A stretch of 64,000 nt of DNA from positions 6,239-70,238 of the forward strand of contig CAJWUJ010000005.1 in the NCBI GenBank assembly GCA_913047625.1, in the 5' to 3' direction. Each line of letters begins with the position of its first letter. Position 1 is the first letter of the stretch. A program made the position numbers and the translations under genes. The stretch comes from an uncultured Dehalococcoidia bacterium. GTDB lineage: Bacteria > Chloroflexota > Dehalococcoidia > Lucifugimonadales > CAJWUJ01. This document shows positions 1 to 64,000 of the stretch, piece after piece. The notes under the pieces were generated by a model. The model searched no databases. It was not told the DNA's origin and worked only from the letters and a program-made list of their open reading frames with translations.

Positions 1-2
1 AA

Positions 3-500
3 ATCGATGGTGCACTCGCAACGATACAACTCCACGATAAAACAAATATCGGAGATGTATTCCAATTGCAAGGCCCCGGCGGCGATTTCTACTACGACAA
101 AGACAATAAGAAGCCTGTTGTACTAATAGCAGGTGGGATAGGTATAACTCCATTCATTAGCATGACAAAATACATAAACAAGACGAACCCAACTTTGCCC
201 ATTGTACTAATACACAGTGCTAAGATCCCATCAGAGCTGATATTCAAGAAAGAAATATCTCAAATCTCAAAACTGAATCCTAATGTCGAATCAATATTTA
301 CTATAACTCAACCTGATCAAAGCATGAGTAAGTGGAATGGAAGGACAGGTAGAATAGATAAATCACTACTTTCCGGTTTCACTTCTGACAATTCGCATCT
401 ATTCCTGATAAGCGGTCCTGATGCAATGCAAGAATATGTTGAATCTAATCTAATTGATCTAGGGGTTTTACAGAGTAATATAAGAAGAGAAGCTTGGTAG
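3..500 (+). CDS. FNR-like FAD/NAD(P)-binding oxidoreductase, C-terminal part (5' end outside window)
   Basis: The frame is open from base 3 (IGDVFQLQGPGGDFYY). VVLIAGGIGITPF is the NAD(P)-binding motif typical of ferredoxin-NADP-reductase-type modules. Stop at 498-500. Confidence 0.7.
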   Translation: MDGALATIQLHDKTNIGDVFQLQGPGGDFYYDKDNKKPVVLIAGGIGITPFISMTKYINKTNPTLPIVLIHSAKIPSELIFKKEISQISKLNPNVESIFTITQPDQSMSKWNGRTGRIDKSLLSGFTSDNSHLFLISGPDAMQEYVESNLIDLGVLQSNIRREAW

Positions 501-582
501 CTTTACTCTCAAATTGACGGGTGACTTGAAATACAACCATACTTTTCAGTAATATTATGGACTCAAAAAGAACTCAACGGGA

Positions 583-1272
583 GTGGGATACCGTAATATG
601 AACTCCTTAAGACAGATAACCCTATTAGCCCCCAAAGATAGAAGGATTAATCTAGAAAACCCGGAAGGGGATGGATTAATGCTTGAATTCTCTGATGACG
701 CCAACTCTGTAGATATATCTATCGATAATAACCGTCCATCGCTGGTAGTTATAGATTTGGGAGCTTTCTGGGCATATCAATGCACAGCTATTATTCAGAA
801 ATGTTACGAATATCAGATCCCAGTGCTAGGAATATTACCCGAAGACTTTGATCTGGATTTGATAACGTCTCTAAATCTTTCGGACTTTATATTTTGCCCA
901 TTCACTCAGAGAGAATTCAAGACTCGTATTCAAAGATTAATTTCCAGACAAACAAGCGTAAATGAGTCTAGCATTATAAGAGTAGGGTCTATGAGAATAG
1001 ACCTGGACAGCTATGAAGTTACGATATCCGGTGATAAAGTGATATTAACATATAAAGAGTTCCAGTTACTCTGCCTCATGGCGAACACCCCTGGCAGGGT
1101 CTACTCACGTGAGGCACTTCTAAGCAGCGTTTGGGGATATGATTATTTTGGCGGAACTAGAACGGTGGATGTACACATAAGAAGATTGCGTAGTAAGATA
1201 GAAAACAAAGGTAGTATATTCATAGATACGATAAGAAACGTTGGTTACCGATTCAATCACCCAATAAAATAG
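583..1272 (+). CDS. OmpR/PhoB-family winged-helix regulator with degenerate receiver domain (GlnR-like orphan response regulator)
   Basis: The C-terminus carries a Trans_reg_C signature (YKEFQLLCLMANTPGRVYSREALLSSVWGYDYFGGTRTVDVHIRRLRSKIE...IRNVGYRF). The N-terminal receiver keeps an Asp in VVIDLG but lacks the acidic pair and the conserved Lys (FIFCPF). The start is uncertain: GTG 583 or ATG 598. Confidence 0.8.
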   Translation: MGYRNMNSLRQITLLAPKDRRINLENPEGDGLMLEFSDDANSVDISIDNNRPSLVVIDLGAFWAYQCTAIIQKCYEYQIPVLGILPEDFDLDLITSLNLSDFIFCPFTQREFKTRIQRLISRQTSVNESSIIRVGSMRIDLDSYEVTISGDKVILTYKEFQLLCLMANTPGRVYSREALLSSVWGYDYFGGTRTVDVHIRRLRSKIENKGSIFIDTIRNVGYRFNHPIK

Positions 1273-1508
1273 GGGTCTACCTACCGTCTCTTATTTGAAT
1301 ATATGAATATATACTGGATAGATTTAACATATATGTAACACCACATCACGGACGTACTACCGATGAGATGTTATTATAACTAGAGATAGCTCTCCATAAA
1401 TCTGGGTTCGACATTCCCATATGAGAAATATGGACAGGCATAACCTGGGCGGAGAAAAGCTAATGGATAAACTACCAAAATACATAGAACTTAAATGGAG
1501 GTGATCTA

Positions 1509-2510
1509 ATGGTGTACAAGGCAGAATACTTATGGTTAGATGGTACTACTCCCTCAGCTAGGCTCAGGTCAAAAACAAAAGTAATAGCTGACGGCGAGCT
1601 TCCCCCAGTATGGGGATTCGATGGATCCAGTACCCAACAAGCCTCAGGAGATAATTCGGATGTAGTACTCAATCCTGTGCTAACCGTACCAGATCCAATA
1701 CGTGGCGGTAACAACGTTATAGTAATGACAGAAACCCTGCTAACCGATATGACTCCACACCCAACCAATACTAGGGCAGCATGCGCAGCGGCGTCTAACA
1801 AGTTTGCTAGTCTAGACACATGGTTTGGCATAGAACAGGAATACACATTCTTCCAAGGATCCTCACCTCTGGGCTGGCCGTCCAACGGTTACCCTGCCCC
1901 ACAAGGTGACTACTACTGTGGTGTAGGGGCGGATGTGATTTTCGGTAGAGATATTGTAGAAGAGCATATGGATGCCTGTATAGCAGCCGGACTACATATA
2001 GCAGGTATCAATGCAGAAGTGATGCCTGGTCAATGGGAATTCCAAATTGGACCCATTAACACCCCTCAAGTCGCTGATGAACTTTGGATAGCAAGATGGC
2101 TACTGTCTAGGATAGCAGAGGATTTTGATGTTACAGTCTCCTTAGACGCTAAACCAGTACAAGGTGACTGGAATGGAGCCGGGGCACACACAAACTTTTC
2201 TACTAATCAAATGAGGGAAAACTATGAAGCATGTGTTGCTGCAGCGGAGGCCCTGGGAACGAATGCCGCTGAACACATTGCCAACTACGGAGCAGGCATT
2301 GAGCAGCGCCTTACTGGAAAACACGAAACCGCTAGCTATAAGGATTTCTCATATGGAGTATCTGACAGAGGAGCTTCTATCCGAATCCCATGGCAAGTTG
2401 CTAGAGACCAAAAAGGATATATTGAAGATAGAAGGCCAAATGCAAACGTAGACCCATACGTATCTACCCGATTAATAATCGAAACCGTCTGCGGTGCTAT
2501 AAAGAAATAA
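1509..2510 (+). CDS. glnII: glutamine synthetase type II (eukaryote-like GSII)
   Basis: 333 aa. N-terminal KAEYLWLDG motif, and the overall GSII length and pattern (GINAEVMPGQWEFQIGP, RGASIRIP). GGAGGTG Shine-Dalgarno 5 nt upstream of the ATG. Confidence 0.9.
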   Translation: MVYKAEYLWLDGTTPSARLRSKTKVIADGELPPVWGFDGSSTQQASGDNSDVVLNPVLTVPDPIRGGNNVIVMTETLLTDMTPHPTNTRAACAAASNKFASLDTWFGIEQEYTFFQGSSPLGWPSNGYPAPQGDYYCGVGADVIFGRDIVEEHMDACIAAGLHIAGINAEVMPGQWEFQIGPINTPQVADELWIARWLLSRIAEDFDVTVSLDAKPVQGDWNGAGAHTNFSTNQMRENYEACVAAAEALGTNAAEHIANYGAGIEQRLTGKHETASYKDFSYGVSDRGASIRIPWQVARDQKGYIEDRRPNANVDPYVSTRLIIETVCGAIKK

Positions 2511-2537
2511 GCCAACAGCTTCTAATTAGCCTCACGA

Positions 2538-2572
2538 GGGACGGCCGGGCTTAATGCCCGGCCGTCCCTTAT
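2538..2572 (+). terminator. rho-independent terminator after glnII
   Basis: Perfect 13-bp GC-rich stem GGGACGGCCGGGC / GCCCGGCCGTCCC with loop TTAAT, followed by TTATA. Confidence 0.75.
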
Positions 2573-2777
2573 AGCAGAATGGACAATGACAACATTCGCA
2601 CTCAAAAACCATATGCATTATTATCGTTATATATGGCCCACATATGACTCTTTCCGTATTTTCGAAGCCACATACTTACGTTTTATTAGCTTTTCCATAA
2701 CAAGCAGCTACACTATGGATATCCGCTTCTTTACAATTAGGCACCTAAGAGGATAAAATTACTTTTTATGGCTGAGA

Positions 2778-2806
2778 TTGACACAAACTTCACAATCTCA
2801 TATAGT
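2778..2806 (+). promoter_or_regulatory. sigma70-like promoter candidate for glnA (TTGACA-17 nt-TATAGT)
   Basis: TTGACA at 2778-2783, exactly 17 nt of spacer, TATAGT at 2801-2806. It lies about 40 nt upstream of the glnA start. Confidence 0.45.
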
Positions 2807-2846
2807 GTGTCTTCTTATTAATACAGCCACTTAAATAGGTGAGGAT

Positions 2847-4178
2847 TTGCAGTACACGGATGAATCTAAATCATATGTCCTAAGAACAGTCAGAGAAAAT
2901 GATGTAAAATTCATAAGGCTATGGTTCACGGATATTCTGGGAGCCCTGAAGGGCTTTGCTATAAACGCCCAGGAATTAGAAGACGCCTTAGAGCATGGTG
3001 CAAGCTTCGATGGATCTTCTATTCAGGGATTCGCTCGCATAGATGAAAGCGATATGATAGCAATGCCCGACCCTTCAACGTTCCGTATACTGCCTTGGCG
3101 GCCACGCCAAAATGCTGTGGCAAGAATGTTCTGCGATATACTCACCCCTGAAGGAAAGCCCTTTCCTGGAGACCCTCGATATATACTCAAGAATAATTTG
3201 GACAGAGCTGCAAAAATGGGCTTTACATTTTATGTTGGGCCGGAATTAGAATACTTCTATTTCAAAGATGCAACTTCTACCAAATTCTTAGATTCCGGAG
3301 GGTATTTTGACCAAACTCCTACGGACATGGCCACAGATCTTAGGCGAGAATCAGTTTTGACATTGGAAGATATGGGGATACCAGTTGAATACAGTCACCA
3401 CGAAGTCTCCCCGAGTCAACATGAGATAGACCTGCGATACACAGACGCCCTAACAATGGCAGACAATGTAATGACTCATAGGCTCATAATAAAGGAAATA
3501 GCAGCTAGCCATGGAGTCTATGCGACCTTTATGCCAAAACCAGTTTCAAATATAAATGGCAGTGGAATGCATGTACATCAGTCTCTCTTCAAAGGAAATG
3601 AAAACGCATTCTTTAAAGCTGATGGCCCTTTTCATCTCTCCGATATCGCCAAGTCATATATAGCTGGACTGATGTACCATGCAAAGGAGATTACAGCAGT
3701 TACCAATCAATGGGTAAACTCGTATAAACGATTGGTACAAGGATACGAAGCACCGATATATATATCCTGGGCAAGTATAAATAGATCTGATCTCATAAGA
3801 ATTCCTGCTTACAATGGGCGCGAAGAATCTGTGAGGCTTGAATACAGGGCACCTGATCCGGCATGCAATCCATATCTTGCATTCTCAGTAATGCTTACTG
3901 CTGGCCTAGAAGGAATAGAAAATGGATATCCAGTACCTGAACCGGTTGAGGAGAATATCTACGATATGACAGATCAACAACGCAGGACTAAAGGTATTGA
4001 GACTCTGCCTAGCAGTCTATCTGAAGCCATAGCATTGGCTGAAAATAGTACTGTTGTCAGGAAGGCCTTAGGCGATCATATATTCGAAAGCTTCATAAGA
4101 AACAAAAGAATAGAATGGGATATGTATCGAGCACAGGTCACTGAATATGAACTGGAGAAATACCTGCCCAATCTATAA
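2847..4178 (+). CDS. glnA: glutamine synthetase type I
   Basis: 443 aa. VKFIRLWFTDILG and FDGSSIQGF N-terminal beta-grasp motifs, and the NGSGMHVHQSLF ATP-site region. TTG start preceded by GGTGAGGA. Confidence 0.92.
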   Translation: MQYTDESKSYVLRTVRENDVKFIRLWFTDILGALKGFAINAQELEDALEHGASFDGSSIQGFARIDESDMIAMPDPSTFRILPWRPRQNAVARMFCDILTPEGKPFPGDPRYILKNNLDRAAKMGFTFYVGPELEYFYFKDATSTKFLDSGGYFDQTPTDMATDLRRESVLTLEDMGIPVEYSHHEVSPSQHEIDLRYTDALTMADNVMTHRLIIKEIAASHGVYATFMPKPVSNINGSGMHVHQSLFKGNENAFFKADGPFHLSDIAKSYIAGLMYHAKEITAVTNQWVNSYKRLVQGYEAPIYISWASINRSDLIRIPAYNGREESVRLEYRAPDPACNPYLAFSVMLTAGLEGIENGYPVPEPVEENIYDMTDQQRRTKGIETLPSSLSEAIALAENSTVVRKALGDHIFESFIRNKRIEWDMYRAQVTEYELEKYLPNL

Positions 4179-4221
4179 TGGAGCTTACTCATAATAAAGA
4201 GCATCACCAAGGGAGAATGAA

Positions 4222-7200
4222 TTGTTGAATTATCATAAAAACGGCCTATACGATCCTAATTTCGAACACGACGCCTGTGGTGTTGGTCTGGCCGCTAATA
4301 TCACTGGGGATAGAACACACCAAATAGTAAACAATGGCCTAGAAATACTAGATAATCTGGCTCACAGAGGAGCTTGCGGGTGTGACCCTCTAACTGGAGA
4401 TGGTGCAGGTATACTAATCCAAAAGCCTCATGATTTTTTCGTGAGAGAATGCAAGAAGTATAATATTGACCTACCCGAAGCAGACAAATATGGCGTAGGC
4501 ATGGTCTTCCTCCCGCCTAAATCTGAAGATCAAGCACTTTGCATAAAACTAATCGAAGATATCATCACTGAAGAAGGACAATACCTGATCGGATGGAGAG
4601 ACGTTCCAACAAACGACTCGGAAATTGGATATATAGCTCGAAATTCTCAGCCTTCTATCAAACAGGTATTCATACGCCGCAGCGATAATATCACGAATGA
4701 GACAGACCTAGAAAGAAAGCTTTATATAATAAGAAAAGTCATAGAAAATAGATCTGCCGACCTATCTGAAGAAGTCCAGAGCCATTTGTATATAGCTAGC
4801 CTTTCTTCAAACCGCATAGTGTATAAAGGACTCCTTGTTAGCACCCAATTGAGGGGATTCTACCCAGATTTATCCGATCTAGCGATGACAAGTGCATTTG
4901 CAATAGTGCACTCCAGATTTAGCACTAATACCATGGGATCATGGCGCCTAGCACATCCATACAGGTTAGTATGTCATAACGGAGAAATAAATACCGTAAG
5001 AGGGAATATAAATTGGATGACAGCTAGAGAATCTATGTTCTCATCCGAATTCTTCGGAGACGATATAAATAAATTGTTCCCCATAATTACTCCAGGTGCA
5101 AGTGATACCGCTTCTTTCGACAACACCTTGGAATTATTATTAGCTACAGGCAGGTCTCTACCACATGCTCTAATGATGATGATACCAGAGGCAACTGGAG
5201 AAAATGTGGAAATGCCTCTCGAAAAGAAACATTTCTACGATTATCATTCGTGCCTTATGGAACCTTGGGATGGACCAGCACTTATAGCTGCGACTGACGG
5301 TACTAGTATAGGAGTAGTACTCGATAGAAACGGATTACGCCCATTCAGATACGTAGTAACTAAAGATAACTTACTTGTCATGGCATCAGAAGTAGGCGTA
5401 CTTGATATCCCTCCGGAAGATATAGTTATAAAGGACAGAATCAGGCCTGGACGCATGTTTTTACTGGATACCAAAGAGGCGAGAATAATCGAAGATGAAG
5501 AGTTAAAGACTACATTAGCGAACAAACAACCATATGGCACATGGCTCAAGGCCAACAGTCTAAACATAGAAGACCTACCAGATATCACAACTACGACGAG
5601 TAAATCTAAGGATTTAAATGCCCTCCAGAAAACCTTTGGCTATACACTAGAAGATATGCAAATAATTCTTGATCCTATGGCATTGAACGGGTCTGAGCCT
5701 ATTGGGTCTATGGGGAATGATACGCCTCTGGCAGTGCTCTCAGATAAGACCCAATTGATGTTCAACTACTTCAAGCAGCTATTTGCTCAGGTTTCCAACC
5801 CACCATTGGATGCAATCAGAGAAGAACTTGTAACGTCACTAGAAGCATTCATCGGTTCAGAACAAAACCTGTTCGAAGAAACTCCTGAACATTGCAAGCA
5901 GCTGAGATTACACCAACCGATACTCACAAACGATGAACTTAATAAGATAAAACACATGCCTGACAATCTTATGAAAGTGTCTACCTGTAGTACATTATTT
6001 GATACAACTTCTGGAAGCGGATCATTAGAGATTGCAGTAAAGCAACTTTGCGACGATGCGTCAGACGCAGTAGACGCTGGTAATACCATAATCATCCTAT
6101 CCGACTTGGGTGTAAACGATAGATTCGCTCCTATACCTAGCCTTCTAGCAACATCAGCAGTTCACCATCACCTGATAAGACAGGGTAAGAGGACCAAAGT
6201 TGGGTTAGTGGTAGAGTCAGGGGAGCCCAGGGAAGTAATGCACTTTGCCCTACTGATTGGATATGGAGCAGGTGCAATAAACCCATACTTGGCCCTAGAT
6301 ACATTGGATGAAAATATATCAGACGGCACTCTACTCGGAGCCGTGGACGTATACACAGGTCAAAAAAACTTTATCAAGGCAATAGGTAAAGGGGTATTGA
6401 AAATAATGTCCAAGATGGGGATTTCAACTGTACAAAGTTACCGAGGGGCTCAGATATTTGAAGCAATTGGGCTGAATCAGAACTTAATCGACAAATACTT
6501 CACATGGACACCTTCGAGAGTAGGAGGTATAGATATATCTCATATAGAAATTGATTCTAGATTACGACATGAATCTGCTTATATCCACTCACCTGTACTT
6601 GGAACACTAGAATTGGATCAAGGTGGCATATACCAGTGGAGACGTGATGGTGAATATCACATGTACAATCCTGAGTCAATTTCACTACTACAACAGTCCA
6701 CTCGAACTAATGACTACGACACATATCGAAAATTTGCTACGGCTATAGATCAACAAGATAGACAAGCCAAGACCCTAAGAGGGTTAATGGAATTTAAGTC
6801 TGACACAGAACCGATATCTATAGATGAAGTGGAACCTGTATCGGAAATAGTAAAAAGATTTGCAACAGGCGCTATATCACTTGGAGCCATTAGTCGAGAA
6901 GCTCATGAAACTCTAGCAATAGCAGCCAATAGAATAGGTGCCAAAAGTAATACTGGAGAAGGTGGGGAGGATCCGGTCAGGTTCACTTTAGATTCAAACG
7001 GAGATTCTCGCAATAGTGCTATTAAGCAAGTGGCCTCAGGAAGATTTGGAGTCACAACTAATTATCTTGTAAATGCTACGGACCTACAGATCAAGATGGC
7101 CCAAGGGTCCAAACCAGGTGAGGGGGGTCAATTGCCTGGACATAAGGTAGACGAATATATTGGTAAGATAAGACATACTACACCAGGAGTAGAATTGATC

Positions 7201-8742
7201 TCTCCACCGCCTCATCACGATATATACTCAATCGAAGATTTGGCTCAACTAATACATGATCTTAAAAACGTTAATCCCAAGGCGAGAATACATGTTAAAT
7301 TAGTCGCGGAAGTAGGAGTTGGTACAATCGCCGCTGGAGTTTCCAAGGGTCACGCAGACGTCGTACTTATAAGTGGTGACAGCGGTGGAACTGGAGCTTC
7401 TCCAGAATCTTCTGTGAAACACGCTGGGTTGCCATGGGAACTGGGATTGGCAGAAACTCAACAGGTACTATTGATGAACGACCTCAGGGGAAGGATTGTA
7501 GTCCAAACCGATGGCCAGTTAAAAACTGGTAGAGATGTGGCTATTGCATGCCTTCTTGGGGCAGAGGAATTTGGTTTCGCAACCGGCCCTCTGGTAACTC
7601 TCGGCTGCATAATGCTAAGGAAATGCCACCTAAACACTTGCTCTGTTGGTATTGCAACTCAAGACCCAGAACTCAGAAAGAAGTTCGCGGGTAAACCAGA
7701 ATATGTAATAAACTATTTCTACTTCATCGCAGAGCATTTGAGAGAAATAATGGCAAAACTTGGTTTCAAGACCGTGAATGAAATGGTTGGCAGAATGGAT
7801 ATGTTAGAACCAAACATGGCAGTAGAACATTGGAAAGAGAAAGGATTGGATCTATCTCCAATGCTAACCCTCCCTGACGTGCCACAGGGAACAAGCCGGT
7901 TCTGCAACAGCGAACAGGACCACGGCCTAGAAAATTCTCTTGACCATAAACTCATATCATTGTCTGAAACAGCGATCGAGAATAGTTCACCGGTAACCAT
8001 TGATCTGCCCATCAATAACTCTAACAGAGTAGTTGGTGCGATGCTAAGCGGAAGGATTGCAGAAAAACATGGGGATGAGGGCCTTCCTGAAGACACAATA
8101 ACATGCATATTCCGCGGTTCAGCTGGCCAAAGTTTTGGAGCATTCTTAACAACTGGTGTTACGTTAAACTTGTTAGGAGACGCCAACGATTATTTTGCAA
8201 AAGGCATGTCTGGGGGTAGAATAGTATTAAGACCTCCGCAAGAATCGTCATTCACTCCAGAAGAAACTACCATAGTAGGTAACGTAGTGCTATATGGTGC
8301 TACAGGAGGTAAAGTATTTATAAACGGCTTAGCTGGAGAAAGATTCGGGGTAAGGAACAGTGGAGCCAGTGTAGTCGTTGAAGGAGTTGGAGATCATTGC
8401 TGCGAATATATGACAGGAGGAACAGTAGTAGTCCTCGGCGATACTGGTAGAAATTTCGCGGCAGGTATGAGTGGTGGTATATCATACGTATTTGACGAAT
8501 CTGGAGACTTCGAGAGTCGTTGCAATCTGGACATGGTAGGACTTGAGAACCTAGCAGCAGAAGACGAAATAATACTTAAGAAACTTATACAAGAGCACAA
8601 GGACTACACAGATAGTGCAAATGCAAAGAGCATACTTGCATCTTGGAATAAAATGAAGGATAAATTTGTTAAGATAATACCCAACGACTATAAGAGGGTA
8701 TTAGAAGAGAGAAAAGCTGAAGGAAAGGTGAGCATTGGGTAA
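4222..8742 (+). CDS. gltB: glutamate synthase (GOGAT) large subunit
   Basis: 1506 aa. Ntn amidotransferase Cys (EHDACGVG), FMN/3Fe-4S central domain, and a C-terminal GXGXG beta-helix region. Confidence 0.95.
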
Positions 8743-10186
8743 ATCAACAGGTTTCATGGAATTCCAGAGGAGAACTCCAGAGAAGCGCGCAATAGCTGAA
8801 AGACTCAGGGATTCGAAAGAACTATACAACACGTGGCCTGAGAAGGATATTAAGGATCAGGGTGCCCGTTGTATGAACTGTGCCGTACCATTTTGTCACA
8901 CAGGATGCCCGCTCGGAAACCTAATCCCAGAATGGAACCATCTGGTCTACACAGGTCAATGGGAATCAGCTCTAGTCAGACTCCATTCAACGAATAATTT
9001 CCCAGAATTCACAGGTAGAATATGTCCAGCCCCATGCGAACCAGCATGTGTCCTTTCTATAAATCAAGATCCTGTAACTATAGAATATATAGAGAAGGCA
9101 ATAGTAGACAAAGGGTTTGAAGAAGGTTGGATAAAACCAGAACCACCAAAAACTAGGACAGGGAAAAATGTCGCCGTCATAGGTTCTGGACCGGCAGGAT
9201 TAGCAGCATCACAACAACTAAATAGAGCCGGACATACGGTAACTTTATTCGAAAGAGATGAATACATTGGTGGACTCTTGAGATTAGGTATACCAGATTT
9301 TAAACTAGATAAGAATATCGTTCAAAGACGCGTTGACCTTATGGCCGAAGAGGGAGTCATCTTCAAACCAAACACCGAAGTTGGAGTAGATATATCAGTC
9401 GAAGACATTAATAAAGAATTTGATGCGATATGTATTACAATAGGTGCCTGTGAACCAAGAGAATTAGCAGTGGAAGGCAGGGACTTATATGGAGTCCATT
9501 TAGCAATGGACTATCTTCCACAACAAAACAGACGAATAGCCGGTCACAAAATAGACCCATCAGAATCTATATCCGCTGAAGGCAAGAGAGTTGTTATCCT
9601 CGGAGGAGGAGATACTGGCGCAGACTGTCTGGGGACTGCCCATAGACAAGGTGCAGAGATAGTTTACCAACTGGAGCTTCTACCAAAGCCACCAGAAACT
9701 AGAGGATCTAATAATCCCTGGCCTCAGTGGCCACTTATACTTAGGACCTCATCGGCACATGAAGAAGGCGGTTCAAGGGACTACAACATATTGACTAAAG
9801 GATTCTCTGGTAGCCAAGGCAAAGTCGAAAGGCTAGATGCAGTGAGAGTTGAATGGGGTAAGCCAGATGAGTCTGGCCGGCCTGTAATGAGTGAAATTCC
9901 TGACAGTGCATTTTCCATAGAAGTCGATTTAGTGCTACTGGCAATGGGATTCATACACCCTGAACATGAAGGGCTTATAAAGGACCTAGGAATAGATTTG
10001 GACGATCGCGGCAATATAAGTACAAATTCTGACCGAATGACTAGTATCCCTGGGATTTTTGCTGGTGGAGATTCTGTTAGAGGTGCTTCACTTGTAGTAT
10101 GGGCAATAGCCGAGGGTAGGCAAGTAGCTCACGGCATAGATAAGTACCTCTCTGGTCAGTCAAACCTGCCATCAGTAGCAGTCTAA
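8735..10186 (+). CDS. gltD: glutamate synthase small subunit (NADPH)
   Basis: 483 aa starting [10 protein letters not shown]. Cys clusters [14 protein letters not shown], and the [13 protein letters not shown] dinucleotide fold. 8-nt overlap with gltB. Confidence 0.93.
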
Positions 10187-10267
10187 TATAATTCAGATAG
10201 ATAGAACTATATTAGATTATCTAATGCAAAGTCTTACCACAATGCCAGAAGAAAGAAGCGCTGATAA

Positions 10268-10984
10268 TTGGAGATACTTCTAAAAGGAGCAAAGGAGTTT
10301 GGGGTAAGTCTAAGTACAAAACAAATTGAAACATTCAAGTTGTTTCAAGAGGAATTGCTAGCTTGGAATGAGAATATAAACCTAACCTCAATAAAAGATA
10401 CAAACCTAGTTCAATCTAAGCATTTCCTAGAATCAATATCTTCATACAATCTTATTAAAGATATCTACCCGGACAGGCTATCTTTATTAGACCTAGGCAG
10501 CGGGGCAGGATTCCCAGGAATACCCCTAAAGATAATCGATCCCAATATAGATCTATGTCTTGTTGAATCTATCAAGAAGAAGGCTAATTTCTTAACATAT
10601 ATATCTTCGAAGCTTAGGCTTAATGATGTGACTATAGTTCCTGATAGAGCAGAACAAATAGCGAACGATACTGGCTACAGAGAGTCTTTCGATGTAGTAA
10701 TATCCAGGGCTGTGGCTCAACTCGGCACCTTACTAGAATTGGCCCTACCACTTGTGAGAGTCGGAGGATTATTTATAGCCCATAAATCCACAAGAATCGA
10801 GTCCGAAATTATGCAGGCTAACAAGGCTTCTGATCTACTGGGTGGTGAACTTAACAGTGTGCAAGAGGTATACATCAAAGATATCCTAGACCCATCTACT
10901 TTAGTTTTATACAAAAAAGTAAGAAAATCACCTAAAATCTACCCTAGACGGTCAGGAGTTCCCCGAAAAAACCCTCTGGCTTAA
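10268..10984 (+). CDS. rsmG: 16S rRNA (guanine527-N7)-methyltransferase
   Basis: 238 aa. NLTSIKD...HFLES and LLDLGSGAGFPGIPLKI SAM motifs, typical of GidB/RsmG. Confidence 0.88.
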   Translation: MEILLKGAKEFGVSLSTKQIETFKLFQEELLAWNENINLTSIKDTNLVQSKHFLESISSYNLIKDIYPDRLSLLDLGSGAGFPGIPLKIIDPNIDLCLVESIKKKANFLTYISSKLRLNDVTIVPDRAEQIANDTGYRESFDVVISRAVAQLGTLLELALPLVRVGGLFIAHKSTRIESEIMQANKASDLLGGELNSVQEVYIKDILDPSTLVLYKKVRKSPKIYPRRSGVPRKNPLA

Positions 10985-11066
10985 CCAATGATAATCGAAA
11001 GGCGTTAACATCAATAACCTATCTCTAAGCTCACGTTTCTTATCGAAGAGCAGCCTGTTTTCCATT

Positions 11067-12008
11067 ATGATAGCCATATCACTTCTGATAGTGTTGGTGA
11101 CTCGCTTTGATATAGATTGGTATAGCACGTTTGAGACCTTGGCCGAATGTAATGTTGCTCTATATGGTGTGGCTTTCGGATCATATTACTTTGGATTCTA
11201 TATTCGTGGGCTTAGATGGCGTATTATGCTCTCGAATGCAGATATAGTCGATCCGTCTTCGAAACCCCTGCCCTCTCCGCTCAAATGTGCCAGGTATGTA
11301 TTCATAGGTTGGTTTGCTAATGCCATAACATGGTTCAGATTAGGTGACGCATATAGAGCGTATTCGCTAACAGCAGACTATGGCTATAGTTTCCCAAAGA
11401 CAATAGGCACCGTAGTTTCAGAACGTATTCTGGATATTGCAATGGTATTTATACTCTTGATAATAGCATCTATAACATTATATAAAGGTGCCGACACGGA
11501 TTTACTCATTTTATTTATCGGCATGTCAGCACTTTTAGCATTAATTGCTAGTTTATCTTTTATTGGATTGAAACAATTTGGGGTTAAAATAGCAAATCTT
11601 CTACCAAATGCTTTAGCTTTGCCTTATCTAAGATTTCATGCGGGCACTATAGATAGCCTAGATAGAATACCAACTCTATTAACGTTAAGTTTTATATCTT
11701 GGCTAACTGAAATTGGCAGATTATATTTCGTAATCCAAGCCCTTGGAGACACCAACATAGTATTGCCATTGATAGTATTTGTAACCCTCGCAAATGCCAT
11801 ATTGACCACAATACCTTTAACTCCCGGCGGAGTAGGAATAGTTGAACCAGGCATAATAGGACTTCTAACGTTGAGTATACCTGCGACAGAAGCTCTATCT
11901 ATAGCTCTATTGGACCGCTCAATAAGCTATGCAAGTATAGTAGTGTTTGGGGCCCTGTTGTTTGTGATACAAAAACTTTCAAACATAAGCAAAAATGAGG
12001 ATCCATGA
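11067..12008 (+). CDS. integral membrane protein, LPG-synthase-TM / flippase-like (UPF0104) family
   Basis: 313 aa with multiple hydrophobic helices and a TPGGVGIVEPG motif characteristic of the family. Confidence 0.6.
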   Translation: MIAISLLIVLVTRFDIDWYSTFETLAECNVALYGVAFGSYYFGFYIRGLRWRIMLSNADIVDPSSKPLPSPLKCARYVFIGWFANAITWFRLGDAYRAYSLTADYGYSFPKTIGTVVSERILDIAMVFILLIIASITLYKGADTDLLILFIGMSALLALIASLSFIGLKQFGVKIANLLPNALALPYLRFHAGTIDSLDRIPTLLTLSFISWLTEIGRLYFVIQALGDTNIVLPLIVFVTLANAILTTIPLTPGGVGIVEPGIIGLLTLSIPATEALSIALLDRSISYASIVVFGALLFVIQKLSNISKNEDP

Positions 12009-12018
12009 ACATATCCTC

Positions 12019-12048
12019 TTGACTTCAAATTTGTGAGCGAAATACAAT
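12019..12048 (+). promoter_or_regulatory. sigma70-like promoter candidate (TTGACT-18 nt-TACAAT)
   Basis: Hexamers at 12019-12024 and 12043-12048, about 32 nt upstream of the NUDIX gene start. Confidence 0.3.
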
Positions 12049-12080
12049 CAAATCAAATAACGAAAAGGTCCATTATATAA

Positions 12081-12527
12081 GTGACTGACAAAGCAAAACT
12101 TGCATTCCCCATATCTGCTGGTGGTGTGGTATATAGACTTCAAGAGAATACGCCGGAGATATTAATATGTGGCAGGCATCAAGCAGGTGGATGGTTGTGG
12201 GCATTACCAAAGGGTACTCCAGAAGCTGGTGAGTCTCTCCCTAACACCGCACTCCGAGAAGTACTAGAGGAAACTGGATTAGAAGTGAGTCTGTCCAAGA
12301 GAATTGACTCCGTCAACTACTGGTTCCTGCGTAACGCTGATCAAGTAAGATGCTATAAAACAGTATATTTCTATCTAATGACCACTGTAGGTGGATCAAT
12401 AGAAAATCATGACTCCGAATTCGACGTAGTAGAATGGATAGATGCCATAACTTCATTGACGAAATTAACCCACGAAGCAGAAAAATCTATAGTCGAAAAA
12501 TCAATTAGGATCATAAGAGACGACTAG
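12081..12527 (+). CDS. NUDIX hydrolase
   Basis: Nudix box GTPEAGESLPNTALREVLEETG (GX5EX7REUXEEXGU). Confidence 0.85.
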   Translation: MTDKAKLAFPISAGGVVYRLQENTPEILICGRHQAGGWLWALPKGTPEAGESLPNTALREVLEETGLEVSLSKRIDSVNYWFLRNADQVRCYKTVYFYLMTTVGGSIENHDSEFDVVEWIDAITSLTKLTHEAEKSIVEKSIRIIRDD

Positions 12528-12529
12528 CC

Positions 12530-13078
12530 ATGACCAATAAGATAGTTATAAAGGGACAAACCATCTTTCTCCGGGAAAAACGATTGGAAGACGCTCCATT
12601 AGATTATTCATGGAGATTAGATGAAGAGTTGTCCGATCTGGACGCCACTGTGCCTATAAGAATGTCATATAGCCAATATCTAAGAGTATATGAGGACGAA
12701 CTTAGCTATCCTGTATCCTGGTCAAAGAGATTTGCTGTAGAAACATATGATAACAAAACTATTGGAAACTGCATGTACTATGATATAGATCTTATGCGTC
12801 AACAGACTGAGTTGGGAATAATGATAGGAGATAAGGAATACTGGAACCACGGATTTGGTACAGATGTGGTAAATACACTTGTGCAACACATATTCAGCAC
12901 AACAAGAATAAACAGAGTCTATTTGCATACACTAATATGGAATATAAGGGCACAAAAGTCTTTTGCGAAATCTGGCTTTTATGCTGTAAGAGAGGTCACA
13001 AGGCGTGGCTATAACTTTCTATTAATGGAATTGACCAGGGAATCTTGGGAGGACTTTTTTGAAATCACTGAAGCCTAA
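12530..13078 (+). CDS. GNAT family N-acetyltransferase (RimJ/RimL-like)
   Basis: 182 aa. The pattern IGDKEYWNHGFGTDVVNTLVQHIF...RVYLHTLIWNIRAQKSFAKSGF is typical of Acetyltransf_3-type GNATs. The gap to the upstream gene is 2 nt. Confidence 0.75.
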   Translation: MTNKIVIKGQTIFLREKRLEDAPLDYSWRLDEELSDLDATVPIRMSYSQYLRVYEDELSYPVSWSKRFAVETYDNKTIGNCMYYDIDLMRQQTELGIMIGDKEYWNHGFGTDVVNTLVQHIFSTTRINRVYLHTLIWNIRAQKSFAKSGFYAVREVTRRGYNFLLMELTRESWEDFFEITEA

Positions 13079-13173
13079 GATGCCACTAAAGTATAACCAA
13101 ACAAGCATTGCGCCAGTGGTCTATTTTAACTATCATTGCAATTACATCACCTAGTCTACGATAATGAAATTAT

Positions 13174-13249
13174 GCCCCTGTAGCTCAGGCGGACAGAGCA
13201 GCGGTTTCCTAAACCGCGCGCCCCGGTTCGAGTCCGGGCAGGGGTACCA
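13174..13249 (+). tRNA. tRNA-Arg (anticodon CCT), CCA encoded
   Basis: Hand-folded cloverleaf of 76 nt. Acceptor GCCCCTG/CAGGGGT, anticodon stem GCGGT/ACCGC with loop TTCCTAA, T-arm CCCGG-TTCGAGT-CCGGG, then ACCA. Confidence 0.9.
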
Positions 13250-13269
13250 TCCACTATATCAATGATATC

Positions 13270-14292
13270 TTATTCATGAAGGTATCTTAATAGATTAGCT
13301 AGATCACTATGACTCGATTCATCTGATGGGAACCCGAGAGAAATCCTTGATGAGTAGGCTCCATATCGTTCTTTCAATGCAGGTCCTATATCTTTGTAGG
13401 CACCTGAAACGCTAAATGTATCCAATATGGATTCATTTATAAGTGAGGGCATTTCCTGCCATTTTCCCTGTTTAGACATTTCATGCAGCTCAAGACATGT
13501 ATCTCCCCATTCATGCATATCCATAACTGACTTGTAACTTCTTGTAGAACCATAGAATGATATTCTTTTCCTGCAAACTTCCCTTTGGAGCATTACTTCT
13601 TCCTCATCCCCACCAGTTGCAATCATCCCACCAGCTACTATCGATATGTCATCCATAGTCCTGCCGTTGGACTTTGCCCCGATCTCTACATTTGGGAGAA
13701 CTACCTCCTCTACATAACGGTTATTATTAAAACTATGTAATATAATTCCGTCGCAGACACTGCCAGCTACCTTCGACATTACTGGTCCTACAGCAGCAAT
13801 TGATATGGTTGGCATATCGCAATCCAACTTCCCGGGATTAAATTCTGGGGTCATCAGGTCAATCGAATAGTGTTTGCCTTGATAGTTAAGTTCTGCACCA
13901 TTTTGCCAACAATCCCAAATGCTTTTGATGGACTCAACATACTCTTTCATTCTAGGTGCGGGAGCGTACCAAGGAACGCTAAAGCGCCTTTCATTGTGAC
14001 CTTTAACCTGTGTGCCTAGACCTAATTCGAATCTCCCATCCGACATCTTTTGAAGATCCCAAGCCATATAGGCAGATAGCATAGGACTACGAGCAAACGC
14101 TATCGCTATTGAAGTTGCTACTCTTATTTTCTCTGTATGCTCAATGGCCATTATAGAAGGAAAGAAAGGATCGTGTGCTAATTCTGAGAAAGATATGCCG
14201 TCGAAACCAAGCTCCTCTGCAGTCTGAGCTATCTTCGGAATTAACCTTAAATCCTCTTGATCGCCACTACGTAGATGACAATATACTTCCAT
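13270..14292 (-). CDS. luciferase-like (LLM class) oxidoreductase, probably F420-dependent
   Basis: 340 aa. AEELGFDGISFSELAHDPF and GRFELGLGTQVKGHNERRF motifs resemble the MSMEG_2256-type F420 LLM family. Confidence 0.75.
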   Translation of the reverse strand: MEVYCHLRSGDQEDLRLIPKIAQTAEELGFDGISFSELAHDPFFPSIMAIEHTEKIRVATSIAIAFARSPMLSAYMAWDLQKMSDGRFELGLGTQVKGHNERRFSVPWYAPAPRMKEYVESIKSIWDCWQNGAELNYQGKHYSIDLMTPEFNPGKLDCDMPTISIAAVGPVMSKVAGSVCDGIILHSFNNNRYVEEVVLPNVEIGAKSNGRTMDDISIVAGGMIATGGDEEEVMLQREVCRKRISFYGSTRSYKSVMDMHEWGDTCLELHEMSKQGKWQEMPSLINESILDTFSVSGAYKDIGPALKERYGAYSSRISLGFPSDESSHSDLANLLRYLHE

Positions 14293-14533
14293 TCATATCT
14301 CCTTAGTTAATTATGGACAGCATTGTAACACGTTGAATCTATTTAAGCTCAATAATCAAGATGAATGGTTTCTGGATATCTCTCAAAGATTAGGCAATTG
14401 AGACACGAGTAATTTCAGAATAAGTATCTTGTGGAATTATGAAACTTGAATAGGTGATAGATAAGATATTACAATTGTATCCGCAAGTACATCCCAGATA
14501 ATACAAATTTAAATTTAACAAACAGATATCAAT

Positions 14534-14830
14534 ATGAACAAAACCCGGTCGCTGATGCTTGTGAGCATAGGCTCTTTTGTCGGTTCCTTAGTTGCTATTG
14601 TTTTAAATCAAGACCTAGACACACAAACTAACTTCTATATCCTTTTGGCAGGAATATCAGTATTATGCCTAATATATAGTGTATACATCGACATTAAGGC
14701 ATATATTGGCATCCATCTTATACACACCGAACCGGACAGAATACCTATCGTTGATAGAGCTGGTGAGATAACCGATGACGATATAGCAGAAGAAATCCAA
14801 AGACATATGGATGATCACAAACACTCTTGA
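14534..14830 (+). CDS. hypothetical small membrane protein (2 predicted TM helices, acidic His-rich tail)
   Basis: 98-aa ORF with two hydrophobic stretches. Its codon usage matches its neighbours. I recognise no family. Confidence 0.45.
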   Translation: MNKTRSLMLVSIGSFVGSLVAIVLNQDLDTQTNFYILLAGISVLCLIYSVYIDIKAYIGIHLIHTEPDRIPIVDRAGEITDDDIAEEIQRHMDDHKHS

Positions 14831-14899
14831 AACTCCCCATAGCTATAGAAAAAGAATATCTAATTTTTCGTCACCCACTCCACAATATGAGGATAACTA

Positions 14900-15148
14900 A
14901 TGATTAACAGGAATTTAGTTCTAGCCAGTTCACTCTTAGTGTTACTGTTAAATATAGTTGCGCTAGTGTACCTATACAGTCAAAGCAATCAACTGGAGCA
15001 GAAAATTATTGAATTAGAATCTAATAGACAACAACACCTTGATATAATATACCCACAACCCTTGGATAAAGATATTTCGACTAGCCTCGCCGAAATAGAT
15101 GCTAGGATAAAGGCAATTGAAGGAACTCTACAAATCAACGCAAAGTAA
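14900..15148 (+). CDS. hypothetical small membrane-anchored coiled-coil protein
   Basis: 82-aa ORF with an N-terminal TM helix and then a heptad-like region. GAGGA lies upstream of the ATG. Confidence 0.45.
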   Translation: MINRNLVLASSLLVLLLNIVALVYLYSQSNQLEQKIIELESNRQQHLDIIYPQPLDKDISTSLAEIDARIKAIEGTLQINAK

Positions 15149-15204
15149 CTCTCAATACACTAAGACCACAATCCCCAAATACACTCCTACCCCTGCTTAT
15201 TAGC

Positions 15205-15639
15205 TTACCGAGAATTTACTTCTGCCAGAAACACAGGTATTATTCTAGTAGTTTTACTCTGATAATCCTCGTATGGAGGATAAGCCTGGACCGCCAGAGA
15301 CCACAACCTAGATCTCTGTTCGACATCTTCGACTTCCCTTACTACCATCTCATATACGTCAGACCTATCTCTTATCATAACTCGTGGATCAGCCTTCAGG
15401 TTATAATACCAATAAGGATTCTTCTCTGAACCACCCTGGGAGGCAACAAGCACATATTTATTGCCATCCGAAACCCTCATCAGGGGAGTTTTCCTTATAG
15501 AACCGGTTATTCTACCAGTGTTTGTGACTATTATGACCGGCAATCCCCTAAGGGTAGTCCCCTCTTCACCGTTACTAGATTCATACAGCTCGACTTGCTC
15601 AGCTACCCATTTGGTAGTGCTAGGTATGTAATCATTCAT
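15205..15639 (-). CDS. deazaflavin (F420H2)-dependent nitroreductase family protein (DDN-like)
   Basis: The NPYWYYNLKADP motif and about 145-aa size are typical of the family. I prefer the ATG at 15639 (GGAGG 9 nt upstream) over the TTG at 15648 that abuts the SD. Confidence 0.8.
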   Translation of the reverse strand: MNDYIPSTTKWVAEQVELYESSNGEEGTTLRGLPVIIVTNTGRITGSIRKTPLMRVSDGNKYVLVASQGGSEKNPYWYYNLKADPRVMIRDRSDVYEMVVREVEDVEQRSRLWSLAVQAYPPYEDYQSKTTRIIPVFLAEVNSR

Positions 15640-15646
15640 AGGATAC

Positions 15647-15734
15647 AACCTCCATAATATTATACAAATCTATAACCTATACAGTTATACACAACCAACG
15701 TACAAACAATGACAACTGATAACCTCCATAATAT
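15647..15734. repeat. 14-bp perfect direct repeat AACCTCCATAATAT (copies 15647-15660 and 15721-15734)
   Basis: Read directly from the sequence. On the minus strand each copy reads ATATTATGGAGGTT, which carries both an SD-like GGAGG and an ATG. Confidence 0.9.
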
Positions 15735-15942
15735 CCAAAAAAATTGATTGTCTTTAGCTGTAGCTATAAATGCAAGTATCTTTTTCATCAGTTTACACTA
15801 TTCGATTTACATACAGAAATTTCCTAATATCAGAAATCAATAGAAATCATATCAGATCTTTTATGCTCAATGGAGCCCCCCTTTACCACACATCATTATC
15901 AAGGTAAAATATGCCTCATCGCTTGCGAAAGCGGTAAAATAC

Positions 15943-16018
15943 AGGAGTGTAGCTCAGATGGAAGAGCAGCGGTCTCCAAAACCGCAGGTCGGGGGTTCGA
16001 ATCCTCCCACTCCTGCCA
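15943..16018 (+). tRNA. tRNA-Trp (anticodon CCA), CCA encoded
   Basis: 76-nt cloverleaf. Acceptor AGGAGTG/CACTCCT, anticodon stem GCGGT/ACCGC with loop CTCCAAA, T-arm GGGGG-TTCGAAT-CCTCC, discriminator G, then CCA. Confidence 0.92.
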
Positions 16019-16056
16019 TTTGCAGTGCATCTGGTGTGAATTACGTTAACTGGTCT

Positions 16057-16671
16057 ATGCCGTTTCATTACAGAGTTGTTGCAGAAAAAATTCTCCTCGG
16101 TTGTTATTATTGCCTACATTTGGTTGAAAAGCTCTCTGCTTTGATGGGTCATATAGCAGGCTGGGCCTTTCTTTTTCTTGGTTTTTACATCACTATTGAC
16201 ACAGTGCTCCGGAAGTACACTACCTGGTCGTCCAAAGGACATACAGAGATTGGACAGTATGTCTTAGCAGTTGCAGTAACTTGGGGGGCTGGCTACGCCT
16301 TAAGTAAGAGGGCGCATATAAGGATTGATACTTTATTGATCCTTATGCCTAAGTGGTTACAAGGATATCTTAATCTTCTCTCTATTGCTTTGGTATGCAT
16401 TTTTCTTTCAGCGATACTATGGTATCTATTGACTGACTTTTTACCCTATACTTTTAGCATGAATGCTAAGGCAGCCACTATCCTTCGTACTCCCCTCAAA
16501 ATCCCTCAAACGTTGTGGGTTTTTGGATTATTTTGGTTGTGGTTATATGCCCTATTGCAGTTGATCGTTGGCATATTTGAAATAGGACTAGGAAGAGCTT
16601 CAATCTTAGCATCTGAGAGTGGACAGCCAAAGCCGTATTTGGGCACTAATTCAAGCATTGAGGAAGCATAG
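16057..16671 (+). CDS. dctQ: TRAP transporter small permease subunit
   Basis: A hydrophobic 4-TM protein directly upstream of dctM. I moved the start to ATG 16057 because the tracked ORF start (15958) lies inside tRNA-Trp. Confidence 0.7.
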   Translation: MPFHYRVVAEKILLGCYYCLHLVEKLSALMGHIAGWAFLFLGFYITIDTVLRKYTTWSSKGHTEIGQYVLAVAVTWGAGYALSKRAHIRIDTLLILMPKWLQGYLNLLSIALVCIFLSAILWYLLTDFLPYTFSMNAKAATILRTPLKIPQTLWVFGLFWLWLYALLQLIVGIFEIGLGRASILASESGQPKPYLGTNSSIEEA

Positions 16672-16746
16672 ACTGGTATGTATACAGGGATTTTGTATTG
16701 AATGAAGTAGACATAAGTTTTTACAGAAACGTAGTGGATTAATTGG

Positions 16747-18051
16747 ATGTCAGCAATAGTACTGGGTACCAGTTTTGGGCTATTAATTATTTTTCTGTCA
16801 ATGGGGGTATATGTCTTTGCCAGTCTCGGTACAGTAGCACTTATCCTGTTTTGGGTATTTATTCCCGCGAAATGGCATGTCTTGACAGGAATGTTGTTGT
16901 GGCCAGCAAGTACTAACTGGCTTCTTTTATCAATACCACTATTTGTATTGATGGGAGAGTTAATATTGCGAGCGGGTATTGCAGATCGCCTTTATCGAGC
17001 AATTTCCTACTGGTTGATAGGTATTCCTGGGGGCCTTCTTTACAGCAATATTGTTGCCTGTGGTATTTTTTCTGCAGTTTCAGGTTCCAGTGTTGCTACT
17101 GCTGCGACTATAGGTACTGTTGCAATCCCAAACTTTGCCTCTCGGGGTTATAACGAAAGATTGGTCTTGGGATCTCTTGCAGCTGGCGGAACTTTAGGTA
17201 TTCTTATCCCTCCCAGTATTCATCTGATCCTTTACGGATATTTCACGGGAACATCTATAGGAAAACTATTTATGGCTGGCTTTATGCCTGGATTGGTTCT
17301 TATGTTGTTGTTTATGTTACTTATTTTTGGGGCATCAATCCTGAGTCCCAACTGGACCGGGATTGAAAACAGAGTTTCATGGACAGTTCGTTTGAGAAGC
17401 TTGAAGGATTTTGTTCCTACTTGCGTGCTTATTGTCATTGTTTTAGGGAGCATTTACAGGGGTGTTGCTACTCCTACTGAAGCTGCAGCTTATGGCGTTA
17501 CTGGAGCGTTTTTGTTGGGATTATGCTATAGAAGTGTTAATTACAGGATGCTTTCTGAGGCTGTTACATCGACCATTCGAACCTCTTCCTTTATTCTGAT
17601 GATTGTTATAGCTGGGAATCTTTTTAATTACGCTTTAGTTATTCTGGATGTGCCGCAACAAATTGCCTCTGCTGTCGGAGGTCTTGGGTTATCTCAATGG
17701 GTACTTTTAGTAGTTATCATACTGTTGTACATTTTTTTAGGCATGTTTATGGAGAGTTTTACTATTGTAGTTACCACTGTTCCTATGCTAGCACCACTCT
17801 TGTTTGCTACTGGGAAGGATCCTGTTCTGCTAGGAGTGTTGTTCGTAATACTTCTTGAAATGGCGTTGATTACGCCCCCCGTTGGATTAAACCTTTATGT
17901 GATTCATGGGCTTCGCCAAACGAGAGGATCAATAAACGATGTCATAGTCGGGGCCCTACCCTTCGTACTGTGCATGCTAGCAATGATAGGGATAATAACG
18001 CTGTTTCCCCAAATTGTCTTGTGGCTACCGCAAACAATGTTCGGGAGTTGA
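16747..18051 (+). CDS. dctM: TRAP transporter large permease subunit
   Basis: 434 aa and polytopic. Motifs such as LFVLMGELILRAGIADRLY and SGSSVATAATIG are typical of the DctM family. Confidence 0.88.
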   Translation: MSAIVLGTSFGLLIIFLSMGVYVFASLGTVALILFWVFIPAKWHVLTGMLLWPASTNWLLLSIPLFVLMGELILRAGIADRLYRAISYWLIGIPGGLLYSNIVACGIFSAVSGSSVATAATIGTVAIPNFASRGYNERLVLGSLAAGGTLGILIPPSIHLILYGYFTGTSIGKLFMAGFMPGLVLMLLFMLLIFGASILSPNWTGIENRVSWTVRLRSLKDFVPTCVLIVIVLGSIYRGVATPTEAAAYGVTGAFLLGLCYRSVNYRMLSEAVTSTIRTSSFILMIVIAGNLFNYALVILDVPQQIASAVGGLGLSQWVLLVVIILLYIFLGMFMESFTIVVTTVPMLAPLLFATGKDPVLLGVLFVILLEMALITPPVGLNLYVIHGLRQTRGSINDVIVGALPFVLCMLAMIGIITLFPQIVLWLPQTMFGS

Positions 18052-18091
18052 GAAGATGAGCTCAGCAAAAGAGAAGGGTGTTCTTATATCG

Positions 18092-19051
18092 CTAGTTGTC
18101 AGAATTTTCAGTGAGAGAGCTATCGGCAGAGGAGGTTTCTAAATACTTGAAAAGTTCATCTTTGGAAGACAAAACCAGTATGTCGTTCTCGGTTATGATG
18201 GTTTCGTACGCTTCTAAACTACGAGTGAATGCGTAAAATTCAGGATCTTGTTCGAGTGCTTCTGCGAATAAGGCAATAGCTTGTCCTTCACCTTCGCCTC
18301 TCAGAGTGTTAGAAATTTTTTCAGCCTCTGCTCTAATTATTGCTACTTCTCTATCCACGTCAGAAGTTATCTTTAAATTTTGTTCTTCGCCTTCGGCTCG
18401 TAATTTTTGTGCTTGTACATTTCGTTCAGTTCTCATCCTGTTGAAAACCGTTAGTTCAACAGTAGTAGGAAAGTCAGCTGCTTTAATGCGGACGTCTATA
18501 ACTTTGACGCCGAAGTCGTTGTCTACAGATTCCACTGCTCGATTAGCTCCCTCAATCACCTTGCGAGTTAGGGCTTCTCTTGTTTCTTCTTGATCGTCTG
18601 TGATTGTCGGGACAACAATGATCGTACCGTCTGCTTGAGTTTCGGCAGTTCCCCCGATAATATCTGCCCGGTCACTAGCAGCCACTACTCTTCTTAGCTC
18701 AGATATTACTATATTACCTATTCTGTTTTGTGCAGTGAATTCATCTTTGAGACGGAGTAAGAATCTTTCTGGATCTAGGATTTTATACCGGACATAAGCA
18801 TCTATTTCCAAGAATTGTTGATCTTTGTCTGGCATAGATTCAGTTCGAACATCGATACGAAGTAGTCTATTATCAAAAAGGTTTACTTGATCCATGAACG
18901 GGATTTTCGTTTGCAGCCCAGGGTTTTTAATGACCCTTTGTATTTCACCAAACCTCGTTACAACGGCGAATTTAGTTTCATCTACCCCGAAAAACACCTG
19001 TGAAGTTAATAGTATAGCGAGAGCTAGCGGAATAATAAGTATAAATCTCAT
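18092..19051 (-). CDS. hflC: protease modulator HflC (SPFH/band-7)
   Basis: 319 aa with an N-terminal TM and an SPFH domain. It lies immediately downstream of hflK (1-nt gap). Confidence 0.85.
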   Translation of the reverse strand: MRFILIIPLALAILLTSQVFFGVDETKFAVVTRFGEIQRVIKNPGLQTKIPFMDQVNLFDNRLLRIDVRTESMPDKDQQFLEIDAYVRYKILDPERFLLRLKDEFTAQNRIGNIVISELRRVVAASDRADIIGGTAETQADGTIIVVPTITDDQEETREALTRKVIEGANRAVESVDNDFGVKVIDVRIKAADFPTTVELTVFNRMRTERNVQAQKLRAEGEEQNLKITSDVDREVAIIRAEAEKISNTLRGEGEGQAIALFAEALEQDPEFYAFTRSLEAYETIITENDILVLSSKDELFKYLETSSADSSLTENSDN

Positions 19052-19052
19052 G

Positions 19053-20111
19053 TTACTTACTCTCCCCTAGTGGTAGAAACTGCAATAAACTGCCCCCAGA
19101 TTCCGGTTCAATGACATATTTTGGAACCTTTGGTAACACTGATTCCATTTTTTCTAAGTAAAGTCTCGTTCTCGTCACTTCTTTGGCTTTTTGATATTCT
19201 TCTAAGACCGATAAAAACCGTGCAGATTCTCCCTTGGCTTTGAGTATGCGTTCTTCTTTAAATGCTGCGGCTGCATTGATGATTTTCTCCGCATCACCTC
19301 TTGCCCTTGGCAATTGGTCTTGCTGATAGGCTAGTGCCTCATTGATCCTGGCTTCTTTGTCCACCCGAGCTCTGACTACATCGTCAAATGCATCTCGAAC
19401 GTCATCAGGCGGACGGACGTTTTGTAGCCTTACTTCAAGGACTTCAATTCCACTTGAGTAGTCATCCAGTATTCTCCGTAGAAGATGAAGGGTCTCTAGT
19501 TGGACCTGGTCTTTATTAACAGTGAGAATATCATCAATGCTACTTTTACCAACTACCTGTCGAAGGGCAGCTTCCGTAGCATCCTTGAGCGTCATACCGT
19601 CAGGGGAACCTTGTCCCACACCTCTGTCAACGTCTCCCGGATCATCAACCTGGAATAGAAAATTGGTCAAATCGTTAATCCGATACTGAACTATCATCTG
19701 CACGTCGACAATATTCAGGTCTCCTGTGATCATAAGGGCTTCAGCTGAAACATCACTGATTTGATTACCCTGGGTTCTAAAACCCAATTCCAATCTGCGT
19801 GCTTCTTCAACGGTTTCTCTAATTGTTTCTCCTACAGGGGCTGGCCAGTGCCAATGAAGACCTGCGCTTTGAAGTGGTGGGTAAAATTTGCCAAAAAGTT
19901 TTCGGGCGGCTAGTTCAGAAGGCTGTACTTGGTAAAACCCTGAGAGAAACCAGACTATACCAATGGCAATTAACCCAACAAAAAAAAGCGAGTTAAACTT
20001 AAATCCACCAATTTTGCTGAAGGGAGGTTCAATCAAATCTCTGATTCTTGTGAACAAGGTCAAGAGATCTCTTTCTAGTTGGGATTGAGGTTTACGATTT
20101 CTCGGCATCAT
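19053..20111 (-). CDS. hflK: protease modulator HflK (SPFH/band-7)
   Basis: 352 aa with an N-terminal TM and an SPFH domain, in the canonical hflK-hflC order. Confidence 0.85.
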   Translation of the reverse strand: MMPRNRKPQSQLERDLLTLFTRIRDLIEPPFSKIGGFKFNSLFFVGLIAIGIVWFLSGFYQVQPSELAARKLFGKFYPPLQSAGLHWHWPAPVGETIRETVEEARRLELGFRTQGNQISDVSAEALMITGDLNIVDVQMIVQYRINDLTNFLFQVDDPGDVDRGVGQGSPDGMTLKDATEAALRQVVGKSSIDDILTVNKDQVQLETLHLLRRILDDYSSGIEVLEVRLQNVRPPDDVRDAFDDVVRARVDKEARINEALAYQQDQLPRARGDAEKIINAAAAFKEERILKAKGESARFLSVLEEYQKAKEVTRTRLYLEKMESVLPKVPKYVIEPESGGSLLQFLPLGESK

Positions 20112-20262
20112 GGTTTTGGTTGCTTCCTATTTCCTAAGCTTGAAGGATACTATCACTTTGGCGACAGTCTATCAAACATTGTGGGGCTTTTTATCTCAAA
20201 GGTTAGGGTATTAATCTCTTCTCAAAGCATCAGCCTACACAGCATAAGCCTGAAATTTGAGA

Positions 20263-21021
20263 TTAACCCCTCCCAACAAAAGGCATCGTTGTAGCCATTA
20301 TAGTCATAAATAAGATATTTGTATCCAGTGGGAGATTCGCAATATAAAGCACTGAATCTGCGACGTGTTGTACATCGAAGGTAGGTTCTGACTGAGAATC
20401 TCCACTAGGCTGCGGAGTTCCTGTCTTGTGTCTTTGCGTCATATCAGTAGACGCATTGCCTATATCGATTTGGCTGCAAGCTATACTGTATTTACGGCCA
20501 TCTAGTGCGGTTGATTTGGTGAGGCCAGTTATACCGTGCTTCGATGCCGTGTATGGGGCTGAGTGTACTCGAGGTGTACTCGCTGATATTGATCCGTTAT
20601 TTATGATTCTCCCACCCATCGGACTTTGGCTCTTCATAATCTTGATGGCTTCTTGTGTACACAGAAAAGTTCCTGTCAGGTTTGTATCCACCACCGTTTT
20701 CCATTGCGATAAGGTGAGATCTTCCATAGGTATCGAAGCGTTTCCAGCTCCTGCATTGTTAAAGAGAACATCGAGCCTACCAAACTTTTCTTTGGTTTTA
20801 GCGAATAACTGTTGAACTGAGCTGTGATCAGCGATGTCGGTAGATTGTATTAGGATATTTTTGTAGTCCGCACCGGATTCGGCAGCTGTTTTTGCTAGAG
20901 CGTCTTCACGCCTTCCTGCTAGAGATACGGAGTATCCGTTGTTCAGCAAAGCTATTGCACAGTGCTTGCCAATTCCAGAGCCTGCTCCGGTTATCAGTGC
21001 TACTTTTTGTCTCGTTGTCAT
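20263..21021 (-). CDS. short-chain dehydrogenase/reductase (SDR)
   Basis: TGAGSGIGK cofactor motif, NNAG, and the YTASK catalytic YxxxK. Confidence 0.9.
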
Positions 21022-21087
21022 AGGCTAACTGTCCTTCTGATCAAAAGTCTCCAGAGCTGTTGGATCTGTAGAGCGTATCCTGTTTAC

Positions 21088-21118
21088 ATCATTTTCCACA
21101 TTATATGTGGAAAATGAT
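21088..21118. promoter_or_regulatory. 31-bp perfect palindrome, candidate operator in a divergent promoter region
   Basis: ATCATTTTCCACAT-TAT-ATGTGGAAAATGAT with 14-bp arms and no mismatch. It sits 67 bp upstream of the SDR start. No T-run follows on either strand. Confidence 0.5.
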
Positions 21119-21261
21119 AAGTACTTCAACAGAACTACGCGGCAACTGCTTTAAAGGCAAGAATTGGATAGTGGTATCAATGATAACTCATTATTTCCAT
21201 TAATGGTGTGGAATAACTGTCAGGGTATAAGTGTTGATACAGAGTCAGTAATTACCTGCTC

Positions 21262-21270
21262 TGGTATAAT
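21262..21270 (+). promoter_or_regulatory. extended -10 promoter element candidate (TGGTATAAT)
   Basis: TGnTATAAT match about 58 nt upstream of the preferred start of the small Cys-rich ORF. I found no good -35. Confidence 0.3.
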
Positions 21271-21327
21271 GGTGTGGCTAACAGACAATGTATGATGACT
21301 AATCGGAGTCGCAAAAAGGTAGGTGTG

Positions 21328-21483
21328 ATGGTTCAAGGGACGTTTGATTGGGATCGGATCCTCGACGAATTGATAGAGGTGGATGATACGCGATGTGATG
21401 TTTGTGGTAACGCGACAGAGGTAGTGCATTGCAAAATAGTTTGCAGGTCCTGCGGCAATATTAGGGATTGTTCGGATCCCTAA
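21328..21483 (+). CDS. small Cys-rich (zinc-ribbon-like) protein
   Basis: 51 aa counted from ATG 21328, with AAGGTAGG upstream. Cys pattern CDVC...HCKIVCRSC. The tracked ORF start at 21274 would precede the putative promoter. Confidence 0.4.
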   Translation: MVQGTFDWDRILDELIEVDDTRCDVCGNATEVVHCKIVCRSCGNIRDCSDP

Positions 21484-21504
21484 TTTATTTTTAGGAGGTG
21501 GCTT

Positions 21505-21690
21505 ATGCCAACCATTCATGTAGAAATGTATGAAGGAAGAACAAAAGAGCAAAAAGCGGAGCTTGCTAAGGCTATCACAAAGGCCATTGTTGATATAGCA
21601 AAATCAACTCCTGAGTCTACTCACATAATTTTTTACGATGTTCCTAAGTCAAATATGGCTCACGGAGGAGTGTTAGCCTCTGACTCTTAG
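21505..21690 (+). CDS. 4-oxalocrotonate tautomerase family enzyme
   Basis: 61 aa starting MPTIHVEMYEGRTKEQKAELAKAIT. This gives the catalytic Pro1 and the classic 4-OT beta-alpha-beta pattern. AGGAGG SD upstream. Confidence 0.85.
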   Translation: MPTIHVEMYEGRTKEQKAELAKAITKAIVDIAKSTPESTHIIFYDVPKSNMAHGGVLASDS

Positions 21691-21755
21691 GTTAATACTA
21701 TAGTGCAGTCGGATAAGGGTGGCTTTGTGGGATCCCCGTTTCAAATCTGGGAAGA

Positions 21756-21829
21756 TGGCTGCCCGACCTGGATTCGAACCAGGGATTTCAGCTCCAAAGG
21801 CTGACGTGCTACCGCTACACTATCGGGCA
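21756..21829 (-). tRNA. tRNA-Gln (anticodon TTG), CCA encoded
   Basis: The reverse complement folds as acceptor TGCCCGA/TCGGGCA (U1-A72), anticodon stem TCAGC/GCTGA with loop CTTTGGA, T-arm CCTGG-TTCGAAT-CCAGG, discriminator G, then CCA. Confidence 0.9.
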
Positions 21830-21966
21830 TAGGTATCTATCCTACAAGAAAATACTCGATTGGTTCAATGCCGCTCCGTTGGATGGACTCCATAGGCTAT
21901 GTCAACATTGATAAAAGACTGACGTTGTATAAGCTACATGTTTTAAGGTGAATAGAGAATTTATAT

Positions 21967-23163
21967 ATGAATATAAAGAGAGATAATGTAACCCAAAGGC
22001 AACGGCTTTGGTTACTAGTTATAACTTGTTTAGGCCATTCTGTAAAACACATTTATAATGCTGGCTTCTTTATCATTTTGCCAGAGCTTAAACAAAGTTT
22101 GCAGTTAACTAACGCGGGGGTTGGAACGATTTCTATGGGTAGGAATATCTCAGGTGGGATAGGGAATTTCCCCTGGGGATTTCTATCTGACAGATTTAGT
22201 CATCAATTTGTTACTATTTTGGCAGTTGGTATGATTCTAATTGGGATCACTCATTCTGTATTCGGTTTTGTAACGTCTTATTGGCAGGCTTTTGCTATGG
22301 CCGCGATTAGTCATATTGCAATAGGATCATGGCATCCAGCAGCTATTGGATCACTTTCCAGGGTATTTGCTGAGAAACGTGGGTTTGCAATTTCTATTCA
22401 TGGTATCGGAGCTAGTATAGGTGAGACTATCGGACCAATATTTGTTGGTGCCCTTTTGAGTTTTACGGTTTGGCAATCGATACTTCATTGGGGGTTAGTG
22501 CCTGCATTATTGACCTCAGTGATGGTTTTTGTAACATTGCGCTCTATTCGCATAGAATCTCAGGACTTAACTGTCCGCTTGTATATTGCGGCATTTATCA
22601 ACCTCTTTCGCAACAAAAAGCTTTTGTTGGTATTGGTTTTCACGGGTGGCTATGCATCTGCTCAAAGTATTGTTATTACGTTTCTCCCCATCTATGTTCG
22701 AGAAGATCTTGGTCAGTCTGCGGTAGTTTTAGGTACTTACTTAACTGCAGCTCAAGCGATTGGTATTCTATCGCAGCCTGCTATGGGATACTTTTCTGAT
22801 CGTTTCAGCCGGAAGTCAGTTATTGTTCCTAGTCTTTTGCTAATGGGAGTGCTATACATTTTGCTTTTTGTAATGTCGTCAGGACCTGCTTTTGTAGCTA
22901 TTGTGATTGCTACAGGTCTCGTGAACTTTTCTCTCATGGCAATTTGTCTGGCTGCGTGCGCAGATGTGGTAGATCCAAAGCTTCACGGCACAACGATTTC
23001 ACTGGTTTTTTCATCGTTTGTGATTTTTGCGGGCATTTTCCCTTTGGTCGCTGGTTTTTTGGCTGATACTGAAGGCGTCAAAAGCGTATTCTTTTTCGCA
23101 GGTTGCATCGCTTTAATCAGTGGGATATTTGCGTTGCTTGTCCCATGGGGGAAAGTTCGGTAG
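21967..23163 (+). CDS. MFS transporter
   Basis: 398 aa with about 12 hydrophobic helices and a GxLSDRF-type loop motif present twice (GFLSDRFS, GYFSDRFSRK). Confidence 0.85.
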   Translation: MNIKRDNVTQRQRLWLLVITCLGHSVKHIYNAGFFIILPELKQSLQLTNAGVGTISMGRNISGGIGNFPWGFLSDRFSHQFVTILAVGMILIGITHSVFGFVTSYWQAFAMAAISHIAIGSWHPAAIGSLSRVFAEKRGFAISIHGIGASIGETIGPIFVGALLSFTVWQSILHWGLVPALLTSVMVFVTLRSIRIESQDLTVRLYIAAFINLFRNKKLLLVLVFTGGYASAQSIVITFLPIYVREDLGQSAVVLGTYLTAAQAIGILSQPAMGYFSDRFSRKSVIVPSLLLMGVLYILLFVMSSGPAFVAIVIATGLVNFSLMAICLAACADVVDPKLHGTTISLVFSSFVIFAGIFPLVAGFLADTEGVKSVFFFAGCIALISGIFALLVPWGKVR

Positions 23164-23249
23164 TAGGTGTAGTTTCCACTAGTGTCTTGATAAGGCTAAA
23201 TCACTATGATATACATCTAAGTCATTATTGGTTTTGAGGATAGTAATTT

Positions 23250-24173
23250 ATGTGCGGTGTATGTGGCGTTCTGTACAAAACAAAAAACGGAGAGAAATCT
23301 GCTCCGGTGGGTGTAGCGTTGACAGAAATGTTGGCTACGATGGCTCACCGAGGGGAAGATTCTACTGGTATAACGGTCGCTAATCACAGCGAAAAAACTG
23401 ATTTCATCGTTCGCCTTTGGGCAGAAGATGTGCACGGAGCAAAGCAACACATAGGAGAAGCCGCTGCTGTTCACAATATTACCCCGGTTATTGACAGAAT
23501 GAATGGAAACTTTATTCGTGTGCTCGTAAAAGTCAATCAGGATCAGGATATTGCTGACCAGGTAAAAACATTATCTACGTTTTTCAATCAAGTTGAAGGA
23601 GTCACACTCCATAGCATTGGTAATGTTTCTGAGGTGATCAAGGACACTGGAACTGCAGAGGATTTAGATCTAAGACATAGTATAAGGGCCATGTCTGGAT
23701 CTCATGGGATTGGCCATGTTCGTCTGGCTACAGAAAGTCGTGTTGATATAACCCATTCTCACCCGTTTTGGGCATATCCTTTCGCAGACGTGACCGTAGT
23801 GCATAATGGCCAGTTAACCAATTACCATAAATTACGAAGAAAATACGAAGCTGGTGGCCATAAATTCTTAACAGGAAATGATTCTGAGTTAATTGCTGTT
23901 TACTTGGCAGACAAACTATCGAGGGGTTTAAGTTTACATGACTCTCTGAGTGGAGCGTTGGGTGATTTAGATGGCACATTCACGTTTTTAGTTGCTACTT
24001 CTGACAGTATTGGATATGCAAAAGACCGTTGGGCAGCTAAACCTTTGGTCATACGAGAAGATAAACACGTTGTAGCGATTGCTTCTGAAGAAGTGGCTCT
24101 GGATACTTTAGGGTTAGGTGAATCGCAGCGAATTGAACCGCAGGAAAACGAGGTAATGACTTGGTCGATATAG
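23250..24173 (+). CDS. mgsA: class-II (Ntn) glutamine amidotransferase subunit, N-methylglutamate synthase subunit A-like
   Basis: Starts MCGVCGV (nucleophile Cys after Met). GATase_2 pattern (HVRLATES, HPF, VHNGQLTNY). First gene of the three-gene split-GOGAT-like set that precedes gmaS. Confidence 0.75.
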   Translation: MCGVCGVLYKTKNGEKSAPVGVALTEMLATMAHRGEDSTGITVANHSEKTDFIVRLWAEDVHGAKQHIGEAAAVHNITPVIDRMNGNFIRVLVKVNQDQDIADQVKTLSTFFNQVEGVTLHSIGNVSEVIKDTGTAEDLDLRHSIRAMSGSHGIGHVRLATESRVDITHSHPFWAYPFADVTVVHNGQLTNYHKLRRKYEAGGHKFLTGNDSELIAVYLADKLSRGLSLHDSLSGALGDLDGTFTFLVATSDSIGYAKDRWAAKPLVIREDKHVVAIASEEVALDTLGLGESQRIEPQENEVMTWSI

Positions 24174-24844
24174 ACGCCTCCCAAATGACGACACGAGATA
24201 TTAATCTGAGGCTGAAGTCTAACAGTTTTAGCAATAACGGTATAACGGTAAAAAATTCGCAAGGTAGACATAATTTGGGTGTAGGTCTTTCTTCAAACAC
24301 CGAAATAAAGTTTGAGGGCAATGTAGGTTATTTTTGTGGCGGTTTGTCAAGCCAATGCCAGATTGTAATCCAAGGCAATGCAGGTTGGGCTGTAGGGGAC
24401 AATTTAATGAGTGGATCTATTGCTGTCGAAGGCAACGCAGGTGCTTCAGCAGGGAGTACCATGCGAGGAGGTAGTCTTTTCGTTCGTGGGAATAGTGGTG
24501 CCAGAACGGGGATCTCCATGAAGGGTGGCCACTTAGTGGTTGGAGGAGACTCAGGTTTTATGACTGGATTTATGATGCAGAAAGGACGTATTGTTGTATG
24601 TGGAAACGTGGGCGAAGCAGTAGGAGATTCCATGTATGAAGGAGAAATATTTGTAGGTGGGACGATCGGATCCCTAGGGAGTGATGCTATTGTGCAGGAT
24701 GCTTCTGAGGATGAATTGATTGAAGTGTGGGAGATGTTGGCGAAAGAAGGGATTGCAGAACGACCTAAGTTTAAGAAAATTGTATCTGCTAAAAAACTCT
24801 ATCACTTTGATAGTTTGGAACGCTTAGAAAAAAACGTAATCTAG
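24161..24844 (+). CDS. mgsB: GXGXG-motif (GltB C-terminal domain-like) subunit, N-methylglutamate synthase subunit B-like
   Basis: Repeated G-x-G beta-helix motifs (GNAGWAVGDNLMSGSIAVEGNAGASAG...VRGNSGARTG). 13-nt overlap with mgsA. Confidence 0.75.
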   Translation: MVDIDASQMTTRDINLRLKSNSFSNNGITVKNSQGRHNLGVGLSSNTEIKFEGNVGYFCGGLSSQCQIVIQGNAGWAVGDNLMSGSIAVEGNAGASAGSTMRGGSLFVRGNSGARTGISMKGGHLVVGGDSGFMTGFMMQKGRIVVCGNVGEAVGDSMYEGEIFVGGTIGSLGSDAIVQDASEDELIEVWEMLAKEGIAERPKFKKIVSAKKLYHFDSLERLEKNVI

Positions 24845-24860
24845 GAGTATTAGAATATAG

Positions 24861-26156
24861 ATGGTAAAGCCGAGTAGCCAAATTTGGACGCCTGAGGCAA
24901 TAGAGGACGTACATGAGAAAGCTGAACTGGGTCGGTATCGCATCCGAGGGTTCAGTTCTTTTCAAAAAGTACCACATTTTGACGATTTGGTATTTTTATC
25001 TACGGGACTTACGAGATTTCCTTTAGAAGGCTACAAAGAGAAATGTAATACTAAGGTGGTTATTGGGCATCGATACGCTAGTCAGCCTTTGGAGTTAGCC
25101 ACCCCAATTTACATCACTGGCATGAGTTATGGAGCTCTCTCCCAGACCGCTAAAAATGCTTTGGCTCGGGCCTCAAGTATGGTTGGTGTTGCTACATGTA
25201 CTGGCGATGGTGGTATGTTGCCATCAGAAAGGAAGAATGCTGATAAGTTGATTTATCAAGTATTGCCAAGTAGATATGGTTCAAGTCCTGCTGATTTAAT
25301 GCAGTCTGATGCCATTGAAATTGTGGTAGGTCAAGGAGCGAAGCCAGGTACAGGGGGTTTACTCATGGGAGTCAAAGTACTGGGCGACGTTGCGGAAATG
25401 AGAGATTTGCCCAGTGGTATTGATCAAAGGAGTCCTACACGGCATCCAGATTGGTTAGGACCTGATGACTTGTCAATTAAAATAGAAGAATTACGTGAAG
25501 CTACTGAAGGTAGGGTTCCTATACATGTAAAATTACCCGCATGTCGTGTGGTGGACGATGTCAAACTTGCCGCAAAAGCTGGTGCAGACGCTATTGTTAT
25601 TGACAGTATGTTGGCTGGGACTGGGGCATCCGCGGATATTATGCTGGATCAAAGTGGGATACCAACGATAGCCGCTATTCCTTTAGCTCGCAAAGCTTTG
25701 TCTGAGCTTGGGTTAGATGGGGAGGTAAGTCTTATAGCATCAGGAGGGATCAGGAATGGGGCAGATGTTGCAAAAGCTTTGGCATTAGGAGCTGATGCAG
25801 TAGCCATTGGGTTAGCAGCTTTAATAGCCTTAAATTGCAATAAGGAAATTCCTGAAGCCAATTATGAGCAAGAAATAGGTGTACCAGCTGGCTATTGTCG
25901 TCATTGTCACACCGGGAAATGCCCTGTCGGGATCACTACCCAGGATCCTGATTTGGAACAGCGGCTTGATTTTGAGCAAGCGGCAAATAGGGTAGCGAAT
26001 TTTATCAATGCAACAAGTATGGAACTAGCTTTGATTACCAGATCATTAGGTAAAGGAGACGTGCGTAGTCTTGAACCTGAAGATTTGGTTGCTCTTACTA
26101 TGGAAGCTTCGGCTATGGCCCAAATACCTCTTGCAGGAAGCAACAAGGTCTATTGA
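24861..26156 (+). CDS. mgsC: FMN-binding glutamate-synthase-family subunit, N-methylglutamate synthase subunit C-like
   Basis: 431 aa. GltB FMN-domain motifs (VGQGAKPGTGGLL, ASGGIRNGADVAKALALGADAV) and a C-terminal Cys cluster CRHCHTGKCPVGITTQD. Confidence 0.78.
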   Translation: MVKPSSQIWTPEAIEDVHEKAELGRYRIRGFSSFQKVPHFDDLVFLSTGLTRFPLEGYKEKCNTKVVIGHRYASQPLELATPIYITGMSYGALSQTAKNALARASSMVGVATCTGDGGMLPSERKNADKLIYQVLPSRYGSSPADLMQSDAIEIVVGQGAKPGTGGLLMGVKVLGDVAEMRDLPSGIDQRSPTRHPDWLGPDDLSIKIEELREATEGRVPIHVKLPACRVVDDVKLAAKAGADAIVIDSMLAGTGASADIMLDQSGIPTIAAIPLARKALSELGLDGEVSLIASGGIRNGADVAKALALGADAVAIGLAALIALNCNKEIPEANYEQEIGVPAGYCRHCHTGKCPVGITTQDPDLEQRLDFEQAANRVANFINATSMELALITRSLGKGDVRSLEPEDLVALTMEASAMAQIPLAGSNKVY

Positions 26157-26204
26157 GCCTTCACTGATATAAGGACATGATCATTTTCTCTATAAGGAGT
26201 ACTA

Positions 26205-27566
26205 ATGATGGTTACGCGTGAAGAAATTGCCAAGAAACTGAGTCAGGATGGTATCCGATATATTCTGGTTCAATTTGTTGACATTCATGGCTCAGCTAAA
26301 CTGAAAATGGTTCCAGTCGAAGCATTTCCTGGCATGATTGACCAGGGGGCAGGTTTTGCAGGCGGTGCCGTTTCAGGACTAGGACAAGGACCACATGATC
26401 ATGACATGATGGCTCGAATCGATATTGAAACCTATACCCCTCTTCCGTGGAAGTCTGGTTTTGCAAGATTCGCAAGCGACTTATATGTGGATGATGAACC
26501 GTACGGCAATTGCCCTCGGTTGAACTTAAAGAAGATCTTATCAGAGTTGAAAGAGCAAGGGTTTATTTTTAACGTGGGGATTGAACCAGAGCATTTCCTA
26601 GTCAGTCGTGATGGTGACGGAACAATAAGGCCTTGGGATCCTCATGCCGTTGATACATTGGCTAAGCCATGCTATGACTTTAAGGGTATTGGTAACGCGG
26701 TTGATTATTTACAAGATATGATGGGTTCGATGAACCAATTGGGATGGGGTTGTTACCAATCAGATCATGAAGATGCTAATGGTCAATATGAGATTAACTT
26801 TGATTACAATGATGCATTGATCACCGCAGATCGGTTTACGTTTTTCAAAATGATGGCTAGTCAAGTAGCTGGTAAATACGGGGCTATTGCAACGTTTATG
26901 CCTAAACCTTTTTCGGATAGAACTGGTAGTGGAGCTCATATTCACTATCATTTGGCTGATGCTGCTACAGGTGAAAATGTGTTCTTAGATAACGATGATA
27001 AAAGAGGCTTAGGTTTATCCAAATTGGCTTATCACTTCATAGGCGGCATATTAGCCCATGCTCGCGCCTTGTGTGCAATTAGTTCCCCTACGGTCAACTG
27101 CTATAAAAGATTGCAGATAGGGTCTGCGCTTTATGGTTCCCGATCAGGTTTCTTGTGGACACCGGCCTTTATTACTTACGGTGATAATAATCGTACACAA
27201 ATGATTAGAACGGCAGGACCCGGCCATCTTGAAGACCGAACTATATCATCGGCATGTAATCCTTATTTGAGCTTCGGAGCGTATGTTGCTGCCGGCTTAG
27301 ATGGAATAAAAAGACAATTACTCCCTGGTGAGCCAAATAAGGAAAATATGTATGAAAAAACTATAGAAGATTTGAAAGCTCGTTCTATTGGAGTTTTGCC
27401 ACAAAGCTTAGAGGAAGCTTTAAACTGTCTAGAGCAAGATGAGATTGTTTTGAGTACGCTAGGACCATTGGCCAAGGATTTTATCGAGCTTAAGCGTTTA
27501 GAATGGTTAGAATACCATCGCTTGGTTAGTCAATGGGAAGTGGACCGATACCTTACTTTTTTCTAG
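26205..27566 (+). CDS. gmaS: glutamine-synthetase-family protein, gamma-glutamylmethylamide synthetase-like
   Basis: 453-aa GS fold (IRYILVQFVDIHG, GSGAHIHYHL). It sits between the mgsABC-like and sarcosine-oxidase-like genes, as in known N-methylglutamate pathway clusters. Confidence 0.7.
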   Translation: MMVTREEIAKKLSQDGIRYILVQFVDIHGSAKLKMVPVEAFPGMIDQGAGFAGGAVSGLGQGPHDHDMMARIDIETYTPLPWKSGFARFASDLYVDDEPYGNCPRLNLKKILSELKEQGFIFNVGIEPEHFLVSRDGDGTIRPWDPHAVDTLAKPCYDFKGIGNAVDYLQDMMGSMNQLGWGCYQSDHEDANGQYEINFDYNDALITADRFTFFKMMASQVAGKYGAIATFMPKPFSDRTGSGAHIHYHLADAATGENVFLDNDDKRGLGLSKLAYHFIGGILAHARALCAISSPTVNCYKRLQIGSALYGSRSGFLWTPAFITYGDNNRTQMIRTAGPGHLEDRTISSACNPYLSFGAYVAAGLDGIKRQLLPGEPNKENMYEKTIEDLKARSIGVLPQSLEEALNCLEQDEIVLSTLGPLAKDFIELKRLEWLEYHRLVSQWEVDRYLTFF

Positions 27567-27622
27567 AGTTGAATGAATGGAAATAGAAGAGATTTTAAAT
27601 ATAGGCGGACTAGGTTTTTAAT

Positions 27623-27883
27623 ATGACTTATCTGATATCTTGTCCAGGTTGTGGAGACAGAGGTGTCGATGATTATCGATACGGTGGGTCTGTTTTAAAA
27701 AGACCAGGGTATAACGATGATCCTGAACTGTGGGACTCTTATTTTTATTTGCGGGTCAATAGAGCAGGAATGGAGAAAGAATGGTGGTATCACAGAATGG
27801 GTTGTAAGCAATGGTTTATAGCAGAACGGGATAGTACCACTAATCAAGTACATGTTACTTATTGGCCAGGGGAAAATAAGTGA
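27623..27883 (+). CDS. mgdB: sarcosine oxidase delta-subunit family protein (N-methylglutamate dehydrogenase subunit)
   Basis: 86 aa. The CPGCGDRGVDDYRYGG pattern is typical of the SoxD family. Confidence 0.75.
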   Translation: MTYLISCPGCGDRGVDDYRYGGSVLKRPGYNDDPELWDSYFYLRVNRAGMEKEWWYHRMGCKQWFIAERDSTTNQVHVTYWPGENK

Positions 27884-27904
27884 TTACAAGAGGATGTTGT
27901 AGTT

Positions 27905-30826
27905 TTGGCTAAAAGAAAAAACCTTACACAGTCGCCAGTTCGACAGGGTAATAGGATTGACTGTTCCCGTGAGATAAAATTCTCGTACAACGGGCGTTGG
28001 TATCAGGGATATAAGGGAGATACCGTTGCTTCAGCTCTATTTGCTGCAGGGAAGCGTATTTTCAGCAGAAGTTTTAAATATCATCGTCCTCGAGGACTCA
28101 CATGCGTATCTGGACAGTGTCCTAATTGCCTTATGACTGTAGACGGAGTTCCTAACGTGCGTTCCTGCATTCAACCTCTCAGTCAGGGAATGCAAGTAGA
28201 GCATCAAAATGCTTGGCCTTCGTTGGAACACGATATATTTGGCATGATCGATAGGTTAGGTAAATTTCTGCCGGTTGGTTTTTACTATAAAAGCTTAATA
28301 CGGCCTAAGCTATTGTGGAAAATTGCCGAGCCGTTTATTCGGAGAATGGCTGGATTAGGTAAGGTCAACTTAAAGTTAGAACATGGTGACGAATATAATC
28401 ACCGATTCTTGCATACAGACATTGCCATTGTGGGGGGTGGACTCGCAGGTCTAACTGCCACGGTAGAAGCTATCAAAGCTGACGCTGATATTATTTTGGT
28501 GGAAGAACAGCCTTGTTTGGGAGGAACTTTACGTCATAGGGTGCAAGATATTGACTTCCCTGAATTACCTGGTTTATCTGCCCAAGAAGTTGCTGATAAA
28601 TTGGCTGAGACTGTCGTATCCAGTTCTAGTGTTTCAGTTATGACAAACGCGAGTGCTATAGGATTATACGAAGGTAATTACTTGGGAGTGCGTCAAGGAA
28701 ATGAACTAGTTAAGATTAGAGCTAAACAAGTTATTATTACGACTGGGTCGTATCAAATTCCCTTGGTTTTTGACAATAACGATTTGCCGGGAGTGATGCT
28801 GGGAGATGCTGTTAGAAAATTGATTCATTACTACGGAGTTAGTCCAGGGAATAAGGCTGTTGTCGTTACATCCGATGATAACGGTCACGGTTTGGCCAAA
28901 GATTTGGCTGAAGCAGGTGTTGAGGTTATTGCGATAGCTGATAATCGACCAAAACCTGATATTGATCACTCAGGGGTTTTAGAGAATCCTCGGGTACCTG
29001 TTTTTTGGGACACCTCTATTAGTCGAGCGTTAGGGAAAAAACATGTTAGAGGGATAGAGATTGTGACGTCAAAAGAGGCGTCGGAATACCAAGCTCCGCT
29101 GAAATTAAAGTGTGATTTGATATGTATCAGCACCAATTCTCAGCCAGCAAATAGTTTATTGCATCAAACGGGAGCAACAATCGAGTATGACAAACATACA
29201 GCACAGCCATTAGTCAAAAATACTCCCGCAGGTGTCTTTGCGGCTGGCGAGGTTACAGGAATTCATGATAAGAACCTTAATGTTTTGCAGGCTAAAGTTG
29301 CAGCACTGAAGTCATGTCAGAATCTTGGAATATTGCGTAGGAAGAAGCAATTAGAAAGTCTTATTGATGAGCTAGAGCAACTTGAAATAACTAGTAGAAG
29401 TCTGCCACGTGTTCACTGTAGCCAGACAGTACCTGGTATTAGCGACAAGAGGATCGTTTGCTATTGCGAAGATGTTTTGGAAAAAGACTTGAATCAGGCG
29501 ATAGAAGAAGGATTCCGAGATATCCAAATACTTAAAAGATATAGTACCGTGACTATGGGGCCTTGTCAGGGAAAGATGTGTAGCGCTGCTGCGATTGATA
29601 TATGTGCTAGAGCTACAGGAACGGATATAAGCCAGATTGGGACTACTACCTCTCGACCACCGTTAGAACCGGTTTCTTTGGGAGTTTTGGCTGGTTCAGT
29701 GCATACTCCCTTAAAAAGAACCCCTATGCATAACAGGCACGTTAATTTAGGGGCAAAAATGGTTCAAGTTGGGGAATGGTTAAGGCCTCATTCTTACGGG
29801 AATGTTTGGTCAGAATATCAAGCTGTTAGGGAGCGTGTAGGAGTTATTGACGTGAGTACCCTCGGGAAACTTGATTTAAAAGGGGATGAAGCGGCGCCAT
29901 TGCTGGATAGGTTATACGTTAATCGGATAGGAAATTTGAAGGTAGGACGAACACGCTACGGGGTCGTTTGTTCAGAAACAGGAGTTATTTTAGACGATGG
30001 TACGATCTCACGCCTGGCAGAGGATCACTTTTTTGTTACGACAACGACTGGCAATACCGAGTCTATGGAAAGTTGGTTCAAATGGTGGAGCGCATCTACA
30101 AATGATTGTGTCCATATCACCAATATCACTGCTGGTATGGGTGCAGTTAATCTAGCGGGACCATTTGCCAGAGATGTGTTGTCAAAACTGAGCCCGATAG
30201 ACCTTTCCAATGAGGTGTTTGGATATATGGGTAATGTGTCTGGCCTGGTTGCAGGCGTGCCTGCAACTTTGATGAGAATTGGTTTTGTGGGTGAGACCGG
30301 ATGGGAAATCCATTTTCCATCTGAATACGGTGAGTATCTTTGGGACTCCATTATTCAGGCTGGCCAAGAATTTGGTATCAGACCTTTTGGAGTGGAAGCA
30401 CAAAGGATTCTAAGACTCGAAAAGAAACATGTGATTATTGGACAGGATACTGACGCTCTGACAAACCCGTACGAAGCCAATATGGCTTGGGCCGTAAAAC
30501 TAGAAAAAGAAGACTTCGTTGGTCGGGGGGGTCTTCGTAAAATCAAAGGATTACCTCGGAGTAATAAACTAGTTGGATTTGTTATGAAGGATGGCACAGT
30601 TCCTCGAGATGGAGATCCTGTGATTGATAAAGGAGTGGCTGTGGGGCGAGTTACTAGTGCTCGTTACAGTCCCCATGTAGGGAGAGGATTTGGGCTTGCC
30701 TATCTGCCTGATTATTTGGCGGTACAGCAAAGTGATTTCATTATAGCTGTTAACGGGCTTGAATCATTGGCCGTGATTGTTGACCAGGCTTTTTATGATC
30801 CCGAAGGTCTTCGTCTTCGTGGGTGA
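27905..30826 (+). CDS. mgdC: sarcosine oxidase alpha-subunit family protein (N-methylglutamate dehydrogenase subunit, folate-binding GcvT-like C-terminus)
   Basis: 973 aa. N-terminal 2Fe-2S-like region, IAIVGGGLAGL dinucleotide fold, and a C-terminal aminomethyltransferase-like domain. Confidence 0.8.
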   Translation: MAKRKNLTQSPVRQGNRIDCSREIKFSYNGRWYQGYKGDTVASALFAAGKRIFSRSFKYHRPRGLTCVSGQCPNCLMTVDGVPNVRSCIQPLSQGMQVEHQNAWPSLEHDIFGMIDRLGKFLPVGFYYKSLIRPKLLWKIAEPFIRRMAGLGKVNLKLEHGDEYNHRFLHTDIAIVGGGLAGLTATVEAIKADADIILVEEQPCLGGTLRHRVQDIDFPELPGLSAQEVADKLAETVVSSSSVSVMTNASAIGLYEGNYLGVRQGNELVKIRAKQVIITTGSYQIPLVFDNNDLPGVMLGDAVRKLIHYYGVSPGNKAVVVTSDDNGHGLAKDLAEAGVEVIAIADNRPKPDIDHSGVLENPRVPVFWDTSISRALGKKHVRGIEIVTSKEASEYQAPLKLKCDLICISTNSQPANSLLHQTGATIEYDKHTAQPLVKNTPAGVFAAGEVTGIHDKNLNVLQAKVAALKSCQNLGILRRKKQLESLIDELEQLEITSRSLPRVHCSQTVPGISDKRIVCYCEDVLEKDLNQAIEEGFRDIQILKRYSTVTMGPCQGKMCSAAAIDICARATGTDISQIGTTTSRPPLEPVSLGVLAGSVHTPLKRTPMHNRHVNLGAKMVQVGEWLRPHSYGNVWSEYQAVRERVGVIDVSTLGKLDLKGDEAAPLLDRLYVNRIGNLKVGRTRYGVVCSETGVILDDGTISRLAEDHFFVTTTTGNTESMESWFKWWSASTNDCVHITNITAGMGAVNLAGPFARDVLSKLSPIDLSNEVFGYMGNVSGLVAGVPATLMRIGFVGETGWEIHFPSEYGEYLWDSIIQAGQEFGIRPFGVEAQRILRLEKKHVIIGQDTDALTNPYEANMAWAVKLEKEDFVGRGGLRKIKGLPRSNKLVGFVMKDGTVPRDGDPVIDKGVAVGRVTSARYSPHVGRGFGLAYLPDYLAVQQSDFIIAVNGLESLAVIVDQAFYDPEGLRLRG

Positions 30827-30836
30827 AGGAGTTGAT

Positions 30837-31532
30837 ATGTCACAACTGGATATAGTTAAACGCAGTAGTTTGCATTCTATTCATTTAGAGTTAAATGCAT
30901 CAATGATAGAAGAATCTCGTTGGGAGCGTCCAAATTGGTATATTGATCCTGACAAAGAAATGGCTCAAATTACTGAAACCGTTGGAATTTGCGACATTAG
31001 CCCAGTAGGTAAATTGTTTATAGAAGGACAAAAACTTGATAGGTTTTGTAACAAGATCGGTTACAAAACTAGCGTCAAACGGGGTGATATTGTGCCTCAT
31101 AGTGTGGCTGAAGGTAAAATGGTTCTTTGCAGATTGTCTGCGAATCAGCTACTCGTTTTTACTTCCCCGGAGAATATAGGTCCAATGACAAATACCCTTA
31201 CACCAGAACTGTCTGGATGTTTACACTTAACTGACTTAACATCTCTTTATACTGGAATATTGGTTTGCGGTCCCCAGAGCAGAGTACTTTTGGAGACGCT
31301 TACCAATATTGATTTACGAGAGTCCAGTTTTTCCAATATGAGCTGTGTTCAAGGGAGAGTAGCTGATGTTCACTGTATAGTGATTCGCAACGACAGAAAG
31401 TCAATGACAGCCTACGAGATCTATGTAACTCGTGATTTTGGACAATACCTTTGGACTGGCATGTCAGAAAGAGGAAGTGATATTGGTCTGTTGCCCTTTG
31501 GAGTTGAAGTGTTAGGTAGACTTATAAGTTAG
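30837..31532 (+). CDS. mgdD: sarcosine oxidase gamma-subunit family protein (N-methylglutamate dehydrogenase subunit)
   Basis: Position and size fit SoxG. I prefer the ATG at 30837 (GAAGGAG 6 nt upstream) over 30777, which overlaps the alpha subunit by 50 nt. Confidence 0.65.
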   Translation: MSQLDIVKRSSLHSIHLELNASMIEESRWERPNWYIDPDKEMAQITETVGICDISPVGKLFIEGQKLDRFCNKIGYKTSVKRGDIVPHSVAEGKMVLCRLSANQLLVFTSPENIGPMTNTLTPELSGCLHLTDLTSLYTGILVCGPQSRVLLETLTNIDLRESSFSNMSCVQGRVADVHCIVIRNDRKSMTAYEIYVTRDFGQYLWTGMSERGSDIGLLPFGVEVLGRLIS

Positions 31533-31544
31533 GGAGCGTAATTA

Positions 31545-32759
31545 ATGCAGTTGTTTAGCAAAGAAGCGATGTGGGACAGGAAACCACTCAAGGATCGCTA
31601 CAGAATTGTAATAATAGGAGGAGGAGTCCATGGCCTGTCCATAGCCTACTATTTGGGCAAACATGGAATATCTGACGTAGCAGTACTTGATCGATCATAC
31701 CTTGGTGGAGGAGGTAGTGCCAGAAGCACCGCTATTATTAGGGCCAACTATGTTACTAAGGATGGAATACCGTTTTTTCATCAGAGTCTCAAACTGTATC
31801 AAGACTTATCCCAGGAGCTCGACTATAATTTGTTGTTCAGTCAATTCGGTAGAGTTGAGCTTGGACATACTGAGTCAGCTCTGTATGCATTGAGAATTCG
31901 CTCTGAGGCTAACAGAGCTATGGGAGTTAATAGTCTGGAGATAGGCCCTGAAACAGTAAAACAAATGATACCTGCCATAGATATGAGGGTTGGTAAAACG
32001 TTTCCTGTTTTGGGCGGGCTCTATCACCCGCCGGGTGGAGTTATTAGGCATGATGCAGTGGTTTGGGCTTATGGCCGAGGGGCTGCTCGATCTGGTGCTG
32101 AGTTGCATCCGCATACTGAAGTTACGGGTATCCGTGTTGACAGAGGACGAGTATCAGGGGTTGAAACGACCAAAGGGAATATTGATTGCGATATAGTGGT
32201 GAATTCCACGGCGGGATGGTGTTCAACTATCGCGCAAATGGTTAATATTGACTTACCCATAGTTACGATGCCTCTACAAGCATGTGTTACTGAACCCCTG
32301 AAACCGTTTCTTCATAAAACTGTGTCCTCTGCTAATTTACATGTGTATGTTTATCAAACTGATCGAGGAGAAGTGGTCATCGGAGGGGCTGTTGATCCTT
32401 ATCCGACGTACAGTCAAGCCTCTACTCTCCCAATGTTGGAAACATTAGCGGCACATACGCTTGAATTATTTCCATGCTTAGCAAATGTCAATATATTGAG
32501 GCAATGGGGAGGGTTATGCGACATGACCCCTGATTACGCCCCAGTTATGGGTGAACATCCGGATCTTGGCGGGTTTATATTAAACTGTGGATGGGGGACT
32601 TGGGGTTTCAAAGCAGCTCCTGCTGCAGGGATGAACATCGCTAAGTTAATTGCAACAGACAAGGCTCCTGATATCATTCGTCCGTTCGCGATTACGAGAT
32701 TTAAAGAAGGTAAACTTGTGAATGAACGTGGGGGAGCTCCAGCTGCTGCAGTCCAATGA
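31545..32759 (+). CDS. mgdA: sarcosine oxidase beta-subunit family FAD oxidoreductase (N-methylglutamate dehydrogenase subunit)
   Basis: 404 aa with IVIIGGGVHGLSIAYYL and DAO-family architecture. Confidence 0.8.
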   Translation: MQLFSKEAMWDRKPLKDRYRIVIIGGGVHGLSIAYYLGKHGISDVAVLDRSYLGGGGSARSTAIIRANYVTKDGIPFFHQSLKLYQDLSQELDYNLLFSQFGRVELGHTESALYALRIRSEANRAMGVNSLEIGPETVKQMIPAIDMRVGKTFPVLGGLYHPPGGVIRHDAVVWAYGRGAARSGAELHPHTEVTGIRVDRGRVSGVETTKGNIDCDIVVNSTAGWCSTIAQMVNIDLPIVTMPLQACVTEPLKPFLHKTVSSANLHVYVYQTDRGEVVIGGAVDPYPTYSQASTLPMLETLAAHTLELFPCLANVNILRQWGGLCDMTPDYAPVMGEHPDLGGFILNCGWGTWGFKAAPAAGMNIAKLIATDKAPDIIRPFAITRFKEGKLVNERGGAPAAAVQ

Positions 32760-32779
32760 TGGTGGCCAAAGTATGAGTT

Positions 32780-33883
32780 TTAGTTGTGTCTTCCCCGTGC
32801 TGCTATTTCGATAACTCGTTCGACGACGTTGTTTCTGATGCCGACGTAGCGGTCCCATCTGTTTACTAAGGCATCTTGCATAGCTACAACTAGCTGGAAT
32901 TGGTCACCAACCTTGAATTCCTCGTTGGGATCCTCTAAAAGAGTATGTTCCGCCTGCAAAGTAGTAACAGTAACATTGGGATGACCCTCTACTTCAGGAA
33001 CTCCTTTGATTAAGGTGGCTGCCTTTACTCCGATGTCTCCTATAGCTGTTTTTGAACGAGGTGTACTCACTATAGTCCCGAGAACTTTAATAGCTTGCTG
33101 AAACTCTGGAAAGAAATAATGCGAGGAATCTTTAGTAATATAAGAACCTCCCTGGATTTCTGTTACACCTATTGAATCTCTGGCTACGTCGTAACTCCAA
33201 GTCTCGCCTGTTGAAACTATTTCACACGGGAACCCTGAATTTTCTACGGCATCTTTAACATCTAGACAATGTTTAATTGTCCATTTTGCTTCGTTTTGCC
33301 TGTCGTTGCGATCCCCAGCTTTACTTGGGTCAATCGATTGATGGCTCATGATCCCTCGAAAAGTCAGTCCTTGTGCTTGACTGGCTTTCCTTGCCAAGTT
33401 GATAGCGTCTTGAGTAGACTGAATACCTGAGCGGTGAATATTCGTGTCAATTTCCAAGATGATACCCAGATTTACCCCATGGCTCTGTGCGGCCTCATCC
33501 AAATCATGTACGTTCTGTTCATTATCTACTGCTACAATCATGTCTGCTGATCTGCATAGGGAGCAGAGACGATCAATTTTTGCCTTCGTAATAACTTGGT
33601 TAGCGATTAACACTTGAGGAATTCCAGCTTGTACCATTACTGCTGCTTCTGATACTTTGGAAGCGCAGACACCGTTCACTGTGCCACCAGCCCTAAGTTG
33701 CATCCATGCTATATCAGGCGATCGATGGTTTTTCACGTGTGGCCGAAGTTTGCAATCACTATCTTTGTAATAAGTTGCAAGGTAGTTAATATTATGTTCG
33801 AGAGCATCGAGATCGAGTATTAGACATGGTGTATCGAGCATAGATATGTGAGTACCAGGTCTCGCAGGTAATGGTTGTCTCAT
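32780..33883 (-). CDS. PLP-dependent DSD1-family enzyme (D-threonine aldolase / D-serine dehydratase-like, alanine-racemase N-terminal fold)
   Basis: 367 aa. TPCLILDLDALEHNI and the RPHVKNHR PLP-lysine motif. Confidence 0.75.
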   Translation of the reverse strand: MRQPLPARPGTHISMLDTPCLILDLDALEHNINYLATYYKDSDCKLRPHVKNHRSPDIAWMQLRAGGTVNGVCASKVSEAAVMVQAGIPQVLIANQVITKAKIDRLCSLCRSADMIVAVDNEQNVHDLDEAAQSHGVNLGIILEIDTNIHRSGIQSTQDAINLARKASQAQGLTFRGIMSHQSIDPSKAGDRNDRQNEAKWTIKHCLDVKDAVENSGFPCEIVSTGETWSYDVARDSIGVTEIQGGSYITKDSSHYFFPEFQQAIKVLGTIVSTPRSKTAIGDIGVKAATLIKGVPEVEGHPNVTVTTLQAEHTLLEDPNEEFKVGDQFQLVVAMQDALVNRWDRYVGIRNNVVERVIEIAARGRHN

Positions 33884-33934
33884 TTGTTTCTCCTCTTCAT
33901 GGTTAAACTGTAAAGATTTTGGGAATCCTGTGTC

Positions 33935-35044
33935 TTAGTCGTATCTTCCCCTCGCACTGATTTCCCATATTGCTTCGAGTTTGCCTTTCCTGATGGCAAA
34001 CATGTAGTCAAACAAGTTTACGCAAATTTCCAGTGTATGTGGCGTGACCCAAACTTTGTCTCCAACATTTAGTTTGTCAGGCTCGTTTTCATCCCATGTG
34101 ATTTTAGTATGTTCAGCACTTACCCTCGTTATAGTCAGTCCTGGGAGCGTGTCTGTCATAGGCAGACCTTTATCAGGACCAAGGGTTTTATGTCCGCAGT
34201 CAGCTGTTGCAGCATTTGGGGCCGGCCTACTTGTTATAGTGGCCATAACTTTGAATGCAGGTTTAAACATAGGGCGAAAAGGAACGTAGTTCCATTCCAT
34301 GAGGACGTAACTAGCTGCTTGGATTTCAGTTACTCCTTCAATCGCACCGGCTATTTCATAGTTATGCGTGCCTCCTACACTGACAGTATCTACAGGTATT
34401 CCTGCTTTTTCGATAGCTTCTTTCGAGTCCAATACTTGTCTGATATATTTGTGGGTTTCGGTGACTAAATCCTCATAATTCTCGTGCTTAATTGCGCCTT
34501 CGTATGTTGTGACACCAGCGAAATTAAGTGAAGGAGCCTTTGCAATAGCTTTTGCAAGATTGACCGCAGGTTGCCCTGGTTCTACACCGCATCGATTAAG
34601 ACGGGTATTTATCTCAACAAGAACGTTAATTATTGAGTCTGCCTCTTGGGCTGCATCTGAAAGATCCTGAACGTTCTTTAGATTATCAGCGTTAACAGTA
34701 ATTGTATTTGTCTTCGCTAATGAAGCTAGACGTTGGAGTTTTTGTTTAGTGACTATTTGGTTGGCTATGAGAATATCTGAAAAGCCAGACTGAGCAAACA
34801 CCTCTGCCTCACCTATCTTGGCTGTACATATGCCCCCAGTATTCCCTTCAGCTTGAAGTTGTTGATGTGCGATTGCAGGACAACGGTGTACTTTGATGTG
34901 AGGACGGACTTTCGCGGTTGTATTTGCAAAAAATGAATGCAATGTTTTGATGTTTTGCTCCATTATGTCGAGATCAACTACTGCTACTGGTGTATCCAGG
35001 TCTTCGACTGGAGTTCCTATCGGGTAAAAGATTGGTTGTTCCAT
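33935..35044 (-). CDS. PLP-dependent DSD1-family enzyme, tandem paralog
   Basis: 369 aa. TPVAVVDLDIMEQNI and RPHIKVHR. By eye it aligns along the full length with the neighbouring gene. Confidence 0.75.
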   Translation of the reverse strand: MEQPIFYPIGTPVEDLDTPVAVVDLDIMEQNIKTLHSFFANTTAKVRPHIKVHRCPAIAHQQLQAEGNTGGICTAKIGEAEVFAQSGFSDILIANQIVTKQKLQRLASLAKTNTITVNADNLKNVQDLSDAAQEADSIINVLVEINTRLNRCGVEPGQPAVNLAKAIAKAPSLNFAGVTTYEGAIKHENYEDLVTETHKYIRQVLDSKEAIEKAGIPVDTVSVGGTHNYEIAGAIEGVTEIQAASYVLMEWNYVPFRPMFKPAFKVMATITSRPAPNAATADCGHKTLGPDKGLPMTDTLPGLTITRVSAEHTKITWDENEPDKLNVGDKVWVTPHTLEICVNLFDYMFAIRKGKLEAIWEISARGRYD

Positions 35045-35138
35045 ATTAAAATCCTTTCAGTCGACATAGTTCATTCTAGCTTAAGATAACATATTGAATA
35101 CGTAAGAGATAGACTCATAAAACATGAGCTATGTGGTC

Positions 35139-36137
35139 TTACAGTTGTTTGAGTTGAGGCAAGATGGTTTTACCAACGAGCTCCGTCATTTCCAATACTT
35201 CCTCATGAGAAGTGGCAGGCCAAGACAGTCTCAGTTCAAGATGTGTTATCCCAAGATCGCGGTATTTCGCCAGGCTCTCAAGACAATCTCCCGGATCCCC
35301 AACTGCGAAGGGGTCTTTATACAACGGTTCTACTCCACCGGCTATTGCTGATCCCACCAATGGCAGGCCATGATTCTTGTAGCCTGCGTATTTTTGTTCG
35401 ATGCTGGGTTTTGCCTTTTGGATCGCCTTCTCTCTGGTGGGGGCAATGAAAACTTCGCGCACAAGTGGAAGTTCGGCAGGAGTAGGCTGGTTGTGAGAAG
35501 CCAGTGCTTCATGCCAAATACCTATATTATGTTTGAGGTCATCATATGGTGTAAGGCCTAAAGCATAATATGGATGACCCAAACGGCCTGCCCTTTTTAT
35601 CGGGGCTTCTGTCATACCGGCAATCCATATTCTCGGGTAAGGTTTTTGGAACGGACGTGCGGTAGGACGAGCTTCCGATACGGTATAAAAATCCCCTTTG
35701 TGGGACACGACATCTTCAGTCCAGAGTTTTTTCATAAGTTCGAGGCTTTCCTCGAATCGAGGGGCCCGTTCTTTTTGGGCCATGCCTGCTGCTTCAAATT
35801 CTTCCTTTCGGTATCCTAATCCGACACCGAAAATAAACTTTCCTTCACAAATGTGATCCAGTGTGGCAACTTCCTCCGCTACTTGTACTGGATTCAGGAT
35901 GGGGGTCAGCAAGACACTGGTGACCATTTCCATGGATCCTGCTTCAGCAGCAAATCGTGACAGAATTGGTATTGGTTGAAAGTGTTGGAAAGGGTCTATC
36001 ATCCAGTGGTGTCCCCATCCTAAAAAATCAAATCCCACGTCCCGTGCCAGACGGAATTCTTCAAGCTGGTTCAACCATTGTTGCTGCAGGTCGTACCCTT
36101 TAAAAATGACTTGTCCGAAATGTACTCCAATCTTCAC
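35139..36137 (-). CDS. luciferase-like (LLM class) flavin/F420-dependent oxidoreductase
   Basis: 332 aa with an LLM TIM-barrel pattern (GFDFLGWGHHW, GKFIFGVGLGYRKEEFEA). Confidence 0.8.
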   Translation of the reverse strand: MKIGVHFGQVIFKGYDLQQQWLNQLEEFRLARDVGFDFLGWGHHWMIDPFQHFQPIPILSRFAAEAGSMEMVTSVLLTPILNPVQVAEEVATLDHICEGKFIFGVGLGYRKEEFEAAGMAQKERAPRFEESLELMKKLWTEDVVSHKGDFYTVSEARPTARPFQKPYPRIWIAGMTEAPIKRAGRLGHPYYALGLTPYDDLKHNIGIWHEALASHNQPTPAELPLVREVFIAPTREKAIQKAKPSIEQKYAGYKNHGLPLVGSAIAGGVEPLYKDPFAVGDPGDCLESLAKYRDLGITHLELRLSWPATSHEEVLEMTELVGKTILPQLKQL

Positions 36138-36311
36138 TTTTACCCATATCTTTCTGATACTTTGTTAGAGTTGCTATTCTTAGTACCACTCAAAGTTCAA
36201 TAAGCACACAGTGCACATGGAATACTACGATTACATATGGTAATCGTCAATAGAAAATGTATGATAGACACGAGTCGAAGCTCATTACTTTTTGTCCAGT
36301 GAGGAAAATAT

Positions 36312-37340
36312 ATGATTCAATATGGGGTTTTTCTGTTGATGCCTTCTCCGTTGGGCGAATCTTCTCCCAAGGTGTATGCAAGGGCACTTGAAGTGGCTTT
36401 AGCAGCTGAAAAGCTAGGCTTTCATAGTATTTGGATAGCGGAACACCATTTCTCGAATTACGGATATGTACCTAGGCCCTTGGTGATGGCGTCGCACATA
36501 GCTGCAAAAACTGAAAACATTCGAATTGGAACTGGTGTAGTTGTCTTACCTTTACATCATCCTTTGATAGTAGCTGAAGAGACAGCAATGGTTGATATCT
36601 TAAGCAACGGTAGGTTGGAGGTGGGACTAGGAAGAGGTTATCAACCATATGAATTTGAACGCTTTGATCAAAAATTAAGTGAAAGCAGAGAACGTTGGAG
36701 TGAGGGTGTTGAAATATTAAAGAAAGCATGGACAGTGGATACTTTTTGCCATGAAGGGAAATATTATCAATTTGATAACACCACAATTTTCCCTAGGCCG
36801 ATCCAGAAACCCCATCCCCCGATCTGGATGGTAGCTCAAAGTGAACAATCAATAATACACGCTGCAATCAATGGATTGAATGTTTTGACTGGTGGTGCAG
36901 GATTTCCAATGGATACCCTTATTGCATTCCGTAAGTTATTTGACCAAAATTTAATTACTGGTACTAATGTACCTATTCCAAAGTTTGGGGTTCAGTCTAA
37001 AATTTACGTTGCATCTTCTTATCAGGAAGCCCGTGAAGCATCAGAGGAAGCGTTGTGGAACATTCGTGTTTCTAACAGCTTGCGGTTAGGGAATCAGTTA
37101 GTGACAGATGGCATGGTGGGGGTTGTTCCAATGGACAAAGAACCTTCGCGAGATGAGCTGGTTGACCAATATCTTATTTTTGGTACACCAGAGCACTGCG
37201 CACAAAAAATTCAATGGATGAAAGATAATATAGGATTGGATCTCCTTAATTTAGATTTTTGGAGTGGGAATTTGTCACACTCCCGAATCATCAAATCTAT
37301 GGAAAGCTTTTATTCAAAAGTGGTGCCTTTGATTAGCTGA
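36312..37340 (+). CDS. luciferase-like (LLM class) flavin-dependent monooxygenase/oxidoreductase
   Basis: 342 aa (LGFHSIWIAEHHFSNYG, GRLEVGLGRGYQPYEFERF). Confidence 0.8.
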   Translation: MIQYGVFLLMPSPLGESSPKVYARALEVALAAEKLGFHSIWIAEHHFSNYGYVPRPLVMASHIAAKTENIRIGTGVVVLPLHHPLIVAEETAMVDILSNGRLEVGLGRGYQPYEFERFDQKLSESRERWSEGVEILKKAWTVDTFCHEGKYYQFDNTTIFPRPIQKPHPPIWMVAQSEQSIIHAAINGLNVLTGGAGFPMDTLIAFRKLFDQNLITGTNVPIPKFGVQSKIYVASSYQEAREASEEALWNIRVSNSLRLGNQLVTDGMVGVVPMDKEPSRDELVDQYLIFGTPEHCAQKIQWMKDNIGLDLLNLDFWSGNLSHSRIIKSMESFYSKVVPLIS

Positions 37341-37374
37341 CAAGACTTTTTTGAGGAATCCCTACTGCGGTTAG

Positions 37375-38145
37375 TTAATCGCCAGATTCTTTGGCTTGCT
37401 TGAAATAAGCCTTTCCGCCAGCAAGCATTAACTGTTGCACAGATGAGTGGAATATTTGTACACCCTTAGTGACGAAGCGGGGTATTAAGTATTCGGGGCA
37501 GCTTACACCAACAAATTTATTCTGGCTTAAAACTTGTGGAATTGCCTGGTCTAGGAGCTCTAAAACCTGTGGATGATCTTGCTGGCCCGGGAAACCCAAG
37601 TTCTGGGATAAATCACCTGATCCTAGGAAAATAGCATCGATCCCTTCTGTACTGGCAATCTCGGTAATGTTATTGATTCCTTCAAGGTCTTCAATCATCG
37701 CTATGATCACGGTTTCCCGATTAGCTTCTAGGAAATATTGGTCATTACTCGGGTTAAAGCCGTAATTATTTGCTCTTGATCGAAAGAATAGCCCACGATT
37801 CCCATCAGGATAGTACTTTGTAGCAGTTACAATCTTTTCTGCTTCTTCTTTAGTAGTGACATGAGGAACTTGCAGCCCGTGTACACCTCTGTCCAGAAAG
37901 CCACTTAGTGTCTCTGGATTGCTTGTTGCAGGTCTGACTATGGGGGTTACACCGTTAACTTCGCATGCTCGTATACAGTTTTCTGCAGTATCAAGCGTTA
38001 TGTTGCCATGCTCATTGTCTAGTAGGACCCAATCAAACTTCAGGGCTCCAATCATTTCGATGATCTCTGTTGATGGAAAGGTTACCATGACACCCCATCC
38101 CACGTTATTAGCCAGTAATTTTTGCTTAAGATTATTGATGAACAT
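37375..38145 (-). CDS. HpcH/HpaI-family 2-keto-3-deoxy-acid aldolase (copy 1)
   Basis: 256 aa. DWVLLDNEHG, the RP...D motif and IEDLEGINN are typical of class II pyruvate aldolases. Confidence 0.8.
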   Translation of the reverse strand: MFINNLKQKLLANNVGWGVMVTFPSTEIIEMIGALKFDWVLLDNEHGNITLDTAENCIRACEVNGVTPIVRPATSNPETLSGFLDRGVHGLQVPHVTTKEEAEKIVTATKYYPDGNRGLFFRSRANNYGFNPSNDQYFLEANRETVIIAMIEDLEGINNITEIASTEGIDAIFLGSGDLSQNLGFPGQQDHPQVLELLDQAIPQVLSQNKFVGVSCPEYLIPRFVTKGVQIFHSSVQQLMLAGGKAYFKQAKESGD

Positions 38146-38182
38146 CGTATTAGCCCTTTTGAAAAAACTTATCTATTAAAAT

Positions 38183-39292
38183 TTAAACGTCTTGATGGTA
38201 TCTGATAATTCCCCTACCAGGATCTCCTCGTTCCAGAGCCTCAAACGCCTCATTGATTTGGTCTAAGGAGTATTCTCTCGTGATTAGATCGTCAATGTTA
38301 AGTTTGTTGTTCAAGTAGAGATCTACCATTCGGTTAAAATCGTTCCGAGGTTTTGCTGATCCGTAATAGGTGCCGGTAAGCGTTTTTTCTTGTCGTACCA
38401 AAGAAACTAAATCGATGTCTGCAGTTATCCCGGTCTCTCCTATACCAACAATGACAGCTGTTCCTGCTTTTCGTATCATTTCGTATGATTGGCGAACTGT
38501 TTCTGGAAGACCACGCACTTCAAACGAGAAATCTACTCCAACCCCACCGGTCAGTTCACGGACCTTTGCTACTGGTTCTTCTGTTTTGGCGTTAATAATG
38601 TCGGTCGCACCAAACTTCAATGCATATTCTAAGGCAGTTTCTTCTGTGTCTATTGCTATAATTTTGCTTGCGCTAACAAGGGAAGCACCTTGGATCACAT
38701 TGATTCCGACCCCGCCGCATCCTATAACTGCTACGGTGCTACCTGGTTTTACAGGTGCGGTACAGAGTACGGCTCCGACACCAGTAGTGACACTACAGCC
38801 TATTAAGGCAGCTTGCCCTAATCCTATATTTTTCGGGATAGGAATACACCCCCATTGAGGAACAACAGAGTACTCTGAGAAACAAGCAACTTTACCCATG
38901 TGGGTGATTCTTGTGTCCTTGTTATGTAATCGAGTTGTTCCGTCGAATAATGTTCCCGTTGTCGCTCCATGGGCATCACAGAGGTTAGCTTTTCCTGATA
39001 CACAAGACCTGCACTGGCCGCAGTTTGGTGCAAAAGAGAAAATTACGTGATCTCCTGCTTCTACTAATGTTACTCCCTCTCCCACTTGCTCTACTATGCC
39101 AGCACCCTCATGTCCAAGGACAGCCGGCAATTTGATATATTCCTCTCCATGTATAAAGTGTAGATCGCTTCTACAAATACCTGCTGCTCCAACTCTGACC
39201 AAGACTTCACCGGTCTTAGGAGAATCCAGATCGACCTCTTCTACTACTAATGGTTTGTTGTGTTCATATAGTACTGCCGCTTTTGTTTTCAT
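38183..39292 (-). CDS. zinc-dependent alcohol dehydrogenase (MDR family)
   Basis: GHEGAGIVEQVGEGV, structural-zinc Cys cluster CGQCRSCVSGKANLC, and GCGGVG Rossmann motif. Confidence 0.88.
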   Translation of the reverse strand: MKTKAAVLYEHNKPLVVEEVDLDSPKTGEVLVRVGAAGICRSDLHFIHGEEYIKLPAVLGHEGAGIVEQVGEGVTLVEAGDHVIFSFAPNCGQCRSCVSGKANLCDAHGATTGTLFDGTTRLHNKDTRITHMGKVACFSEYSVVPQWGCIPIPKNIGLGQAALIGCSVTTGVGAVLCTAPVKPGSTVAVIGCGGVGINVIQGASLVSASKIIAIDTEETALEYALKFGATDIINAKTEEPVAKVRELTGGVGVDFSFEVRGLPETVRQSYEMIRKAGTAVIVGIGETGITADIDLVSLVRQEKTLTGTYYGSAKPRNDFNRMVDLYLNNKLNIDDLITREYSLDQINEAFEALERGDPGRGIIRYHQDV

Positions 39293-39361
39293 ATTTATGT
39301 CTCCATGTTAATGACGTATTGAAGCGTATATTTGATATAGGTTAACGCTTTCTGCGCTAAG

Positions 39362-41326
39362 CTATGTTTTAAAAAGACCCTCAATGTGTTCTAGTGCAAG
39401 AGGATCCGCCATTGCGTCTTTATTGATTGCTTGACCTATTGGCACACCAGCCAAGATTTTCTTGACTGGTACTTCAAGTTTTTTCCCATTTAAGGTCTTT
39501 GGAATTTGAGGTACTGCATAGATCTGGTCAGGAACATGCCGAGGAGAGAGCTCTTTTCTCAGGCCTTTCCTGATTTTATCAATCAGCGATTCATCCAGTT
39601 CGCTCTGTTCAGCAAGGACTATGAAAAGGATTAATTTGCCTTCTTGTCCAAGATGACCAGTATCGACAATGAGACTATCCATCACCTGAGGAAGATCCTC
39701 GACTATCCGATAAAATTCACTAGTCCCAGTCCTAACTCCTCCTCTATTTAATGTAGAGTCTGACCGCCCGTAAATAATACTGGAGCCATCAGGTAATATC
39801 TTGATCCAATCACCATGGCGCCAGACACCAGGGTACATTTCAAAATAACTTTCCTTATATCGAGAGCCGTCAAGATCGTTCCAGAAGTAGATAGGCATAG
39901 AAGGGATAGGTTTTGTTACCACGAGTTCGCCTACTTCATTGATTACTGCTTTGCCATTAGCGTCAAACGCCTCCACTTTTGTTCCCAGAGCAGGGCATTG
40001 AATTTCGCCGATATGTACTGGTAGCAACGGACAAGAAGTTACTAACCCTGTGCAAATATCAGTTCCTCCACTGACAGACGCTAGAAGCAAATTTGGACTC
40101 ACGTAATCGTAGATCCACTGAAATCCTTCTGGAGCTAGAGGCGATCCAGTAGATCCGAGACTGGACAAGGAGCTGAGATCGAATTCCGCATTTGGTTTTA
40201 TCCCTTGTTTAATGCATCCTTGAATATAGGAAGCACTGGTTCCAAAATAGGTCATTTTTGATTGTTCGGCAAATTTCCATACTGTTTTTATATCAGGATA
40301 AGCAGGGCTCCCGTCGAATAGGAGTATAGTGGTGTTGATCAGTAATCCACTGATCAAGTAGTTCCACATCATCCACCCTGTAGTAGTGAACCAAAAAAAT
40401 CTGTCGTCAGATTTCAAATTATTGTGGAAAGTTAAAGATTTCAGGAGTTCAAGAAGAATGCCTCCATGGCTTTGGACTATAGGTTTGGGCAATCCGGTAG
40501 TTCCTGAAGAATAGAGTACCCATAGGGGGTGGCTGAATGGCACGGGTTCAAAGATGATTTCGGTAGCAGGTTCCTTTGCCTCATTCCATAAAAGTGTGTT
40601 GTGGCCCAAAGTGCCACGAGGTTTTTGGTCTGAACATGGGATAATAATCGTGTGCTTCAGACTGGGAAGCTGCTTTTGAATTTCATTAACTTGTTCTAAT
40701 TTATCGTACTGCTTCCCTCCAAAGTTATATTGGTCAGAAGCAAATAGTATCGTTGGTTCGATTTGTTGGAATCTCTCTAGTACACTGTGGGATCCGAATT
40801 CAGGAGAGCAACTAGACCATACTGCCCCTATGGAGGATGCTGCTAAGAATGCTATTAGTGTGTTGGGGGTGTTGGGAGCCAAACATGCTACCCTGTCACC
40901 CTTTTTCACTCCCATATTTCGTAAGCCAGCAGCTATTTCAGCAACTTCTTGGTAGAGTTCTTTGTAGGTAATCGTGCTTATAGGATCGACTTCAGATTGA
41001 GAGATAATAGCTGGATGGTCATCTCTTCGGCTTAAAGCATGCTCTGCATAATTCAGAGTGGCTCCATTGAACCAAATTGCGCCTGGCATGTTGTCATTGG
41101 ATAGAACTGCCTTGTAAGGAGAGTGTGATTTAATGTCAAAATAATCCCATAGAGATTCCCAAAACGATTCGATGTCATCTACAGACCATTGCCATAGGTC
41201 GGAGTAGGATTCGAAACTTAGGTTTTTTTCTGAATAAAGCCATTGCATGTAATGAGTGATATTCGCTTCCTCAATATCACTCGTTCCAGGTTGCCAAAGT
41301 ATTTTTCGACTAGCATTGAAATTCAA
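39362..41326 (-). CDS. acetoacetate-CoA ligase (acetoacetyl-CoA synthetase)-like acyl-adenylate enzyme
   Basis: 654 aa. The N-terminal ILWQP...FWESLWDYF region is typical of AACS. AMP-binding motif YSSGTTGLPKPIV. Confidence 0.8.
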   Translation of the reverse strand: MNFNASRKILWQPGTSDIEEANITHYMQWLYSEKNLSFESYSDLWQWSVDDIESFWESLWDYFDIKSHSPYKAVLSNDNMPGAIWFNGATLNYAEHALSRRDDHPAIISQSEVDPISTITYKELYQEVAEIAAGLRNMGVKKGDRVACLAPNTPNTLIAFLAASSIGAVWSSCSPEFGSHSVLERFQQIEPTILFASDQYNFGGKQYDKLEQVNEIQKQLPSLKHTIIIPCSDQKPRGTLGHNTLLWNEAKEPATEIIFEPVPFSHPLWVLYSSGTTGLPKPIVQSHGGILLELLKSLTFHNNLKSDDRFFWFTTTGWMMWNYLISGLLINTTILLFDGSPAYPDIKTVWKFAEQSKMTYFGTSASYIQGCIKQGIKPNAEFDLSSLSSLGSTGSPLAPEGFQWIYDYVSPNLLLASVSGGTDICTGLVTSCPLLPVHIGEIQCPALGTKVEAFDANGKAVINEVGELVVTKPIPSMPIYFWNDLDGSRYKESYFEMYPGVWRHGDWIKILPDGSSIIYGRSDSTLNRGGVRTGTSEFYRIVEDLPQVMDSLIVDTGHLGQEGKLILFIVLAEQSELDESLIDKIRKGLRKELSPRHVPDQIYAVPQIPKTLNGKKLEVPVKKILAGVPIGQAINKDAMADPLALEHIEGLFKT

Positions 41327-41619
41327 TGTAGGCCTCTCTTTTGGCTTGAATCACCCGAGTGGGAATCTAGTGCATGACCACTGGCAAGTACTTGCTGCAA
41401 ACCTTCGATTAGAGTAGAGGCAGATTGGGGACTTAGTTCTAGTATTATTCTAGAGAATTTGTCACTGGATTGGTTAGGAATATCAAGATTTATAGCATAT
41501 CCTAGATCAGCTTTGAAAGGATGATCGTACGAAATATTTATGGTATTTATATCAAACCATCCTTCACTTTCTTTGGCGCTCCCTTTAATGGGAATGGTCT
41601 TGGATATCATGGTGCACAT
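41323..41619 (-). CDS. hypothetical protein (98 aa), translationally coupled to the CoA ligase
   Basis: 4-nt ATGA-type overlap with the downstream gene. I recognise no family. Confidence 0.45.
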   Translation of the reverse strand: MCTMISKTIPIKGSAKESEGWFDINTINISYDHPFKADLGYAINLDIPNQSSDKFSRIILELSPQSASTLIEGLQQVLASGHALDSHSGDSSQKRGLH

Positions 41620-41667
41620 AGTATTTCCCTTCGTTAATTTTTGGAATGCTGATTATATATTATGTTG

Positions 41668-42432
41668 CTAACCTAACGTTTTATCCAGGAAAGCAAATAC
41701 CTTTTTCCAACCGTCCACAGCTTGTGCCTGTCGGTAGACCGGACGGTCATAATAGAAGAAACCATGGCCCGCATCCGGGTACATGTGGAATTCATAATCT
41801 TTTCCGTGTGTTTTTAACTCCTGTTCATGGGCTGATACTTGTTCGGGACTAGGGCTTGCATCTTCTTGACCAAATAAACCTAGTAATGGACACGATAGGT
41901 CTTTTGTGTATTCAATCGGAGCTACAGGTTGTTTGGAATACCAGGGTTCTTGGCTATTGTTATTCTGAGTAATGCCACCACCCCAAAGATCAACAGCTGC
42001 GGAAATCCCCTGAAGGGTACAAGCAGCTAAGAATGCATGCCTTCCTCCGGAACAAGTACCGAAGACCCCAACTTTGCTATCCATATATGGTAGATTTTGC
42101 AAGAAATTATAACTTCCTTGTACATCTGCCATTGCTTGATCATCTGCAATTCCACCATCCGATCTGACTTTTGATGCTATATCTACAGGATCACCATGAC
42201 CTTCACGGTGGTAAAGATTAGGGCAGATCGCGAGGTATCCGTGATAGGCAAACTTTCGAGTTACTTCCTTGTACCATTCATCCCAGCCTGGTAAGTGATG
42301 GATTAATATCATGCTTCCACGTGGTTTAGTATGCAGTGGTCGGGCAAAATAAGCGAGAATATTATCGTTATTATAGCCGCTAATAGTGACAGTTTCTGCG
42401 ATCATAGATTCGTACATGTCGGTCGTATACAT
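41668..42432 (-). CDS. dienelactone hydrolase family protein
   Basis: 254 aa. Nucleophile elbow GTCSGG (Cys-type DLH), with HG...F near the C-terminus. Confidence 0.8.
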   Translation of the reverse strand: MYTTDMYESMIAETVTISGYNNDNILAYFARPLHTKPRGSMILIHHLPGWDEWYKEVTRKFAYHGYLAICPNLYHREGHGDPVDIASKVRSDGGIADDQAMADVQGSYNFLQNLPYMDSKVGVFGTCSGGRHAFLAACTLQGISAAVDLWGGGITQNNNSQEPWYSKQPVAPIEYTKDLSCPLLGLFGQEDASPSPEQVSAHEQELKTHGKDYEFHMYPDAGHGFFYYDRPVYRQAQAVDGWKKVFAFLDKTLG

Positions 42433-42524
42433 GTCTTTGATACCTCCGTGCTTTTAGCATATCTATTCTAGACAAGATGTAATGGATTGAGTAGTAGGCA
42501 AATAATGTATATCTGAAAAGAACG

Positions 42525-44549
42525 TTACTCCAGTGGTTGCACTATTATTCGGGATTTTTCTGTTAGTAGGAACAGATTGGCCATTTGCTTGTCGATTTGT
42601 AGCGTGTTGGCAGGCAGAGATGCCTTATGGATTATCCTCAGGACCACAGGATTACTGATTTCTGGAAGGTAGACCTGGACTAATGCCCTGTCTGTAAGAG
42701 TGGGATCGACAGTAGGGAGGTTTAAGTATCCAACTCTGACTCCATTTGAAAATTTCCTAACAGCTTTAATAGAAATATTGAGAGTAAGTTTCTTCTGGTC
42801 TAGAGTTGTTCTTAAAGCGTTGGTCTCCTCGAGGTCAATGGTAGGAGGTATGCCGTCTAGAACCACCCCGTACTTTGCCCGTGCGTGATCTAGTGAGATT
42901 TTGTCTTCCAGATAATCTTGTAATACGAGATTTGGTGATCTGAGTAGTGGATCTCCATATCCTCCACCTCCTTGGGTGGAGATTCGGATAATGTCGCTAC
43001 GTGACAATGAAAATCCGGTTGCTTTGCTATGAAATCTGGGTGAAATTAGACGGTTTTTCCCTGATCTGATCAATTCCCATTTTGCAGTTAAACCTGGATG
43101 ACCTTGTGATAGTCCTGTTGCTGGAACTATGGCATGATCCCCAAGAAAGGATATGGTGCCTGAAGAAGGGATTGTATACTCCCGAACAACCCCCATGCCT
43201 CCTCGAAATTGACCTGGCCCACCAGAGTTCTTCCTGAGTTCATATTGATTGAATCTAATTGGGAATAGGGACTCAAGTACTTCTACTGGCTGTATATTGA
43301 CGTTTCCTGATCGTAAGGATCGGACAAAGTCCAGACCATCTTTATCATACCTTCCTCCTCCGCCACCTCCTGGATAATCGTAGTAGATGTAGCGTTTGGG
43401 AACACCTTGTCTATTATCAATTCCGAATAGGTTTTGATGGTTTGCTCCAGCTCCTTCTCCAGCGCTGACCGTACGCGGTGCAACATTGCTTAACGCTTGC
43501 ATAACAAAAATAGATGCTTGACCAAGTTCAGCCATCCCTGCTGCTGGCGATGGCTCTGAGGCATTGAGCATTGAGTGCTTAGGAGCTGTAACACTAATAG
43601 GACGGAAGGAACCTGAATTGATTGATCCTTCCGGATCCAATGATGCCTTAACACCCATGAACGCGAAGCAATGGGCTAAAACTTCACTGACGTTGAGTGG
43701 TCCCTGGGATTCCTCTGCACTTCCGGAGTAGTCTACGTGAATTGTATCGTCCGCTATTTCAGTATTAACTCGGATCACCCTTTGTTGTTTGCTGACTCCG
43801 TCATTATCCAGATACCCTTCATAACAACTTGAACCGTCAGGGAGGCTTTGGATAATCATTCTCATACGACGTTCTGATAAATCCAAGATATCAGTCCAGT
43901 GTTGCATTGCACTTTCGGGTTCATAGCGAGTTAGTAATCCTTGTATTCTATCGATTGCAATTTTGCAGCTTGCCACCTGTGCGAATATGTCTCCTCTGGT
44001 TTGGTCAGGAACCCGTACATTTTTTAGAATAAACTGTAGTATTTCTTCGTTTAGAGTACCGTGAGATCCTATTTGCATAGGGGGGATTCTAAGCCCTTCT
44101 TGATATATTTCGCGGGCGTTTCCTGAGATACTGCCAGGAACCATTCCGCCAACATCGTACCAATGGGCTCTGTTAGCAGCGTATGCCACTAGCTGGCCTC
44201 GAAAAAAAACAGGCATAAAAATGAGTACGTCATTGAGGTGGGTGCCACCGTCATATGGGTCATTCCCAATAAAAATATCACCCTCCTCTATAGTTTCTTG
44301 AAACTTTGCGACTGTGAGATTTACCTGCCATATGATGGGGAAAATGTGGATTGGTATACTAGTTCCTACCGCTAATAAATCCCGTTCCTTAGTCAGGATA
44401 CCGCAAGAGAAGTCTCGTCCTGTGTACACTACCGCTGATCGAGCAGTTCTCAATGTAACCTCTGCCATTTCTCGAACAATTGATTCAAGTCGGTTACGAA
44501 TCACCTCTCTGCTAATTGGATCTGATACGGTGGAAGTACGATTATTCAT
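42525..44549 (-). CDS. hydantoinase B/oxoprolinase family protein (HyuB-1) with about 90-aa C-terminal extension
   Basis: Shares NDPYDGGTHLNDV, GGPGQFRGGMG and GGGGYGDP motifs with the other HyuB copies. 2-nt gap to hyuA. Confidence 0.88.
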   Translation of the reverse strand: MNNRTSTVSDPISREVIRNRLESIVREMAEVTLRTARSAVVYTGRDFSCGILTKERDLLAVGTSIPIHIFPIIWQVNLTVAKFQETIEEGDIFIGNDPYDGGTHLNDVLIFMPVFFRGQLVAYAANRAHWYDVGGMVPGSISGNAREIYQEGLRIPPMQIGSHGTLNEEILQFILKNVRVPDQTRGDIFAQVASCKIAIDRIQGLLTRYEPESAMQHWTDILDLSERRMRMIIQSLPDGSSCYEGYLDNDGVSKQQRVIRVNTEIADDTIHVDYSGSAEESQGPLNVSEVLAHCFAFMGVKASLDPEGSINSGSFRPISVTAPKHSMLNASEPSPAAGMAELGQASIFVMQALSNVAPRTVSAGEGAGANHQNLFGIDNRQGVPKRYIYYDYPGGGGGGRYDKDGLDFVRSLRSGNVNIQPVEVLESLFPIRFNQYELRKNSGGPGQFRGGMGVVREYTIPSSGTISFLGDHAIVPATGLSQGHPGLTAKWELIRSGKNRLISPRFHSKATGFSLSRSDIIRISTQGGGGYGDPLLRSPNLVLQDYLEDKISLDHARAKYGVVLDGIPPTIDLEETNALRTTLDQKKLTLNISIKAVRKFSNGVRVGYLNLPTVDPTLTDRALVQVYLPEISNPVVLRIIHKASLPANTLQIDKQMANLFLLTEKSRIIVQPLE

Positions 44550-44551
44550 GG

Positions 44552-46651
44552 CTAAGCCTTCTTCAAAATCAAATTACCTAAGTTATCTATGCTGACAGAA
44601 AAGTCTGGGGGTACAAGGGTAGTTGAGGTGTGTTCTTCTATTATTGCGGGTCCTTGTAAGTTGAAATCTCTGTCGAGTGTCTCTCGGATAAACACTGGTG
44701 TTTGGACTTCTTTCATTACTTCTCGAAAATAAACGAGTCTGGTTGTTCTACTGTTTTGAGATGCTCGATTTGCTTTTGGCTTATAGATTGGCGACTTAAA
44801 ACTAATGTGGGGAAGCAAGCCCGTTACCCTAACTCGTAAATTGACTATCTCGCATTCGTCCTCTGGGCACATGTAGGTGAAAAGCCGTTGATGTTCGTGA
44901 TGAAAGTTTTGAATGAGGTTTTCAACGTCTAGAGCTTGTGTATCTAAGGAACTCAAAGGAACGGTAAGGGAGTGAAATTGACCCACATATCTCATGTCGA
45001 CCATTTTTTCCACTAAGATTTCAGTAGTTTTTAACCCCGCATCAAGTAATCTCCCCGTAAGTTCGGATTCCATTTGATCAAAGGTTGATGTGATTTTAGT
45101 GAGGCTAGTTCCTGAACAAGCACTTGTACGTATGATATACGTGCTAACAGAATCGTACATTAAATTAGTGGAAAGAAGCCCTATAGCTGAGAAATTACCC
45201 GGGGCTAATGGGATTATAGCTTTTCTTAGATCCAGTTCTCGAACAACGCTTGCGGCTTGTAGAGGCCCAGCACCGCCAAAAGCTATGAGATCAAAATCTC
45301 TGGGATCTCTTCCTCGTGATATAGTTACTTCTCGGATTACATCTGCAGTTTTAGCATCCGCTATTTCTAGTACCCCTGAGGCAGCTTCTTCACACGAAAT
45401 AGCTAAAGCTGTTCCGATATCCCTTGAGAGTGCTCGTTTTGCCATATCTATGTCTAGTGGCATAGATCCTCCGAGTAAAGAATGCACTCTACCTAAAGCT
45501 GCATTAGCATCAGTGATAGTTGGATAATTGCCTCCTTGCCCGTAGCAAACCGGGCCAGGATTAGAACCGGCACTTTGTGGTCCAATATGTAATTGTTTCA
45601 TGGCATCAACTCTGACAATACTACCTCCACCCGCTCCGATCTCGACTATGTCTATCATCGGGACACGTAGAGGTAATCCACTCCCTGGCCTATTATTGGA
45701 TTTAAATAACTCGTATTCAGTAGTTGAAAGAGGGGCACCATTTTCTATGACAGAAGATTTAGTTGTTGTTCCGCCCATGTCTAGAGTAATGACGTTAGGA
45801 CTACCACAACTAGTGGCAAGTTGTGCTGCAGCAATAGCTCCTGCTGCAGGACCGGACTCCAGAATATGAATAGGTCGGTCGCTTGCTTCGGAGGTCGTCA
45901 TCGCTCCACCATTCGACTGCATGATGTGGATAGGGACTTTGAGCCCAGCCTTTTCTATCCGTTCAGATAATTTAGACAGATAGGTACTTATGGTAGGTTG
46001 AATATATGCATTGAGAGTAGTGGTTGAAGTTCTCTCATATTCTCCTATTTCTGGTACGAGTGTCGATGATAGAGTTAGGGAAATCTGAGGGAAATGTTTT
46101 TTTATCAGCGTTTGTATTATTTGTTCGTGTTCGTTGTTGGCATAGGAGTTCAGTAAGCATATGGCTATTGATTCTAGTTTTTGCTCTTGCAAGAAGGTGA
46201 TTAGACTGTCACTGCAACCTTGAGCATTAAGTGATTTTATGACGGCTCCATCGCTTGCTATTCTCTCATCGATACCGAACCGTTGTCTTCGTGGCACGAA
46301 GCTAGGTGGTTTGTCCATAAGGGGATCCAGAACGTGGGTTCTCGCGCCCCTTCTTAATTCAATGAAATCCCTGAAACCTTTCGTTGCTATAATTCCAGTT
46401 TTGGCTCCTTTGTGCTCCAGGAGGGTATTTATTCCTACAGTTGTCCCATGATTCAGGAATACGATCTCAGCTGGCTTAATGCCTGCAGATGCTAAAGTAG
46501 CTATGACTGCTTGGGCAGGATCTGCCCCGGTAGTCATGGTTTTTAGGTGAAGAAACTCATTGGTGGACTCATTGATACATGTTATATCAGTGAAGGTCCC
46601 CCCAACATCAATTCCTACGTAAAATCCTGTTTGCATAGTATTTAATCTCAA
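44552..46651 (-). CDS. hydantoinase A/oxoprolinase family protein (HyuA, ASKHA-fold ATPase component)
   Basis: 699 aa. GIDVGGTFTD N-terminal phosphate-1 motif and DMGGTTT phosphate-2 motif. Confidence 0.9.
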   Translation of the reverse strand: MRLNTMQTGFYVGIDVGGTFTDITCINESTNEFLHLKTMTTGADPAQAVIATLASAGIKPAEIVFLNHGTTVGINTLLEHKGAKTGIIATKGFRDFIELRRGARTHVLDPLMDKPPSFVPRRQRFGIDERIASDGAVIKSLNAQGCSDSLITFLQEQKLESIAICLLNSYANNEHEQIIQTLIKKHFPQISLTLSSTLVPEIGEYERTSTTTLNAYIQPTISTYLSKLSERIEKAGLKVPIHIMQSNGGAMTTSEASDRPIHILESGPAAGAIAAAQLATSCGSPNVITLDMGGTTTKSSVIENGAPLSTTEYELFKSNNRPGSGLPLRVPMIDIVEIGAGGGSIVRVDAMKQLHIGPQSAGSNPGPVCYGQGGNYPTITDANAALGRVHSLLGGSMPLDIDMAKRALSRDIGTALAISCEEAASGVLEIADAKTADVIREVTISRGRDPRDFDLIAFGGAGPLQAASVVRELDLRKAIIPLAPGNFSAIGLLSTNLMYDSVSTYIIRTSACSGTSLTKITSTFDQMESELTGRLLDAGLKTTEILVEKMVDMRYVGQFHSLTVPLSSLDTQALDVENLIQNFHHEHQRLFTYMCPEDECEIVNLRVRVTGLLPHISFKSPIYKPKANRASQNSRTTRLVYFREVMKEVQTPVFIRETLDRDFNLQGPAIIEEHTSTTLVPPDFSVSIDNLGNLILKKA

Positions 46652-46661
46652 CCTTGCAGTT

Positions 46662-47762
46662 TCATAAAATCTTGTACGGTTTTAGTCCTTGGGTATCTAT
46701 CTCTATTCCCAAGCCTGGATCGCTGGATGGTATTGCGTAACCTTCTTCTAATACAAGATGTTGTTTGAAACATTTGCCCCACATAGGATCTGTTGTGCTG
46801 TTGTAATATTCTAGAATCATTCCATTTGGTATGGCGGTCGCAAGGTGGATATGGAGTTCTTGCAGACCATGAGGTGAGATGGGCAGATTGTATGCTTGAG
46901 CAAGAGCAGCAACTTTCATAAATTCGGTAATGCCGCCAAGAACTTGAGCGTCTGGATTTAATATGGCAACACATTGGCCTTCTATAAGATCTCGGAAACC
47001 GTAACGAGTGAATTCGTTTTCTCCTGCTGCGATTGGTATCGAAGTAGCGTCAGCAACTAATTTGTGCCCTCGATAGTCATCCGGAGCTACGGGTTCTTCG
47101 AACCAGAATATATCGAATTCCTCTAGTCTTTTTGCAATCCTAATCGCTTCGGAATAAGTATACGCATTATTCGCATCAACCATAAGATTAACGTCTGGTC
47201 CAATAGCGTCTCTGGCAATTCGTACTCTTTCTATGTCTTGTGCAATAGAAGCGCCTCCTATTTTCATCTTAACTGATGTGACACCCAGTTCGACATAAGA
47301 TGACATTTCAGAAGACAAATCAGACAGTGTTTTTCCTTCTTCATAATAGCCACCCGCCAAATAAACTGGTATTGATTCTTGATATCCTCCAAGTAGTTTA
47401 TGCAGTGGCTGATTAGTAGCTTTGCCTCGAATATCCCATAGTGCAATATCGATTAGGCTGATAATTTTGGTTGATAGACCTCTGCGGCCTACAACTTTTG
47501 GTGCCCATAACTGAGCCCAAATCTTCTCTACATCGAATGGATTTTCGCCGATTAGAATTGGTTTGAATTCGTCAACAAACGCCTTGATGATACCAAACGG
47601 AATGATCGTTACACCTCCGGTAATGCCCAATCCGTAGACCCCACTGTCGGTATCAATAGTTATGACCGCTATGCCACCCTTTGGATAGATATACTTTCCA
47701 TTCCTCAGAGGCTTCGGTCTGTTCCATTCATAACCAGTTATGTTTATATCTGTAATTTTCAT
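46662..47762 (-). CDS. enolase-superfamily enzyme (mandelate racemase/muconate lactonizing family)
   Basis: 366 aa. KMKIGG, MVDANNAY, FEEP and AAGENE match the metal-ligand and general-base pattern. Confidence 0.85.
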   Translation of the reverse strand: MKITDINITGYEWNRPKPLRNGKYIYPKGGIAVITIDTDSGVYGLGITGGVTIIPFGIIKAFVDEFKPILIGENPFDVEKIWAQLWAPKVVGRRGLSTKIISLIDIALWDIRGKATNQPLHKLLGGYQESIPVYLAGGYYEEGKTLSDLSSEMSSYVELGVTSVKMKIGGASIAQDIERVRIARDAIGPDVNLMVDANNAYTYSEAIRIAKRLEEFDIFWFEEPVAPDDYRGHKLVADATSIPIAAGENEFTRYGFRDLIEGQCVAILNPDAQVLGGITEFMKVAALAQAYNLPISPHGLQELHIHLATAIPNGMILEYYNSTTDPMWGKCFKQHLVLEEGYAIPSSDPGLGIEIDTQGLKPYKIL

Positions 47763-47880
47763 AATGTAAGTAGGTATCGGATTCTAACATCGAGCATTAT
47801 TTCAAACAATGTTGGTACGTTGACTGTTATATAGTATTGACCTACCATGCAACAACATTAGAGGGATTAGGAGAAGGCCG

Positions 47881-49119
47881 ATGAAACCCGATATAGTTAT
47901 CGATGGTGATGGACACGTAGTGGAAATTGATCAGACCTATGATTCGATAGATCCTGAATATTATGCGAAAAGGCCTATGCTTAGAGAGGCCTCTCGAGGA
48001 CATTTAGTGCGATTGCAGGAAGGTAGGGTTTGGGGTCAGAATGGTGAGGCAGGGTTTGCTGGAAACAATGTAGGATCCTTCCCTCCTGGTGGTTTGTCTT
48101 ATTTGTATCGGAGGGCTGGAACATATAATCCGTGGGCGCGCCTACCCGATATGGATGCTGACAGTATTGATGTAGGGGTTTTGTATTCATCCTACGAATT
48201 GCCGTTGACCGTCATGCCTGACTCAGGATATGCGGTTGCTCGTGCAGCAGCCTATAACAACTGGATTCATGAATACTGCTCTGCAGCTCCCCGACGATTA
48301 AAAGGAGTCGGCTTGGTAGCTTTACAAGATTTAGATGCAGCAATAGCTGAACTAGATCGTTGTGCTGATTTAGGTATGGTTGCAGTTCAGGTGGGTTGTA
48401 CAGTTGGAGAAGATACGCTGTTAAGTGATGAACGGCTTAATCCCTTTTGGCAAGAGGCTGAACGTTTGAATATGCCAGTCGCAGTACATGGTCCTGCGCT
48501 ACCAGGATTTTTCAGAAGTTATTTTGATGTGTTTCGTCAAGATCATATGCTTGAAGTGGCTCATATGGCTCATGCATTTGCCCAAATGCTAGCATGTTCC
48601 AATATTATTACCAGTGGTGTACTTGAACGATTTTCCAATCTGAAAGTGGCTTTTTTGGAAGCAGGGTCCGGCTGGGTACCATACTGGATGCACCGTATGG
48701 ATGAATATCAGGAAGTTGCACCAAATCGATGGGCTGGAATCACAGCTACTCCAAGTGAGTATATCAAGAGTGGTCGAGTCTTCTTTAGTTGCGAGCCCGG
48801 GGATACAGATCTGCCATACTTCTTGGAAAATATAGGGGATCAATCCATGTTGTTTGCCTCTGATTATTTGCACTTCGATGCTTTGTTTCCTGGAGAAATA
48901 GGTCATGACGGTAATCCTTATCCAGGAACTGTGAAAACATTACTCGCACGGGAAGATATCCCTGAGAAGTCCAAAGAAAAAATGCTCTATGAAAACTCCG
49001 TGGCATTTTATAGATTCGGCTCGGATGATTTAGGTCAAGTTGGAGATGAAATTTCACGAAAAGAACCTAAACAAATGAGAGAATTATCAGTTCCGGGAAC
49101 TGTGGGAGCGAGAGTTTAG
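47881..49119 (+). CDS. amidohydrolase-2 (ACMSD-like metal-dependent hydrolase/decarboxylase) family protein
   Basis: 412 aa. N-terminal IDGDGHV, the internal HG...H pattern and C-terminal SDYLHFD are typical of PF04909-type TIM-barrel hydrolases. Confidence 0.65.
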   Translation: MKPDIVIDGDGHVVEIDQTYDSIDPEYYAKRPMLREASRGHLVRLQEGRVWGQNGEAGFAGNNVGSFPPGGLSYLYRRAGTYNPWARLPDMDADSIDVGVLYSSYELPLTVMPDSGYAVARAAAYNNWIHEYCSAAPRRLKGVGLVALQDLDAAIAELDRCADLGMVAVQVGCTVGEDTLLSDERLNPFWQEAERLNMPVAVHGPALPGFFRSYFDVFRQDHMLEVAHMAHAFAQMLACSNIITSGVLERFSNLKVAFLEAGSGWVPYWMHRMDEYQEVAPNRWAGITATPSEYIKSGRVFFSCEPGDTDLPYFLENIGDQSMLFASDYLHFDALFPGEIGHDGNPYPGTVKTLLAREDIPEKSKEKMLYENSVAFYRFGSDDLGQVGDEISRKEPKQMRELSVPGTVGARV

Positions 49120-49159
49120 GTTTATAAATATTACAGAATCCACACAGGAGAAAAGAGAT

Positions 49160-50371
49160 ATGGCGGAAATAGATAAAGAGACTATATGGGATCGATACGG
49201 GATTGAACCCGTGATTAATGGACAGGGTCATACCACTGTTTTAGGTGGATCATCATTATCACCCGAGGTGATAAATGCAAGACTTGCGGCGACTCATTTG
49301 TTTGTAGATATGAAACAATTGTTAGCAAAGACAGGGGAAATGATAGCTCCTATGCTGGGTGCAGAATCTGCCTTGGTTACTGCTGGTAGTGCTACCGCAA
49401 TTACTCTAGGTGCAGCTGCGTGTCTCACTGGTTTGGATAAAGGGAAGACTAGTCAACTACCAAATACTGATGGTATCAATAACGAGGTCGTAATGTTCAA
49501 AAGGATGTTGAATCCCGAACTTGGCCATAGATATTGGCGATGTTTTGAGACGGTAGGTTGTAAATTGGTATTAGTTGGTGATGATAATAGCGGAACCATT
49601 AAACAGATGGAGGATGCCATTACTGCAAAGACCGCTATCATTCATTACTTACCACGTGCTTGGCGACAAGGGAACTTACCTACTCCTGAAGAGGTGATAG
49701 AACTTGCCAATCGTTATAAAATTCCTGTTTTCATAGATGCCGCAGGAGAAACATTTCCGTTATCAGAGATGACCCGATACTGTAAAGCTGGGGCTGATTT
49801 AGTGACCTATGGTGGAAAGTATTTTAGTGCCCCTCATACCACTGGCATTCTCTGCGGAAGAAAGGATCTTGTTGAAGCTGCTGCCAACCACAGTTTTATC
49901 GGATTCCAGTATGGTAGTTTTGGCATTGGACGGGCATCAAAGTTAGCTAGAGAAGATATAGTTGCAGCAGTCGAGGCATTAGATCAGTGGTTTAAAATGG
50001 ATCATGAAGAACGCATGATGCAAGAAGATTCCAAAGTTCGAAAAATCGAATCAATGGTTGCAGATATTCCAGGGGTCAACGTTGTTAAATGTGCTTTTGG
50101 AATGGCAGGAATAGGACAGCGGCTTACAGAAAATCCTGGACCTGCAGGAAGTATGATCGTAGAAATAGATGAATCGGTTGTAGGAAAGTCAGTTGAATCA
50201 ATAGTCAAGGAACTTGAAGACGGTACTCCGAGTATTTGGGCTATTTATGCTAAGAAAGGATTACCTTCTGTCTCAAGTTTTGAGGGGATTGGTTTTACAA
50301 TGGTGTGTGTTCTGGATGGGCAAGAGGATATTATCGGAAAGAGGCTCCGATCAGTACTGGGATTCGGGTGA
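49160..50371 (+). CDS. SelA-fold PLP-dependent enzyme (DgaE-like ammonia-lyase/aminotransferase family)
   Basis: 403 aa. The pattern VINGQGHTTVLGGS...ALVTAGSATAITL...YGGKYFSAPHTTG resembles the SelA/DgaE family around the PLP lysine. Confidence 0.6.
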   Translation: MAEIDKETIWDRYGIEPVINGQGHTTVLGGSSLSPEVINARLAATHLFVDMKQLLAKTGEMIAPMLGAESALVTAGSATAITLGAAACLTGLDKGKTSQLPNTDGINNEVVMFKRMLNPELGHRYWRCFETVGCKLVLVGDDNSGTIKQMEDAITAKTAIIHYLPRAWRQGNLPTPEEVIELANRYKIPVFIDAAGETFPLSEMTRYCKAGADLVTYGGKYFSAPHTTGILCGRKDLVEAAANHSFIGFQYGSFGIGRASKLAREDIVAAVEALDQWFKMDHEERMMQEDSKVRKIESMVADIPGVNVVKCAFGMAGIGQRLTENPGPAGSMIVEIDESVVGKSVESIVKELEDGTPSIWAIYAKKGLPSVSSFEGIGFTMVCVLDGQEDIIGKRLRSVLGFG

Positions 50372-50388
50372 AATCAAAATCTATCTCG

Positions 50389-51252
50389 TTAATGTGATAA
50401 ATAATCCTGCTGTTGTTGTCGATATTCTCCAGAATGCAAGATGGCATTTTCTAGTTCGGTCGCTATAGACTGCTCTTTTAAGGCGGAAGGATTTCCTCCA
50501 TCCTTTAGGTGTTTTAGAGAATCGTAGAGAGTTTTCATTGTCGTAAAAAATGGTTGATGGCCGGTTAGTACTACTTTGACATTGTTTTTCAAGAGAAATG
50601 AATTCTCTTTCAGTTTGTCACTGGCGCTGCCAAGAACAAGAGGAAGATGTGTGTTCTTCCGAATGCTTTCGATGTCGCCGTATTCCTTTGCTCCGACGAC
50701 CATAATGGCATCAACATTTAGGTTTGAGTAGGCACTCACCCTTTTGCTGGTATCATCTAGACTGGTGCTTGAGAGGCCGTTAGTCCGGGCAATGATTACT
50801 GTATTAGGATCTCTCTTTGCATCAATAGCAGCTCTTAATTTCCCTATCATTTCATCGCATGAGATCAAGGAAGTATCTGAACTTCCGTATTGTGGTGGAA
50901 GGGCTGCATCTTCTATTGTAATGGCAGCTGCGCCTGCTCGCTCAAGCTCTTGGATAGTCCTGCTGGCATTTAGCGCGTTACCGTACCCGTTATCGGCATC
51001 TACCATCAGGCTGATGTCGCTCACTCTGCAGATTCTCTCCACCTGATCGCTAAGTTCTGAAAGTGTAAGTACCATAATATCTGGAGCGGCTAATATAGCA
51101 GCGGATGCTACTGACCCGCCTAATATACCCAGATCAATTTTCAAATGGTCTGCTATGCGTGCAGAAATTGGATCAAAAACTGAAACTGGATATCCAATGT
51201 TTGGACCATTTAAATAGTTTCTGAACTGCTTCCGTTGTTTTGAAAAAGTCAT
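50389..51252 (-). CDS. isocitrate lyase/PEP mutase superfamily protein, divergent active-site loop
   Basis: VDADNGYGNA and IEDA motifs. I moved the start to ATG 51252 (GGAG upstream). The tracked ORF start at 51414 overlaps the upstream HyuB gene. Confidence 0.7.
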   Translation of the reverse strand: MTFSKQRKQFRNYLNGPNIGYPVSVFDPISARIADHLKIDLGILGGSVASAAILAAPDIMVLTLSELSDQVERICRVSDISLMVDADNGYGNALNASRTIQELERAGAAAITIEDAALPPQYGSSDTSLISCDEMIGKLRAAIDAKRDPNTVIIARTNGLSSTSLDDTSKRVSAYSNLNVDAIMVVGAKEYGDIESIRKNTHLPLVLGSASDKLKENSFLLKNNVKVVLTGHQPFFTTMKTLYDSLKHLKDGGNPSALKEQSIATELENAILHSGEYRQQQQDYLSH

Positions 51253-51286
51253 CCTTCTTCTCCTTTGATTCACTCTGTCTTTTTTA

Positions 51287-53017
51287 TTAGGCTTGGGATC
51301 GAAGTTTTGTTGTAGATTGCCAGTCGATAGAGGCGTCCTCACTTTTAAATACAACCCCATAAACACTCTTTGCACGAGAAAAGCTAATTTTCTCGTGCAA
51401 AATATCTTCAGCAACCTGATCAGGGTTTCTCTCTAATGGATTACCCCATCCTCCTCCTCCAGGCCAATGAACTTCAAGAGTATCTCCTGCACTAAATGTT
51501 TCCAAAAATTTTGTTGGTTTAACATGGTAGTAACCATTTTTTACTGTGGTAATTGAAGTTGGTTTGGATGAACCTCCTCCCCAAAGCCCATAAGGAGCTA
51601 CTTTGCTTCTATCAGATCGGACTTGGATCGTTGTTTCATCCACAGCACATTGATATTTGCGTTTCATTCCCATACCACCTCGATACTTCCCTGGCCCTTC
51701 AGAGTCTGGGATGAATTCGTATTCCAAGATTTTAACAGGGTGATCTATTTCAAGAATCTCTACAGGTGTGTTTGCTCCGTTTAACATTCCTGCAGAAACT
51801 GCATCGGGACCGTCACGATAAGAGAACGCTCCCATACCAGGCTCCACTGCGAAGTCGAGTAAGACCCACGGCTTCCATGGAACATGCTTTTTATTGTAGC
51901 CTGAAATTGCGACGCCAAGTTCTGCTCCTGCACATGCCGCATAGACTTTGTGAGGCAACATCTGGGCAAAAGCTCCAAATAAAGTATTTGCGATGCGAAC
52001 GAGCCCTAGAGTTCTTGCTGCAACAGGAGCAGGAAGCACTGGATTTACAAATGTTCCCTCTGGGGCATTGATGTTGACTGGTTTAAAATAGCCTGAAGTA
52101 TTTGGAATTTGAGGGCCTAGAAGGCACTTAACTACTGCATATACCACAGCATGGGTAGTTGCAAGTACAGGTTGGATTGCGCCGTTACATTGCGGAGAAG
52201 TCCCCGAAAAATCCACTGTTAATTCGTCTTTTTCTTTCGTGACTGTAGCAGTAATTCTAATGCTATCAGTGCTAAACCCATCATCGTCTATATAATCGCT
52301 AAATGACCATGTCCCGTTCGGCATTTGGCTGATTGCTTGTCGGGTTAGGTTTTCTGTGTATTCAATCAGTTGTTGAACCTGTTGTTCTAATGGCTCTATT
52401 CCGTATTGATTGATCAGCTCTAAATACTGTGTTTCACCGTACTCAAGACCTGCTATTTGCGCTTGTAGGTCTCCCATCACCATCTCTGGGACTCTTACTG
52501 CTTTTTCAAGCAACCGGTACACCGTTTCATTAGGGGTACCATCGACATATAGTTTTACGGGTGGAATCCTAATTCCCTCTTGGTAGATTTCTGAACTATC
52601 ACAGGCGTTTCCACCTGCTACTCTTCCCCCTATATCTGTATGGTGTGTCATAGCGCATAGGTATGCAGCTATGCGATTTTGGATGAATACTGGCTTGAAT
52701 AGGAAAATATCCGGAAGATGAGAGCCCCCTTCGTACGGATCGTTTAATATGAAGATGTCCCCTGGCCGAATGTTTTCTTGATAATAGTCTGTGCAAGCCT
52801 TCAGCGCAGGCATCATTCCTCCCAGATGAATCGGTAAACAAAACCCTTGTCCAATAAGCTCTCCAGTTGAACTCAGAACGCCTGTGGAATAATCTAAAGC
52901 TTGTCGAACAACTGTTGACCGAGAGGTTCTCACGACAGTGAGAGCCATACCATCTCCAATACTTTCGAGGGCATTTTTCAGTATTTCAAGTTTTATTGGA
53001 TCGGGTGATCTAACCAT
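51287..53017 (-). CDS. hydantoinase B/oxoprolinase family protein (HyuB-2), no adjacent HyuA
   Basis: NDPYEGGSHLPDIF, GPGKYRGGMG and GGGGWGNP. I chose the start at 53017 by N-terminal alignment to HyuB-4. It gives an 8-nt overlap with the aldolase gene. Confidence 0.85.
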   Translation of the reverse strand: MVRSPDPIKLEILKNALESIGDGMALTVVRTSRSTVVRQALDYSTGVLSSTGELIGQGFCLPIHLGGMMPALKACTDYYQENIRPGDIFILNDPYEGGSHLPDIFLFKPVFIQNRIAAYLCAMTHHTDIGGRVAGGNACDSSEIYQEGIRIPPVKLYVDGTPNETVYRLLEKAVRVPEMVMGDLQAQIAGLEYGETQYLELINQYGIEPLEQQVQQLIEYTENLTRQAISQMPNGTWSFSDYIDDDGFSTDSIRITATVTKEKDELTVDFSGTSPQCNGAIQPVLATTHAVVYAVVKCLLGPQIPNTSGYFKPVNINAPEGTFVNPVLPAPVAARTLGLVRIANTLFGAFAQMLPHKVYAACAGAELGVAISGYNKKHVPWKPWVLLDFAVEPGMGAFSYRDGPDAVSAGMLNGANTPVEILEIDHPVKILEYEFIPDSEGPGKYRGGMGMKRKYQCAVDETTIQVRSDRSKVAPYGLWGGGSSKPTSITTVKNGYYHVKPTKFLETFSAGDTLEVHWPGGGGWGNPLERNPDQVAEDILHEKISFSRAKSVYGVVFKSEDASIDWQSTTKLRSQA

Positions 53018-53786
53018 TGTTAGAAGGGTCCTTCGTTTTAAACGGTTCAAGGTATTTCAAAAAAGCTTGTTTCAATTGATCATGGGCGATTGTAACAGCA
53101 AAGTTGATATTGTCTTTGTCGAGTTGATCAATATTTCCATATCGAGTTGCTGCGCCTACGATTTTTCCTTGATTAGAAATCTTAGTTGCCATTTCACTTA
53201 CTATTTTGTCCATGGTTTCTTGGCCTGGCCAACCTAATTCTGCTGAAAGATTTCCTGCACCGATCCATACAATGTCAATGCCTGGGACTGCTGCTATTTG
53301 ATCTATGCAGTCGATACTTTCTTTGTTTTCACACAAGGCAATACAGAGTGTCTCTTGATTGGCAAATTGGCTATATTCCTTTGGAGTTCGGTGTAATCCG
53401 AAATCATTGGTCTGGATCCACCCGCATTGATCTCTGTTTCCATCAGGTACGAATTTACATGCTTCTACAAATCTCTGTGCATCCTCAGCAGAACGAACAC
53501 TAGGCATTACAATGCCCATGGCGCCCCTATCTAGAAGCCTCCTGCATCCGTAATAATCAGCTTCATGCCGTACAGCTGCTAGAGGAATTAAGTCACGAGC
53601 AAAAGCGGCTCGTATCATATGTTCTGCTTGGTCGTCACTCACAGGGCTGTACTCACAATTTATAATCATAAAATCAAAGCCTACCTCAGCAATTAATTCC
53701 GCGACGAATGGCGAAGAAAATGTGAGATCACACCCAATTACCCTGTTCCCATTGAGTAACTTCTCCTTTAGCTTATTCTTATGCAT
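53010..53786 (-). CDS. HpcH/HpaI-family aldolase (copy 2)
   Basis: 258 aa. Same family pattern as copy 1 (FMIINCEYSP, MPSVRSAEDA, CENKESIDCIDQIA). Confidence 0.78.
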   Translation of the reverse strand: MHKNKLKEKLLNGNRVIGCDLTFSSPFVAELIAEVGFDFMIINCEYSPVSDDQAEHMIRAAFARDLIPLAAVRHEADYYGCRRLLDRGAMGIVMPSVRSAEDAQRFVEACKFVPDGNRDQCGWIQTNDFGLHRTPKEYSQFANQETLCIALCENKESIDCIDQIAAVPGIDIVWIGAGNLSAELGWPGQETMDKIVSEMATKISNQGKIVGAATRYGNIDQLDKDNINFAVTIAHDQLKQAFLKYLEPFKTKDPSNNG

Positions 53787-53805
53787 TTGATCCCCAATCT
53801 ATAGT

Positions 53806-55479
53806 TTAGGTTTGTATTTTGTAGTCTTCAGTTGCTGAAGTTTCAGAAATTATTTCGTCTTTTAAATCTTGTACAACTGCAGTAGGGCTTCGGTCAGAAG
53901 GATTTCCAAAGCCTCCTCCGCCAGCAGTAATAAAATGTAAGAATTCTCCGTTCTTAACTTGTAGGAGTCCTTTGGAAGGAAGAGCCTGATCACTGTCGAT
54001 CCAGCCAAGTTGGTATCCAGTGCCTGATAAGCCTCCAGAGAACCCCTGAGCCTTGTAGTTAACTCTTTCAGACAGCATAGCCAACTCTATTTGGTGGTTA
54101 CCTGTCATTTCCAGAATAAGCTCTTGGCCGTACCCACCTCGATATTTACCTGGTCCACCCGAATCAGTGCGTATTTCCCGTTTCCATGCTATTAAAGGGG
54201 CATTAGATTCCATCATTTCTATCGGAGTACTCCCACTATTTGCAGGAAAGCCTGAGCAGGAAATACCGTCACCATGGGCGCTGGCTCCCATGCCTCCATG
54301 AATGCACAGAACAAAAACGAAGGGTTCTTCGTTGAGTCCTTTGCCGTAGAATGTGCACATGAGATCTGGGTTGCTTCCGCTGTCAGCTATTACTTTGGTA
54401 GGGATAATCGATTGGAGAGCAATTAATACTGATGAGCAAACGCATCTACCAACCAATTGACGGGCATTCACCGGCGCGGGGTAGGTAGCATTAAGGATAG
54501 ATCCTTCTGGGATTTTGATAGAAAAAGGTTTGTAGGATCCTTCGTTTTTATATGTTTGCGGGTCAAGAATACTTTTCAGGGTGTATGCAGTCCAAGCAGC
54601 TGTATAGGCAGGGACGCAGTTTATTCCTCCGGTATTGGTTTGAGGGGATGATCCGCCGTAATCCACGATAATGTGGTCGTCCATGACTTCTACAGTACAT
54701 TTAATATGTAGCGGAACGTTTTCAAAACCGTCCAAGTCGAGATAGGATTCGTATTTGCCGTTAGGAATCTTTTTTATAGCTAGACGCATTGATGCTTCTG
54801 CACGTGATTGCAGTTCTTTGCTTATTTCTTGTAAATCAGGTAAGTGATATTCATCCAGAAGTTCGATCAGGAGATCTGCACATTTTTCCAACGAAGCTAT
54901 TTGCGCAAAGAAATCGCCTGATACCTGTTTCGGTAGCCTGACATTTCCTTCGATGAAATCCATAAGTGATTTATTCAGAATGCCTTGGTTGAAAATCTTT
55001 GTGGGGGGAATCATTATGCCTTCTTCAAAAACAGAATTACAACTTGCTGACCAAATAGTCCCACTTATGTCTGCCCAGTGTGCTACATTTGCGGCAAAAC
55101 CGACAATCCTATTTTTTGAAAATACAGGCTTGATAATCACTACGTCAGGCTTGTGCCCTGTTCCTATCCATGGGTCATTGGTGATTACGACATCCCCTGG
55201 GAACCAAGAATCTAGTGGCATCAAGTCCAAGATTATCCTCATTGTTCTAGGAAGACATCCTGCGAATGATCCTGCAGTACCCTGATTTTCAGCTAGCGAA
55301 TCACCTTGTTTATCGAGTAGGACACAGGTATAGTCATTGCACTCTCTGATTAGTGTAGAAAATGCTGTCCTGGTCAGAGTGGCGGCTGACTGGTCGCAGA
55401 TAGCGATCAATCTGCTCCAGATAATTTCCAGTAACACAGGGTCTAAATCAGGATTGGTTTGATCTGTTTTTTGTTGCAT
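53806..55479 (-). CDS. hydantoinase B/oxoprolinase family protein (HyuB-3), no adjacent HyuA
   Basis: 557 aa with NDPWIGTGHKPDV, GGPGKYRGGYG and AGGGGFGNP. Confidence 0.85.
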   Translation of the reverse strand: MQQKTDQTNPDLDPVLLEIIWSRLIAICDQSAATLTRTAFSTLIRECNDYTCVLLDKQGDSLAENQGTAGSFAGCLPRTMRIILDLMPLDSWFPGDVVITNDPWIGTGHKPDVVIIKPVFSKNRIVGFAANVAHWADISGTIWSASCNSVFEEGIMIPPTKIFNQGILNKSLMDFIEGNVRLPKQVSGDFFAQIASLEKCADLLIELLDEYHLPDLQEISKELQSRAEASMRLAIKKIPNGKYESYLDLDGFENVPLHIKCTVEVMDDHIIVDYGGSSPQTNTGGINCVPAYTAAWTAYTLKSILDPQTYKNEGSYKPFSIKIPEGSILNATYPAPVNARQLVGRCVCSSVLIALQSIIPTKVIADSGSNPDLMCTFYGKGLNEEPFVFVLCIHGGMGASAHGDGISCSGFPANSGSTPIEMMESNAPLIAWKREIRTDSGGPGKYRGGYGQELILEMTGNHQIELAMLSERVNYKAQGFSGGLSGTGYQLGWIDSDQALPSKGLLQVKNGEFLHFITAGGGGFGNPSDRSPTAVVQDLKDEIISETSATEDYKIQT

Positions 55480-55597
55480 TGTTTTATATTAGTCGGATCG
55501 CAGAGTCGAGCAGAGAAAATCGTTTTATTTTCCTATGCCAGTTACAGATCGGTAATGTATCACTATTGACTGAAAGAAGCTAACAAAGGCCGTTGGA

Positions 55598-56887
55598 TTA
55601 TGAGGAGGTTTGCGGTTCTTCATAAACTAACTTGGGTCCTAATATCAAGCAAATAATTGCAATTGACATCCCTATTGCTGCTATGGCGGCAGGAATAGTA
55701 TATGCACCTGTTGCGTCGTGCATGGTACCCATGAACAATGGTCCAGCTGCCATGCCTAATAACATACAACTTGTTAGTGATCCTGAAATAGCTCCGATAT
55801 GCCTGATACCAAAGGCTGAAGCAGCTGCAATAGGAACCAATGTGCTAAATGCAGTAGCGGCGATTCCCAGTGGAATCGGGCATAACAGAAATACCCATTT
55901 TGGTATGTCAAGTGCACTGACTGTTAAAAGTAGCAGGGGTGCTATAGTGGCACCTGCAGTTGAAAATGAGAGGATACGCTTGATGGGGATCTTGTCGCTA
56001 AGATATCCGTAGGTAAATTTGGTAATTGCAGCAAGAAGCCCTATGAGACTTAATAATGTGGCAGCTGTGGTTGTGGAAAATCCAAGATCGAGAACAAAAG
56101 GTTGCACTTGGGAAAATGTTCCGTTGGACGAGAATAAGGCAGTAAAAAACACAAATACCACTACCCAAAACTTTGATGTTCGTACTGCCTCGCTTAAAGA
56201 AATTCCTGGCAAAGCAGCATAAACTTCAGAACGCGTGACTTTCTTGGAACTGTCGATTGTGTTTGTGGTGATTCCATCTGGTTCTAATCCCAGCTGATAG
56301 GGGTCTGATTTAATTACCAATAGGGTTAACGGAATAAGAGTAGACCAAATCAGAATTGCAAAAATCAGCATGGTTGACTGCCAATCCATCGATTGGATGA
56401 GAAATTCTGCTATCGGGCTCATAACAAATCCGCCAGCACCCATTCCTGTGTAAGTTATTCCGATAGCTAATCCTCTTCGCTTTTGAAACCACCTTGATAT
56501 TATTGCGTTTATGCTGATTCCACTAGATGCTGCCAGACCTACCCCGGCTGTTATATATCCTAAGAAAAAATGCCAAGGTTCTGTGACTTGGCTAAAGGAA
56601 AAGACTGCTGTTCCGATGATTAAAGCGCCTGCAAACATGATTAATTTGCCACCGTAAACATCAATCAGTTTTCCGATTACAGGTCCTGTAATCGCCATAG
56701 CTAGAATTCCGGCCGAATAAGTTGCGCTAAAAAGCCCTCTTGACCAACCAAGATCTGTATGAATTGGCTCGTAAAAAACAAATATTGCGAATATAACGAC
56801 GCCGTAAGTAATGAAAAATGAAAACCAGCACGAAGCTACAATGTACCACCCATAAAAAAAACGATCGGGTTTTACAGGTTCACTCAT
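55598..56887 (-). CDS. MFS transporter
   Basis: 429 aa with 12 predicted TM helices and the GKLIDVYGGK loop motif. Confidence 0.85.
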   Translation of the reverse strand: MSEPVKPDRFFYGWYIVASCWFSFFITYGVVIFAIFVFYEPIHTDLGWSRGLFSATYSAGILAMAITGPVIGKLIDVYGGKLIMFAGALIIGTAVFSFSQVTEPWHFFLGYITAGVGLAASSGISINAIISRWFQKRRGLAIGITYTGMGAGGFVMSPIAEFLIQSMDWQSTMLIFAILIWSTLIPLTLLVIKSDPYQLGLEPDGITTNTIDSSKKVTRSEVYAALPGISLSEAVRTSKFWVVVFVFFTALFSSNGTFSQVQPFVLDLGFSTTTAATLLSLIGLLAAITKFTYGYLSDKIPIKRILSFSTAGATIAPLLLLTVSALDIPKWVFLLCPIPLGIAATAFSTLVPIAAASAFGIRHIGAISGSLTSCMLLGMAAGPLFMGTMHDATGAYTIPAAIAAIGMSIAIICLILGPKLVYEEPQTSS

Positions 56888-56945
56888 GAATGCTGAACCG
56901 TGAATACAATGTGGGAATTATCCATGCCTGATTAAATGTGATCGT

Positions 56946-57266
56946 TTAACGAAGTCCTCTCTCAGTTAGTTTTTCAATGGTAACTATTTCAAAGAATTCT
57001 ACAGTGTTCGACTCGGTAATTTCACGCACTTTGGCAGCATTGGTTCTCACAGATTCTGGTACATTCGAAAACCAGTTTGGTTCTATAACATCTTGAGTCC
57101 ATTCTGCGTACGCTACATCGGGATCCCCTGGTAGCCCTTGGCTTATATAAATAGTAGCTTTGTTACGACCGTTCTTTTCGTATGCTTCGCAAATAGTGGT
57201 TAGTAATGCGGCTGTATCCCATGCCTTGTTTGGTTTGGTTTTGAGTGTTCTTCGGATAAGGTACAT
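56946..57266 (-). CDS. hypothetical protein (106 aa), possibly a ferredoxin-like alpha+beta barrel (NIPSNAP/ABM-like)
   Basis: The N-terminal MYLIRRTLKTKPNKAW resembles the beta1-loop pattern of NIPSNAP-like proteins. This is a weak call. Confidence 0.35.
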   Translation of the reverse strand: MYLIRRTLKTKPNKAWDTAALLTTICEAYEKNGRNKATIYISQGLPGDPDVAYAEWTQDVIEPNWFSNVPESVRTNAAKVREITESNTVEFFEIVTIEKLTERGLR

Positions 57267-57437
57267 TCTGTCTCCTTAATTTAGGTGTAATAGAGCATAA
57301 ACGTTCTGATATTACCACTATATATCATTTTGTTGAGTCACAGTATAGCATTACACTATTCCGTGCGTTGTATCACCTGAGACTTGCATGCAATAATTTA
57401 TGGGGAACGAATACTTTGCTGAAGGTAGGACAATACT

Positions 57438-58094
57438 ATGGTTGTCGAGCATATTCAGATATCCCAAGAAGAGGTTGTGACTTCGGCATTATACAATGTG
57501 CCAAGCGTGGACTCCACGGCTATACTTGTGCTAGCGCACGGTTCAAGCGAGGGCATGCGTTCCGACCTCTTTGATGGTGTGTCAAATCACTTAGAACTCG
57601 CGGGGATATCAGTTTTCCGATTTAATTTTCCCTATATTGAAATGGAGAGACGAACGCCAGACCGCAGCGAAAAACTAGAATCGTGTTTTCAGGCAGCTTT
57701 GTCGTACGTTGAGAAAAGATCTGAGGAAAAAAAAATATTTATAGGAGGTAAATCACTGGGAGCAAGAATAGCCGTTAAACTTGCCTCAACATCTTACCGT
57801 CCTCATGGAGTAGTGTGTTTAGGGTATCCTTTTCATCCACCAGGAAAACCGGATCGGATCAATGGCGAAGTGATTCGAACGTTAAACGTGCCTACATTGT
57901 TTTTGCAAGGGGAAAAAGATCCGTTCGCTAAAATAAATCATATAAGGCCCCTTATAGAAGAATCCAGACAATTTTCTTTAATAGAAATCTCAGGTGGCGA
58001 TCATTCATTTAATGTCAAGAATCAATCGAATTCACTAGTGCATGCATTGCTGTCACGGCATGTTGAAACTTTTATAACTAAACTTTCGCGGTGA
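57438..58094 (+). CDS. alpha/beta hydrolase (KANL3/Tex30-type, dienelactone-hydrolase-like)
   Basis: 218 aa. Nucleophile elbow GGKSLGA, a C-terminal GGDHSF His motif, and LAHGS near the N-terminus. Confidence 0.7.
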   Translation: MVVEHIQISQEEVVTSALYNVPSVDSTAILVLAHGSSEGMRSDLFDGVSNHLELAGISVFRFNFPYIEMERRTPDRSEKLESCFQAALSYVEKRSEEKKIFIGGKSLGARIAVKLASTSYRPHGVVCLGYPFHPPGKPDRINGEVIRTLNVPTLFLQGEKDPFAKINHIRPLIEESRQFSLIEISGGDHSFNVKNQSNSLVHALLSRHVETFITKLSR

Positions 58095-58096
58095 TC

Positions 58097-59518
58097 TTAT
58101 ATATCAGGTAATAGGGTATGCCATGATGAGTGTTGTTGGAACAAATTGGCTAGTTGCATTACAGCTAAATCCTGAAAAGGAGCTCCAATAATTTGCAATC
58201 CAACAGGGAGGTTACTGGATGTGGTCCCACACGGGATTGAGATAGCTGGACAACCTCCGAGTGCCGCAAGGCCAGTAGGACCCCTTGTAAGTGTGTAACT
58301 GCTCAAAGCTTGTTTTTCTGTTGTAAGGTCTTCTAATGGAACGATCGTTGGGGCTGGTTGCAGTTGAGTAGGGCAAACAAGAAGTTGATAAGTGGTAAAA
58401 CATTCTTTGATTTGATCCAGCATTTCCTGTTTTATTTGAAGTAAATGCTGATAAACTCGTGACGGGATTAAATGAGCTGCCATCAACCTTCTCCGCATTA
58501 ACTTTCCGTAGGATTCGGGAGTTTGCTTCAGTGTATCGCTATGCACTGTCAATGCTTCACTTTCTGATATTGCGGCTACTACAGCCATCGCGTCTGTACT
58601 GGCTGGCAGCGAACATGGTTCGACAGTAAAACCTTCTTGTCTGAAAATATCTAACGAAGAGTAGATCGCAGTCCCAATTTCTTGGTCAATGTACGGTTCT
58701 TCCATCATTTCTGTAATAAGACCTATACGTTTAATTGTAGGTTTATCATCTACCGCGGAGAAGAAAGAAGGCAGTTTGGTGGAAACCGTTGACGGGTCCA
58801 ATGGATCATATCCAGTAATGCTATCCATGACTAACGCTACATCTTTAGCAGTTTTAGTAATCGGACCCGCGATATCAAAACTTGAAGAAATAGGAATACT
58901 TCCATGACGGCTTACTAGGCCCTGGGAAGGTCTAAGTCCTGTGGCTCCACAGTGTGATGCAGGAATTCTAACTGAGCCACCTGTATCCTCAGCTATGCTG
59001 AAAGCGCACAAGGATGCAGCAGTCGCAATACCGCTTCCGCTGCTTGAAAATCCTGGACTTCTGTTTGTGTCCCAAGGGTTTCTGGGTGTTCCGTAAGGAA
59101 AATAGTCCCCAGTTCCCATCCCGAATTCTGTCATGTTCAGTTTGCCTATGAGAATGGCCCCCGCACTATTCAAGCGTTCAATCACTGTGGCATTCGTATT
59201 GGGTGTATATGAGGAGAGAATTCTGGATCCTGCGGTTGTGCTAGCGTCACTAGTGAAGAATGCATCTTTTATTGCATAGGGTAGTCCGAATAGAGGTGGA
59301 TATCTATTACCTTGCAAAAGAGATCGTTCTAAATTGCGAGCAGTTTTTAAAGCAGAGTCAGGGATGGTGGTGATGAAGGCATTAAGGGTTGGATTTAATT
59401 GTTCTATTCTCTCTATATAGCTAGAAACTAGGTCTACTGGAGAAATTTGCTTCGTTTGAATCAGCGTTCTTAGTGTAGAAGCTGAAGATGTAAGGACTTC
59501 AGTCGGCAGTCGAACCAT
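58097..59518 (-). CDS. amidase-signature (GatA/AtzE-like) amidase
   Basis: 473 aa. Catalytic Lys in YAIKDAF, and the Ser-rich signature GFSSSGSGIATAA. Confidence 0.88.
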   Translation of the reverse strand: MVRLPTEVLTSSASTLRTLIQTKQISPVDLVSSYIERIEQLNPTLNAFITTIPDSALKTARNLERSLLQGNRYPPLFGLPYAIKDAFFTSDASTTAGSRILSSYTPNTNATVIERLNSAGAILIGKLNMTEFGMGTGDYFPYGTPRNPWDTNRSPGFSSSGSGIATAASLCAFSIAEDTGGSVRIPASHCGATGLRPSQGLVSRHGSIPISSSFDIAGPITKTAKDVALVMDSITGYDPLDPSTVSTKLPSFFSAVDDKPTIKRIGLITEMMEEPYIDQEIGTAIYSSLDIFRQEGFTVEPCSLPASTDAMAVVAAISESEALTVHSDTLKQTPESYGKLMRRRLMAAHLIPSRVYQHLLQIKQEMLDQIKECFTTYQLLVCPTQLQPAPTIVPLEDLTTEKQALSSYTLTRGPTGLAALGGCPAISIPCGTTSSNLPVGLQIIGAPFQDLAVMQLANLFQQHSSWHTLLPDI

Positions 59519-59693
59519 GCTGTGTTAGAACCTTTGCAATTAAATCTTTAGTGGCGTATTTGCTGGTCATATCTTGGATCAACTTAATGGATGTGTTTAA
59601 TCGTACACGAACTTCCACTAGATCCTCATCTGGAATATTAAGACCTATTGAGGATGCCAAACTCAGGATTTCTTTGTTGGTTATCTTTGGCAT
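59499..59693 (-). CDS. GatC-like small protein (AtzG-like amidase partner candidate)
   Basis: 64 aa counted from ATG 59693. ITNKEILSLASSIGLNIPDEDLVEVRVRLNTSIKLIQDM mirrors the GatC helix pattern. 20-nt overlap with the amidase start. Confidence 0.55.
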   Translation of the reverse strand: MPKITNKEILSLASSIGLNIPDEDLVEVRVRLNTSIKLIQDMTSKYATKDLIAKVLTQHGSTAD

Positions 59694-59729
59694 TATTCTT
59701 CCATTATGCAAGTAGCTGTATTGAATCGT

Positions 59730-61469
59730 TTACGCATTGGCGAGACTTCTGGATTGCTCGGTGGCATTGATGTCAATCGTGAGGTCTTCACGTATGACCA
59801 CTCCATAAGTGTCTTTTGCACGTTTCAGCGAGACTTTGCCTTCAATGACATCGGTTAGAACAGCCTCAGGATTACGCTCTATTGGGTTTCCCCAGCCACC
59901 ACCTCCTGGACACTCCAGTCGCCAACTGTCCCCTTGTTGTACAGGGATGATGACTTTGTTGGGTAGTTCTTCCGGGTTACTGTCTGGATTTAAAATCACC
60001 CGAGTCTTGGCTGATTCCTGTCCGCCATGGAGACCATACGGAGGATATTTGACTCGATCTGCTCTAATCTGTATTTGGGTGTCCGGTGACGTATTTCGGT
60101 ATTGGCGTACCATGCCTAAGCCACCTCTAGACTTTCCTGCTCCTTCAGTGTCTTGTAACAAAGCGTACTCTTCAACCATAATTGGTGTGTCAATTTCCAT
60201 GATTTCTGCAGGAATATTGCTTGAGTTATGGATGCATGGTTGTTGAGCATCTGCGCCATCTCGTTCTGCACTTCCTCCGGTAGCATTGGAGACAAGAGGA
60301 TCCATTTGGATCCACGCTTTCCAAGGACTGACTGTTTTATCATAGCCTGAAAACGCAGCAAAATATTCGTTCCCACCCCAACATGCCGGCATTTTTTGAG
60401 GTAGCATTAAACCAAAAGCACCAAAGACTGCCTGAGCTATTCTGTAAGCTCCTAATGCTCTAGCTGCTACTGGTGCAGGTAACAGAGGATTGGTAAATGT
60501 TCCTTCCGGAGATGTGACGGTAATGGGTCTAATATAGCCACCTGTATTTGGGATAGATGTGCCTAGTACAGATTTCACAACGGCATATGTCACTGACTGG
60601 GTAGTGCCAAAAACTGGTTGTATTGCCCCTTTGCATTGTGGGGATGTGCCATCAAAATCAATATAAAGTTGATCATCTTTCTTAGTTATGGTGGCTTGTA
60701 TCTTTATAGTCTCGTCGCTGATGCCGTCGTCATCTATATAATCACTAAACGTCCACGACCCCTCGGGTAATTCTCTGATAGCTGCTCGCGTTAGTTTTTC
60801 CGTATATTCAAGGAGATTATCTTGCGCTGCCAGCAGAGTTTCTGGGCCATGTCTTTCCGCGAGCTGTTGCCATTCGCGGGTTCCAATGTTGATGGCTGCG
60901 ACCTGTGCCATCAGATCACCAGTGACTTCATGAGGTATTCGGACAGCTTTCTCCAGTATTCTGAACATTGCGTCGTTGGGAACACCTCTGTCATATAGCT
61001 TGATGGGGGGAATACGTAACCCCTCCTGATAAATTTCCGTTGAGTCACAGGCGTTACCTCCTGCCACTCTGCCTCCTATATCACTATGGTGGGACATAGC
61101 ACAGGCAAAACCGAGCAATATGCCATTTTGAAAAACTGGTTTGAAGAGGAATATGTCGGGTAGATGGGTGCCACCTTCGTAGGGATCATTAATAATAAAG
61201 ATGTCCTCTGGATGAACTTGATTGTTATAGTGACTTAGGCACGCTTTTAAAGCAGGTCCCATGCATCCTAGATGTAAAGGAATACTGAACCCCTGTCCTA
61301 TGATTTCACCTTTTGCATCCAAAAGACCACAGGATAAGTCAAACCCCAGTCTTACGCAGGAAGAACGAGAAGTCCGAACCGCTATCAACATCATCGTGTC
61401 ACCTATGCCTGATAGGGCATGGTTGATTACCTCAAGGAGTATATTATCTGTGGATTTCGTGGCAGTCAT
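59730..61469 (-). CDS. hydantoinase B/oxoprolinase family protein (HyuB-4), no adjacent HyuA
   Basis: 579 aa. By eye it is roughly half identical to HyuB-2 over the full length (NDPYEGGTHLPDIFLFKPVF, GGGGWGNP). Confidence 0.88.
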   Translation of the reverse strand: MTATKSTDNILLEVINHALSGIGDTMMLIAVRTSRSSCVRLGFDLSCGLLDAKGEIIGQGFSIPLHLGCMGPALKACLSHYNNQVHPEDIFIINDPYEGGTHLPDIFLFKPVFQNGILLGFACAMSHHSDIGGRVAGGNACDSTEIYQEGLRIPPIKLYDRGVPNDAMFRILEKAVRIPHEVTGDLMAQVAAINIGTREWQQLAERHGPETLLAAQDNLLEYTEKLTRAAIRELPEGSWTFSDYIDDDGISDETIKIQATITKKDDQLYIDFDGTSPQCKGAIQPVFGTTQSVTYAVVKSVLGTSIPNTGGYIRPITVTSPEGTFTNPLLPAPVAARALGAYRIAQAVFGAFGLMLPQKMPACWGGNEYFAAFSGYDKTVSPWKAWIQMDPLVSNATGGSAERDGADAQQPCIHNSSNIPAEIMEIDTPIMVEEYALLQDTEGAGKSRGGLGMVRQYRNTSPDTQIQIRADRVKYPPYGLHGGQESAKTRVILNPDSNPEELPNKVIIPVQQGDSWRLECPGGGGWGNPIERNPEAVLTDVIEGKVSLKRAKDTYGVVIREDLTIDINATEQSRSLANA

Positions 61470-61658
61470 GCGAGTCAGAGTCCTATGGGAACTTCGGGAT
61501 CCTTAGTTTATGAACTTCTCAGCAAGATAACAGTCGTACTTTAACATTGTCAAATTAACAGTCTCTAATTTAATCTTGGCATTTAGTTATGGTATTTGAT
61601 TGACTTACGTTATACTGATTTTATGTGGTTCTGTTGAATCTTATCGAGGAGGTTACCT

Positions 61659-62132
61659 ATGAATTTAGAAAAGGCAACATTAGCAGCGGGATGTTTTTGG
61701 GGGATTGAGGAAACTTTCCGAAATACGCCTGGTGTTACGGAAACTCGAGTAGGTTATACCGGGGGCAGCTTGCAGGATCCCTCATATCATGATGTTTGTA
61801 GCGATACTACTGGTCATGCTGAAGTGGTGGAAGTTACATTTGATTCAGACAATATACAGTATTCCGATTTGCTTGATATCTTTTGGAAGTCTCACGATCC
61901 GACCACTTTGAACCGGCAAGGTTTCGATATCGGAACACAGTATCGATCTGCCATTTTTACACATACGGATGCTCAGGAAGCTGATGCAATTAAGTCTCGG
62001 GAGTCAGAGGAGGCACGGAATTATCAGCGAGGCCAAATAGTCACAGAAATTGCACAAGCATCAACTTTTTGGGAAGCTGAGGAATATCACCAAAAATACC
62101 TCCAGAAACGTGGCATTAGTCATCACTGTTAA
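61659..62132 (+). CDS. msrA: peptide-methionine (S)-S-oxide reductase
   Basis: GCFWG active-site motif, GYTGG, HAEVVEVTFD. GAGGAGG SD upstream. Confidence 0.93.
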   Translation: MNLEKATLAAGCFWGIEETFRNTPGVTETRVGYTGGSLQDPSYHDVCSDTTGHAEVVEVTFDSDNIQYSDLLDIFWKSHDPTTLNRQGFDIGTQYRSAIFTHTDAQEADAIKSRESEEARNYQRGQIVTEIAQASTFWEAEEYHQKYLQKRGISHHC

Positions 62133-62187
62133 GAGATTATCTTTATGTGTGTGACTACATGCAACGTGATTATCGGCAGTGATAAGC

Positions 62188-62865
62188 ATGTGCGGTAGAT
62201 TTACTCTCCACAGCTCTGTCCAGACGATTGCTAATCGATTTGGATTTACAGCTTTATCTGTAGGTTCTATTTCACCTCGTTATAATATTGCTCCGACGGA
62301 TAAGTGCCTGATTCTAACTTCCAATGACCAAGGTGTCGCATCTGAATTTATGGAGTGGGGATTTGTTGGTACTAGTGAAAATAAGAATAATACCTTTCGC
62401 ATAATTAATTCCAGAGCTGATAAATTGGTAAACATCCCCAGATTTCTTAGCTCTCTCCAAAGTCGTCGTTGTCTGGTTATTGCAGATGGTTTTTATGAAT
62501 GGGAACGGAATTCTTCTGCTGTAGGCCCCATGTATTATCAGTTGCAGGATAACTCCCCTTTTGCTTTCGCTGGTATATGGGCGCAGGGATTATCTCCTTC
62601 TGGCATCAAAGTAAAGAGATTTAGTATAATTACTACTGATGCGAATACATTGGTTGGGCAAGTGCATCATCGGATGCCAGTGATATTGTCTGAAGAGAGT
62701 GAAACAGCATGGTTAGACCAATCGAAGAGAAGCTCTCTGGCTTTATTGTCGATGTTGATACCATTTCCATCTGGTTCTATGCAAAGTTATAGAGTGTCCA
62801 GATATGTTAATCGATCTGGAAACGATGAAAAAACAGCCATAGAGCCTGTTGTTAATTTGCTATAA
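62188..62865 (+). CDS. SOS-response-associated peptidase (SRAP/YedK family)
   Basis: The family requires an N-terminal MCGRF with catalytic Cys2. I therefore moved the start to ATG 62188 from the tracked GTG 62179. HHRMPVIL motif present. Confidence 0.85.
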   Translation: MCGRFTLHSSVQTIANRFGFTALSVGSISPRYNIAPTDKCLILTSNDQGVASEFMEWGFVGTSENKNNTFRIINSRADKLVNIPRFLSSLQSRRCLVIADGFYEWERNSSAVGPMYYQLQDNSPFAFAGIWAQGLSPSGIKVKRFSIITTDANTLVGQVHHRMPVILSEESETAWLDQSKRSSLALLSMLIPFPSGSMQSYRVSRYVNRSGNDEKTAIEPVVNLL

Positions 62866-62900
62866 ATTTATAAGTGCCGAGATATAAAGAGAGGTAATAT

Positions 62901-64000
62901 ATGGAACAAATGCAGGATGTAGTACTGATAGAAGGAGCACGGACTCCTATAGGAAGATTTGGAGGTTCTCTGAAAGATATTTCAGCCTCACAATTGGGTT
63001 CAATCGTCATTAAAGAAGCGATAAGTCGTTCAGGAATCAGAGAGAGTGATGTGGAAGAAGTCGTTATGGGCAATTCTATTCAAGTTACTGAAGCAGGATA
63101 TGCTGCAAGAAAAGCTTCTCTTGGTGCAGGGATTCCAGAATCAGTTCCTACAATAGCAGTGAACAGGCAATGTTCCTCAGGATTGGAGGCTATTAACATT
63201 GCAGCACAAATGATCAAAGCGGGTGAGATAGATGTTGCAGTGGCGGGTGGATTAGAAAACATGAGCCAATCGCCCTTTTTGCTGGAGTATAAAGCGAGAT
63301 TCGATGGCTTAAGATTAGGTGATGCAAATATGAAGGATAGCCTTATCGAAGCACTGGGCTGTCCTATCAATTTGTATCACATGGGTGTTACCGCGGAAAA
63401 TGTAGCTGAGCGATTCGAAGTTACTCGGGAAGATCAGGATGAATTGGCACTAATCAGTCATACCAGAGCGGTACAAGCAACCAAGGCTGGTAAGTTTTTA
63501 AATCAAATAATTAATATTGATATCCCTCAGCGTAAAGGAGAACCCCTGGCATTTGTTTCAGATGAAGGGCCCCGAGAGGATACTACACTGGAGAGATTGT
63601 CATCTCTTAAGCCAGTCTTCAAAAAAGACGGTACTGTTACAGCAGGTAATGCATCTAGTATTAATGATGGAGCTGCAGCAGTAGTACTGATGTCACGGGA
63701 CAAAGCAAAAAGTCTGGGGATTACTCCCCAGTTTCGTTGGTATGCTCGAGGTGTATCTGGGGTGGAGCCAGCAATTATGGGTATTGGTCCGGTTCCTGCT
63801 GTTCGGAAGGCCTTACAAAAAGCTTCGATGGACATTAACGATATTGACTTGGTGGAGTTAAACGAGGCTTTCGCTGCTCAAGCACTCTACTGTATTCGGG
63901 AGCTTGACTTAGACATGGAAAAAACCAACGTAAACGGTAGTGGCATTAGCCTTGGCCATCCGGTTGGAGCTACTGGTGCTATTATGACCGTTAAGCTTAT
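62901..64000 (+). CDS. acetyl-CoA C-acyltransferase (thiolase), 3' end outside window
   Basis: This gene is absent from the ORF track because no stop lies in the window. My hand translation is open from ATG 62901 to the end. It shows GARTPIGRFGGSLKD, active-site NRQCSSGL, GNASSINDGAAAVVLM, NEAFAAQ and GISLGHPVGATG. Confidence 0.9.
   Translation, partial: MEQMQDVVLIEGARTPIGRFGGSLKDISASQLGSIVIKEAISRSGIRESDVEEVVMGNSIQVTEAGYAARKASLGAGIPESVPTIAVNRQCSSGLEAINIAAQMIKAGEIDVAVAGGLENMSQSPFLLEYKARFDGLRLGDANMKDSLIEALGCPINLYHMGVTAENVAERFEVTREDQDELALISHTRAVQATKAGKFLNQIINIDIPQRKGEPLAFVSDEGPREDTTLERLSSLKPVFKKDGTVTAGNASSINDGAAAVVLMSRDKAKSLGITPQFRWYARGVSGVEPAIMGIGPVPAVRKALQKASMDINDIDLVELNEAFAAQALYCIRELDLDMEKTNVNGSGISLGHPVGATGAIMTVKL

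Follow-up and report, generated by a model that had tools for sequence, protein, structure and literature searches.

Conserved RNA genes are typical collapse points in assembly. Inter-genome chimeric contigs, which are the targets of GUNC and of pre-binning correction tools, hold two genomes in one contig, joined at common sequence; their marker quality is acceptable, and the foreign part adds duplicated single-copy genes and false gene content. [quoted passage not shown] A likeness can also be drawn to tRNA-associated genomic islands, in which an atypical block lies beside a tRNA gene, and to the strand asymmetry of replication origins, in which third-position GC and AT skew change sign at one point. 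The contig studied here, C5, has the properties listed above for inter-genome chimeras, and we find no essential difference from known cases. It is unusually clean: the common sequence is one 76-nt tRNA with one mismatch, and both parental arrangements are found on long independent contigs from the same samples. We consider it highly probable that C5 is an inter-genome chimera in which DNA from two marine bacteria, B and A, is glued inside a shared tRNA-Trp gene.

The window analysed here is the whole stretch of 64 000 nucleotides at positions 6239-70238 of contig C5 in assembly G000 (1.55 Mb, 42 contigs). Within the genome set searched, this assembly is the single genome of its species and alone represents family f1; its marker-based quality is 91.3% complete and 3.3% contaminated. 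The original prediction had placed an abrupt codon-usage switch in an AT-rich spacer next to tRNA-Trp, and had offered two explanations, either a large segment that abuts a tRNA after lateral acquisition or rearrangement, or a chimeric assembly join. The features on which the discussion rests are given below; positions with a contig prefix are those of the assembly and all others are those of the window, and L009-L012 and L014-L019 are the independent contigs of organisms A and B, respectively.

1-15958: organism B segment in the window, by identity to independent contigs and atypical codon use; the entire segment is C5:1-22196, extending 6238 bases left of the window
10268-10984, plus strand: rsmG of B (TIGR00138, 162.6 bits), the second RsmG in the assembly
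13174-13249, plus strand: tRNA-Arg(CCT) of B (ARAGORN)
15205-15648, minus strand: DDN, deazaflavin-dependent nitroreductase (TIGR00026, 8e-30), last protein gene of the B segment and found in all B contigs
15649-15942: AT-rich spacer of 294 bp, GC 0.32, the DDN-tRNA-Trp intergenic region of organism B, identical in L014-L019 through the tRNA
15943-16018, plus strand: tRNA-Trp(CCA) (ARAGORN and Rfam), 76 nt, C5:22181-22256, a hybrid gene in this contig
15958, plus strand: position 16 of the tRNA, the diagnostic base, which is A in the window and 6/6 B contigs, C in 4/4 A contigs (junction alignment)
15959-16018, plus strand: crossover zone, 60 bases that are the same in A and B
16019-64000: organism A, the main organism of the bin, at 99.8-99.99% identity to L009-L012 as far as C5:34289, with native codon use throughout
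16057-16671: dctQ, organism A
16747-18051: dctM (TIGR00786)

The compositional step is real and far beyond chance. Codon use was recalculated across all ORFs of 80 aa or longer, and the hand counts accompanying the original prediction proved exact, both for rsmG (10268-10984; ATA for 12 of 22 Ile, 14 CTA codons, AGR for 9 of 11 Arg) and for msrA (61659-62132; ATA for 2 of 9 Ile, no CTA, AGR for 0 of 8 Arg). Left of 15650, each of the 14 ORFs, whichever its strand, uses ATA for a fraction of 0.45-1.0 of its Ile codons (fATA) and AGR for 0.58-1.0 of its Arg codons (fAGR); right of the junction most ORFs have fATA of 0.18-0.47 and fAGR of 0.25-0.6. Median fATA is 0.67 for the 15 genes of the left block versus 0.31 in the remaining genome, and median fAGR is 0.75 versus 0.45 (Mann-Whitney test of block genes against 1263 other ORFs, p=1e-10 for fATA and p=5e-9 for fAGR). 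Every one of the 15 block genes has fATA of 0.45 or more, and the longest comparable run elsewhere in the assembly is three genes. Along the 12 largest contigs, 8-kb bins give fATA of 0.21-0.48 and fAGR of 0.28-0.74, with the highest values in the short final bins of C7, C5 and C1; C5:1-~22000 alone reaches fATA of 0.55-0.62 together with fAGR of 0.68-0.72. The block also prefers TTC (a share of 0.55 vs 0.34 in the rest of the genome), AGA (0.47 vs 0.30), GTA (0.42 vs 0.28), CTA (0.24 vs 0.14) and TGC (0.56 vs 0.39) along with ATA (0.62 vs 0.31), and the remaining codon families are mostly near-equal. Tetranucleotide composition agrees, in that the strand-symmetric tiles of the block rank 2, 4 and 6 of 190. 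By these measures and by codon log-likelihood the composition breaks at a single point, and no other stretch of the assembly is an outlier of this kind. The AT and GC skew at third positions of the plus strand also reverses sign at the junction, the two sides of which have similar GC content, as had been proposed.

Independent contigs show what lies on either side of this step in each organism. Contigs for the left side were gathered by exact-protein look-up of the F420-dependent LLM protein (13270-14292), and those for the right side by exact-protein look-up of dctM (16747-18051). The left-side set comprises L014 (237 kb, from the sample of L011), L016 (211 kb, from the sample of L009), L015 (59 kb), L017 (54 kb), L018 and shorter pieces, along with L019, a 5-kb contig of an NCBI assembly that crosses the junction. 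L014-L018, which are five independent contigs from five samples, and L019 match C5 at 99.75-100% identity up to C5:22256, the last base of tRNA-Trp, and the block is 100% identical to B contigs over 12.7 kb. Past tRNA-Trp, the B contigs continue into tRNA-Leu(gag), and the long ones then into tRNA-Cys, tRNA-Leu(taa), a 189-aa ORF and a CoA-binding protein, followed farther on by pyrF, cmk, plsC, glmS, an HD-domain protein and dnaG. The right-side set comes from four samples (L009, 108 kb; L010, 53 kb; L011, 74 kb; L012, 70 kb) and matches C5 at 99.8-99.99% identity starting at C5:22181, the first base of tRNA-Trp (window position 15943). Upstream of tRNA-Trp, these four contigs match C2:152654-161637 of the same assembly, close to where C2 ends, at 99.9%, and then have a 212-bp spacer that is absent from the assembly. 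Since they join C2 to C5:22181, the native order in organism A is LLM, LLM, apt, 212 bp, tRNA-Trp, dctQ, dctM. The A and B junctions were found on separate long contigs within the same sample twice (JGI 3300020477 and ERZ27286493). Both parental arrangements thus exist elsewhere with other partners, and their overlap is exactly tRNA-Trp.

The position of the join follows from this overlap. On C5, the sequence common to the A and B contig sets is the 76-nt tRNA-Trp only, with one mismatch, at 15958; because the overlap is confined to this gene and differs at that base, the join lies within 15959-16018. The switch had been placed in the AT-rich spacer, which belongs entirely to organism B; its real site is inside tRNA-Trp (15943-16018). 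Nor is the spacer the longest gap of the window, as had been claimed: at 294 bp it is second to the 336 bp of 2511-2846. The hybrid arrangement itself is absent from every independent contig retrieved for the two sides. An exact scan of metagenome_contigs for the hybrid junction gave 0 matches, but so did a degenerate control that should fit both parental forms, and the scan therefore carries no weight.

These contigs strongly favor the chimeric join over the other explanation first offered, because each side is found with different partners and the two share tRNA-Trp only. The codon and tetranucleotide steps and the skew flip are simply two juxtaposed genomes in opposite replication orientation. 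We hold with high confidence that the codon-usage step at tRNA-Trp is an assembly artefact and a feature of neither organism, and we infer that the join is computational rather than a real recombinant molecule.

How such a join might arise can be sketched. A and B are present in the same samples, each with a tRNA-Trp(CCA) gene alike except at position 16. The assembler may have been unable to separate the two genomes over the 60 identical bases at 15959-16018, as could happen when the k of a de Bruijn graph is about 60 or smaller, or when contigs are merged. The path taken would run from the DDN gene, spacer and tRNA-Trp of B into the tRNA-Trp and dctQM of A. With A making up three quarters of the contig, the bin would then have retained it.

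Further evidence that two organisms are represented comes from gene content. The B segment carries genes for a response regulator, glnII, glnA, gltB, gltD, rsmG, a flippase-like protein, a nudix protein and a GNAT protein, and then tRNA-Arg(CCT), the F420-dependent LLM protein, two small ORFs and DDN. Several of these have a second copy in the assembly. The native RsmG at C3:62891-63622 (137.8 bits) has 36% amino-acid identity to that of B, and both score above the curated cut-off. ARAGORN finds 38 tRNAs in the assembly, with duplication confined to Met(CAT) and Arg(CCT); the second tRNA-Arg(CCT), at C14:33800-33875, shares 68/76 positions with the block copy. The nudix and GNAT pair is repeated in the same order at C5:81811-82738 (50% and 56%), an aroKB and ubiA pair is repeated on C4 (43% and 44%), and glnII is repeated on C22 (69%). 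These duplications fit better with orthologues of a second organism than with paralogues. In the flank that B carries beyond its tRNA cluster, the genes have B-type codons (fATA 0.55-0.68). Native counterparts of cmk, plsC, glmS and the HD gene stand in that order on C11 of the assembly, with 40-56% amino-acid identity to those of B, and a native pyrF is on C24, at 52%.

Organism B is a marine bacterium of Dehalococcoidia type that shares its order with A but belongs to another family. Among 400 genomes sampled from the order of A, its flank is closest to family f45 (G378, 68-70% nucleotide identity, colinear over 5.5 kb). The nearest named relatives of its LLM protein are from marine 'Dehalococcoidia bacterium' MAGs, at 72-74%; three such relatives found through this protein (L023-L025) share none of the other block genes. 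DNA-level synteny in relatives was limited to matches at tRNAs, in a comparison set without a genome of the family of A. An exact-protein look-up of DDN returned no record.

The far end of the B segment also lies in a conserved RNA gene. At C5:1-2031 the contig end truncates a 23S rRNA gene, of which the 5′ two-thirds remain as the only LSU sequence in the assembly; all of C5:1-22256 is colinear with B from this truncated gene to tRNA-Trp, so that a conserved RNA gene stands at both ends. L103, a 212-kb contig of GCA_009391575.1, matches C5:1-13289 at 97.5% identity and carries the alcohol-dehydrogenase (ADH) gene found at C5:2243-3289; a literature search for a paper naming GCA_009391575 found none. 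The 5′ end of the 23S gene of B is adjoined by this alcohol-dehydrogenase gene, not by a 16S gene or tRNAs (C5:1-2031, locus L115), and the rRNA genes of B appear to be unlinked.

A possible objection is that the segment was acquired laterally next to tRNA-Trp through the action of an integrase, given that a compositionally atypical block does adjoin a tRNA gene. Islands of this kind are normally found 3′ of the tRNA, whereas this block lies 5′ of tRNA-Trp. Neither Pfam nor NCBIfam assigns an integrase or recombinase to the block, and no direct repeat of the tRNA 3′ end was found in the window or in C5:1-22180 at up to three mismatches, the far border being the contig end. The content of the block is core metabolism and housekeeping, and it is colinear with the chromosome of B on contigs of more than 200 kb. 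Unlike a tRNA-associated island, then, the block lacks an integrase and att repeats, sits on the 5′ side and is an ordinary stretch of another organism's chromosome. This part of the original prediction is abandoned, and we regard integrase-mediated transfer as extremely unlikely. An even smaller chance, effectively negligible, is given to the idea that a strand-bias switch at a replication origin or terminus has shifted codon choice. The skew sign change has the polarity of an origin, cumulative GC skew has a local minimum at the junction, and rsmG, which is often found near oriC, is nearby. However, the excess of ATA and AGR extends to the minus-strand genes of the block (LLM and DDN) and is not shared by lagging-strand genes outside the block; DnaA boxes do not cluster, the spacer having one box with 1 mismatch and the window 18 against a shuffle mean of 20; and in the independent contigs the two sides are neighbours in neither genome. 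Unlike the asymmetry at an origin, the preference for ATA, AGR, TTC and GTA is strand-independent here, and the flanks are not contiguous in nature. We rejected the oriC reading because the codon excess is strand-independent and no DnaA-box cluster was found.

More attention is due to a real recombinant, that is, a strain of A, in the population sampled for this assembly, that gained at least 22 kb of B chromosome, from the 23S fragment to tRNA-Trp, by homologous recombination with a crossover in the shared tRNA-Trp. The breakpoint lies in conserved sequence, where homologous recombination could also happen; the A part has no gltBD of its own, so that an acquired GOGAT would make functional sense; and the tail of contig C2, near this locus, also departs from the other A contigs. 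Against this, 60 identical bases between genomes at 40-56% amino-acid identity are a very poor substrate for recombination. A second crossover is not seen, the B segment reaching the contig end inside the 23S gene; the hybrid's absence from the contigs retrieved for either side counts against it too; and rsmG, tRNA-Arg(CCT) and other genes of the segment have second copies in the assembly. Since the block is fully identical to free-living B contigs over those 12.7 kb, a transfer could only have been extremely recent. If a recombinant did exist, the DNA upstream of its tRNA-Trp would have been replaced through a crossover in only 60 bases, with a donor of a different family, which would have given A its only GS-GOGAT genes. 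We leave this explanation a slim chance and retain the inter-genome chimera as the preferred reading.

Taken as a chimera, the locus is a quality warning on the assembly rather than a matter of biology. About 22 kb (1.4%) of the assembly belongs to another organism, and this foreign piece holds the only 23S rRNA fragment of the assembly, its only gltB and gltD, a glnA, a glnII, a second rsmG and a second tRNA-Arg(CCT). C5:1-22180 should leave this genome, and these genes leave with it; the assembly minus the B segment is without gltBD. From the uncut contig one would wrongly infer an rRNA-based placement, the presence of GOGAT, an island at tRNA-Trp, lateral transfer of nitrogen-assimilation genes and a replication origin by skew. 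The case also illustrates that a strand-independent step in codon use, combined with independent contigs, can place a chimeric join within 60 bases without reads.

The absence of dctP from the TRAP operon, which had been noted as a peculiarity of the junction, stands as far as the gene itself goes, there being no dctP beside dctQM; it is unrelated to the junction, since dctP is also absent in the unjoined native A contigs. The genome has seven DctP-family genes at other loci; in the native arrangement, the closest of them (C2:144262-144990) lies about 17 kb upstream. Farther right, the A part carries two band-7 genes and methylamine/N-methylglutamate genes including a GmaS-type enzyme. The A genes at 23250-30826 comprise a trio (a GATase, a 227-aa ORF and a Glu_synthase-domain protein), a GmaS-type glutamine-synthetase homologue and SoxD/SoxA-like genes; this layout is that of the N-methylglutamate pathway for methylamine use and does not represent GOGAT genes.

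The final 537 bp of contig C2 (161638-162174) diverge from 4/4 independent A contigs. The divergence begins in the N-terminus of apt, at the PDFPKPG motif, with the alternative Apt start MNIKDHIRGIPDFPKPG..., and because this tail departs from the A contigs, C2 was left unjoined to tRNA-Trp. The ORF-free sequence that follows the alternative start matches nothing among the sequences fetched, and an exact-protein look-up of the C2-type Apt returned no record. The tail may reflect strain variation in A or another misjoin.

Other parts of the assembly are also compositionally unusual. C3:51801-59200 has tetranucleotide rank 1 of 190, and several outlier tiles lie in C3:44000-66600, where third-position skew is irregular. 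At the end of contig C7 (64438-66810), three ORFs around tRNA-Val(CAC) have fATA of 0.5-0.75 and fAGR of 0.8-0.88, after a run of native-type genes; the stretch may be another foreign join at a tRNA, or else an island of the flexible genome. The last C7 ORF resembles a DUF2075-type ATPase, and the first ORF of C4 (340-1101), which is cytidylyltransferase-like, is similar.

In B the tRNA cluster runs Trp-Leu(gag)-Cys-Leu(taa) (L014:7915-8350). A has a Leu(gag)-Cys pair (C2:155218-155404) that is 86% identical to that of B and lies about 6 kb from its tRNA-Trp. This pairing in A and B is a remnant of shared gene order.

Follow-up and report, generated by a model that had tools for sequence, protein, structure and literature searches.

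Two HyuB genes without an adjacent HyuA in a six-gene run of an uncultured Dehalococcoidia bacterium

The locus lies in a window of 64,000 nucleotides (the whole stretch of DNA analysed) from an uncultured Dehalococcoidia bacterium, and comprises six co-directional minus-strand genes encoding a 106-aa protein, an MFS transporter, HyuB-3, an HpcH-like lyase, HyuB-2 and a protein of the PEP-mutase superfamily (Table 1). Gene calls and Pfam searches confirm the order and tight spacing described in an earlier sequence-only reading. Along the minus strand the successive gaps are 58, 118 and 19 nt, followed by an 8-nt overlap of the HpcH stop with the start of HyuB-2 (ATGGTTAG), which is present in the sequence as described, and by a gap of 34 nt. 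The two HyuBs that bracket the HpcH-type gene are, as proposed, dissimilar (33% identity). The identical arrangement occurs in at least five independent assemblies (L001, L097, L098, L177 and L178), and the run is therefore not an assembly artefact. The six genes are genuine and under purifying selection; for the orphan HyuBs (those with no adjacent HyuA) and the HpcH-like lyase, dN/dS is 0.035–0.062 at dS 0.30–0.47. The window contains four HyuB, two HpcH, two luciferase-like and two Ala_racemase_N genes, and the best GTDB relatives are Dehalococcoidia MAGs. Proteins of the window match the NCBI entries MBH75229–MBH75239 (‘Dehalococcoidia bacterium’), either exactly or at the level of 90%-identity clusters, and a further one bears the name ‘SAR202 cluster bacterium’. 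The region looks like a lineage-specific patch within a paralog-rich catabolic island of a marine SAR202-type bacterium.

Table 1. Coordinates and assignments of the six-gene run and the other hyu genes of the window
Feature	Position	Strand	Assignment and evidence
106-aa protein, first gene of run	56946-57266	-	predicted dimeric alpha+beta-barrel (NIPSNAP/ABM-like; NIPSNAP/Dabb) fold
MFS transporter	55598-56887	-	monocarboxylate / oxalate:formate-antiporter type; Pfam MFS_1, E 4e-49
HyuB-3	53806-55479	-	intact Hydantoinase_B metal subunit, no adjacent HyuA; PF02538 full length, E 2.6e-137
HpcH-like lyase	53010-53786	-	divergent, SbnG-like C-C lyase of the HpcH/HpaI superfamily; PF03328 (HpcH_HpaI), 58 bits, E 9.6e-16
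HyuB-2	51287-53017	-	intact Hydantoinase_B metal subunit, no adjacent HyuA; PF02538 full length, E 1.3e-164
PA4872-type oxaloacetate decarboxylase homolog, last gene of run	50389-51252	-	PF13714 (PEP_mutase family), E 5e-33
HyuA	44552-46651	-	ASKHA ATPase subunit, sole HyuA of window; Pfam Hydant_A_N, Hydantoinase_A, Hydant_A_C
HyuB-1	42525-44549	-	674 aa, C-terminal extension of ~100 aa; cognate partner of HyuA 44552-46651
HyuB-4	59730-61469	-	fourth HyuB, orphan; 53% identical to HyuB-2

The 106-aa protein had been listed as an unknown, and indeed Pfam and NCBIfam profile searches returned no match; its fold is nevertheless recognisable. An AlphaFold2 model (pLDDT 94) displays a beta-alpha-beta-beta-alpha-beta topology, and the top PDB match to this model is 5k9f, a NIPSNAP domain protein, followed by ABM, IsdG and LsrG folds, which suggests that the protein has a NIPSNAP/Dabb fold. 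The family is small, with 56 cluster representatives among 1.84 billion. Among NCBIfam models, the MFS transporter scores best against the SfMCT L-lactate transporter (148.8 bits, cut-off 320) and the oxalate/formate antiporter family.

The HpcH-like lyase scores at most 98 bits against the NCBIfam GarL and HpaI models (cut-offs above 360), and its top PDB match is 4tv5/4tv6 (E 1e-29). In its subfamily Tyr46 and Asn179 are invariant, replacing the His and Asp of canonical members. The protein is rare, with only 10 word-index matches, and its dN/dS is 0.035. In locus L010 the gene of an HpcH relative is interrupted by a transposase.

The last protein of the run had been described as a divergent ICL/PEP-mutase-family member. 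The superfamily assignment stands, but in place of a divergent ICL-like protein, homology identifies a full-length PA4872-type oxaloacetate decarboxylase homolog within the superfamily of PEP mutase and isocitrate lyase. It aligns with the PA4872 oxaloacetate decarboxylase (3b8i) over residues 6–285 of 287 at 43% identity (E 2e-63), scores only 134.7 bits against the methylisocitrate lyase model (cut-off 354), and carries LPPQYG in place of the K(R/K)CGH loop. A close cluster member, MBH75229.1 (323 aa), is labelled ‘oxaloacetate decarboxylase’ by NCBI. The listed open reading frame extends to 51414; homology and the gene calls of relatives place the start at Met55, giving a protein of 287 aa.

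In the ATP-dependent hydantoinase/oxoprolinase/lactamase-carboxylase family, HyuB is the subunit that contains the metal and processes the substrate. PDB relatives of HyuB-2 include the N-methylhydantoinase 7hk5, a fused A-B protein (E 1e-77), and CapB (6yra_B, E 3e-71). The CapB metal ligands are D41, H99, D102 and H124 (PMC8453981), and all four have equivalents in both HyuB-2 and HyuB-3. The dN/dS values are 0.052 for HyuB-2 and 0.056 for HyuB-3 (against L001). Together, the sequence comparisons show both proteins to be intact enzymes maintained by purifying selection.

The claims that the run lacks a HyuA and that a single HyuA lies 5 kb away hold in both Pfam and tblastn searches. Using five different HyuAs as tblastn queries, no second copy or remnant was detected across the 64 kb, and no HyuA was found in the ~8 kb past the 3' end of the window, so that four HyuBs face one HyuA across ~72 kb. 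This HyuA has intact ATP motifs (DVGGTFTD15, DMGGT291 and GSNPGP362) and is directly coupled, with a 2-nt gap, to HyuB-1, in a co-directional run that also holds MR_MLE, DLH, DUF6295, acyl-CoA synthetase-like and ADH genes and a second HpcH aldolase (37375-38145). HyuB-4 is located 2.5 kb upstream of the six-gene run and upstream of an amidase gene.

The HyuB-HpcH-HyuB arrangement was found only in the window's own population (96–100% identity). In a sister lineage of 81% identity (L013–L016) HyuB-3 and HpcH are deleted, leaving an N-terminal stub of HyuB-3 of ~24 codons (M..DLDSILLEIIWKGR*), and the Dabb-fold protein, MFS transporter, HyuB-2 and oxaloacetate decarboxylase homolog are kept together. 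Here the 106-aa gene again adjoins the MFS gene (L013; 77% conserved, dN/dS 0.08), the transporter (~70% conserved) lies directly upstream of HyuB-2 in L013–L015, and the decarboxylase homolog adjoins HyuB-2 in L013–L016. Nor does the arrangement recur near the 62%-identical relatives of the lyase, whose genomic contexts are unrelated to the run, or at 78 distant HpcH loci, in the flanks of which HyuA, HyuB and PEP-mutase genes are all absent. HyuB-3 and HpcH are thus a dispensable sub-unit, and by these comparisons the six-gene order is no conserved module. The sequence-only reading had proposed a novel module, to be given up if no relative shared it; this is essentially the situation observed.

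The same reading had allowed that the HyuBs might have lost metal and substrate residues. Were they non-functional or decaying paralogs that duplication had left behind in a gene-rich island, two observations would fit: the sister lineage has lost HyuB-3 and HpcH, which shows part of the run to be dispensable, and a transposase splits the L010 relative of HpcH. However, at least five assemblies carry the open reading frames at full length, every metal ligand is kept, the Pfam matches span the whole Hydantoinase_B model and dN/dS stays at 0.035–0.062. Decay is contradicted by these selection and conservation data and is considered extremely improbable.

Among relatives, HyuB is typically coupled to HyuA. 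At 77 of the 80 GTDB loci that encode HyuB-2/4 relatives, HyuA abuts HyuB, and the nearest outside relatives of HyuB-3, P0133 (52%) and P0137 (48%), each abut a HyuA gene; P0016 is likewise paired. L020 encodes a HyuB-HyuA fusion, a single 1276-aa protein, and L021 and L023, nearest to HyuB-4 in a neighbour-joining (NJ) tree, carry tandem HyuB-HyuB-HyuA operons with overlapping junctions. By these comparisons the ancestral state is a HyuA-coupled HyuB. In the same tree the orphan HyuBs fail to form a single clade (supported in 0 of 100 bootstraps); the L011 orphan groups as sister with the paired P0016, and the P0018 orphan with the fused L020. Uncoupling is therefore recurrent and recent, with at least three or four origins among close paralogs. 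The lineage has duplicated HyuB many times and scattered the copies away from HyuA genes; of the top 120 HyuB-2 matches, at least 11 lie on a single related contig of 1.76 Mb. Orphans frequently have a HyuA-HyuB pair in their vicinity, as in the window (5 kb), L006 (a divergent neighbour) and L011 (2.3 kb). One clade, comprising the window HyuB-2 and P0002, P0003 and P0005 (~62% identity), appears to have been long unlinked from HyuA.

The reading favoured here, with a probability of roughly 0.58, is that HyuB-2 and HyuB-3 are ATP-dependent HyuA·HyuB enzymes that receive their HyuA in trans and feed oxo-acid lyases. Each HyuB would most likely be organised as in caprolactamase, with a HyuB dimer core and one HyuA per side, (HyuA·HyuB)2. 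The substrate, a lactam, a cyclic amide or a ketone, would be activated by HyuA with ATP, and the metal site of HyuB would then hydrolyse or carboxylate the activated intermediate. The MFS transporter could be the entry route of the carboxylate substrate, and the oxo-acid products may pass through the HpcH-like lyase and the decarboxylase homolog towards pyruvate. We infer this pathway chemistry, both substrate and step order, from family membership only. The HyuA could be that at 44552-46651, on the same strand, or a genomic copy elsewhere. The proposal that the HyuBs borrow the former is thus favoured as regards a HyuA from elsewhere, but this HyuA is only 36–40% identical to the partners that HyuB-2-like and HyuB-3-like proteins have elsewhere, and HyuB-1 shares only 31–34% identity with the orphans; because of these distances, such cross-pairing is unproven and may be sterically unlikely.

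Alternatively, the orphan HyuBs might be ATP-independent metalloenzymes working directly with the lyase and the decarboxylase homolog, which would, for example, hydrolyse an amide or ester that is strained or already activated, or decarboxylate a β-keto acid (the carboxylase reaction in reverse, and downhill). The run holds no HyuA or remnant, HyuBs outnumber HyuA four to one, and the 8-nt HpcH/HyuB-2 overlap suggests co-translation with a lyase, not an ATPase; moreover, the all-orphan clade persists under purifying selection, and the sole nearby HyuA is non-orthologous to the partners of HyuB-2 and HyuB-3 relatives. However, since the orphans are polyphyletic and sister to paired or fused forms, HyuA-independence requires repeated changes of mechanism. 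The orphans also bear no sequence signature of it: metal ligands and interface-helix residues show the same conservation as those of paired proteins (0.85–0.93 on the two helices with reported CapA contacts, against a paired baseline of 0.91–0.92, for an interface coarsely defined from a 4-Å structure). To our knowledge, no characterised family member works without an ASKHA subunit. In caprolactamase, moreover, product formation falls strongly when the CapA ATP site is mutated, and the substrate reaches the HyuB site via an inter-subunit tunnel (PMC8453981). ATP-independence is accordingly regarded as unlikely, and the ATP-independent HyuB-HyuB enzyme suggested earlier finds no support among the outside relatives, which are HyuA-adjacent or fused.

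The (alpha-beta)2 tetramer of the caprolactamase CapAB has a dimeric core made of its two HyuB-type subunits (PMC8453981). A B-B' heterodimer of HyuB-2 and HyuB-3 could replace this B-B core, flanked by shared HyuA subunits, and would make a single enzyme whose two dissimilar metal sites act on two consecutive intermediates. The tandem operons of L021 and L023 lend this some plausibility, as do the HyuB-2 and HyuB-3 genes themselves, 0.8 kb apart in one co-directional run. Set against this, the two proteins fall into separate subfamilies that each have HyuA-paired relatives of their own, and the sister lineage lost HyuB-3 and HpcH in one event and retains an intact HyuB-2 in at least four independent contigs, which implies that HyuB-2 has no need of HyuB-3. 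A mixed complex is therefore judged quite improbable, and provision of HyuA in trans to each HyuB remains the preferred reading.

Acetophenone carboxylase had been invoked as a precedent for two HyuB-like subunits in one complex. This was mistaken: its paralogous subunits alpha and alpha' both resemble HyuA and bind ATP, and it has one HyuB-like subunit only (PMC8453981). NCBIfam agrees, in that the window HyuA matches ApcC and ApcA and the HyuBs match ApcD only. With this precedent wrong, the arrangement restricted to one population and the outside relatives of the HyuBs adjacent or fused to HyuA, the idea of a conserved module is unsupported.

ORF listing and Pfam scans identified six co-directional genes in the run under study, and their products, together with the other features of the window discussed here, are listed in the table. 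The sequence-only reading had described this gene content and the absence from the run of a HyuA gene, encoding the ASKHA ATPase subunit, and the ORF listing, the Pfam scans and tblastn searches confirmed both points. The stop codon of the HpcH-like gene and the start codon of HyuB-2 share an 8-nt overlap (ATGGTTAG), while the remaining intergenic spacings of the run are 19-118 nt. The same arrangement recurs in at least five assemblies obtained independently, so the run is not the product of mis-assembly; its six genes are real and intact. Promoter, terminator and Rfam scans of the region gave nothing above background. The terminator scan flagged a 15-bp near-perfect inverted repeat (TTTTGCACGAGAAAA...TTTTCTCGTGCAAAG), which sits in the 3' end of the HyuB-2 coding sequence, approximately 80 nt ahead of the stop codon.

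Positions of the features discussed, with the dN/dS values of four genes of the run against L001, another assembly of the same population
Feature	Position	Strand	Assignment	dN/dS
Six-gene run	50389-57266	-		
106-aa ORF	56946-57266	-	no Pfam or NCBIfam match	
MFS transporter	55598-56887	-	MFS_1, E 4e-49	
HyuB-3	53806-55479	-	Hydantoinase_B, profile matched over full length	0.056
HpcH-like protein	53010-53786	-	HpcH_HpaI, 58 bits	0.035
HyuB-2	51287-53017	-	Hydantoinase_B, profile matched over full length	0.052
Decarboxylase homolog	50389-51252	-	PEP_mutase family; real start at Met55 (listed-ORF numbering) for a length of 287 aa, in agreement with the gene calls of relatives	0.062
Inverted repeat	51368-51402	-		
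Second co-directional run	37375-47762	-	includes HyuA and HyuB-1	
HyuB-1	42525-44549	-	HyuB	
HyuA	44552-46651	-	ASKHA ATPase subunit	
Region upstream of the six-gene run	57438-61469	+/-	Abhydrolase_11 gene (+), amidase (-), HyuB-4 (-)	
HyuB-4	59730-61469	-	HyuB without adjacent HyuA	

HyuB-2 and HyuB-3 both cover positions 1-519 of the 519 in the PF02538 profile, with scores of 548.9 and 458.9 bits respectively. The four metal ligands that are essential in CapB, the HyuB-like subunit of caprolactamase (Asp41, His99, Asp102 and His124; PMC8453981), are all kept by the four HyuBs of the window, and by seven relatives as well. When L001, a population variant at 96-97% identity, was used as the reference (dS 0.30-0.47), dN/dS values of 0.035-0.062 were obtained, which are indicative of purifying selection. 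It had been considered that the HyuB copies of the run might be decaying paralogs with lost metal and substrate residues; the selection data contradict this and the metal ligands are in place, and we therefore regard such decay as scarcely credible.

The window contains a single HyuA gene, with intact ATP-binding motifs, and four HyuB genes, two of which (HyuB-1 and HyuB-4) lie outside the run. The HyuA protein gives a full-length match to the model of CapA, the HyuA-like caprolactamase subunit (530.9 bits), with three ATP motifs kept, and its gene is coupled to that of HyuB-1 across a gap of 2 nt. A tblastn search with five diverse HyuA sequences (E up to 10) revealed no second or degraded HyuA in the 64 kb, and none was present in the ∼ 8 kb that follow the window on its 3' side. 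Borrowing of the distant HyuA by HyuB-2 and HyuB-3 had been one proposal of the sequence-only reading. The general idea of supply in trans is favoured by the analysis below; the specific pairing with the HyuA of the window is only a candidate, because this HyuA shares just 36-40% identity with the HyuA partners of the relatives of the orphans (HyuB genes with neither an adjacent nor a fused HyuA), and its cognate, HyuB-1, shares 31-34% identity with the orphans themselves. In a milder novel reading, one HyuA ATPase would be a hub shared by several different HyuB specificity subunits, at a ratio of 1:4 in this island, an arrangement that we consider possible but somewhat doubtful.

HyuA and HyuB-1 form part of a second long co-directional run, which also encodes an MR_MLE protein, a dienelactone hydrolase, a DUF6295 protein, an acyl-CoA-synthetase-like protein, a Zn-ADH and a second HpcH aldolase. 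The latter is more canonical than the HpcH-like protein of the six-gene run, to which it is 32% identical. Since this second run also joins a HyuB with an HpcH-type lyase, such pairing occurs twice in the window. HyuB-1 carries a C-terminal extension of ∼ 100 aa, resembling carboxylase-type subunits that bind small subunits. The region upstream of the six-gene run, in which orphan HyuB-4 lies with an amidase and an Abhydrolase_11 gene, may represent one more catabolic unit with a HyuB and no HyuA; in L177 and L178, two assemblies of the same population, the gene calls place a 64-aa ORF between the amidase and HyuB-4.

In 77 of the 80 GTDB loci that carry relatives of HyuB-2 or HyuB-4 (34-58% identity), HyuA abuts HyuB, and two of the three loci that lack an abutting HyuA are short contigs. 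The nearest relatives of HyuB-3 outside the lineage (52% and 48% identity) likewise have a HyuA gene directly beside them, and in locus L020 a single ORF of 1276 aa encodes a HyuB-HyuA fusion. In this fusion (L020:10001-13830; CBDFHC010000005.1, a Dehalococcoidia MAG) HyuB is N-terminal and HyuA C-terminal, the opposite of the A-B order of eukaryotic oxoprolinase and of the 1288-aa N-methylhydantoinase of PDB 7HK5. Orphan copies were found only among the closest marine relatives (loci L002, L007, L011, L006 and L013).

A neighbour-joining tree did not recover the orphans as a monophyletic group in any of 100 bootstraps. The L011 orphan is sister to the paired protein P0016, the orphan P0018 is sister to the fused L020 protein, and HyuB-4 clusters with the HyuB-HyuB-HyuA operons of loci L021 and L023; one clade consists entirely of orphans, and comprises HyuB-2 of the window with P0002, plus P0003 and P0005. 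The tree and the bootstraps thus rule out a single orphan clade born of one uncoupling, and the scatter of orphans among paired and fused relatives indicates that HyuA was uncoupled at least three or four times. Some HyuA-HyuB pair is often situated within a few kilobases of an orphan, as in the window, L006 and L011. The operons of L021 (8322-13845) and L023 (8265-14039), from MAGs labelled Alphaproteobacteria, have overlapping gene junctions and contain two different HyuB genes for one HyuA gene, the second HyuB being the closest relative of HyuB-4 (55% identity).

The HyuA interface was assessed using the two helices reported to contact CapA (PMC8453981). In this coarse test the orphans kept 0.85-0.93 of the conserved residues, compared with a leave-one-out baseline of 0.91-0.92 for paired proteins, and no relaxation of the interface residues was seen. 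These data bear on the second proposal of the sequence-only reading, an ATP-independent HyuB-HyuB enzyme. In its broader form, HyuBs unlinked to HyuA would be an unrecognised class of stand-alone, ATP-independent metalloenzymes, possibly catalysing β-keto-acid decarboxylation or amide/ester hydrolysis, and in SAR202 they would be direct partners of oxo-acid lyases, namely the HpcH-like lyase and the PA4872-type decarboxylase. This explanation needs a repeated change of mechanism that has left no sequence signature; moreover, the nearest relatives of HyuB-2 and HyuB-3 outside the lineage are coupled to HyuA, and the orphan interface, as far as the coarse test resolves it, is not relaxed. We consider it improbable.

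Our preferred reading, to which we assign a probability of about 0.58, is that HyuB-2 and HyuB-3 are subunits of ATP-dependent enzymes that receive HyuA in trans and pass oxo-acids on to the lyases. Each HyuB would remain in its own (HyuA·HyuB)2 enzyme, with HyuA provided either by the gene 5 kb away or by an unlinked copy. The MFS transporter would bring in a carboxylate substrate; HyuA would then phosphorylate a lactam, cyclic amide or ketone, or activate it via carboxyphosphate, and the activated intermediate would tunnel to the metal site of HyuB. The resulting oxo-acids could be turned towards pyruvate by the HpcH-like lyase and the PA4872-type decarboxylase.

Conservation of the arrangement was judged from the contexts of HyuB-2, HyuB-3 and HpcH homologs, together with 80 GTDB loci and 80 metagenome loci. 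The order HyuB-3-HpcH-HyuB-2 was found only in contigs that are 96-100% identical to the window (L001, L097, L098, L177 and L178). In the sister lineage, in which HyuB-2 is 81% identical, four contigs from different samples encode a 107-aa protein, the MFS transporter, HyuB-2 and the decarboxylase homolog, and no gene separates the MFS gene from HyuB-2. The 254-nt spacer at this point keeps the HyuB-3 start codon and ∼ 24 N-terminal codons (M..DLDSILLEIIWKGR*, compared with MQQKTDQTNPDLDPVLLEIIWSRL in the window), and this stub continues directly into the start of HyuB-2. The stub shows that the sister lineage lost ∼ 2.4 kb, corresponding roughly to window positions 55404 to 53018, in one event; the same start codon and ∼ 24 codons, in sister contig L013, rule out the insertion of HyuB-3 and HpcH in the lineage of the window. 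The whole run was therefore present in the ancestor; HyuB-3 and HpcH can be dispensed with together, and HyuB-2 has no need of HyuB-3. A heterodimeric core formed by HyuB-2 with HyuB-3 is a further way of reading their co-occurrence in the run, against which this deletion speaks, and is in our view very unlikely.

The novel conserved module put forward from the sequence alone is consequently abandoned, since the arrangement appears only at identities of at least 96%, within one population, and is missing from the sister lineage. HyuB-2 and the decarboxylase homolog, too, are neighbours only within the clade at or above 81% identity. Relatives of the aldolase at 62% identity have unrelated gene contexts, one of them being split by a transposase, and none of 78 distant HpcH loci has a HyuA, HyuB or PEP-mutase gene nearby. 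In the split case (L010:8009-10483) a DDE transposase cuts a 62-67% HpcH-like relative into ORFs of 138 and 160 aa, and another transposase copy from that family is found 5 kb further downstream. Rather than a conserved new module, the run is a patch, specific to its lineage, within a SAR202 catabolic island, and nothing indicates a new mechanism in it.

Several annotations of the genes of the run are improved by this analysis. The protein first labelled a divergent ICL-like lyase is renamed here as a homolog of the PA4872-type oxaloacetate decarboxylase: it matches PA4872 (PDB 3B8I) over residues 6-285 of 287 with 43% identity (E 2e-63), and contains the DADxGYG and IED motifs. In place of the catalytic K(R/K)CGH loop of the lyases it has EDAALPPQYGSS (LPPQYG), where PA4872 has LPAQFG, and the two share a P-x-Q-[FY]-G loop (PPQYG and PAQFG respectively). 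This replacement, together with a prpB model score of 134.7 bits against a cut-off of 354.4, rules out an isocitrate or methylisocitrate lyase, and the PEP-mutase equivalog scores also fall far under cut-off. The His of the PA4872 segment NGHAAYF is retained (TGHQPFF in the window protein), whereas the Tyr of the PA4872 segment LVTYGN, which we take to be a possible catalytic residue of the family, lies opposite a gap. We know of no report linking the PA4872 family to HyuB genes.

The HpcH-like protein contains the HpcH_HpaI Pfam domain (58.2 bits; cut-off 25), but its equivalog scores are all far under cut-off. It belongs to a rare subfamily (10 word-index matches) in which, in the window protein and in P0121-P0124, an invariant Tyr46 and Asn179 replace the canonical His of D-x-E-H and Asp of G-x-x-D-L-S, presumably an active-site residue and the second metal ligand of HpcH/HpaI enzymes. 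Both canonical residues are present in the second HpcH of the window (HpcH_b), in P0125, P0127 and P0128, and in PDB 4tv5 and 4mf4. The metal-binding Glu (E153) and an Arg close to the canonical catalytic Arg are kept. The top solved relative, 4TV5/4TV6, was deposited as a 2-dehydro-3-deoxyglucarate aldolase; we understand it to be SbnG of Staphylococcus aureus, an HpcH-fold citrate synthase, and a relative from the same 90%-identity cluster, MBH75231.1, is named 'SbnG' at NCBI. These substitutions suggest that the HpcH-like protein may not be a typical pyruvate aldolase.

The 106-aa protein gave no sequence-profile match, and represents a small unannotated family of 56 cluster representatives in which Arg6, Arg34 and Trp56 are invariant. 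Its predicted structure (pLDDT 94.4) is a βαββαβ ferredoxin-like α+β barrel, for which Foldseek returned 5k9f, a NIPSNAP-domain protein (E 2.8e-5, TM 0.64-0.66), followed by many ABM, IsdG and LsrG entries. As modelled, the protein is placed in the dimeric α+β barrel (NIPSNAP/ABM) superfamily, the fold being generic. A role as a carboxylase small subunit was rejected on account of this generic Dabb/NIPSNAP fold, and no such subunit was among the fold-search matches; kinship with the NIPSNAP-like gene beside HyuA in L010 was rejected for want of sequence similarity. The exact 106-aa sequence is found on 78 contigs, which suggests that the population of the window is common in marine metagenomes. 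The MFS transporter is closest to monocarboxylate and oxalate:formate-type carriers (NCBIfam).

Paralog-rich catabolic islands, proposed to degrade recalcitrant organic matter, are typical of SAR202 genomes. The window, likewise from marine Dehalococcoidia/SAR202, is rich in luciferase-like monooxygenase, enolase-superfamily, amidohydrolase, SDR and MFS genes, of which luciferase-like genes, along with HpcH and Ala_racemase_N genes, are duplicated. Several of its proteins correspond to MBH75229-MBH75239 ('Dehalococcoidia bacterium', GCA_002717085.1, PBCR01000031.1), either exactly or in 90%-identity clusters, and another is named 'SAR202 cluster bacterium' at NCBI. The best GTDB relatives of HyuB-2 are in Dehalococcoidia MAGs (57-58% identity), and a related 1.76-Mb contig accounts for at least 11 of the best 120 HyuB-2 matches. 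Literature searches found no SAR202 paper discussing the hydantoinase/oxoprolinase genes of SAR202 itself, and nothing relevant on orphan hyuB or on the HpaI residues; the surplus of HyuB genes relative to HyuA seems not to have been described before.

If the ordinary, ATP-dependent reading holds, the run is one more example of SAR202 multiplying and shuffling the subunits of catabolic enzymes, and the chief value of the analysis is then one of correction: the PA4872-type identity, the lack of an acetophenone carboxylase precedent and the lack of a conserved module. The 4:1 excess of HyuB, the repeated uncoupling and the one lasting all-orphan clade nevertheless pose a modest, concrete and testable question, namely whether one ATPase subunit serves several catalytic subunits or HyuB works alone. 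Either answer would refine the annotation of the hydantoinase/oxoprolinase family in marine metagenomes, in which every HyuB is currently labelled '5-oxoprolinase' or 'N-methylhydantoinase B', whether its partner is present or not.

Among characterised systems, CapB of the Pseudomonas jessenii caprolactamase CapAB (PDB 6YRA) can be aligned with HyuB-2 and HyuB-3 along the whole length of both, as can the C-terminal half of an ATP-dependent N-methylhydantoinase in which the subunits are fused (PDB 7HK5 series). Unlike these enzymes, the run has no HyuA either adjacent or fused, and its neighbouring genes encode C-C lyases and not the aminotransferase and dehydrogenase of lactam pathways. Scores of 322.3 and 211.3 bits with the NCBIfam equivalog model of the caprolactamase beta subunit (NF050157), against a cut-off of 1000, indicate that HyuB-2 and HyuB-3 are not caprolactamases. 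Acetone carboxylase (AcxABC, PDB 5M45/5SVB) and acetophenone carboxylase (Apc, PDB 5L9W) belong to the same superfamily, and their HyuB-like subunit holds the metal site at which carboxyphosphate and the activated ketone meet. The resemblance is distant: HyuB-2 and HyuB-3 score 139 and 101 bits with the ApcD model (cut-off 1500), the match to the acetone carboxylase alpha subunit (E 2e-15) covers residues 27-256 only, and no gamma or epsilon carboxylase subunit gene is present.

Acetophenone carboxylase had also been cited as a precedent for two HyuB-like subunits in one complex. Its paralogous alpha and alpha' subunits are, however, HyuA-like and ATP-binding, and the enzyme has one HyuB-like subunit (PMC8453981, section 2.1); consistent with this, in NCBIfam the HyuA of the window matches ApcC and ApcA, whereas its HyuBs match ApcD only. 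A genuine precedent for combining two HyuBs with one HyuA is offered by the tandem HyuB-HyuB-HyuA operons of L021 and L023, an organisation that agrees with the dimeric B-B core in the tetramer of CapAB.

Follow-up and report, generated by a model that had tools for sequence, protein, structure and literature searches.

A GatC-Derived Mini-Protein and a GatA-Derived Amidase as a Probable Two-Gene Amide Hydrolase Module of Chloroflexota, Encoded Here Behind a HyuB Gene

Organization of the Locus

The window analyzed here is a stretch of 64,000 nt from an uncultured Dehalococcoidia bacterium, dense in paralogous catabolic genes. The genes under study occupy its minus strand in the following order:

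61524..61553, minus strand: sigma-70-like site (TTGACA, 18-nt spacing, TATCTT, with TG) 5′ of HyuB-4, the best site and a tentative candidate for the operon promoter
59730..61469, minus strand: HyuB-4 of the hydantoinase B/oxoprolinase family, 579 aa (PF02538, 522 bits, E 1.6e-156)
59694..59729, minus strand: 36-nt spacer between the HyuB-4 stop and the mini-protein ATG, with GGAAGA just 5′ of the ATG
59499..59693, minus strand: mini-protein of 64 aa, a homologue of the N-terminal half of GatC without the GatB-binding half
59499..59518, minus strand: 20 nt shared by the 3′ end of the mini-protein gene and the beginning of the amidase gene, possibly allowing translational coupling
58097..59518, minus strand: amidase-signature enzyme, GatA-derived, 473 aa (PF01425, 352 bits, E 6e-105)

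A first-pass annotation, made from the sequence alone, had described a HyuB gene followed after 36 nt by an ORF of 64–70 aa that overlaps an amidase gene by 20 nt, and its coordinates, gap, ORF and overlap are all exact to the base. HyuB-4 ends at 59730 with a TAA stop and the mini-protein ATG lies at 59693; initiation at the TTG in frame at 59711 would yield an alternative form of 70 aa. The 64-aa form is the likely product, because all five close homologues and the 77 clusters of the family (60–69 aa) start at the equivalent of this ATG. The peptide KEILSLASSIGLNIPDEDLVEVRVRLNTSIKLIQDM quoted in the annotation is present in the ORF, whose TGA stop at 59499 and the amidase ATG at 59518 delimit the shared sequence ATGGTTCGACTGCCGACTGA. 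A motif scan found neither a promoter-like nor a terminator-like site in the 36-nt spacer; sigma-70-like sites are no more and no less numerous in the region than shuffling predicts, and the promoter and terminator scan is at chance level.

In total, 40 window ORFs were scanned against Pfam, including 38 of the 47 ORFs of at least 150 aa, and neither gatB nor cyanuric acid hydrolase was found among them, in agreement with the first-pass annotation. A gatB (~480 aa) or a cyanuric acid hydrolase (~360 aa) would not fit the nine unscanned ORFs of at least 150 aa either, because all are of at most 256 aa. Searches for atzD, atzH and atzF among the scanned window ORFs also found none.

The Mini-Protein and Its Relation to GatC

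The single mini-protein sequence matches nothing in Pfam, NCBIfam or PDB, and only the family profile succeeded. Against the curated GatC models (TIGR00135/PF02686) the window sequence gave no match, either in Pfam (E ≤ 10) or in NCBIfam (E ≤ 1), and the best family member, P0128, reached 13.5 bits, below the cut-off of 47.1. A profile of the six closest homologues, searched exhaustively, returned only three matches, of which P0128 (E 7e-4) bridged to the larger family of 77 protein clusters, found chiefly in Chloroflexota/SAR202. When this family was aligned with 30 true GatC sequences in hhalign, the match was significant (96.7%, E 4e-10, 55 columns), with family columns 1–57 in register with GatC 1–56 and the alignment stopping at about GatC residue 56. 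The family profile also retrieves GatC chains from PDB (4wj3_C, E 5e-4; 2df4_C, E 1.5e-3), and the family HMM matches the N-termini of ~25 true GatC. The AF2 model consists of three helices (pLDDT 85), and Foldseek with this model places GatC chains at ranks 1, 3, 5, 6, and 8, at E values of 0.16–2 that are not significant in themselves. The earlier claim that the small ORF mirrors the GatC pattern is thus borne out by profile-profile and PDB profile searches together with the fold.

In GatCAB, the GatC helices bundle with GatA, the C-terminus binds GatB, and GatA needs GatC to fold (PMC4027206). The mini-protein family has the N-terminal pair of helices through which GatC packs against GatA; the C-terminal half of GatC, comprising an extended loop and the GatB-binding strand (full length ~95 aa), is absent from the 64-aa mini-protein. 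The VEPxP motif, otherwise conserved in the family, is lost in the sub-family of the window. A dN/dS of 0.12–0.25 indicates purifying selection, and both position and length are kept 5′ of amidases down to 38–45% identity. We conclude that the small ORF encodes a genuine protein, by its sequence derived from GatC.

Membership of the AtzG family, to which the first-pass annotation had also pointed, was rejected: the window ORF and three relatives remain unmatched by PF13318 (formerly DUF4089) at E ≤ 10, whereas the model recognizes the pADP-1 AtzG at 36.2 bits (E 7.9e-9). In hhalign, the family shows no significant match to a single AtzG sequence (pairwise E 0.069), a comparison of low power because AtzG also fails to match the GatC profile. 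Other mini-ORFs, 5′ of proteobacterial amidases, show no more than borderline similarity to the mini-protein family (63%, 20 columns).

Placement of the Amidase

The Lys/cis-Ser/Ser triad of the amidase (K84/S158/S182) is invariant. The enzyme scores 321.6 bits against the gatA model TIGR00132, whose cut-off is 481.1 (320–356 bits across its whole clade), and falls below both AtzE models (271 vs. 425.75 bits for TIGR02715 and 286 vs. 461 for NF006631). Among PDB entries it matches GatA at 4.6e-67 and AtzE (6c62_A), the seventh best, at 1.6e-55. A scan of genome contigs supplied a reference set of true GatC and GatA and of further amidases (best 41% identity among the matches listed, which do not include the closest relatives). 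In a tree, the amidase belongs to a Chloroflexota clade with 97/100 bootstrap, apart from both true GatA (100/100) and AtzE. The glutamine-recognition residues of GatA, which we take to be Tyr309, Arg358, and Asp425 in S. aureus numbering, are computed to be conserved in 53/53, 50/53, and 53/53 true GatA, respectively; here they read Val/Arg/Arg, so that only Arg358 is retained, and a GatA-specific loop is deleted. The yeast counterparts of the recognition residues are R334/D418 (PMC4027206).

True GatA genes were found separately in Chloroflexota (L036, L047, and L058), and in the Dehalococcoidia locus L047 the true gatA has a full-length gatC nearby. The outcome which the first-pass annotation had named as fatal to its own proposal, namely that the pair is simply the GatCA part of the tRNA amidotransferase, is very improbable. 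By sequence and phylogeny, the amidase is GatA-derived, yet neither GatA nor AtzE. Since its partner is half a GatC, and since it lacks two of the three GatA hallmark residues and lies outside the GatA and AtzE clades, we read the pair as an AtzEG-like two-subunit amidase without a role in tRNA amidation.

Conservation of the Pair and Its Varying Neighbors

As the first-pass annotation had presumed, the small ORF is kept upstream of related amidases, and it lies immediately 5′ of the amidase in six of the seven distinct lineages of the clade with DNA available. The junction is an overlap of 20 nt in L001 and L002, of 8 nt in L003, L087, and L096, and of 4 nt in L098; it is a 1-nt gap in L097, and the exception is L090/L091 with a gap of 337 nt. 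The conserved unit is the mini-protein with the amidase, and its neighbors vary: housekeeping genes (L003, L096, and L087), an Opp-type peptide ABC transporter (L098), a second amidase (L091), a GGT gene upstream (L097), or, in the Rokuibacteriota locus L004, a dihydropyrimidinase/D-hydantoinase-like gene directly upstream, and in some cases nothing. For one of the mini-protein clusters, a public collection lists 327 blocks. Some family members carry the label GatC or GatA at JGI.

HyuB-4 and Its Linkage to the Pair

The best NCBIfam match of HyuB-4 is caprolactamase beta (316 bits vs. a cut-off of 1000), and in PDB it matches N-methylhydantoinase (7hk5, 9e-86) and CapB (6yra_B, 4e-65). All four HyuBs of the window share residues D44/H102/D105/H127, which, from an alignment offset of +3, we infer to be equivalent to D41/H99/D102/H124, the metal ligands of CapB (PMC8453981). 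HyuB-type subunits act on an ATP-activated (phospho- or carboxy-) intermediate channeled from HyuA (PMC8453981). No HyuA stands beside HyuB-4 in the window, in L001, or in L002, so that the description of this gene as HyuA-less holds for its immediate surroundings; it does not extend to the window, where the sole HyuA found (44552..46651), 13 kb off, is paired with its own HyuB (HyuB-1).

The trio of HyuB, mini-protein and amidase occurs in the window, L001, L002, L092, L093, and L095, which constitute one narrow lineage, and the other six distinct sampled contexts of the pair are without HyuB. Consequently, of the three-gene unit proposed earlier the mini-protein/amidase pair proved conserved, and its recruitment to a HyuB stands as an adjacency in these six loci and not in the others. 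Synteny with msrA and SRAP is also preserved in the trio-bearing lineage, and since these genes are unrelated, gene order says little about function. A metagenome scan with HyuB-4 retrieved only near-identical loci and one relative of 44% identity (L094), which has no amidase downstream. HyuB-2, a window paralogue 53% identical to HyuB-4, is followed by a PEP-mutase-family gene, not an amidase, and the three orphan HyuBs in the window each lie beside a different enzyme class. A literature search on SAR202 and hydantoinase found nothing relevant.

Proposed Function and Alternative Explanations

Our favored explanation, which we regard as probable, is that the two genes form a heteromeric amide hydrolase that evolved from GatC-GatA and that here stands behind HyuB, with which it is probably co-transcribed, plausibly acting on a ring-opening product. 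The mini-protein would retain only the two N-terminal GatC helices that in GatCAB bundle against GatA, having lost the extended loop and the C-terminal strand tying GatA to GatB. By analogy with GatC/GatA and AtzG/AtzE, it may be a non-catalytic structural subunit for the folding or solubility of the amidase, and the 20-nt overlap suggests that both are made in matched amounts. Because the Lys/cis-Ser/Ser machinery is kept, the amidase should hydrolyze an amide, releasing ammonia. Recognition of the alpha-amino acid by GatA appears to be lost (Tyr309 to Val, Asp425 to Arg), and the Arg-rich pocket, formed by R343/R344 and the Arg gained in place of Asp425, would suit an amide or ureide that is small and anionic. 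Co-transcription with HyuB-4 is probable from the common strand, the 36-nt gap and the finding of no terminator, and the pair would then plausibly deamidate or decarbamoylate the compound released when a lactam- or hydantoin-type ring is opened. The dihydropyrimidinase-like gene of L004 and the GGT of L097 are independent parallels for a catabolic role that follows hydrolysis or ring opening.

Three other readings concern the pair itself. The small ORF might encode no functional protein and be, for instance, a leader or an ORF that arose by chance; its small size and the lack of a curated family match for the window sequence fit this, but the conserved length and motifs of 77 clusters, a dN/dS below 0.25, the confident predicted fold and the significant GatC homology make it scarcely credible. 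Still harder to accept is that the pair is a genuine tRNA-amidotransferase GatC-GatA whose GatC is exceptionally short and whose gatB lies elsewhere. Although the best single-family matches are GatA and GatC, and some members are labeled as such by JGI or lie among housekeeping genes, the clade as a whole stays far under the TIGR00132 cut-off, Tyr309 and Asp425, present in all 53 true GatA compared, are replaced and the GatA loop deleted, the true GatA clade includes Chloroflexota sequences and excludes this amidase, and the mini-protein is without the GatB-binding half (PMC4027206). Orthology with AtzG-AtzE, the 1-carboxybiuret hydrolase of cyanuric acid catabolism, is just as improbable: the architecture of a 60–70-aa partner immediately 5′ of a GatA-like amidase and the seventh-best PDB match to AtzE speak for it, yet the amidase is under both AtzE cut-offs in a different clade, PF13318 recognizes AtzG and not the mini-protein, and atzD, atzH and atzF were not found among the scanned window ORFs.

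The place of HyuB-4 is a closer question. The first-pass annotation had proposed that a HyuA-less HyuB acts as the ring opener; in the corresponding dedicated three-gene pathway, HyuB-4 alone would open an N-rich ring and the mini-protein/amidase complex would deamidate the product. The common strand, the 36-nt and overlapping junctions, the trio kept in five further loci (L001, L002, L092, L093, and L095), the intact metal tetrad, whose ligands are known from CapB (PMC8453981), and the pairing of the module with a non-homologous cyclic amidohydrolase in L004 all favor this; however, all trio loci are close relatives sharing wider synteny, the other six distinct contexts are without HyuB, the orphan HyuBs of the window each adjoin a different enzyme class, and a HyuB acting alone conflicts with a mechanism that relies on an intermediate delivered by HyuA (PMC8453981), so that we consider such a pathway rather unlikely. 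The adjacency could also be incidental, a free-standing amidase module having landed by chance beside an orphan HyuB in an island crowded with catabolic genes. The unrelated neighbors in L003, L096, L087, L098, and L091 and the crowding of the window with paralogous catabolic genes make this a serious contender, though the 36-nt spacing without detectable terminator or promoter, and the ring-opening amidohydrolase at the same position in L004, leave it short of an even chance. Under the favored reading, ring opening followed by deamidation by HyuB-4 and the pair is plausible and no stronger, because the HyuB linkage is confined to a narrow lineage that also keeps unrelated syntenic genes. The dihydropyrimidinase-like neighbor in L004 is one independent hint for two-step logic. 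More speculatively, and as a long shot, the pair could represent an undescribed two-subunit amidase family widespread in Chloroflexota (the abundant marine SAR202 among them) and Rokuibacteriota, serving as a deamidase or decarbamoylase once hydantoinase-type enzymes (HyuB here, a dihydropyrimidinase-like one in L004) have opened the ring; in the present lineage it might dock on the HyuA-less HyuB as GatCA docks on GatB and so hand ammonia or an unstable intermediate from one active site to the other.

Significance

AtzEG is reportedly an unexpected relic of GatCA in Proteobacteria. The present pair appears, from its sequences, to be a conserved and unannotated two-gene module of Chloroflexota built like AtzG/AtzE, which suggests that a truncated GatC partnering a neofunctionalized GatA is widespread there. 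Pfam and NCBIfam do not recognize the module, which is often mislabeled as GatA or GatC, and the combination of mini-protein and amidase offers a clean annotation rule. If the mini-protein has the role proposed by analogy, it would be the required co-expression partner for expressing such amidases. The pair also hints at the ancestral state of a large branch of the amidase-signature family, and the HyuB link, if true, would bear on the catabolism of recalcitrant organic nitrogen in SAR202-like bacteria.

Comparison with Known Systems

In hydantoin utilization, the enzyme that opens the ring classically acts first, and a hydrolase for the amide or ureide comes second. HyuB-4 resembles the ATP-dependent HyuA/HyuB lactamases (CapAB, 6YRA; N-methylhydantoinase, 7HK5; 5-oxoprolinase) in its complete HyuB domain and its Asp-His-Asp-His metal site, but it has no adjacent HyuA and stays far below the caprolactamase-beta cut-off (316 vs. 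1000). In the hydantoin and creatinine pathways a carbamoylase or amidase follows; the hydrolase behind HyuB-4 is no classical N-carbamoylase but belongs to the amidase-signature enzymes and has a GatC-like subunit.

Compared with bacterial GatCAB, the mini-protein is in register with residues 1–56 of GatC (S. aureus, 2DF4; P. aeruginosa, 4WJ3) and the amidase has ~30–35% identity, the full fold and the catalytic triad in common with GatA. They differ in that the mini-protein is without the C-terminal half, which in GatC extends across the contact between GatA and GatB to pair with the latter, and in that the amidase is without Tyr309, Asp425 and the GatA-specific loop and forms a separate clade, with no gatB found in the window; these traits uphold the earlier view that it is not a tRNA amidotransferase subunit.

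The closest parallel is AtzG-AtzE of Pseudomonas sp. ADP (PDB 6C62). AtzEG is derived from GatCA, AtzE is insoluble without AtzG, and ggt-atzG-atzE clusters are known (PMC6219798). The window pair differs in family, as the amidase lies in another clade under the AtzE family cut-offs (286/271 vs. 461/425.75 bits) and the mini-protein, not a PF13318 member, is still recognizably GatC by sequence. It differs also in setting, with HyuB upstream, without atzD/atzH/atzF, and in Chloroflexota/SAR202 rather than Proteobacteria. Both systems nevertheless place a non-catalytic 60–70-aa partner (in our case by analogy) immediately upstream of a GatA-derived amidase, both are without GatB, tRNA context and the GatA glutamine-recognition residues, and both occur in varied contexts of nitrogen-compound catabolism, including GGT upstream (L097; cf. 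PMC6219798). The AtzE-AtzG analogy drawn in the first-pass annotation is therefore apt as architecture, since each closely couples a GatC-like mini-protein to an amidase that resembles GatA but is no subunit of the tRNA amidotransferase.

The mini-protein gene and its relation to GatC

The first-pass annotation placed a HyuB gene (HyuB-4), a GatC-like mini-protein and an amidase together at 58097-61469, and the coordinates confirm this arrangement, on the minus strand:

Genes of the unit at 58097-61469
61469-59730, minus strand, HyuB-4, 579 aa (PF02538, E 1.6e-156)
36-nt spacer, minus strand, between HyuB-4 and the mini-protein ORF (read from the sequence)
59693 (ATG) to 59499 (stop), minus strand, mini-protein ORF, 64 aa
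59518-58097, minus strand, amidase-signature gene, 473 aa (PF01425, E 6e-105)

The peptide quoted in that annotation was found in the small ORF, and the ATG of the amidase lies 20 nt within it. Translation from an in-frame TTG upstream of the ATG would yield 70 aa; because all homologues are 60-69 aa long and start at the ATG-equivalent position, the 64-aa form is taken as the product.

The mini-protein ORF is a real, conserved protein-coding gene. As a single sequence it had no match in Pfam, NCBIfam or the PDB; five near-identical homologues of equal length were found, and an exhaustive profile search added a 65-aa protein, P0128 (39% identity, E 7e-4). With a family profile made from homologues including P0128 and from ORFs that precede related amidase genes, the search reached 77 clusters, each 60-69 aa long. 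Most belong to SAR202, Dehalococcoidia or other Chloroflexota; JGI labels a few “GatC” and leaves the others unnamed or “hypothetical”, and one cluster, P0141, appears in 327 blocks of the public collection. Comparison with close relatives gave a dN/dS of 0.12-0.25, and the AlphaFold2 model made with the family alignment has a pLDDT of 85, with helices at residues 6-15, 22-45 and 48-60. In the family alignment, a conserved C-terminal (V/I)(E/D)P(V/L)P motif, corresponding to the GatC “VEPT” segment at the start of its extended loop, is replaced by DLIAKVLTQ in the sub-family of the window (59499-59560), where a third helix is predicted with lower confidence.

The mini-protein is homologous to the N-terminal half of GatC, because profile, HMM and structural matches all lead there, and the GatC-like nature first proposed for it is thus borne out. 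The family profile matched the PDB GatC chains 4wj3_C (E 5e-4), 2df4_C (1.5e-3) and 3h0l_C (0.47), all in register with GatC residues 1-52. Compared profile to profile with 30 true full-length GatC sequences gathered from upstream of true GatA genes, it gave 96.7% probability (E 4e-10, 55 columns), mini-protein residues 1-57 aligning with GatC 1-56. When every fetched locus was translated in six frames and searched with the family HMM, about 25 true GatC ORFs matched at their N-termini (E 2e-7 to 5e-3). In a Foldseek search of the PDB, GatC chains took ranks 1, 3, 5, 6 and 8 (TM 0.6, rmsd 1.1-2.5 Å, 44-48 columns), although the E-values fall short of significance for a query of this size; yeast GatF was also among the matches. 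The model also matched a segment of the Rhodococcus sp. N-771 amidase (3a1i, 3a1k; 51 columns, TM 0.54), which may stem from the similar helical hairpin that amidase-signature enzymes have at the N-terminus and not from a fusion.

The N-terminal helices of GatC form a helical bundle with GatA, whose folding requires GatC; beyond them, a loop runs across the interface between GatA and GatB, and the C-terminal strand pairs with the latter (PMC4027206). Compared with GatC, the mini-protein has the GatA-binding part only. Membership in the AtzG family (DUF4089, PF13318) did not hold: PF13318 matched neither the window small ORF nor its relatives, while AtzG from pADP-1 matched it at E 7.9e-9. An hhalign comparison of the family with AtzG was not significant, a test of little power because the AtzG sequence fails to match the GatC profile either.

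An amidase outside the GatA and AtzE families

By curated thresholds the amidase would be classed as neither GatA nor AtzE. On NCBIfam gatA it reached 321.6 bits (cut-off 481.1), and the two AtzE models gave 286 bits (cut-off 461) and 271 bits (cut-off 425.75); every tested member of its Chloroflexota clade scored 320-356 bits on gatA. Its best PDB matches are GatA (4.6e-67), with AtzE 6c62_A seventh (1.6e-55). A neighbor-joining tree was built from 99 amidases, among them AtzE, homologues from Chloroflexota and those of loci carrying full-length GatC. In it true GatA formed one clade (100/100 bootstrap), to which the Chloroflexota sequences L036, L047 and L058 belong, the window amidase sat on a long branch in a separate Chloroflexota/Rokuibacteriota clade (97/100), and AtzE fell in a third, loose group.

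The Lys/cis-Ser/Ser catalytic triad is invariant across all aligned sequences. At the glutamine-recognizing positions, which we take to be S. aureus Tyr309, Arg358 and Asp425, true GatA has Tyr in 53/53, Arg in 50/53 and Asp in 53/53; the window amidase has Val, Arg and Arg in a clade that is variable here, and AtzE has Ala, Asp and Gly. Yeast R334 and D418 are equivalent recognition residues (PMC4027206). None of the non-GatA sequences has the loop that follows Tyr309 and is specific to GatA.

The first-pass annotation had also weighed whether the pair is simply GatCA. This objection falls away: Dehalococcoidia have genuine gatC and gatA too, since the Dehalococcoidia locus L047 carries a true gatA with a full-length gatC upstream. 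Of the likeness to AtzE/AtzG, the architecture stood, a vestigial GatC on a neofunctionalized GatA; kinship with AtzE did not, given the scores below cut-off and the separate clade.

The pair as the conserved unit

The conserved unit is the mini-protein and amidase pair. A mini-protein gene immediately before the amidase gene, the two mostly overlapping or abutting, is seen in the window and its close relatives (L001, L002, L092, L093 and L095), in L003 and L096 (amidase 45% identical), in L006, in L087-L089 (abundant SAR202), in L097, in L098 and L099, and in the Rokuibacteriota locus L004. The pair is present in L090 and L091, but with the genes 337 nt apart, and L005 was the sole examined locus without the mini-protein upstream of the amidase.

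Neighbors of the pair vary between lineages: housekeeping genes in L003, L096 and L087, a second amidase in L091 and an Opp-type ABC transporter in L098. In the SAR202 version, a 102-aa carboxymuconolactone-decarboxylase-family gene directly follows the amidase (L087:8682-8990), a position reminiscent of AtzH, the decarboxylating step after deamidation, behind AtzE. On a Chloroflexota-type contig the pair is preceded by a gamma-glutamyltranspeptidase gene (L097:1164-5039), much like the order ggt-atzG-atzE-atzH reported from Enterobacteriaceae (PMC6219798).

Among non-GatA amidases of Proteobacteria, Acidobacteriota and other taxa, many likewise have an ORF of 57-70 aa that runs up to or overlaps their start (L015, L018, L024, L027, L029, L032, L035, L037, L052, L053, L059, L062, L068, L079); in a Reyranella/Stellaceae/Burkholderiaceae group (L018, L035, L037, L053, L059) it is clearly conserved. 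These ORFs have borderline similarity to GatC or the mini-protein family and none matches PF13318; small partners may be common in the branch of amidase-signature enzymes that holds them.

HyuB-4 and the other genes of the window

Other genes of the window
56887-55598, minus strand, MFS transporter (operon-like run 50389-56887)
55479-53806, minus strand, orphan HyuB-3 (same run)
53786-53010, minus strand, HpcH/HpaI aldolase (same run)
53050-51287, minus strand, orphan HyuB-2 (same run)
51414-50389, minus strand, PEP-mutase/isocitrate-lyase-family protein (same run)
42525-46651, minus strand, canonical HyuA (699 aa) and HyuB (674 aa), sole such pair in the window
46662-47762, mandelate-racemase-family gene flanking the HyuA/HyuB pair
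41668-42432, dienelactone hydrolase flanking the HyuA/HyuB pair
23250-32759, plus strand, GATase-like gene, glutamate-synthase-domain protein, 973-aa sarcosine-oxidase-alpha-like protein and DAO-family oxidase
26205-27566, plus strand, GS-like gene within that cluster
2847-10186, GS and GOGAT
13270-14292, 35139-36137 and 36312-37340, three luciferase-like monooxygenase paralogues
32780-35044, two tandem Ala_racemase_N/D-Ser-dehydratase-like paralogues

The association with HyuB is the weakest part of the finding. Of the proposed three-gene unit, the pair is kept across lineages, but a HyuB precedes it only in the narrow lineage of the window (amidase identity 69% or more), where gene order is no evidence of functional coupling because msrA and a SRAP gene are syntenic too. 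Elsewhere, a HyuB 44% identical to HyuB-4 has no amidase downstream (L094), and HyuB-2, a paralogue 53% identical to HyuB-4, has the PEP-mutase-family gene after it.

[quoted passage not shown] In characterized enzymes, the HyuA-type subunit activates the intermediate with ATP and a tunnel passes it to the HyuB-type subunit, which hydrolyses or carboxylates it (PMC8453981). No HyuA lies beside HyuB-4, the sole one in the window being 13 kb away, next to HyuB-1, and the three orphan HyuBs each stand beside a different enzyme (HpcH aldolase, PEP-mutase-like protein, amidase). The earlier idea that HyuB-4 alone replaces a ring-opening enzyme is therefore speculative; the canonical pair could supply HyuA in trans to all three orphans.

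That said, we keep alive a sequential route of ring opening followed by deamidation or decarbamoylation, in which the amidase would act after HyuB in the window's lineage. The 36-nt spacing, within which no terminator was detected, speaks for it, and so does a parallel in L004:4329-7398 (Candidatus Rokuibacteriota MAG, QHSQ01000170.1). There a 476-aa dihydropyrimidinase/D-hydantoinase-like cyclic amidohydrolase (316 bits on TIGR02033, short of its cut-off of 393) lies directly upstream of a mini-protein of about 62 aa ending at 5971, which overlaps the start of a same-clade amidase at 5968. Here the module stands, independently, beside a ring-opening amidohydrolase non-homologous to HyuB.

Several genes of the 50389-56887 run overlap, and the HyuA-less HyuBs there are paired with C-C lyases. 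The 23250-32759 cluster resembles an N-methylglutamate (methylamine) or sarcosine utilization cluster, and the luciferase-like and Ala_racemase_N paralogues fit the paralogue-rich catabolic genomes of SAR202-type Chloroflexota, the taxon of the window having been read from homologue names alone.

Proposed function and comparison with known systems

As read from sequence, a homologue of the GatC N-terminal half is encoded in overlap with a GatA-derived amidase that is catalytically intact (triad kept), without GatA amino-acid recognition and outside the GatA and AtzE families. By analogy with GatC/GatA and AtzG/AtzE, the mini-protein would be a structural, non-catalytic subunit needed for folding or solubility of the amidase. 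The ORF overlap would couple their translation, and the substrate suggested by the Arg-rich pocket is an amide or ureide that is anionic. Although widespread, the module has no annotation, and it is of practical relevance to anyone expressing such amidases.

AtzEG and the proteobacterial atzG-atzE-atzH clusters are the sole cases described in the searchable literature. AtzEG, the 1-carboxybiuret hydrolase pair, represents the same architectural solution, whereas the pair reported here is from another phylum, its amidase sits in another clade, and its mini-protein, which falls in no curated family, is unlike AtzG still recognizably GatC by sequence.
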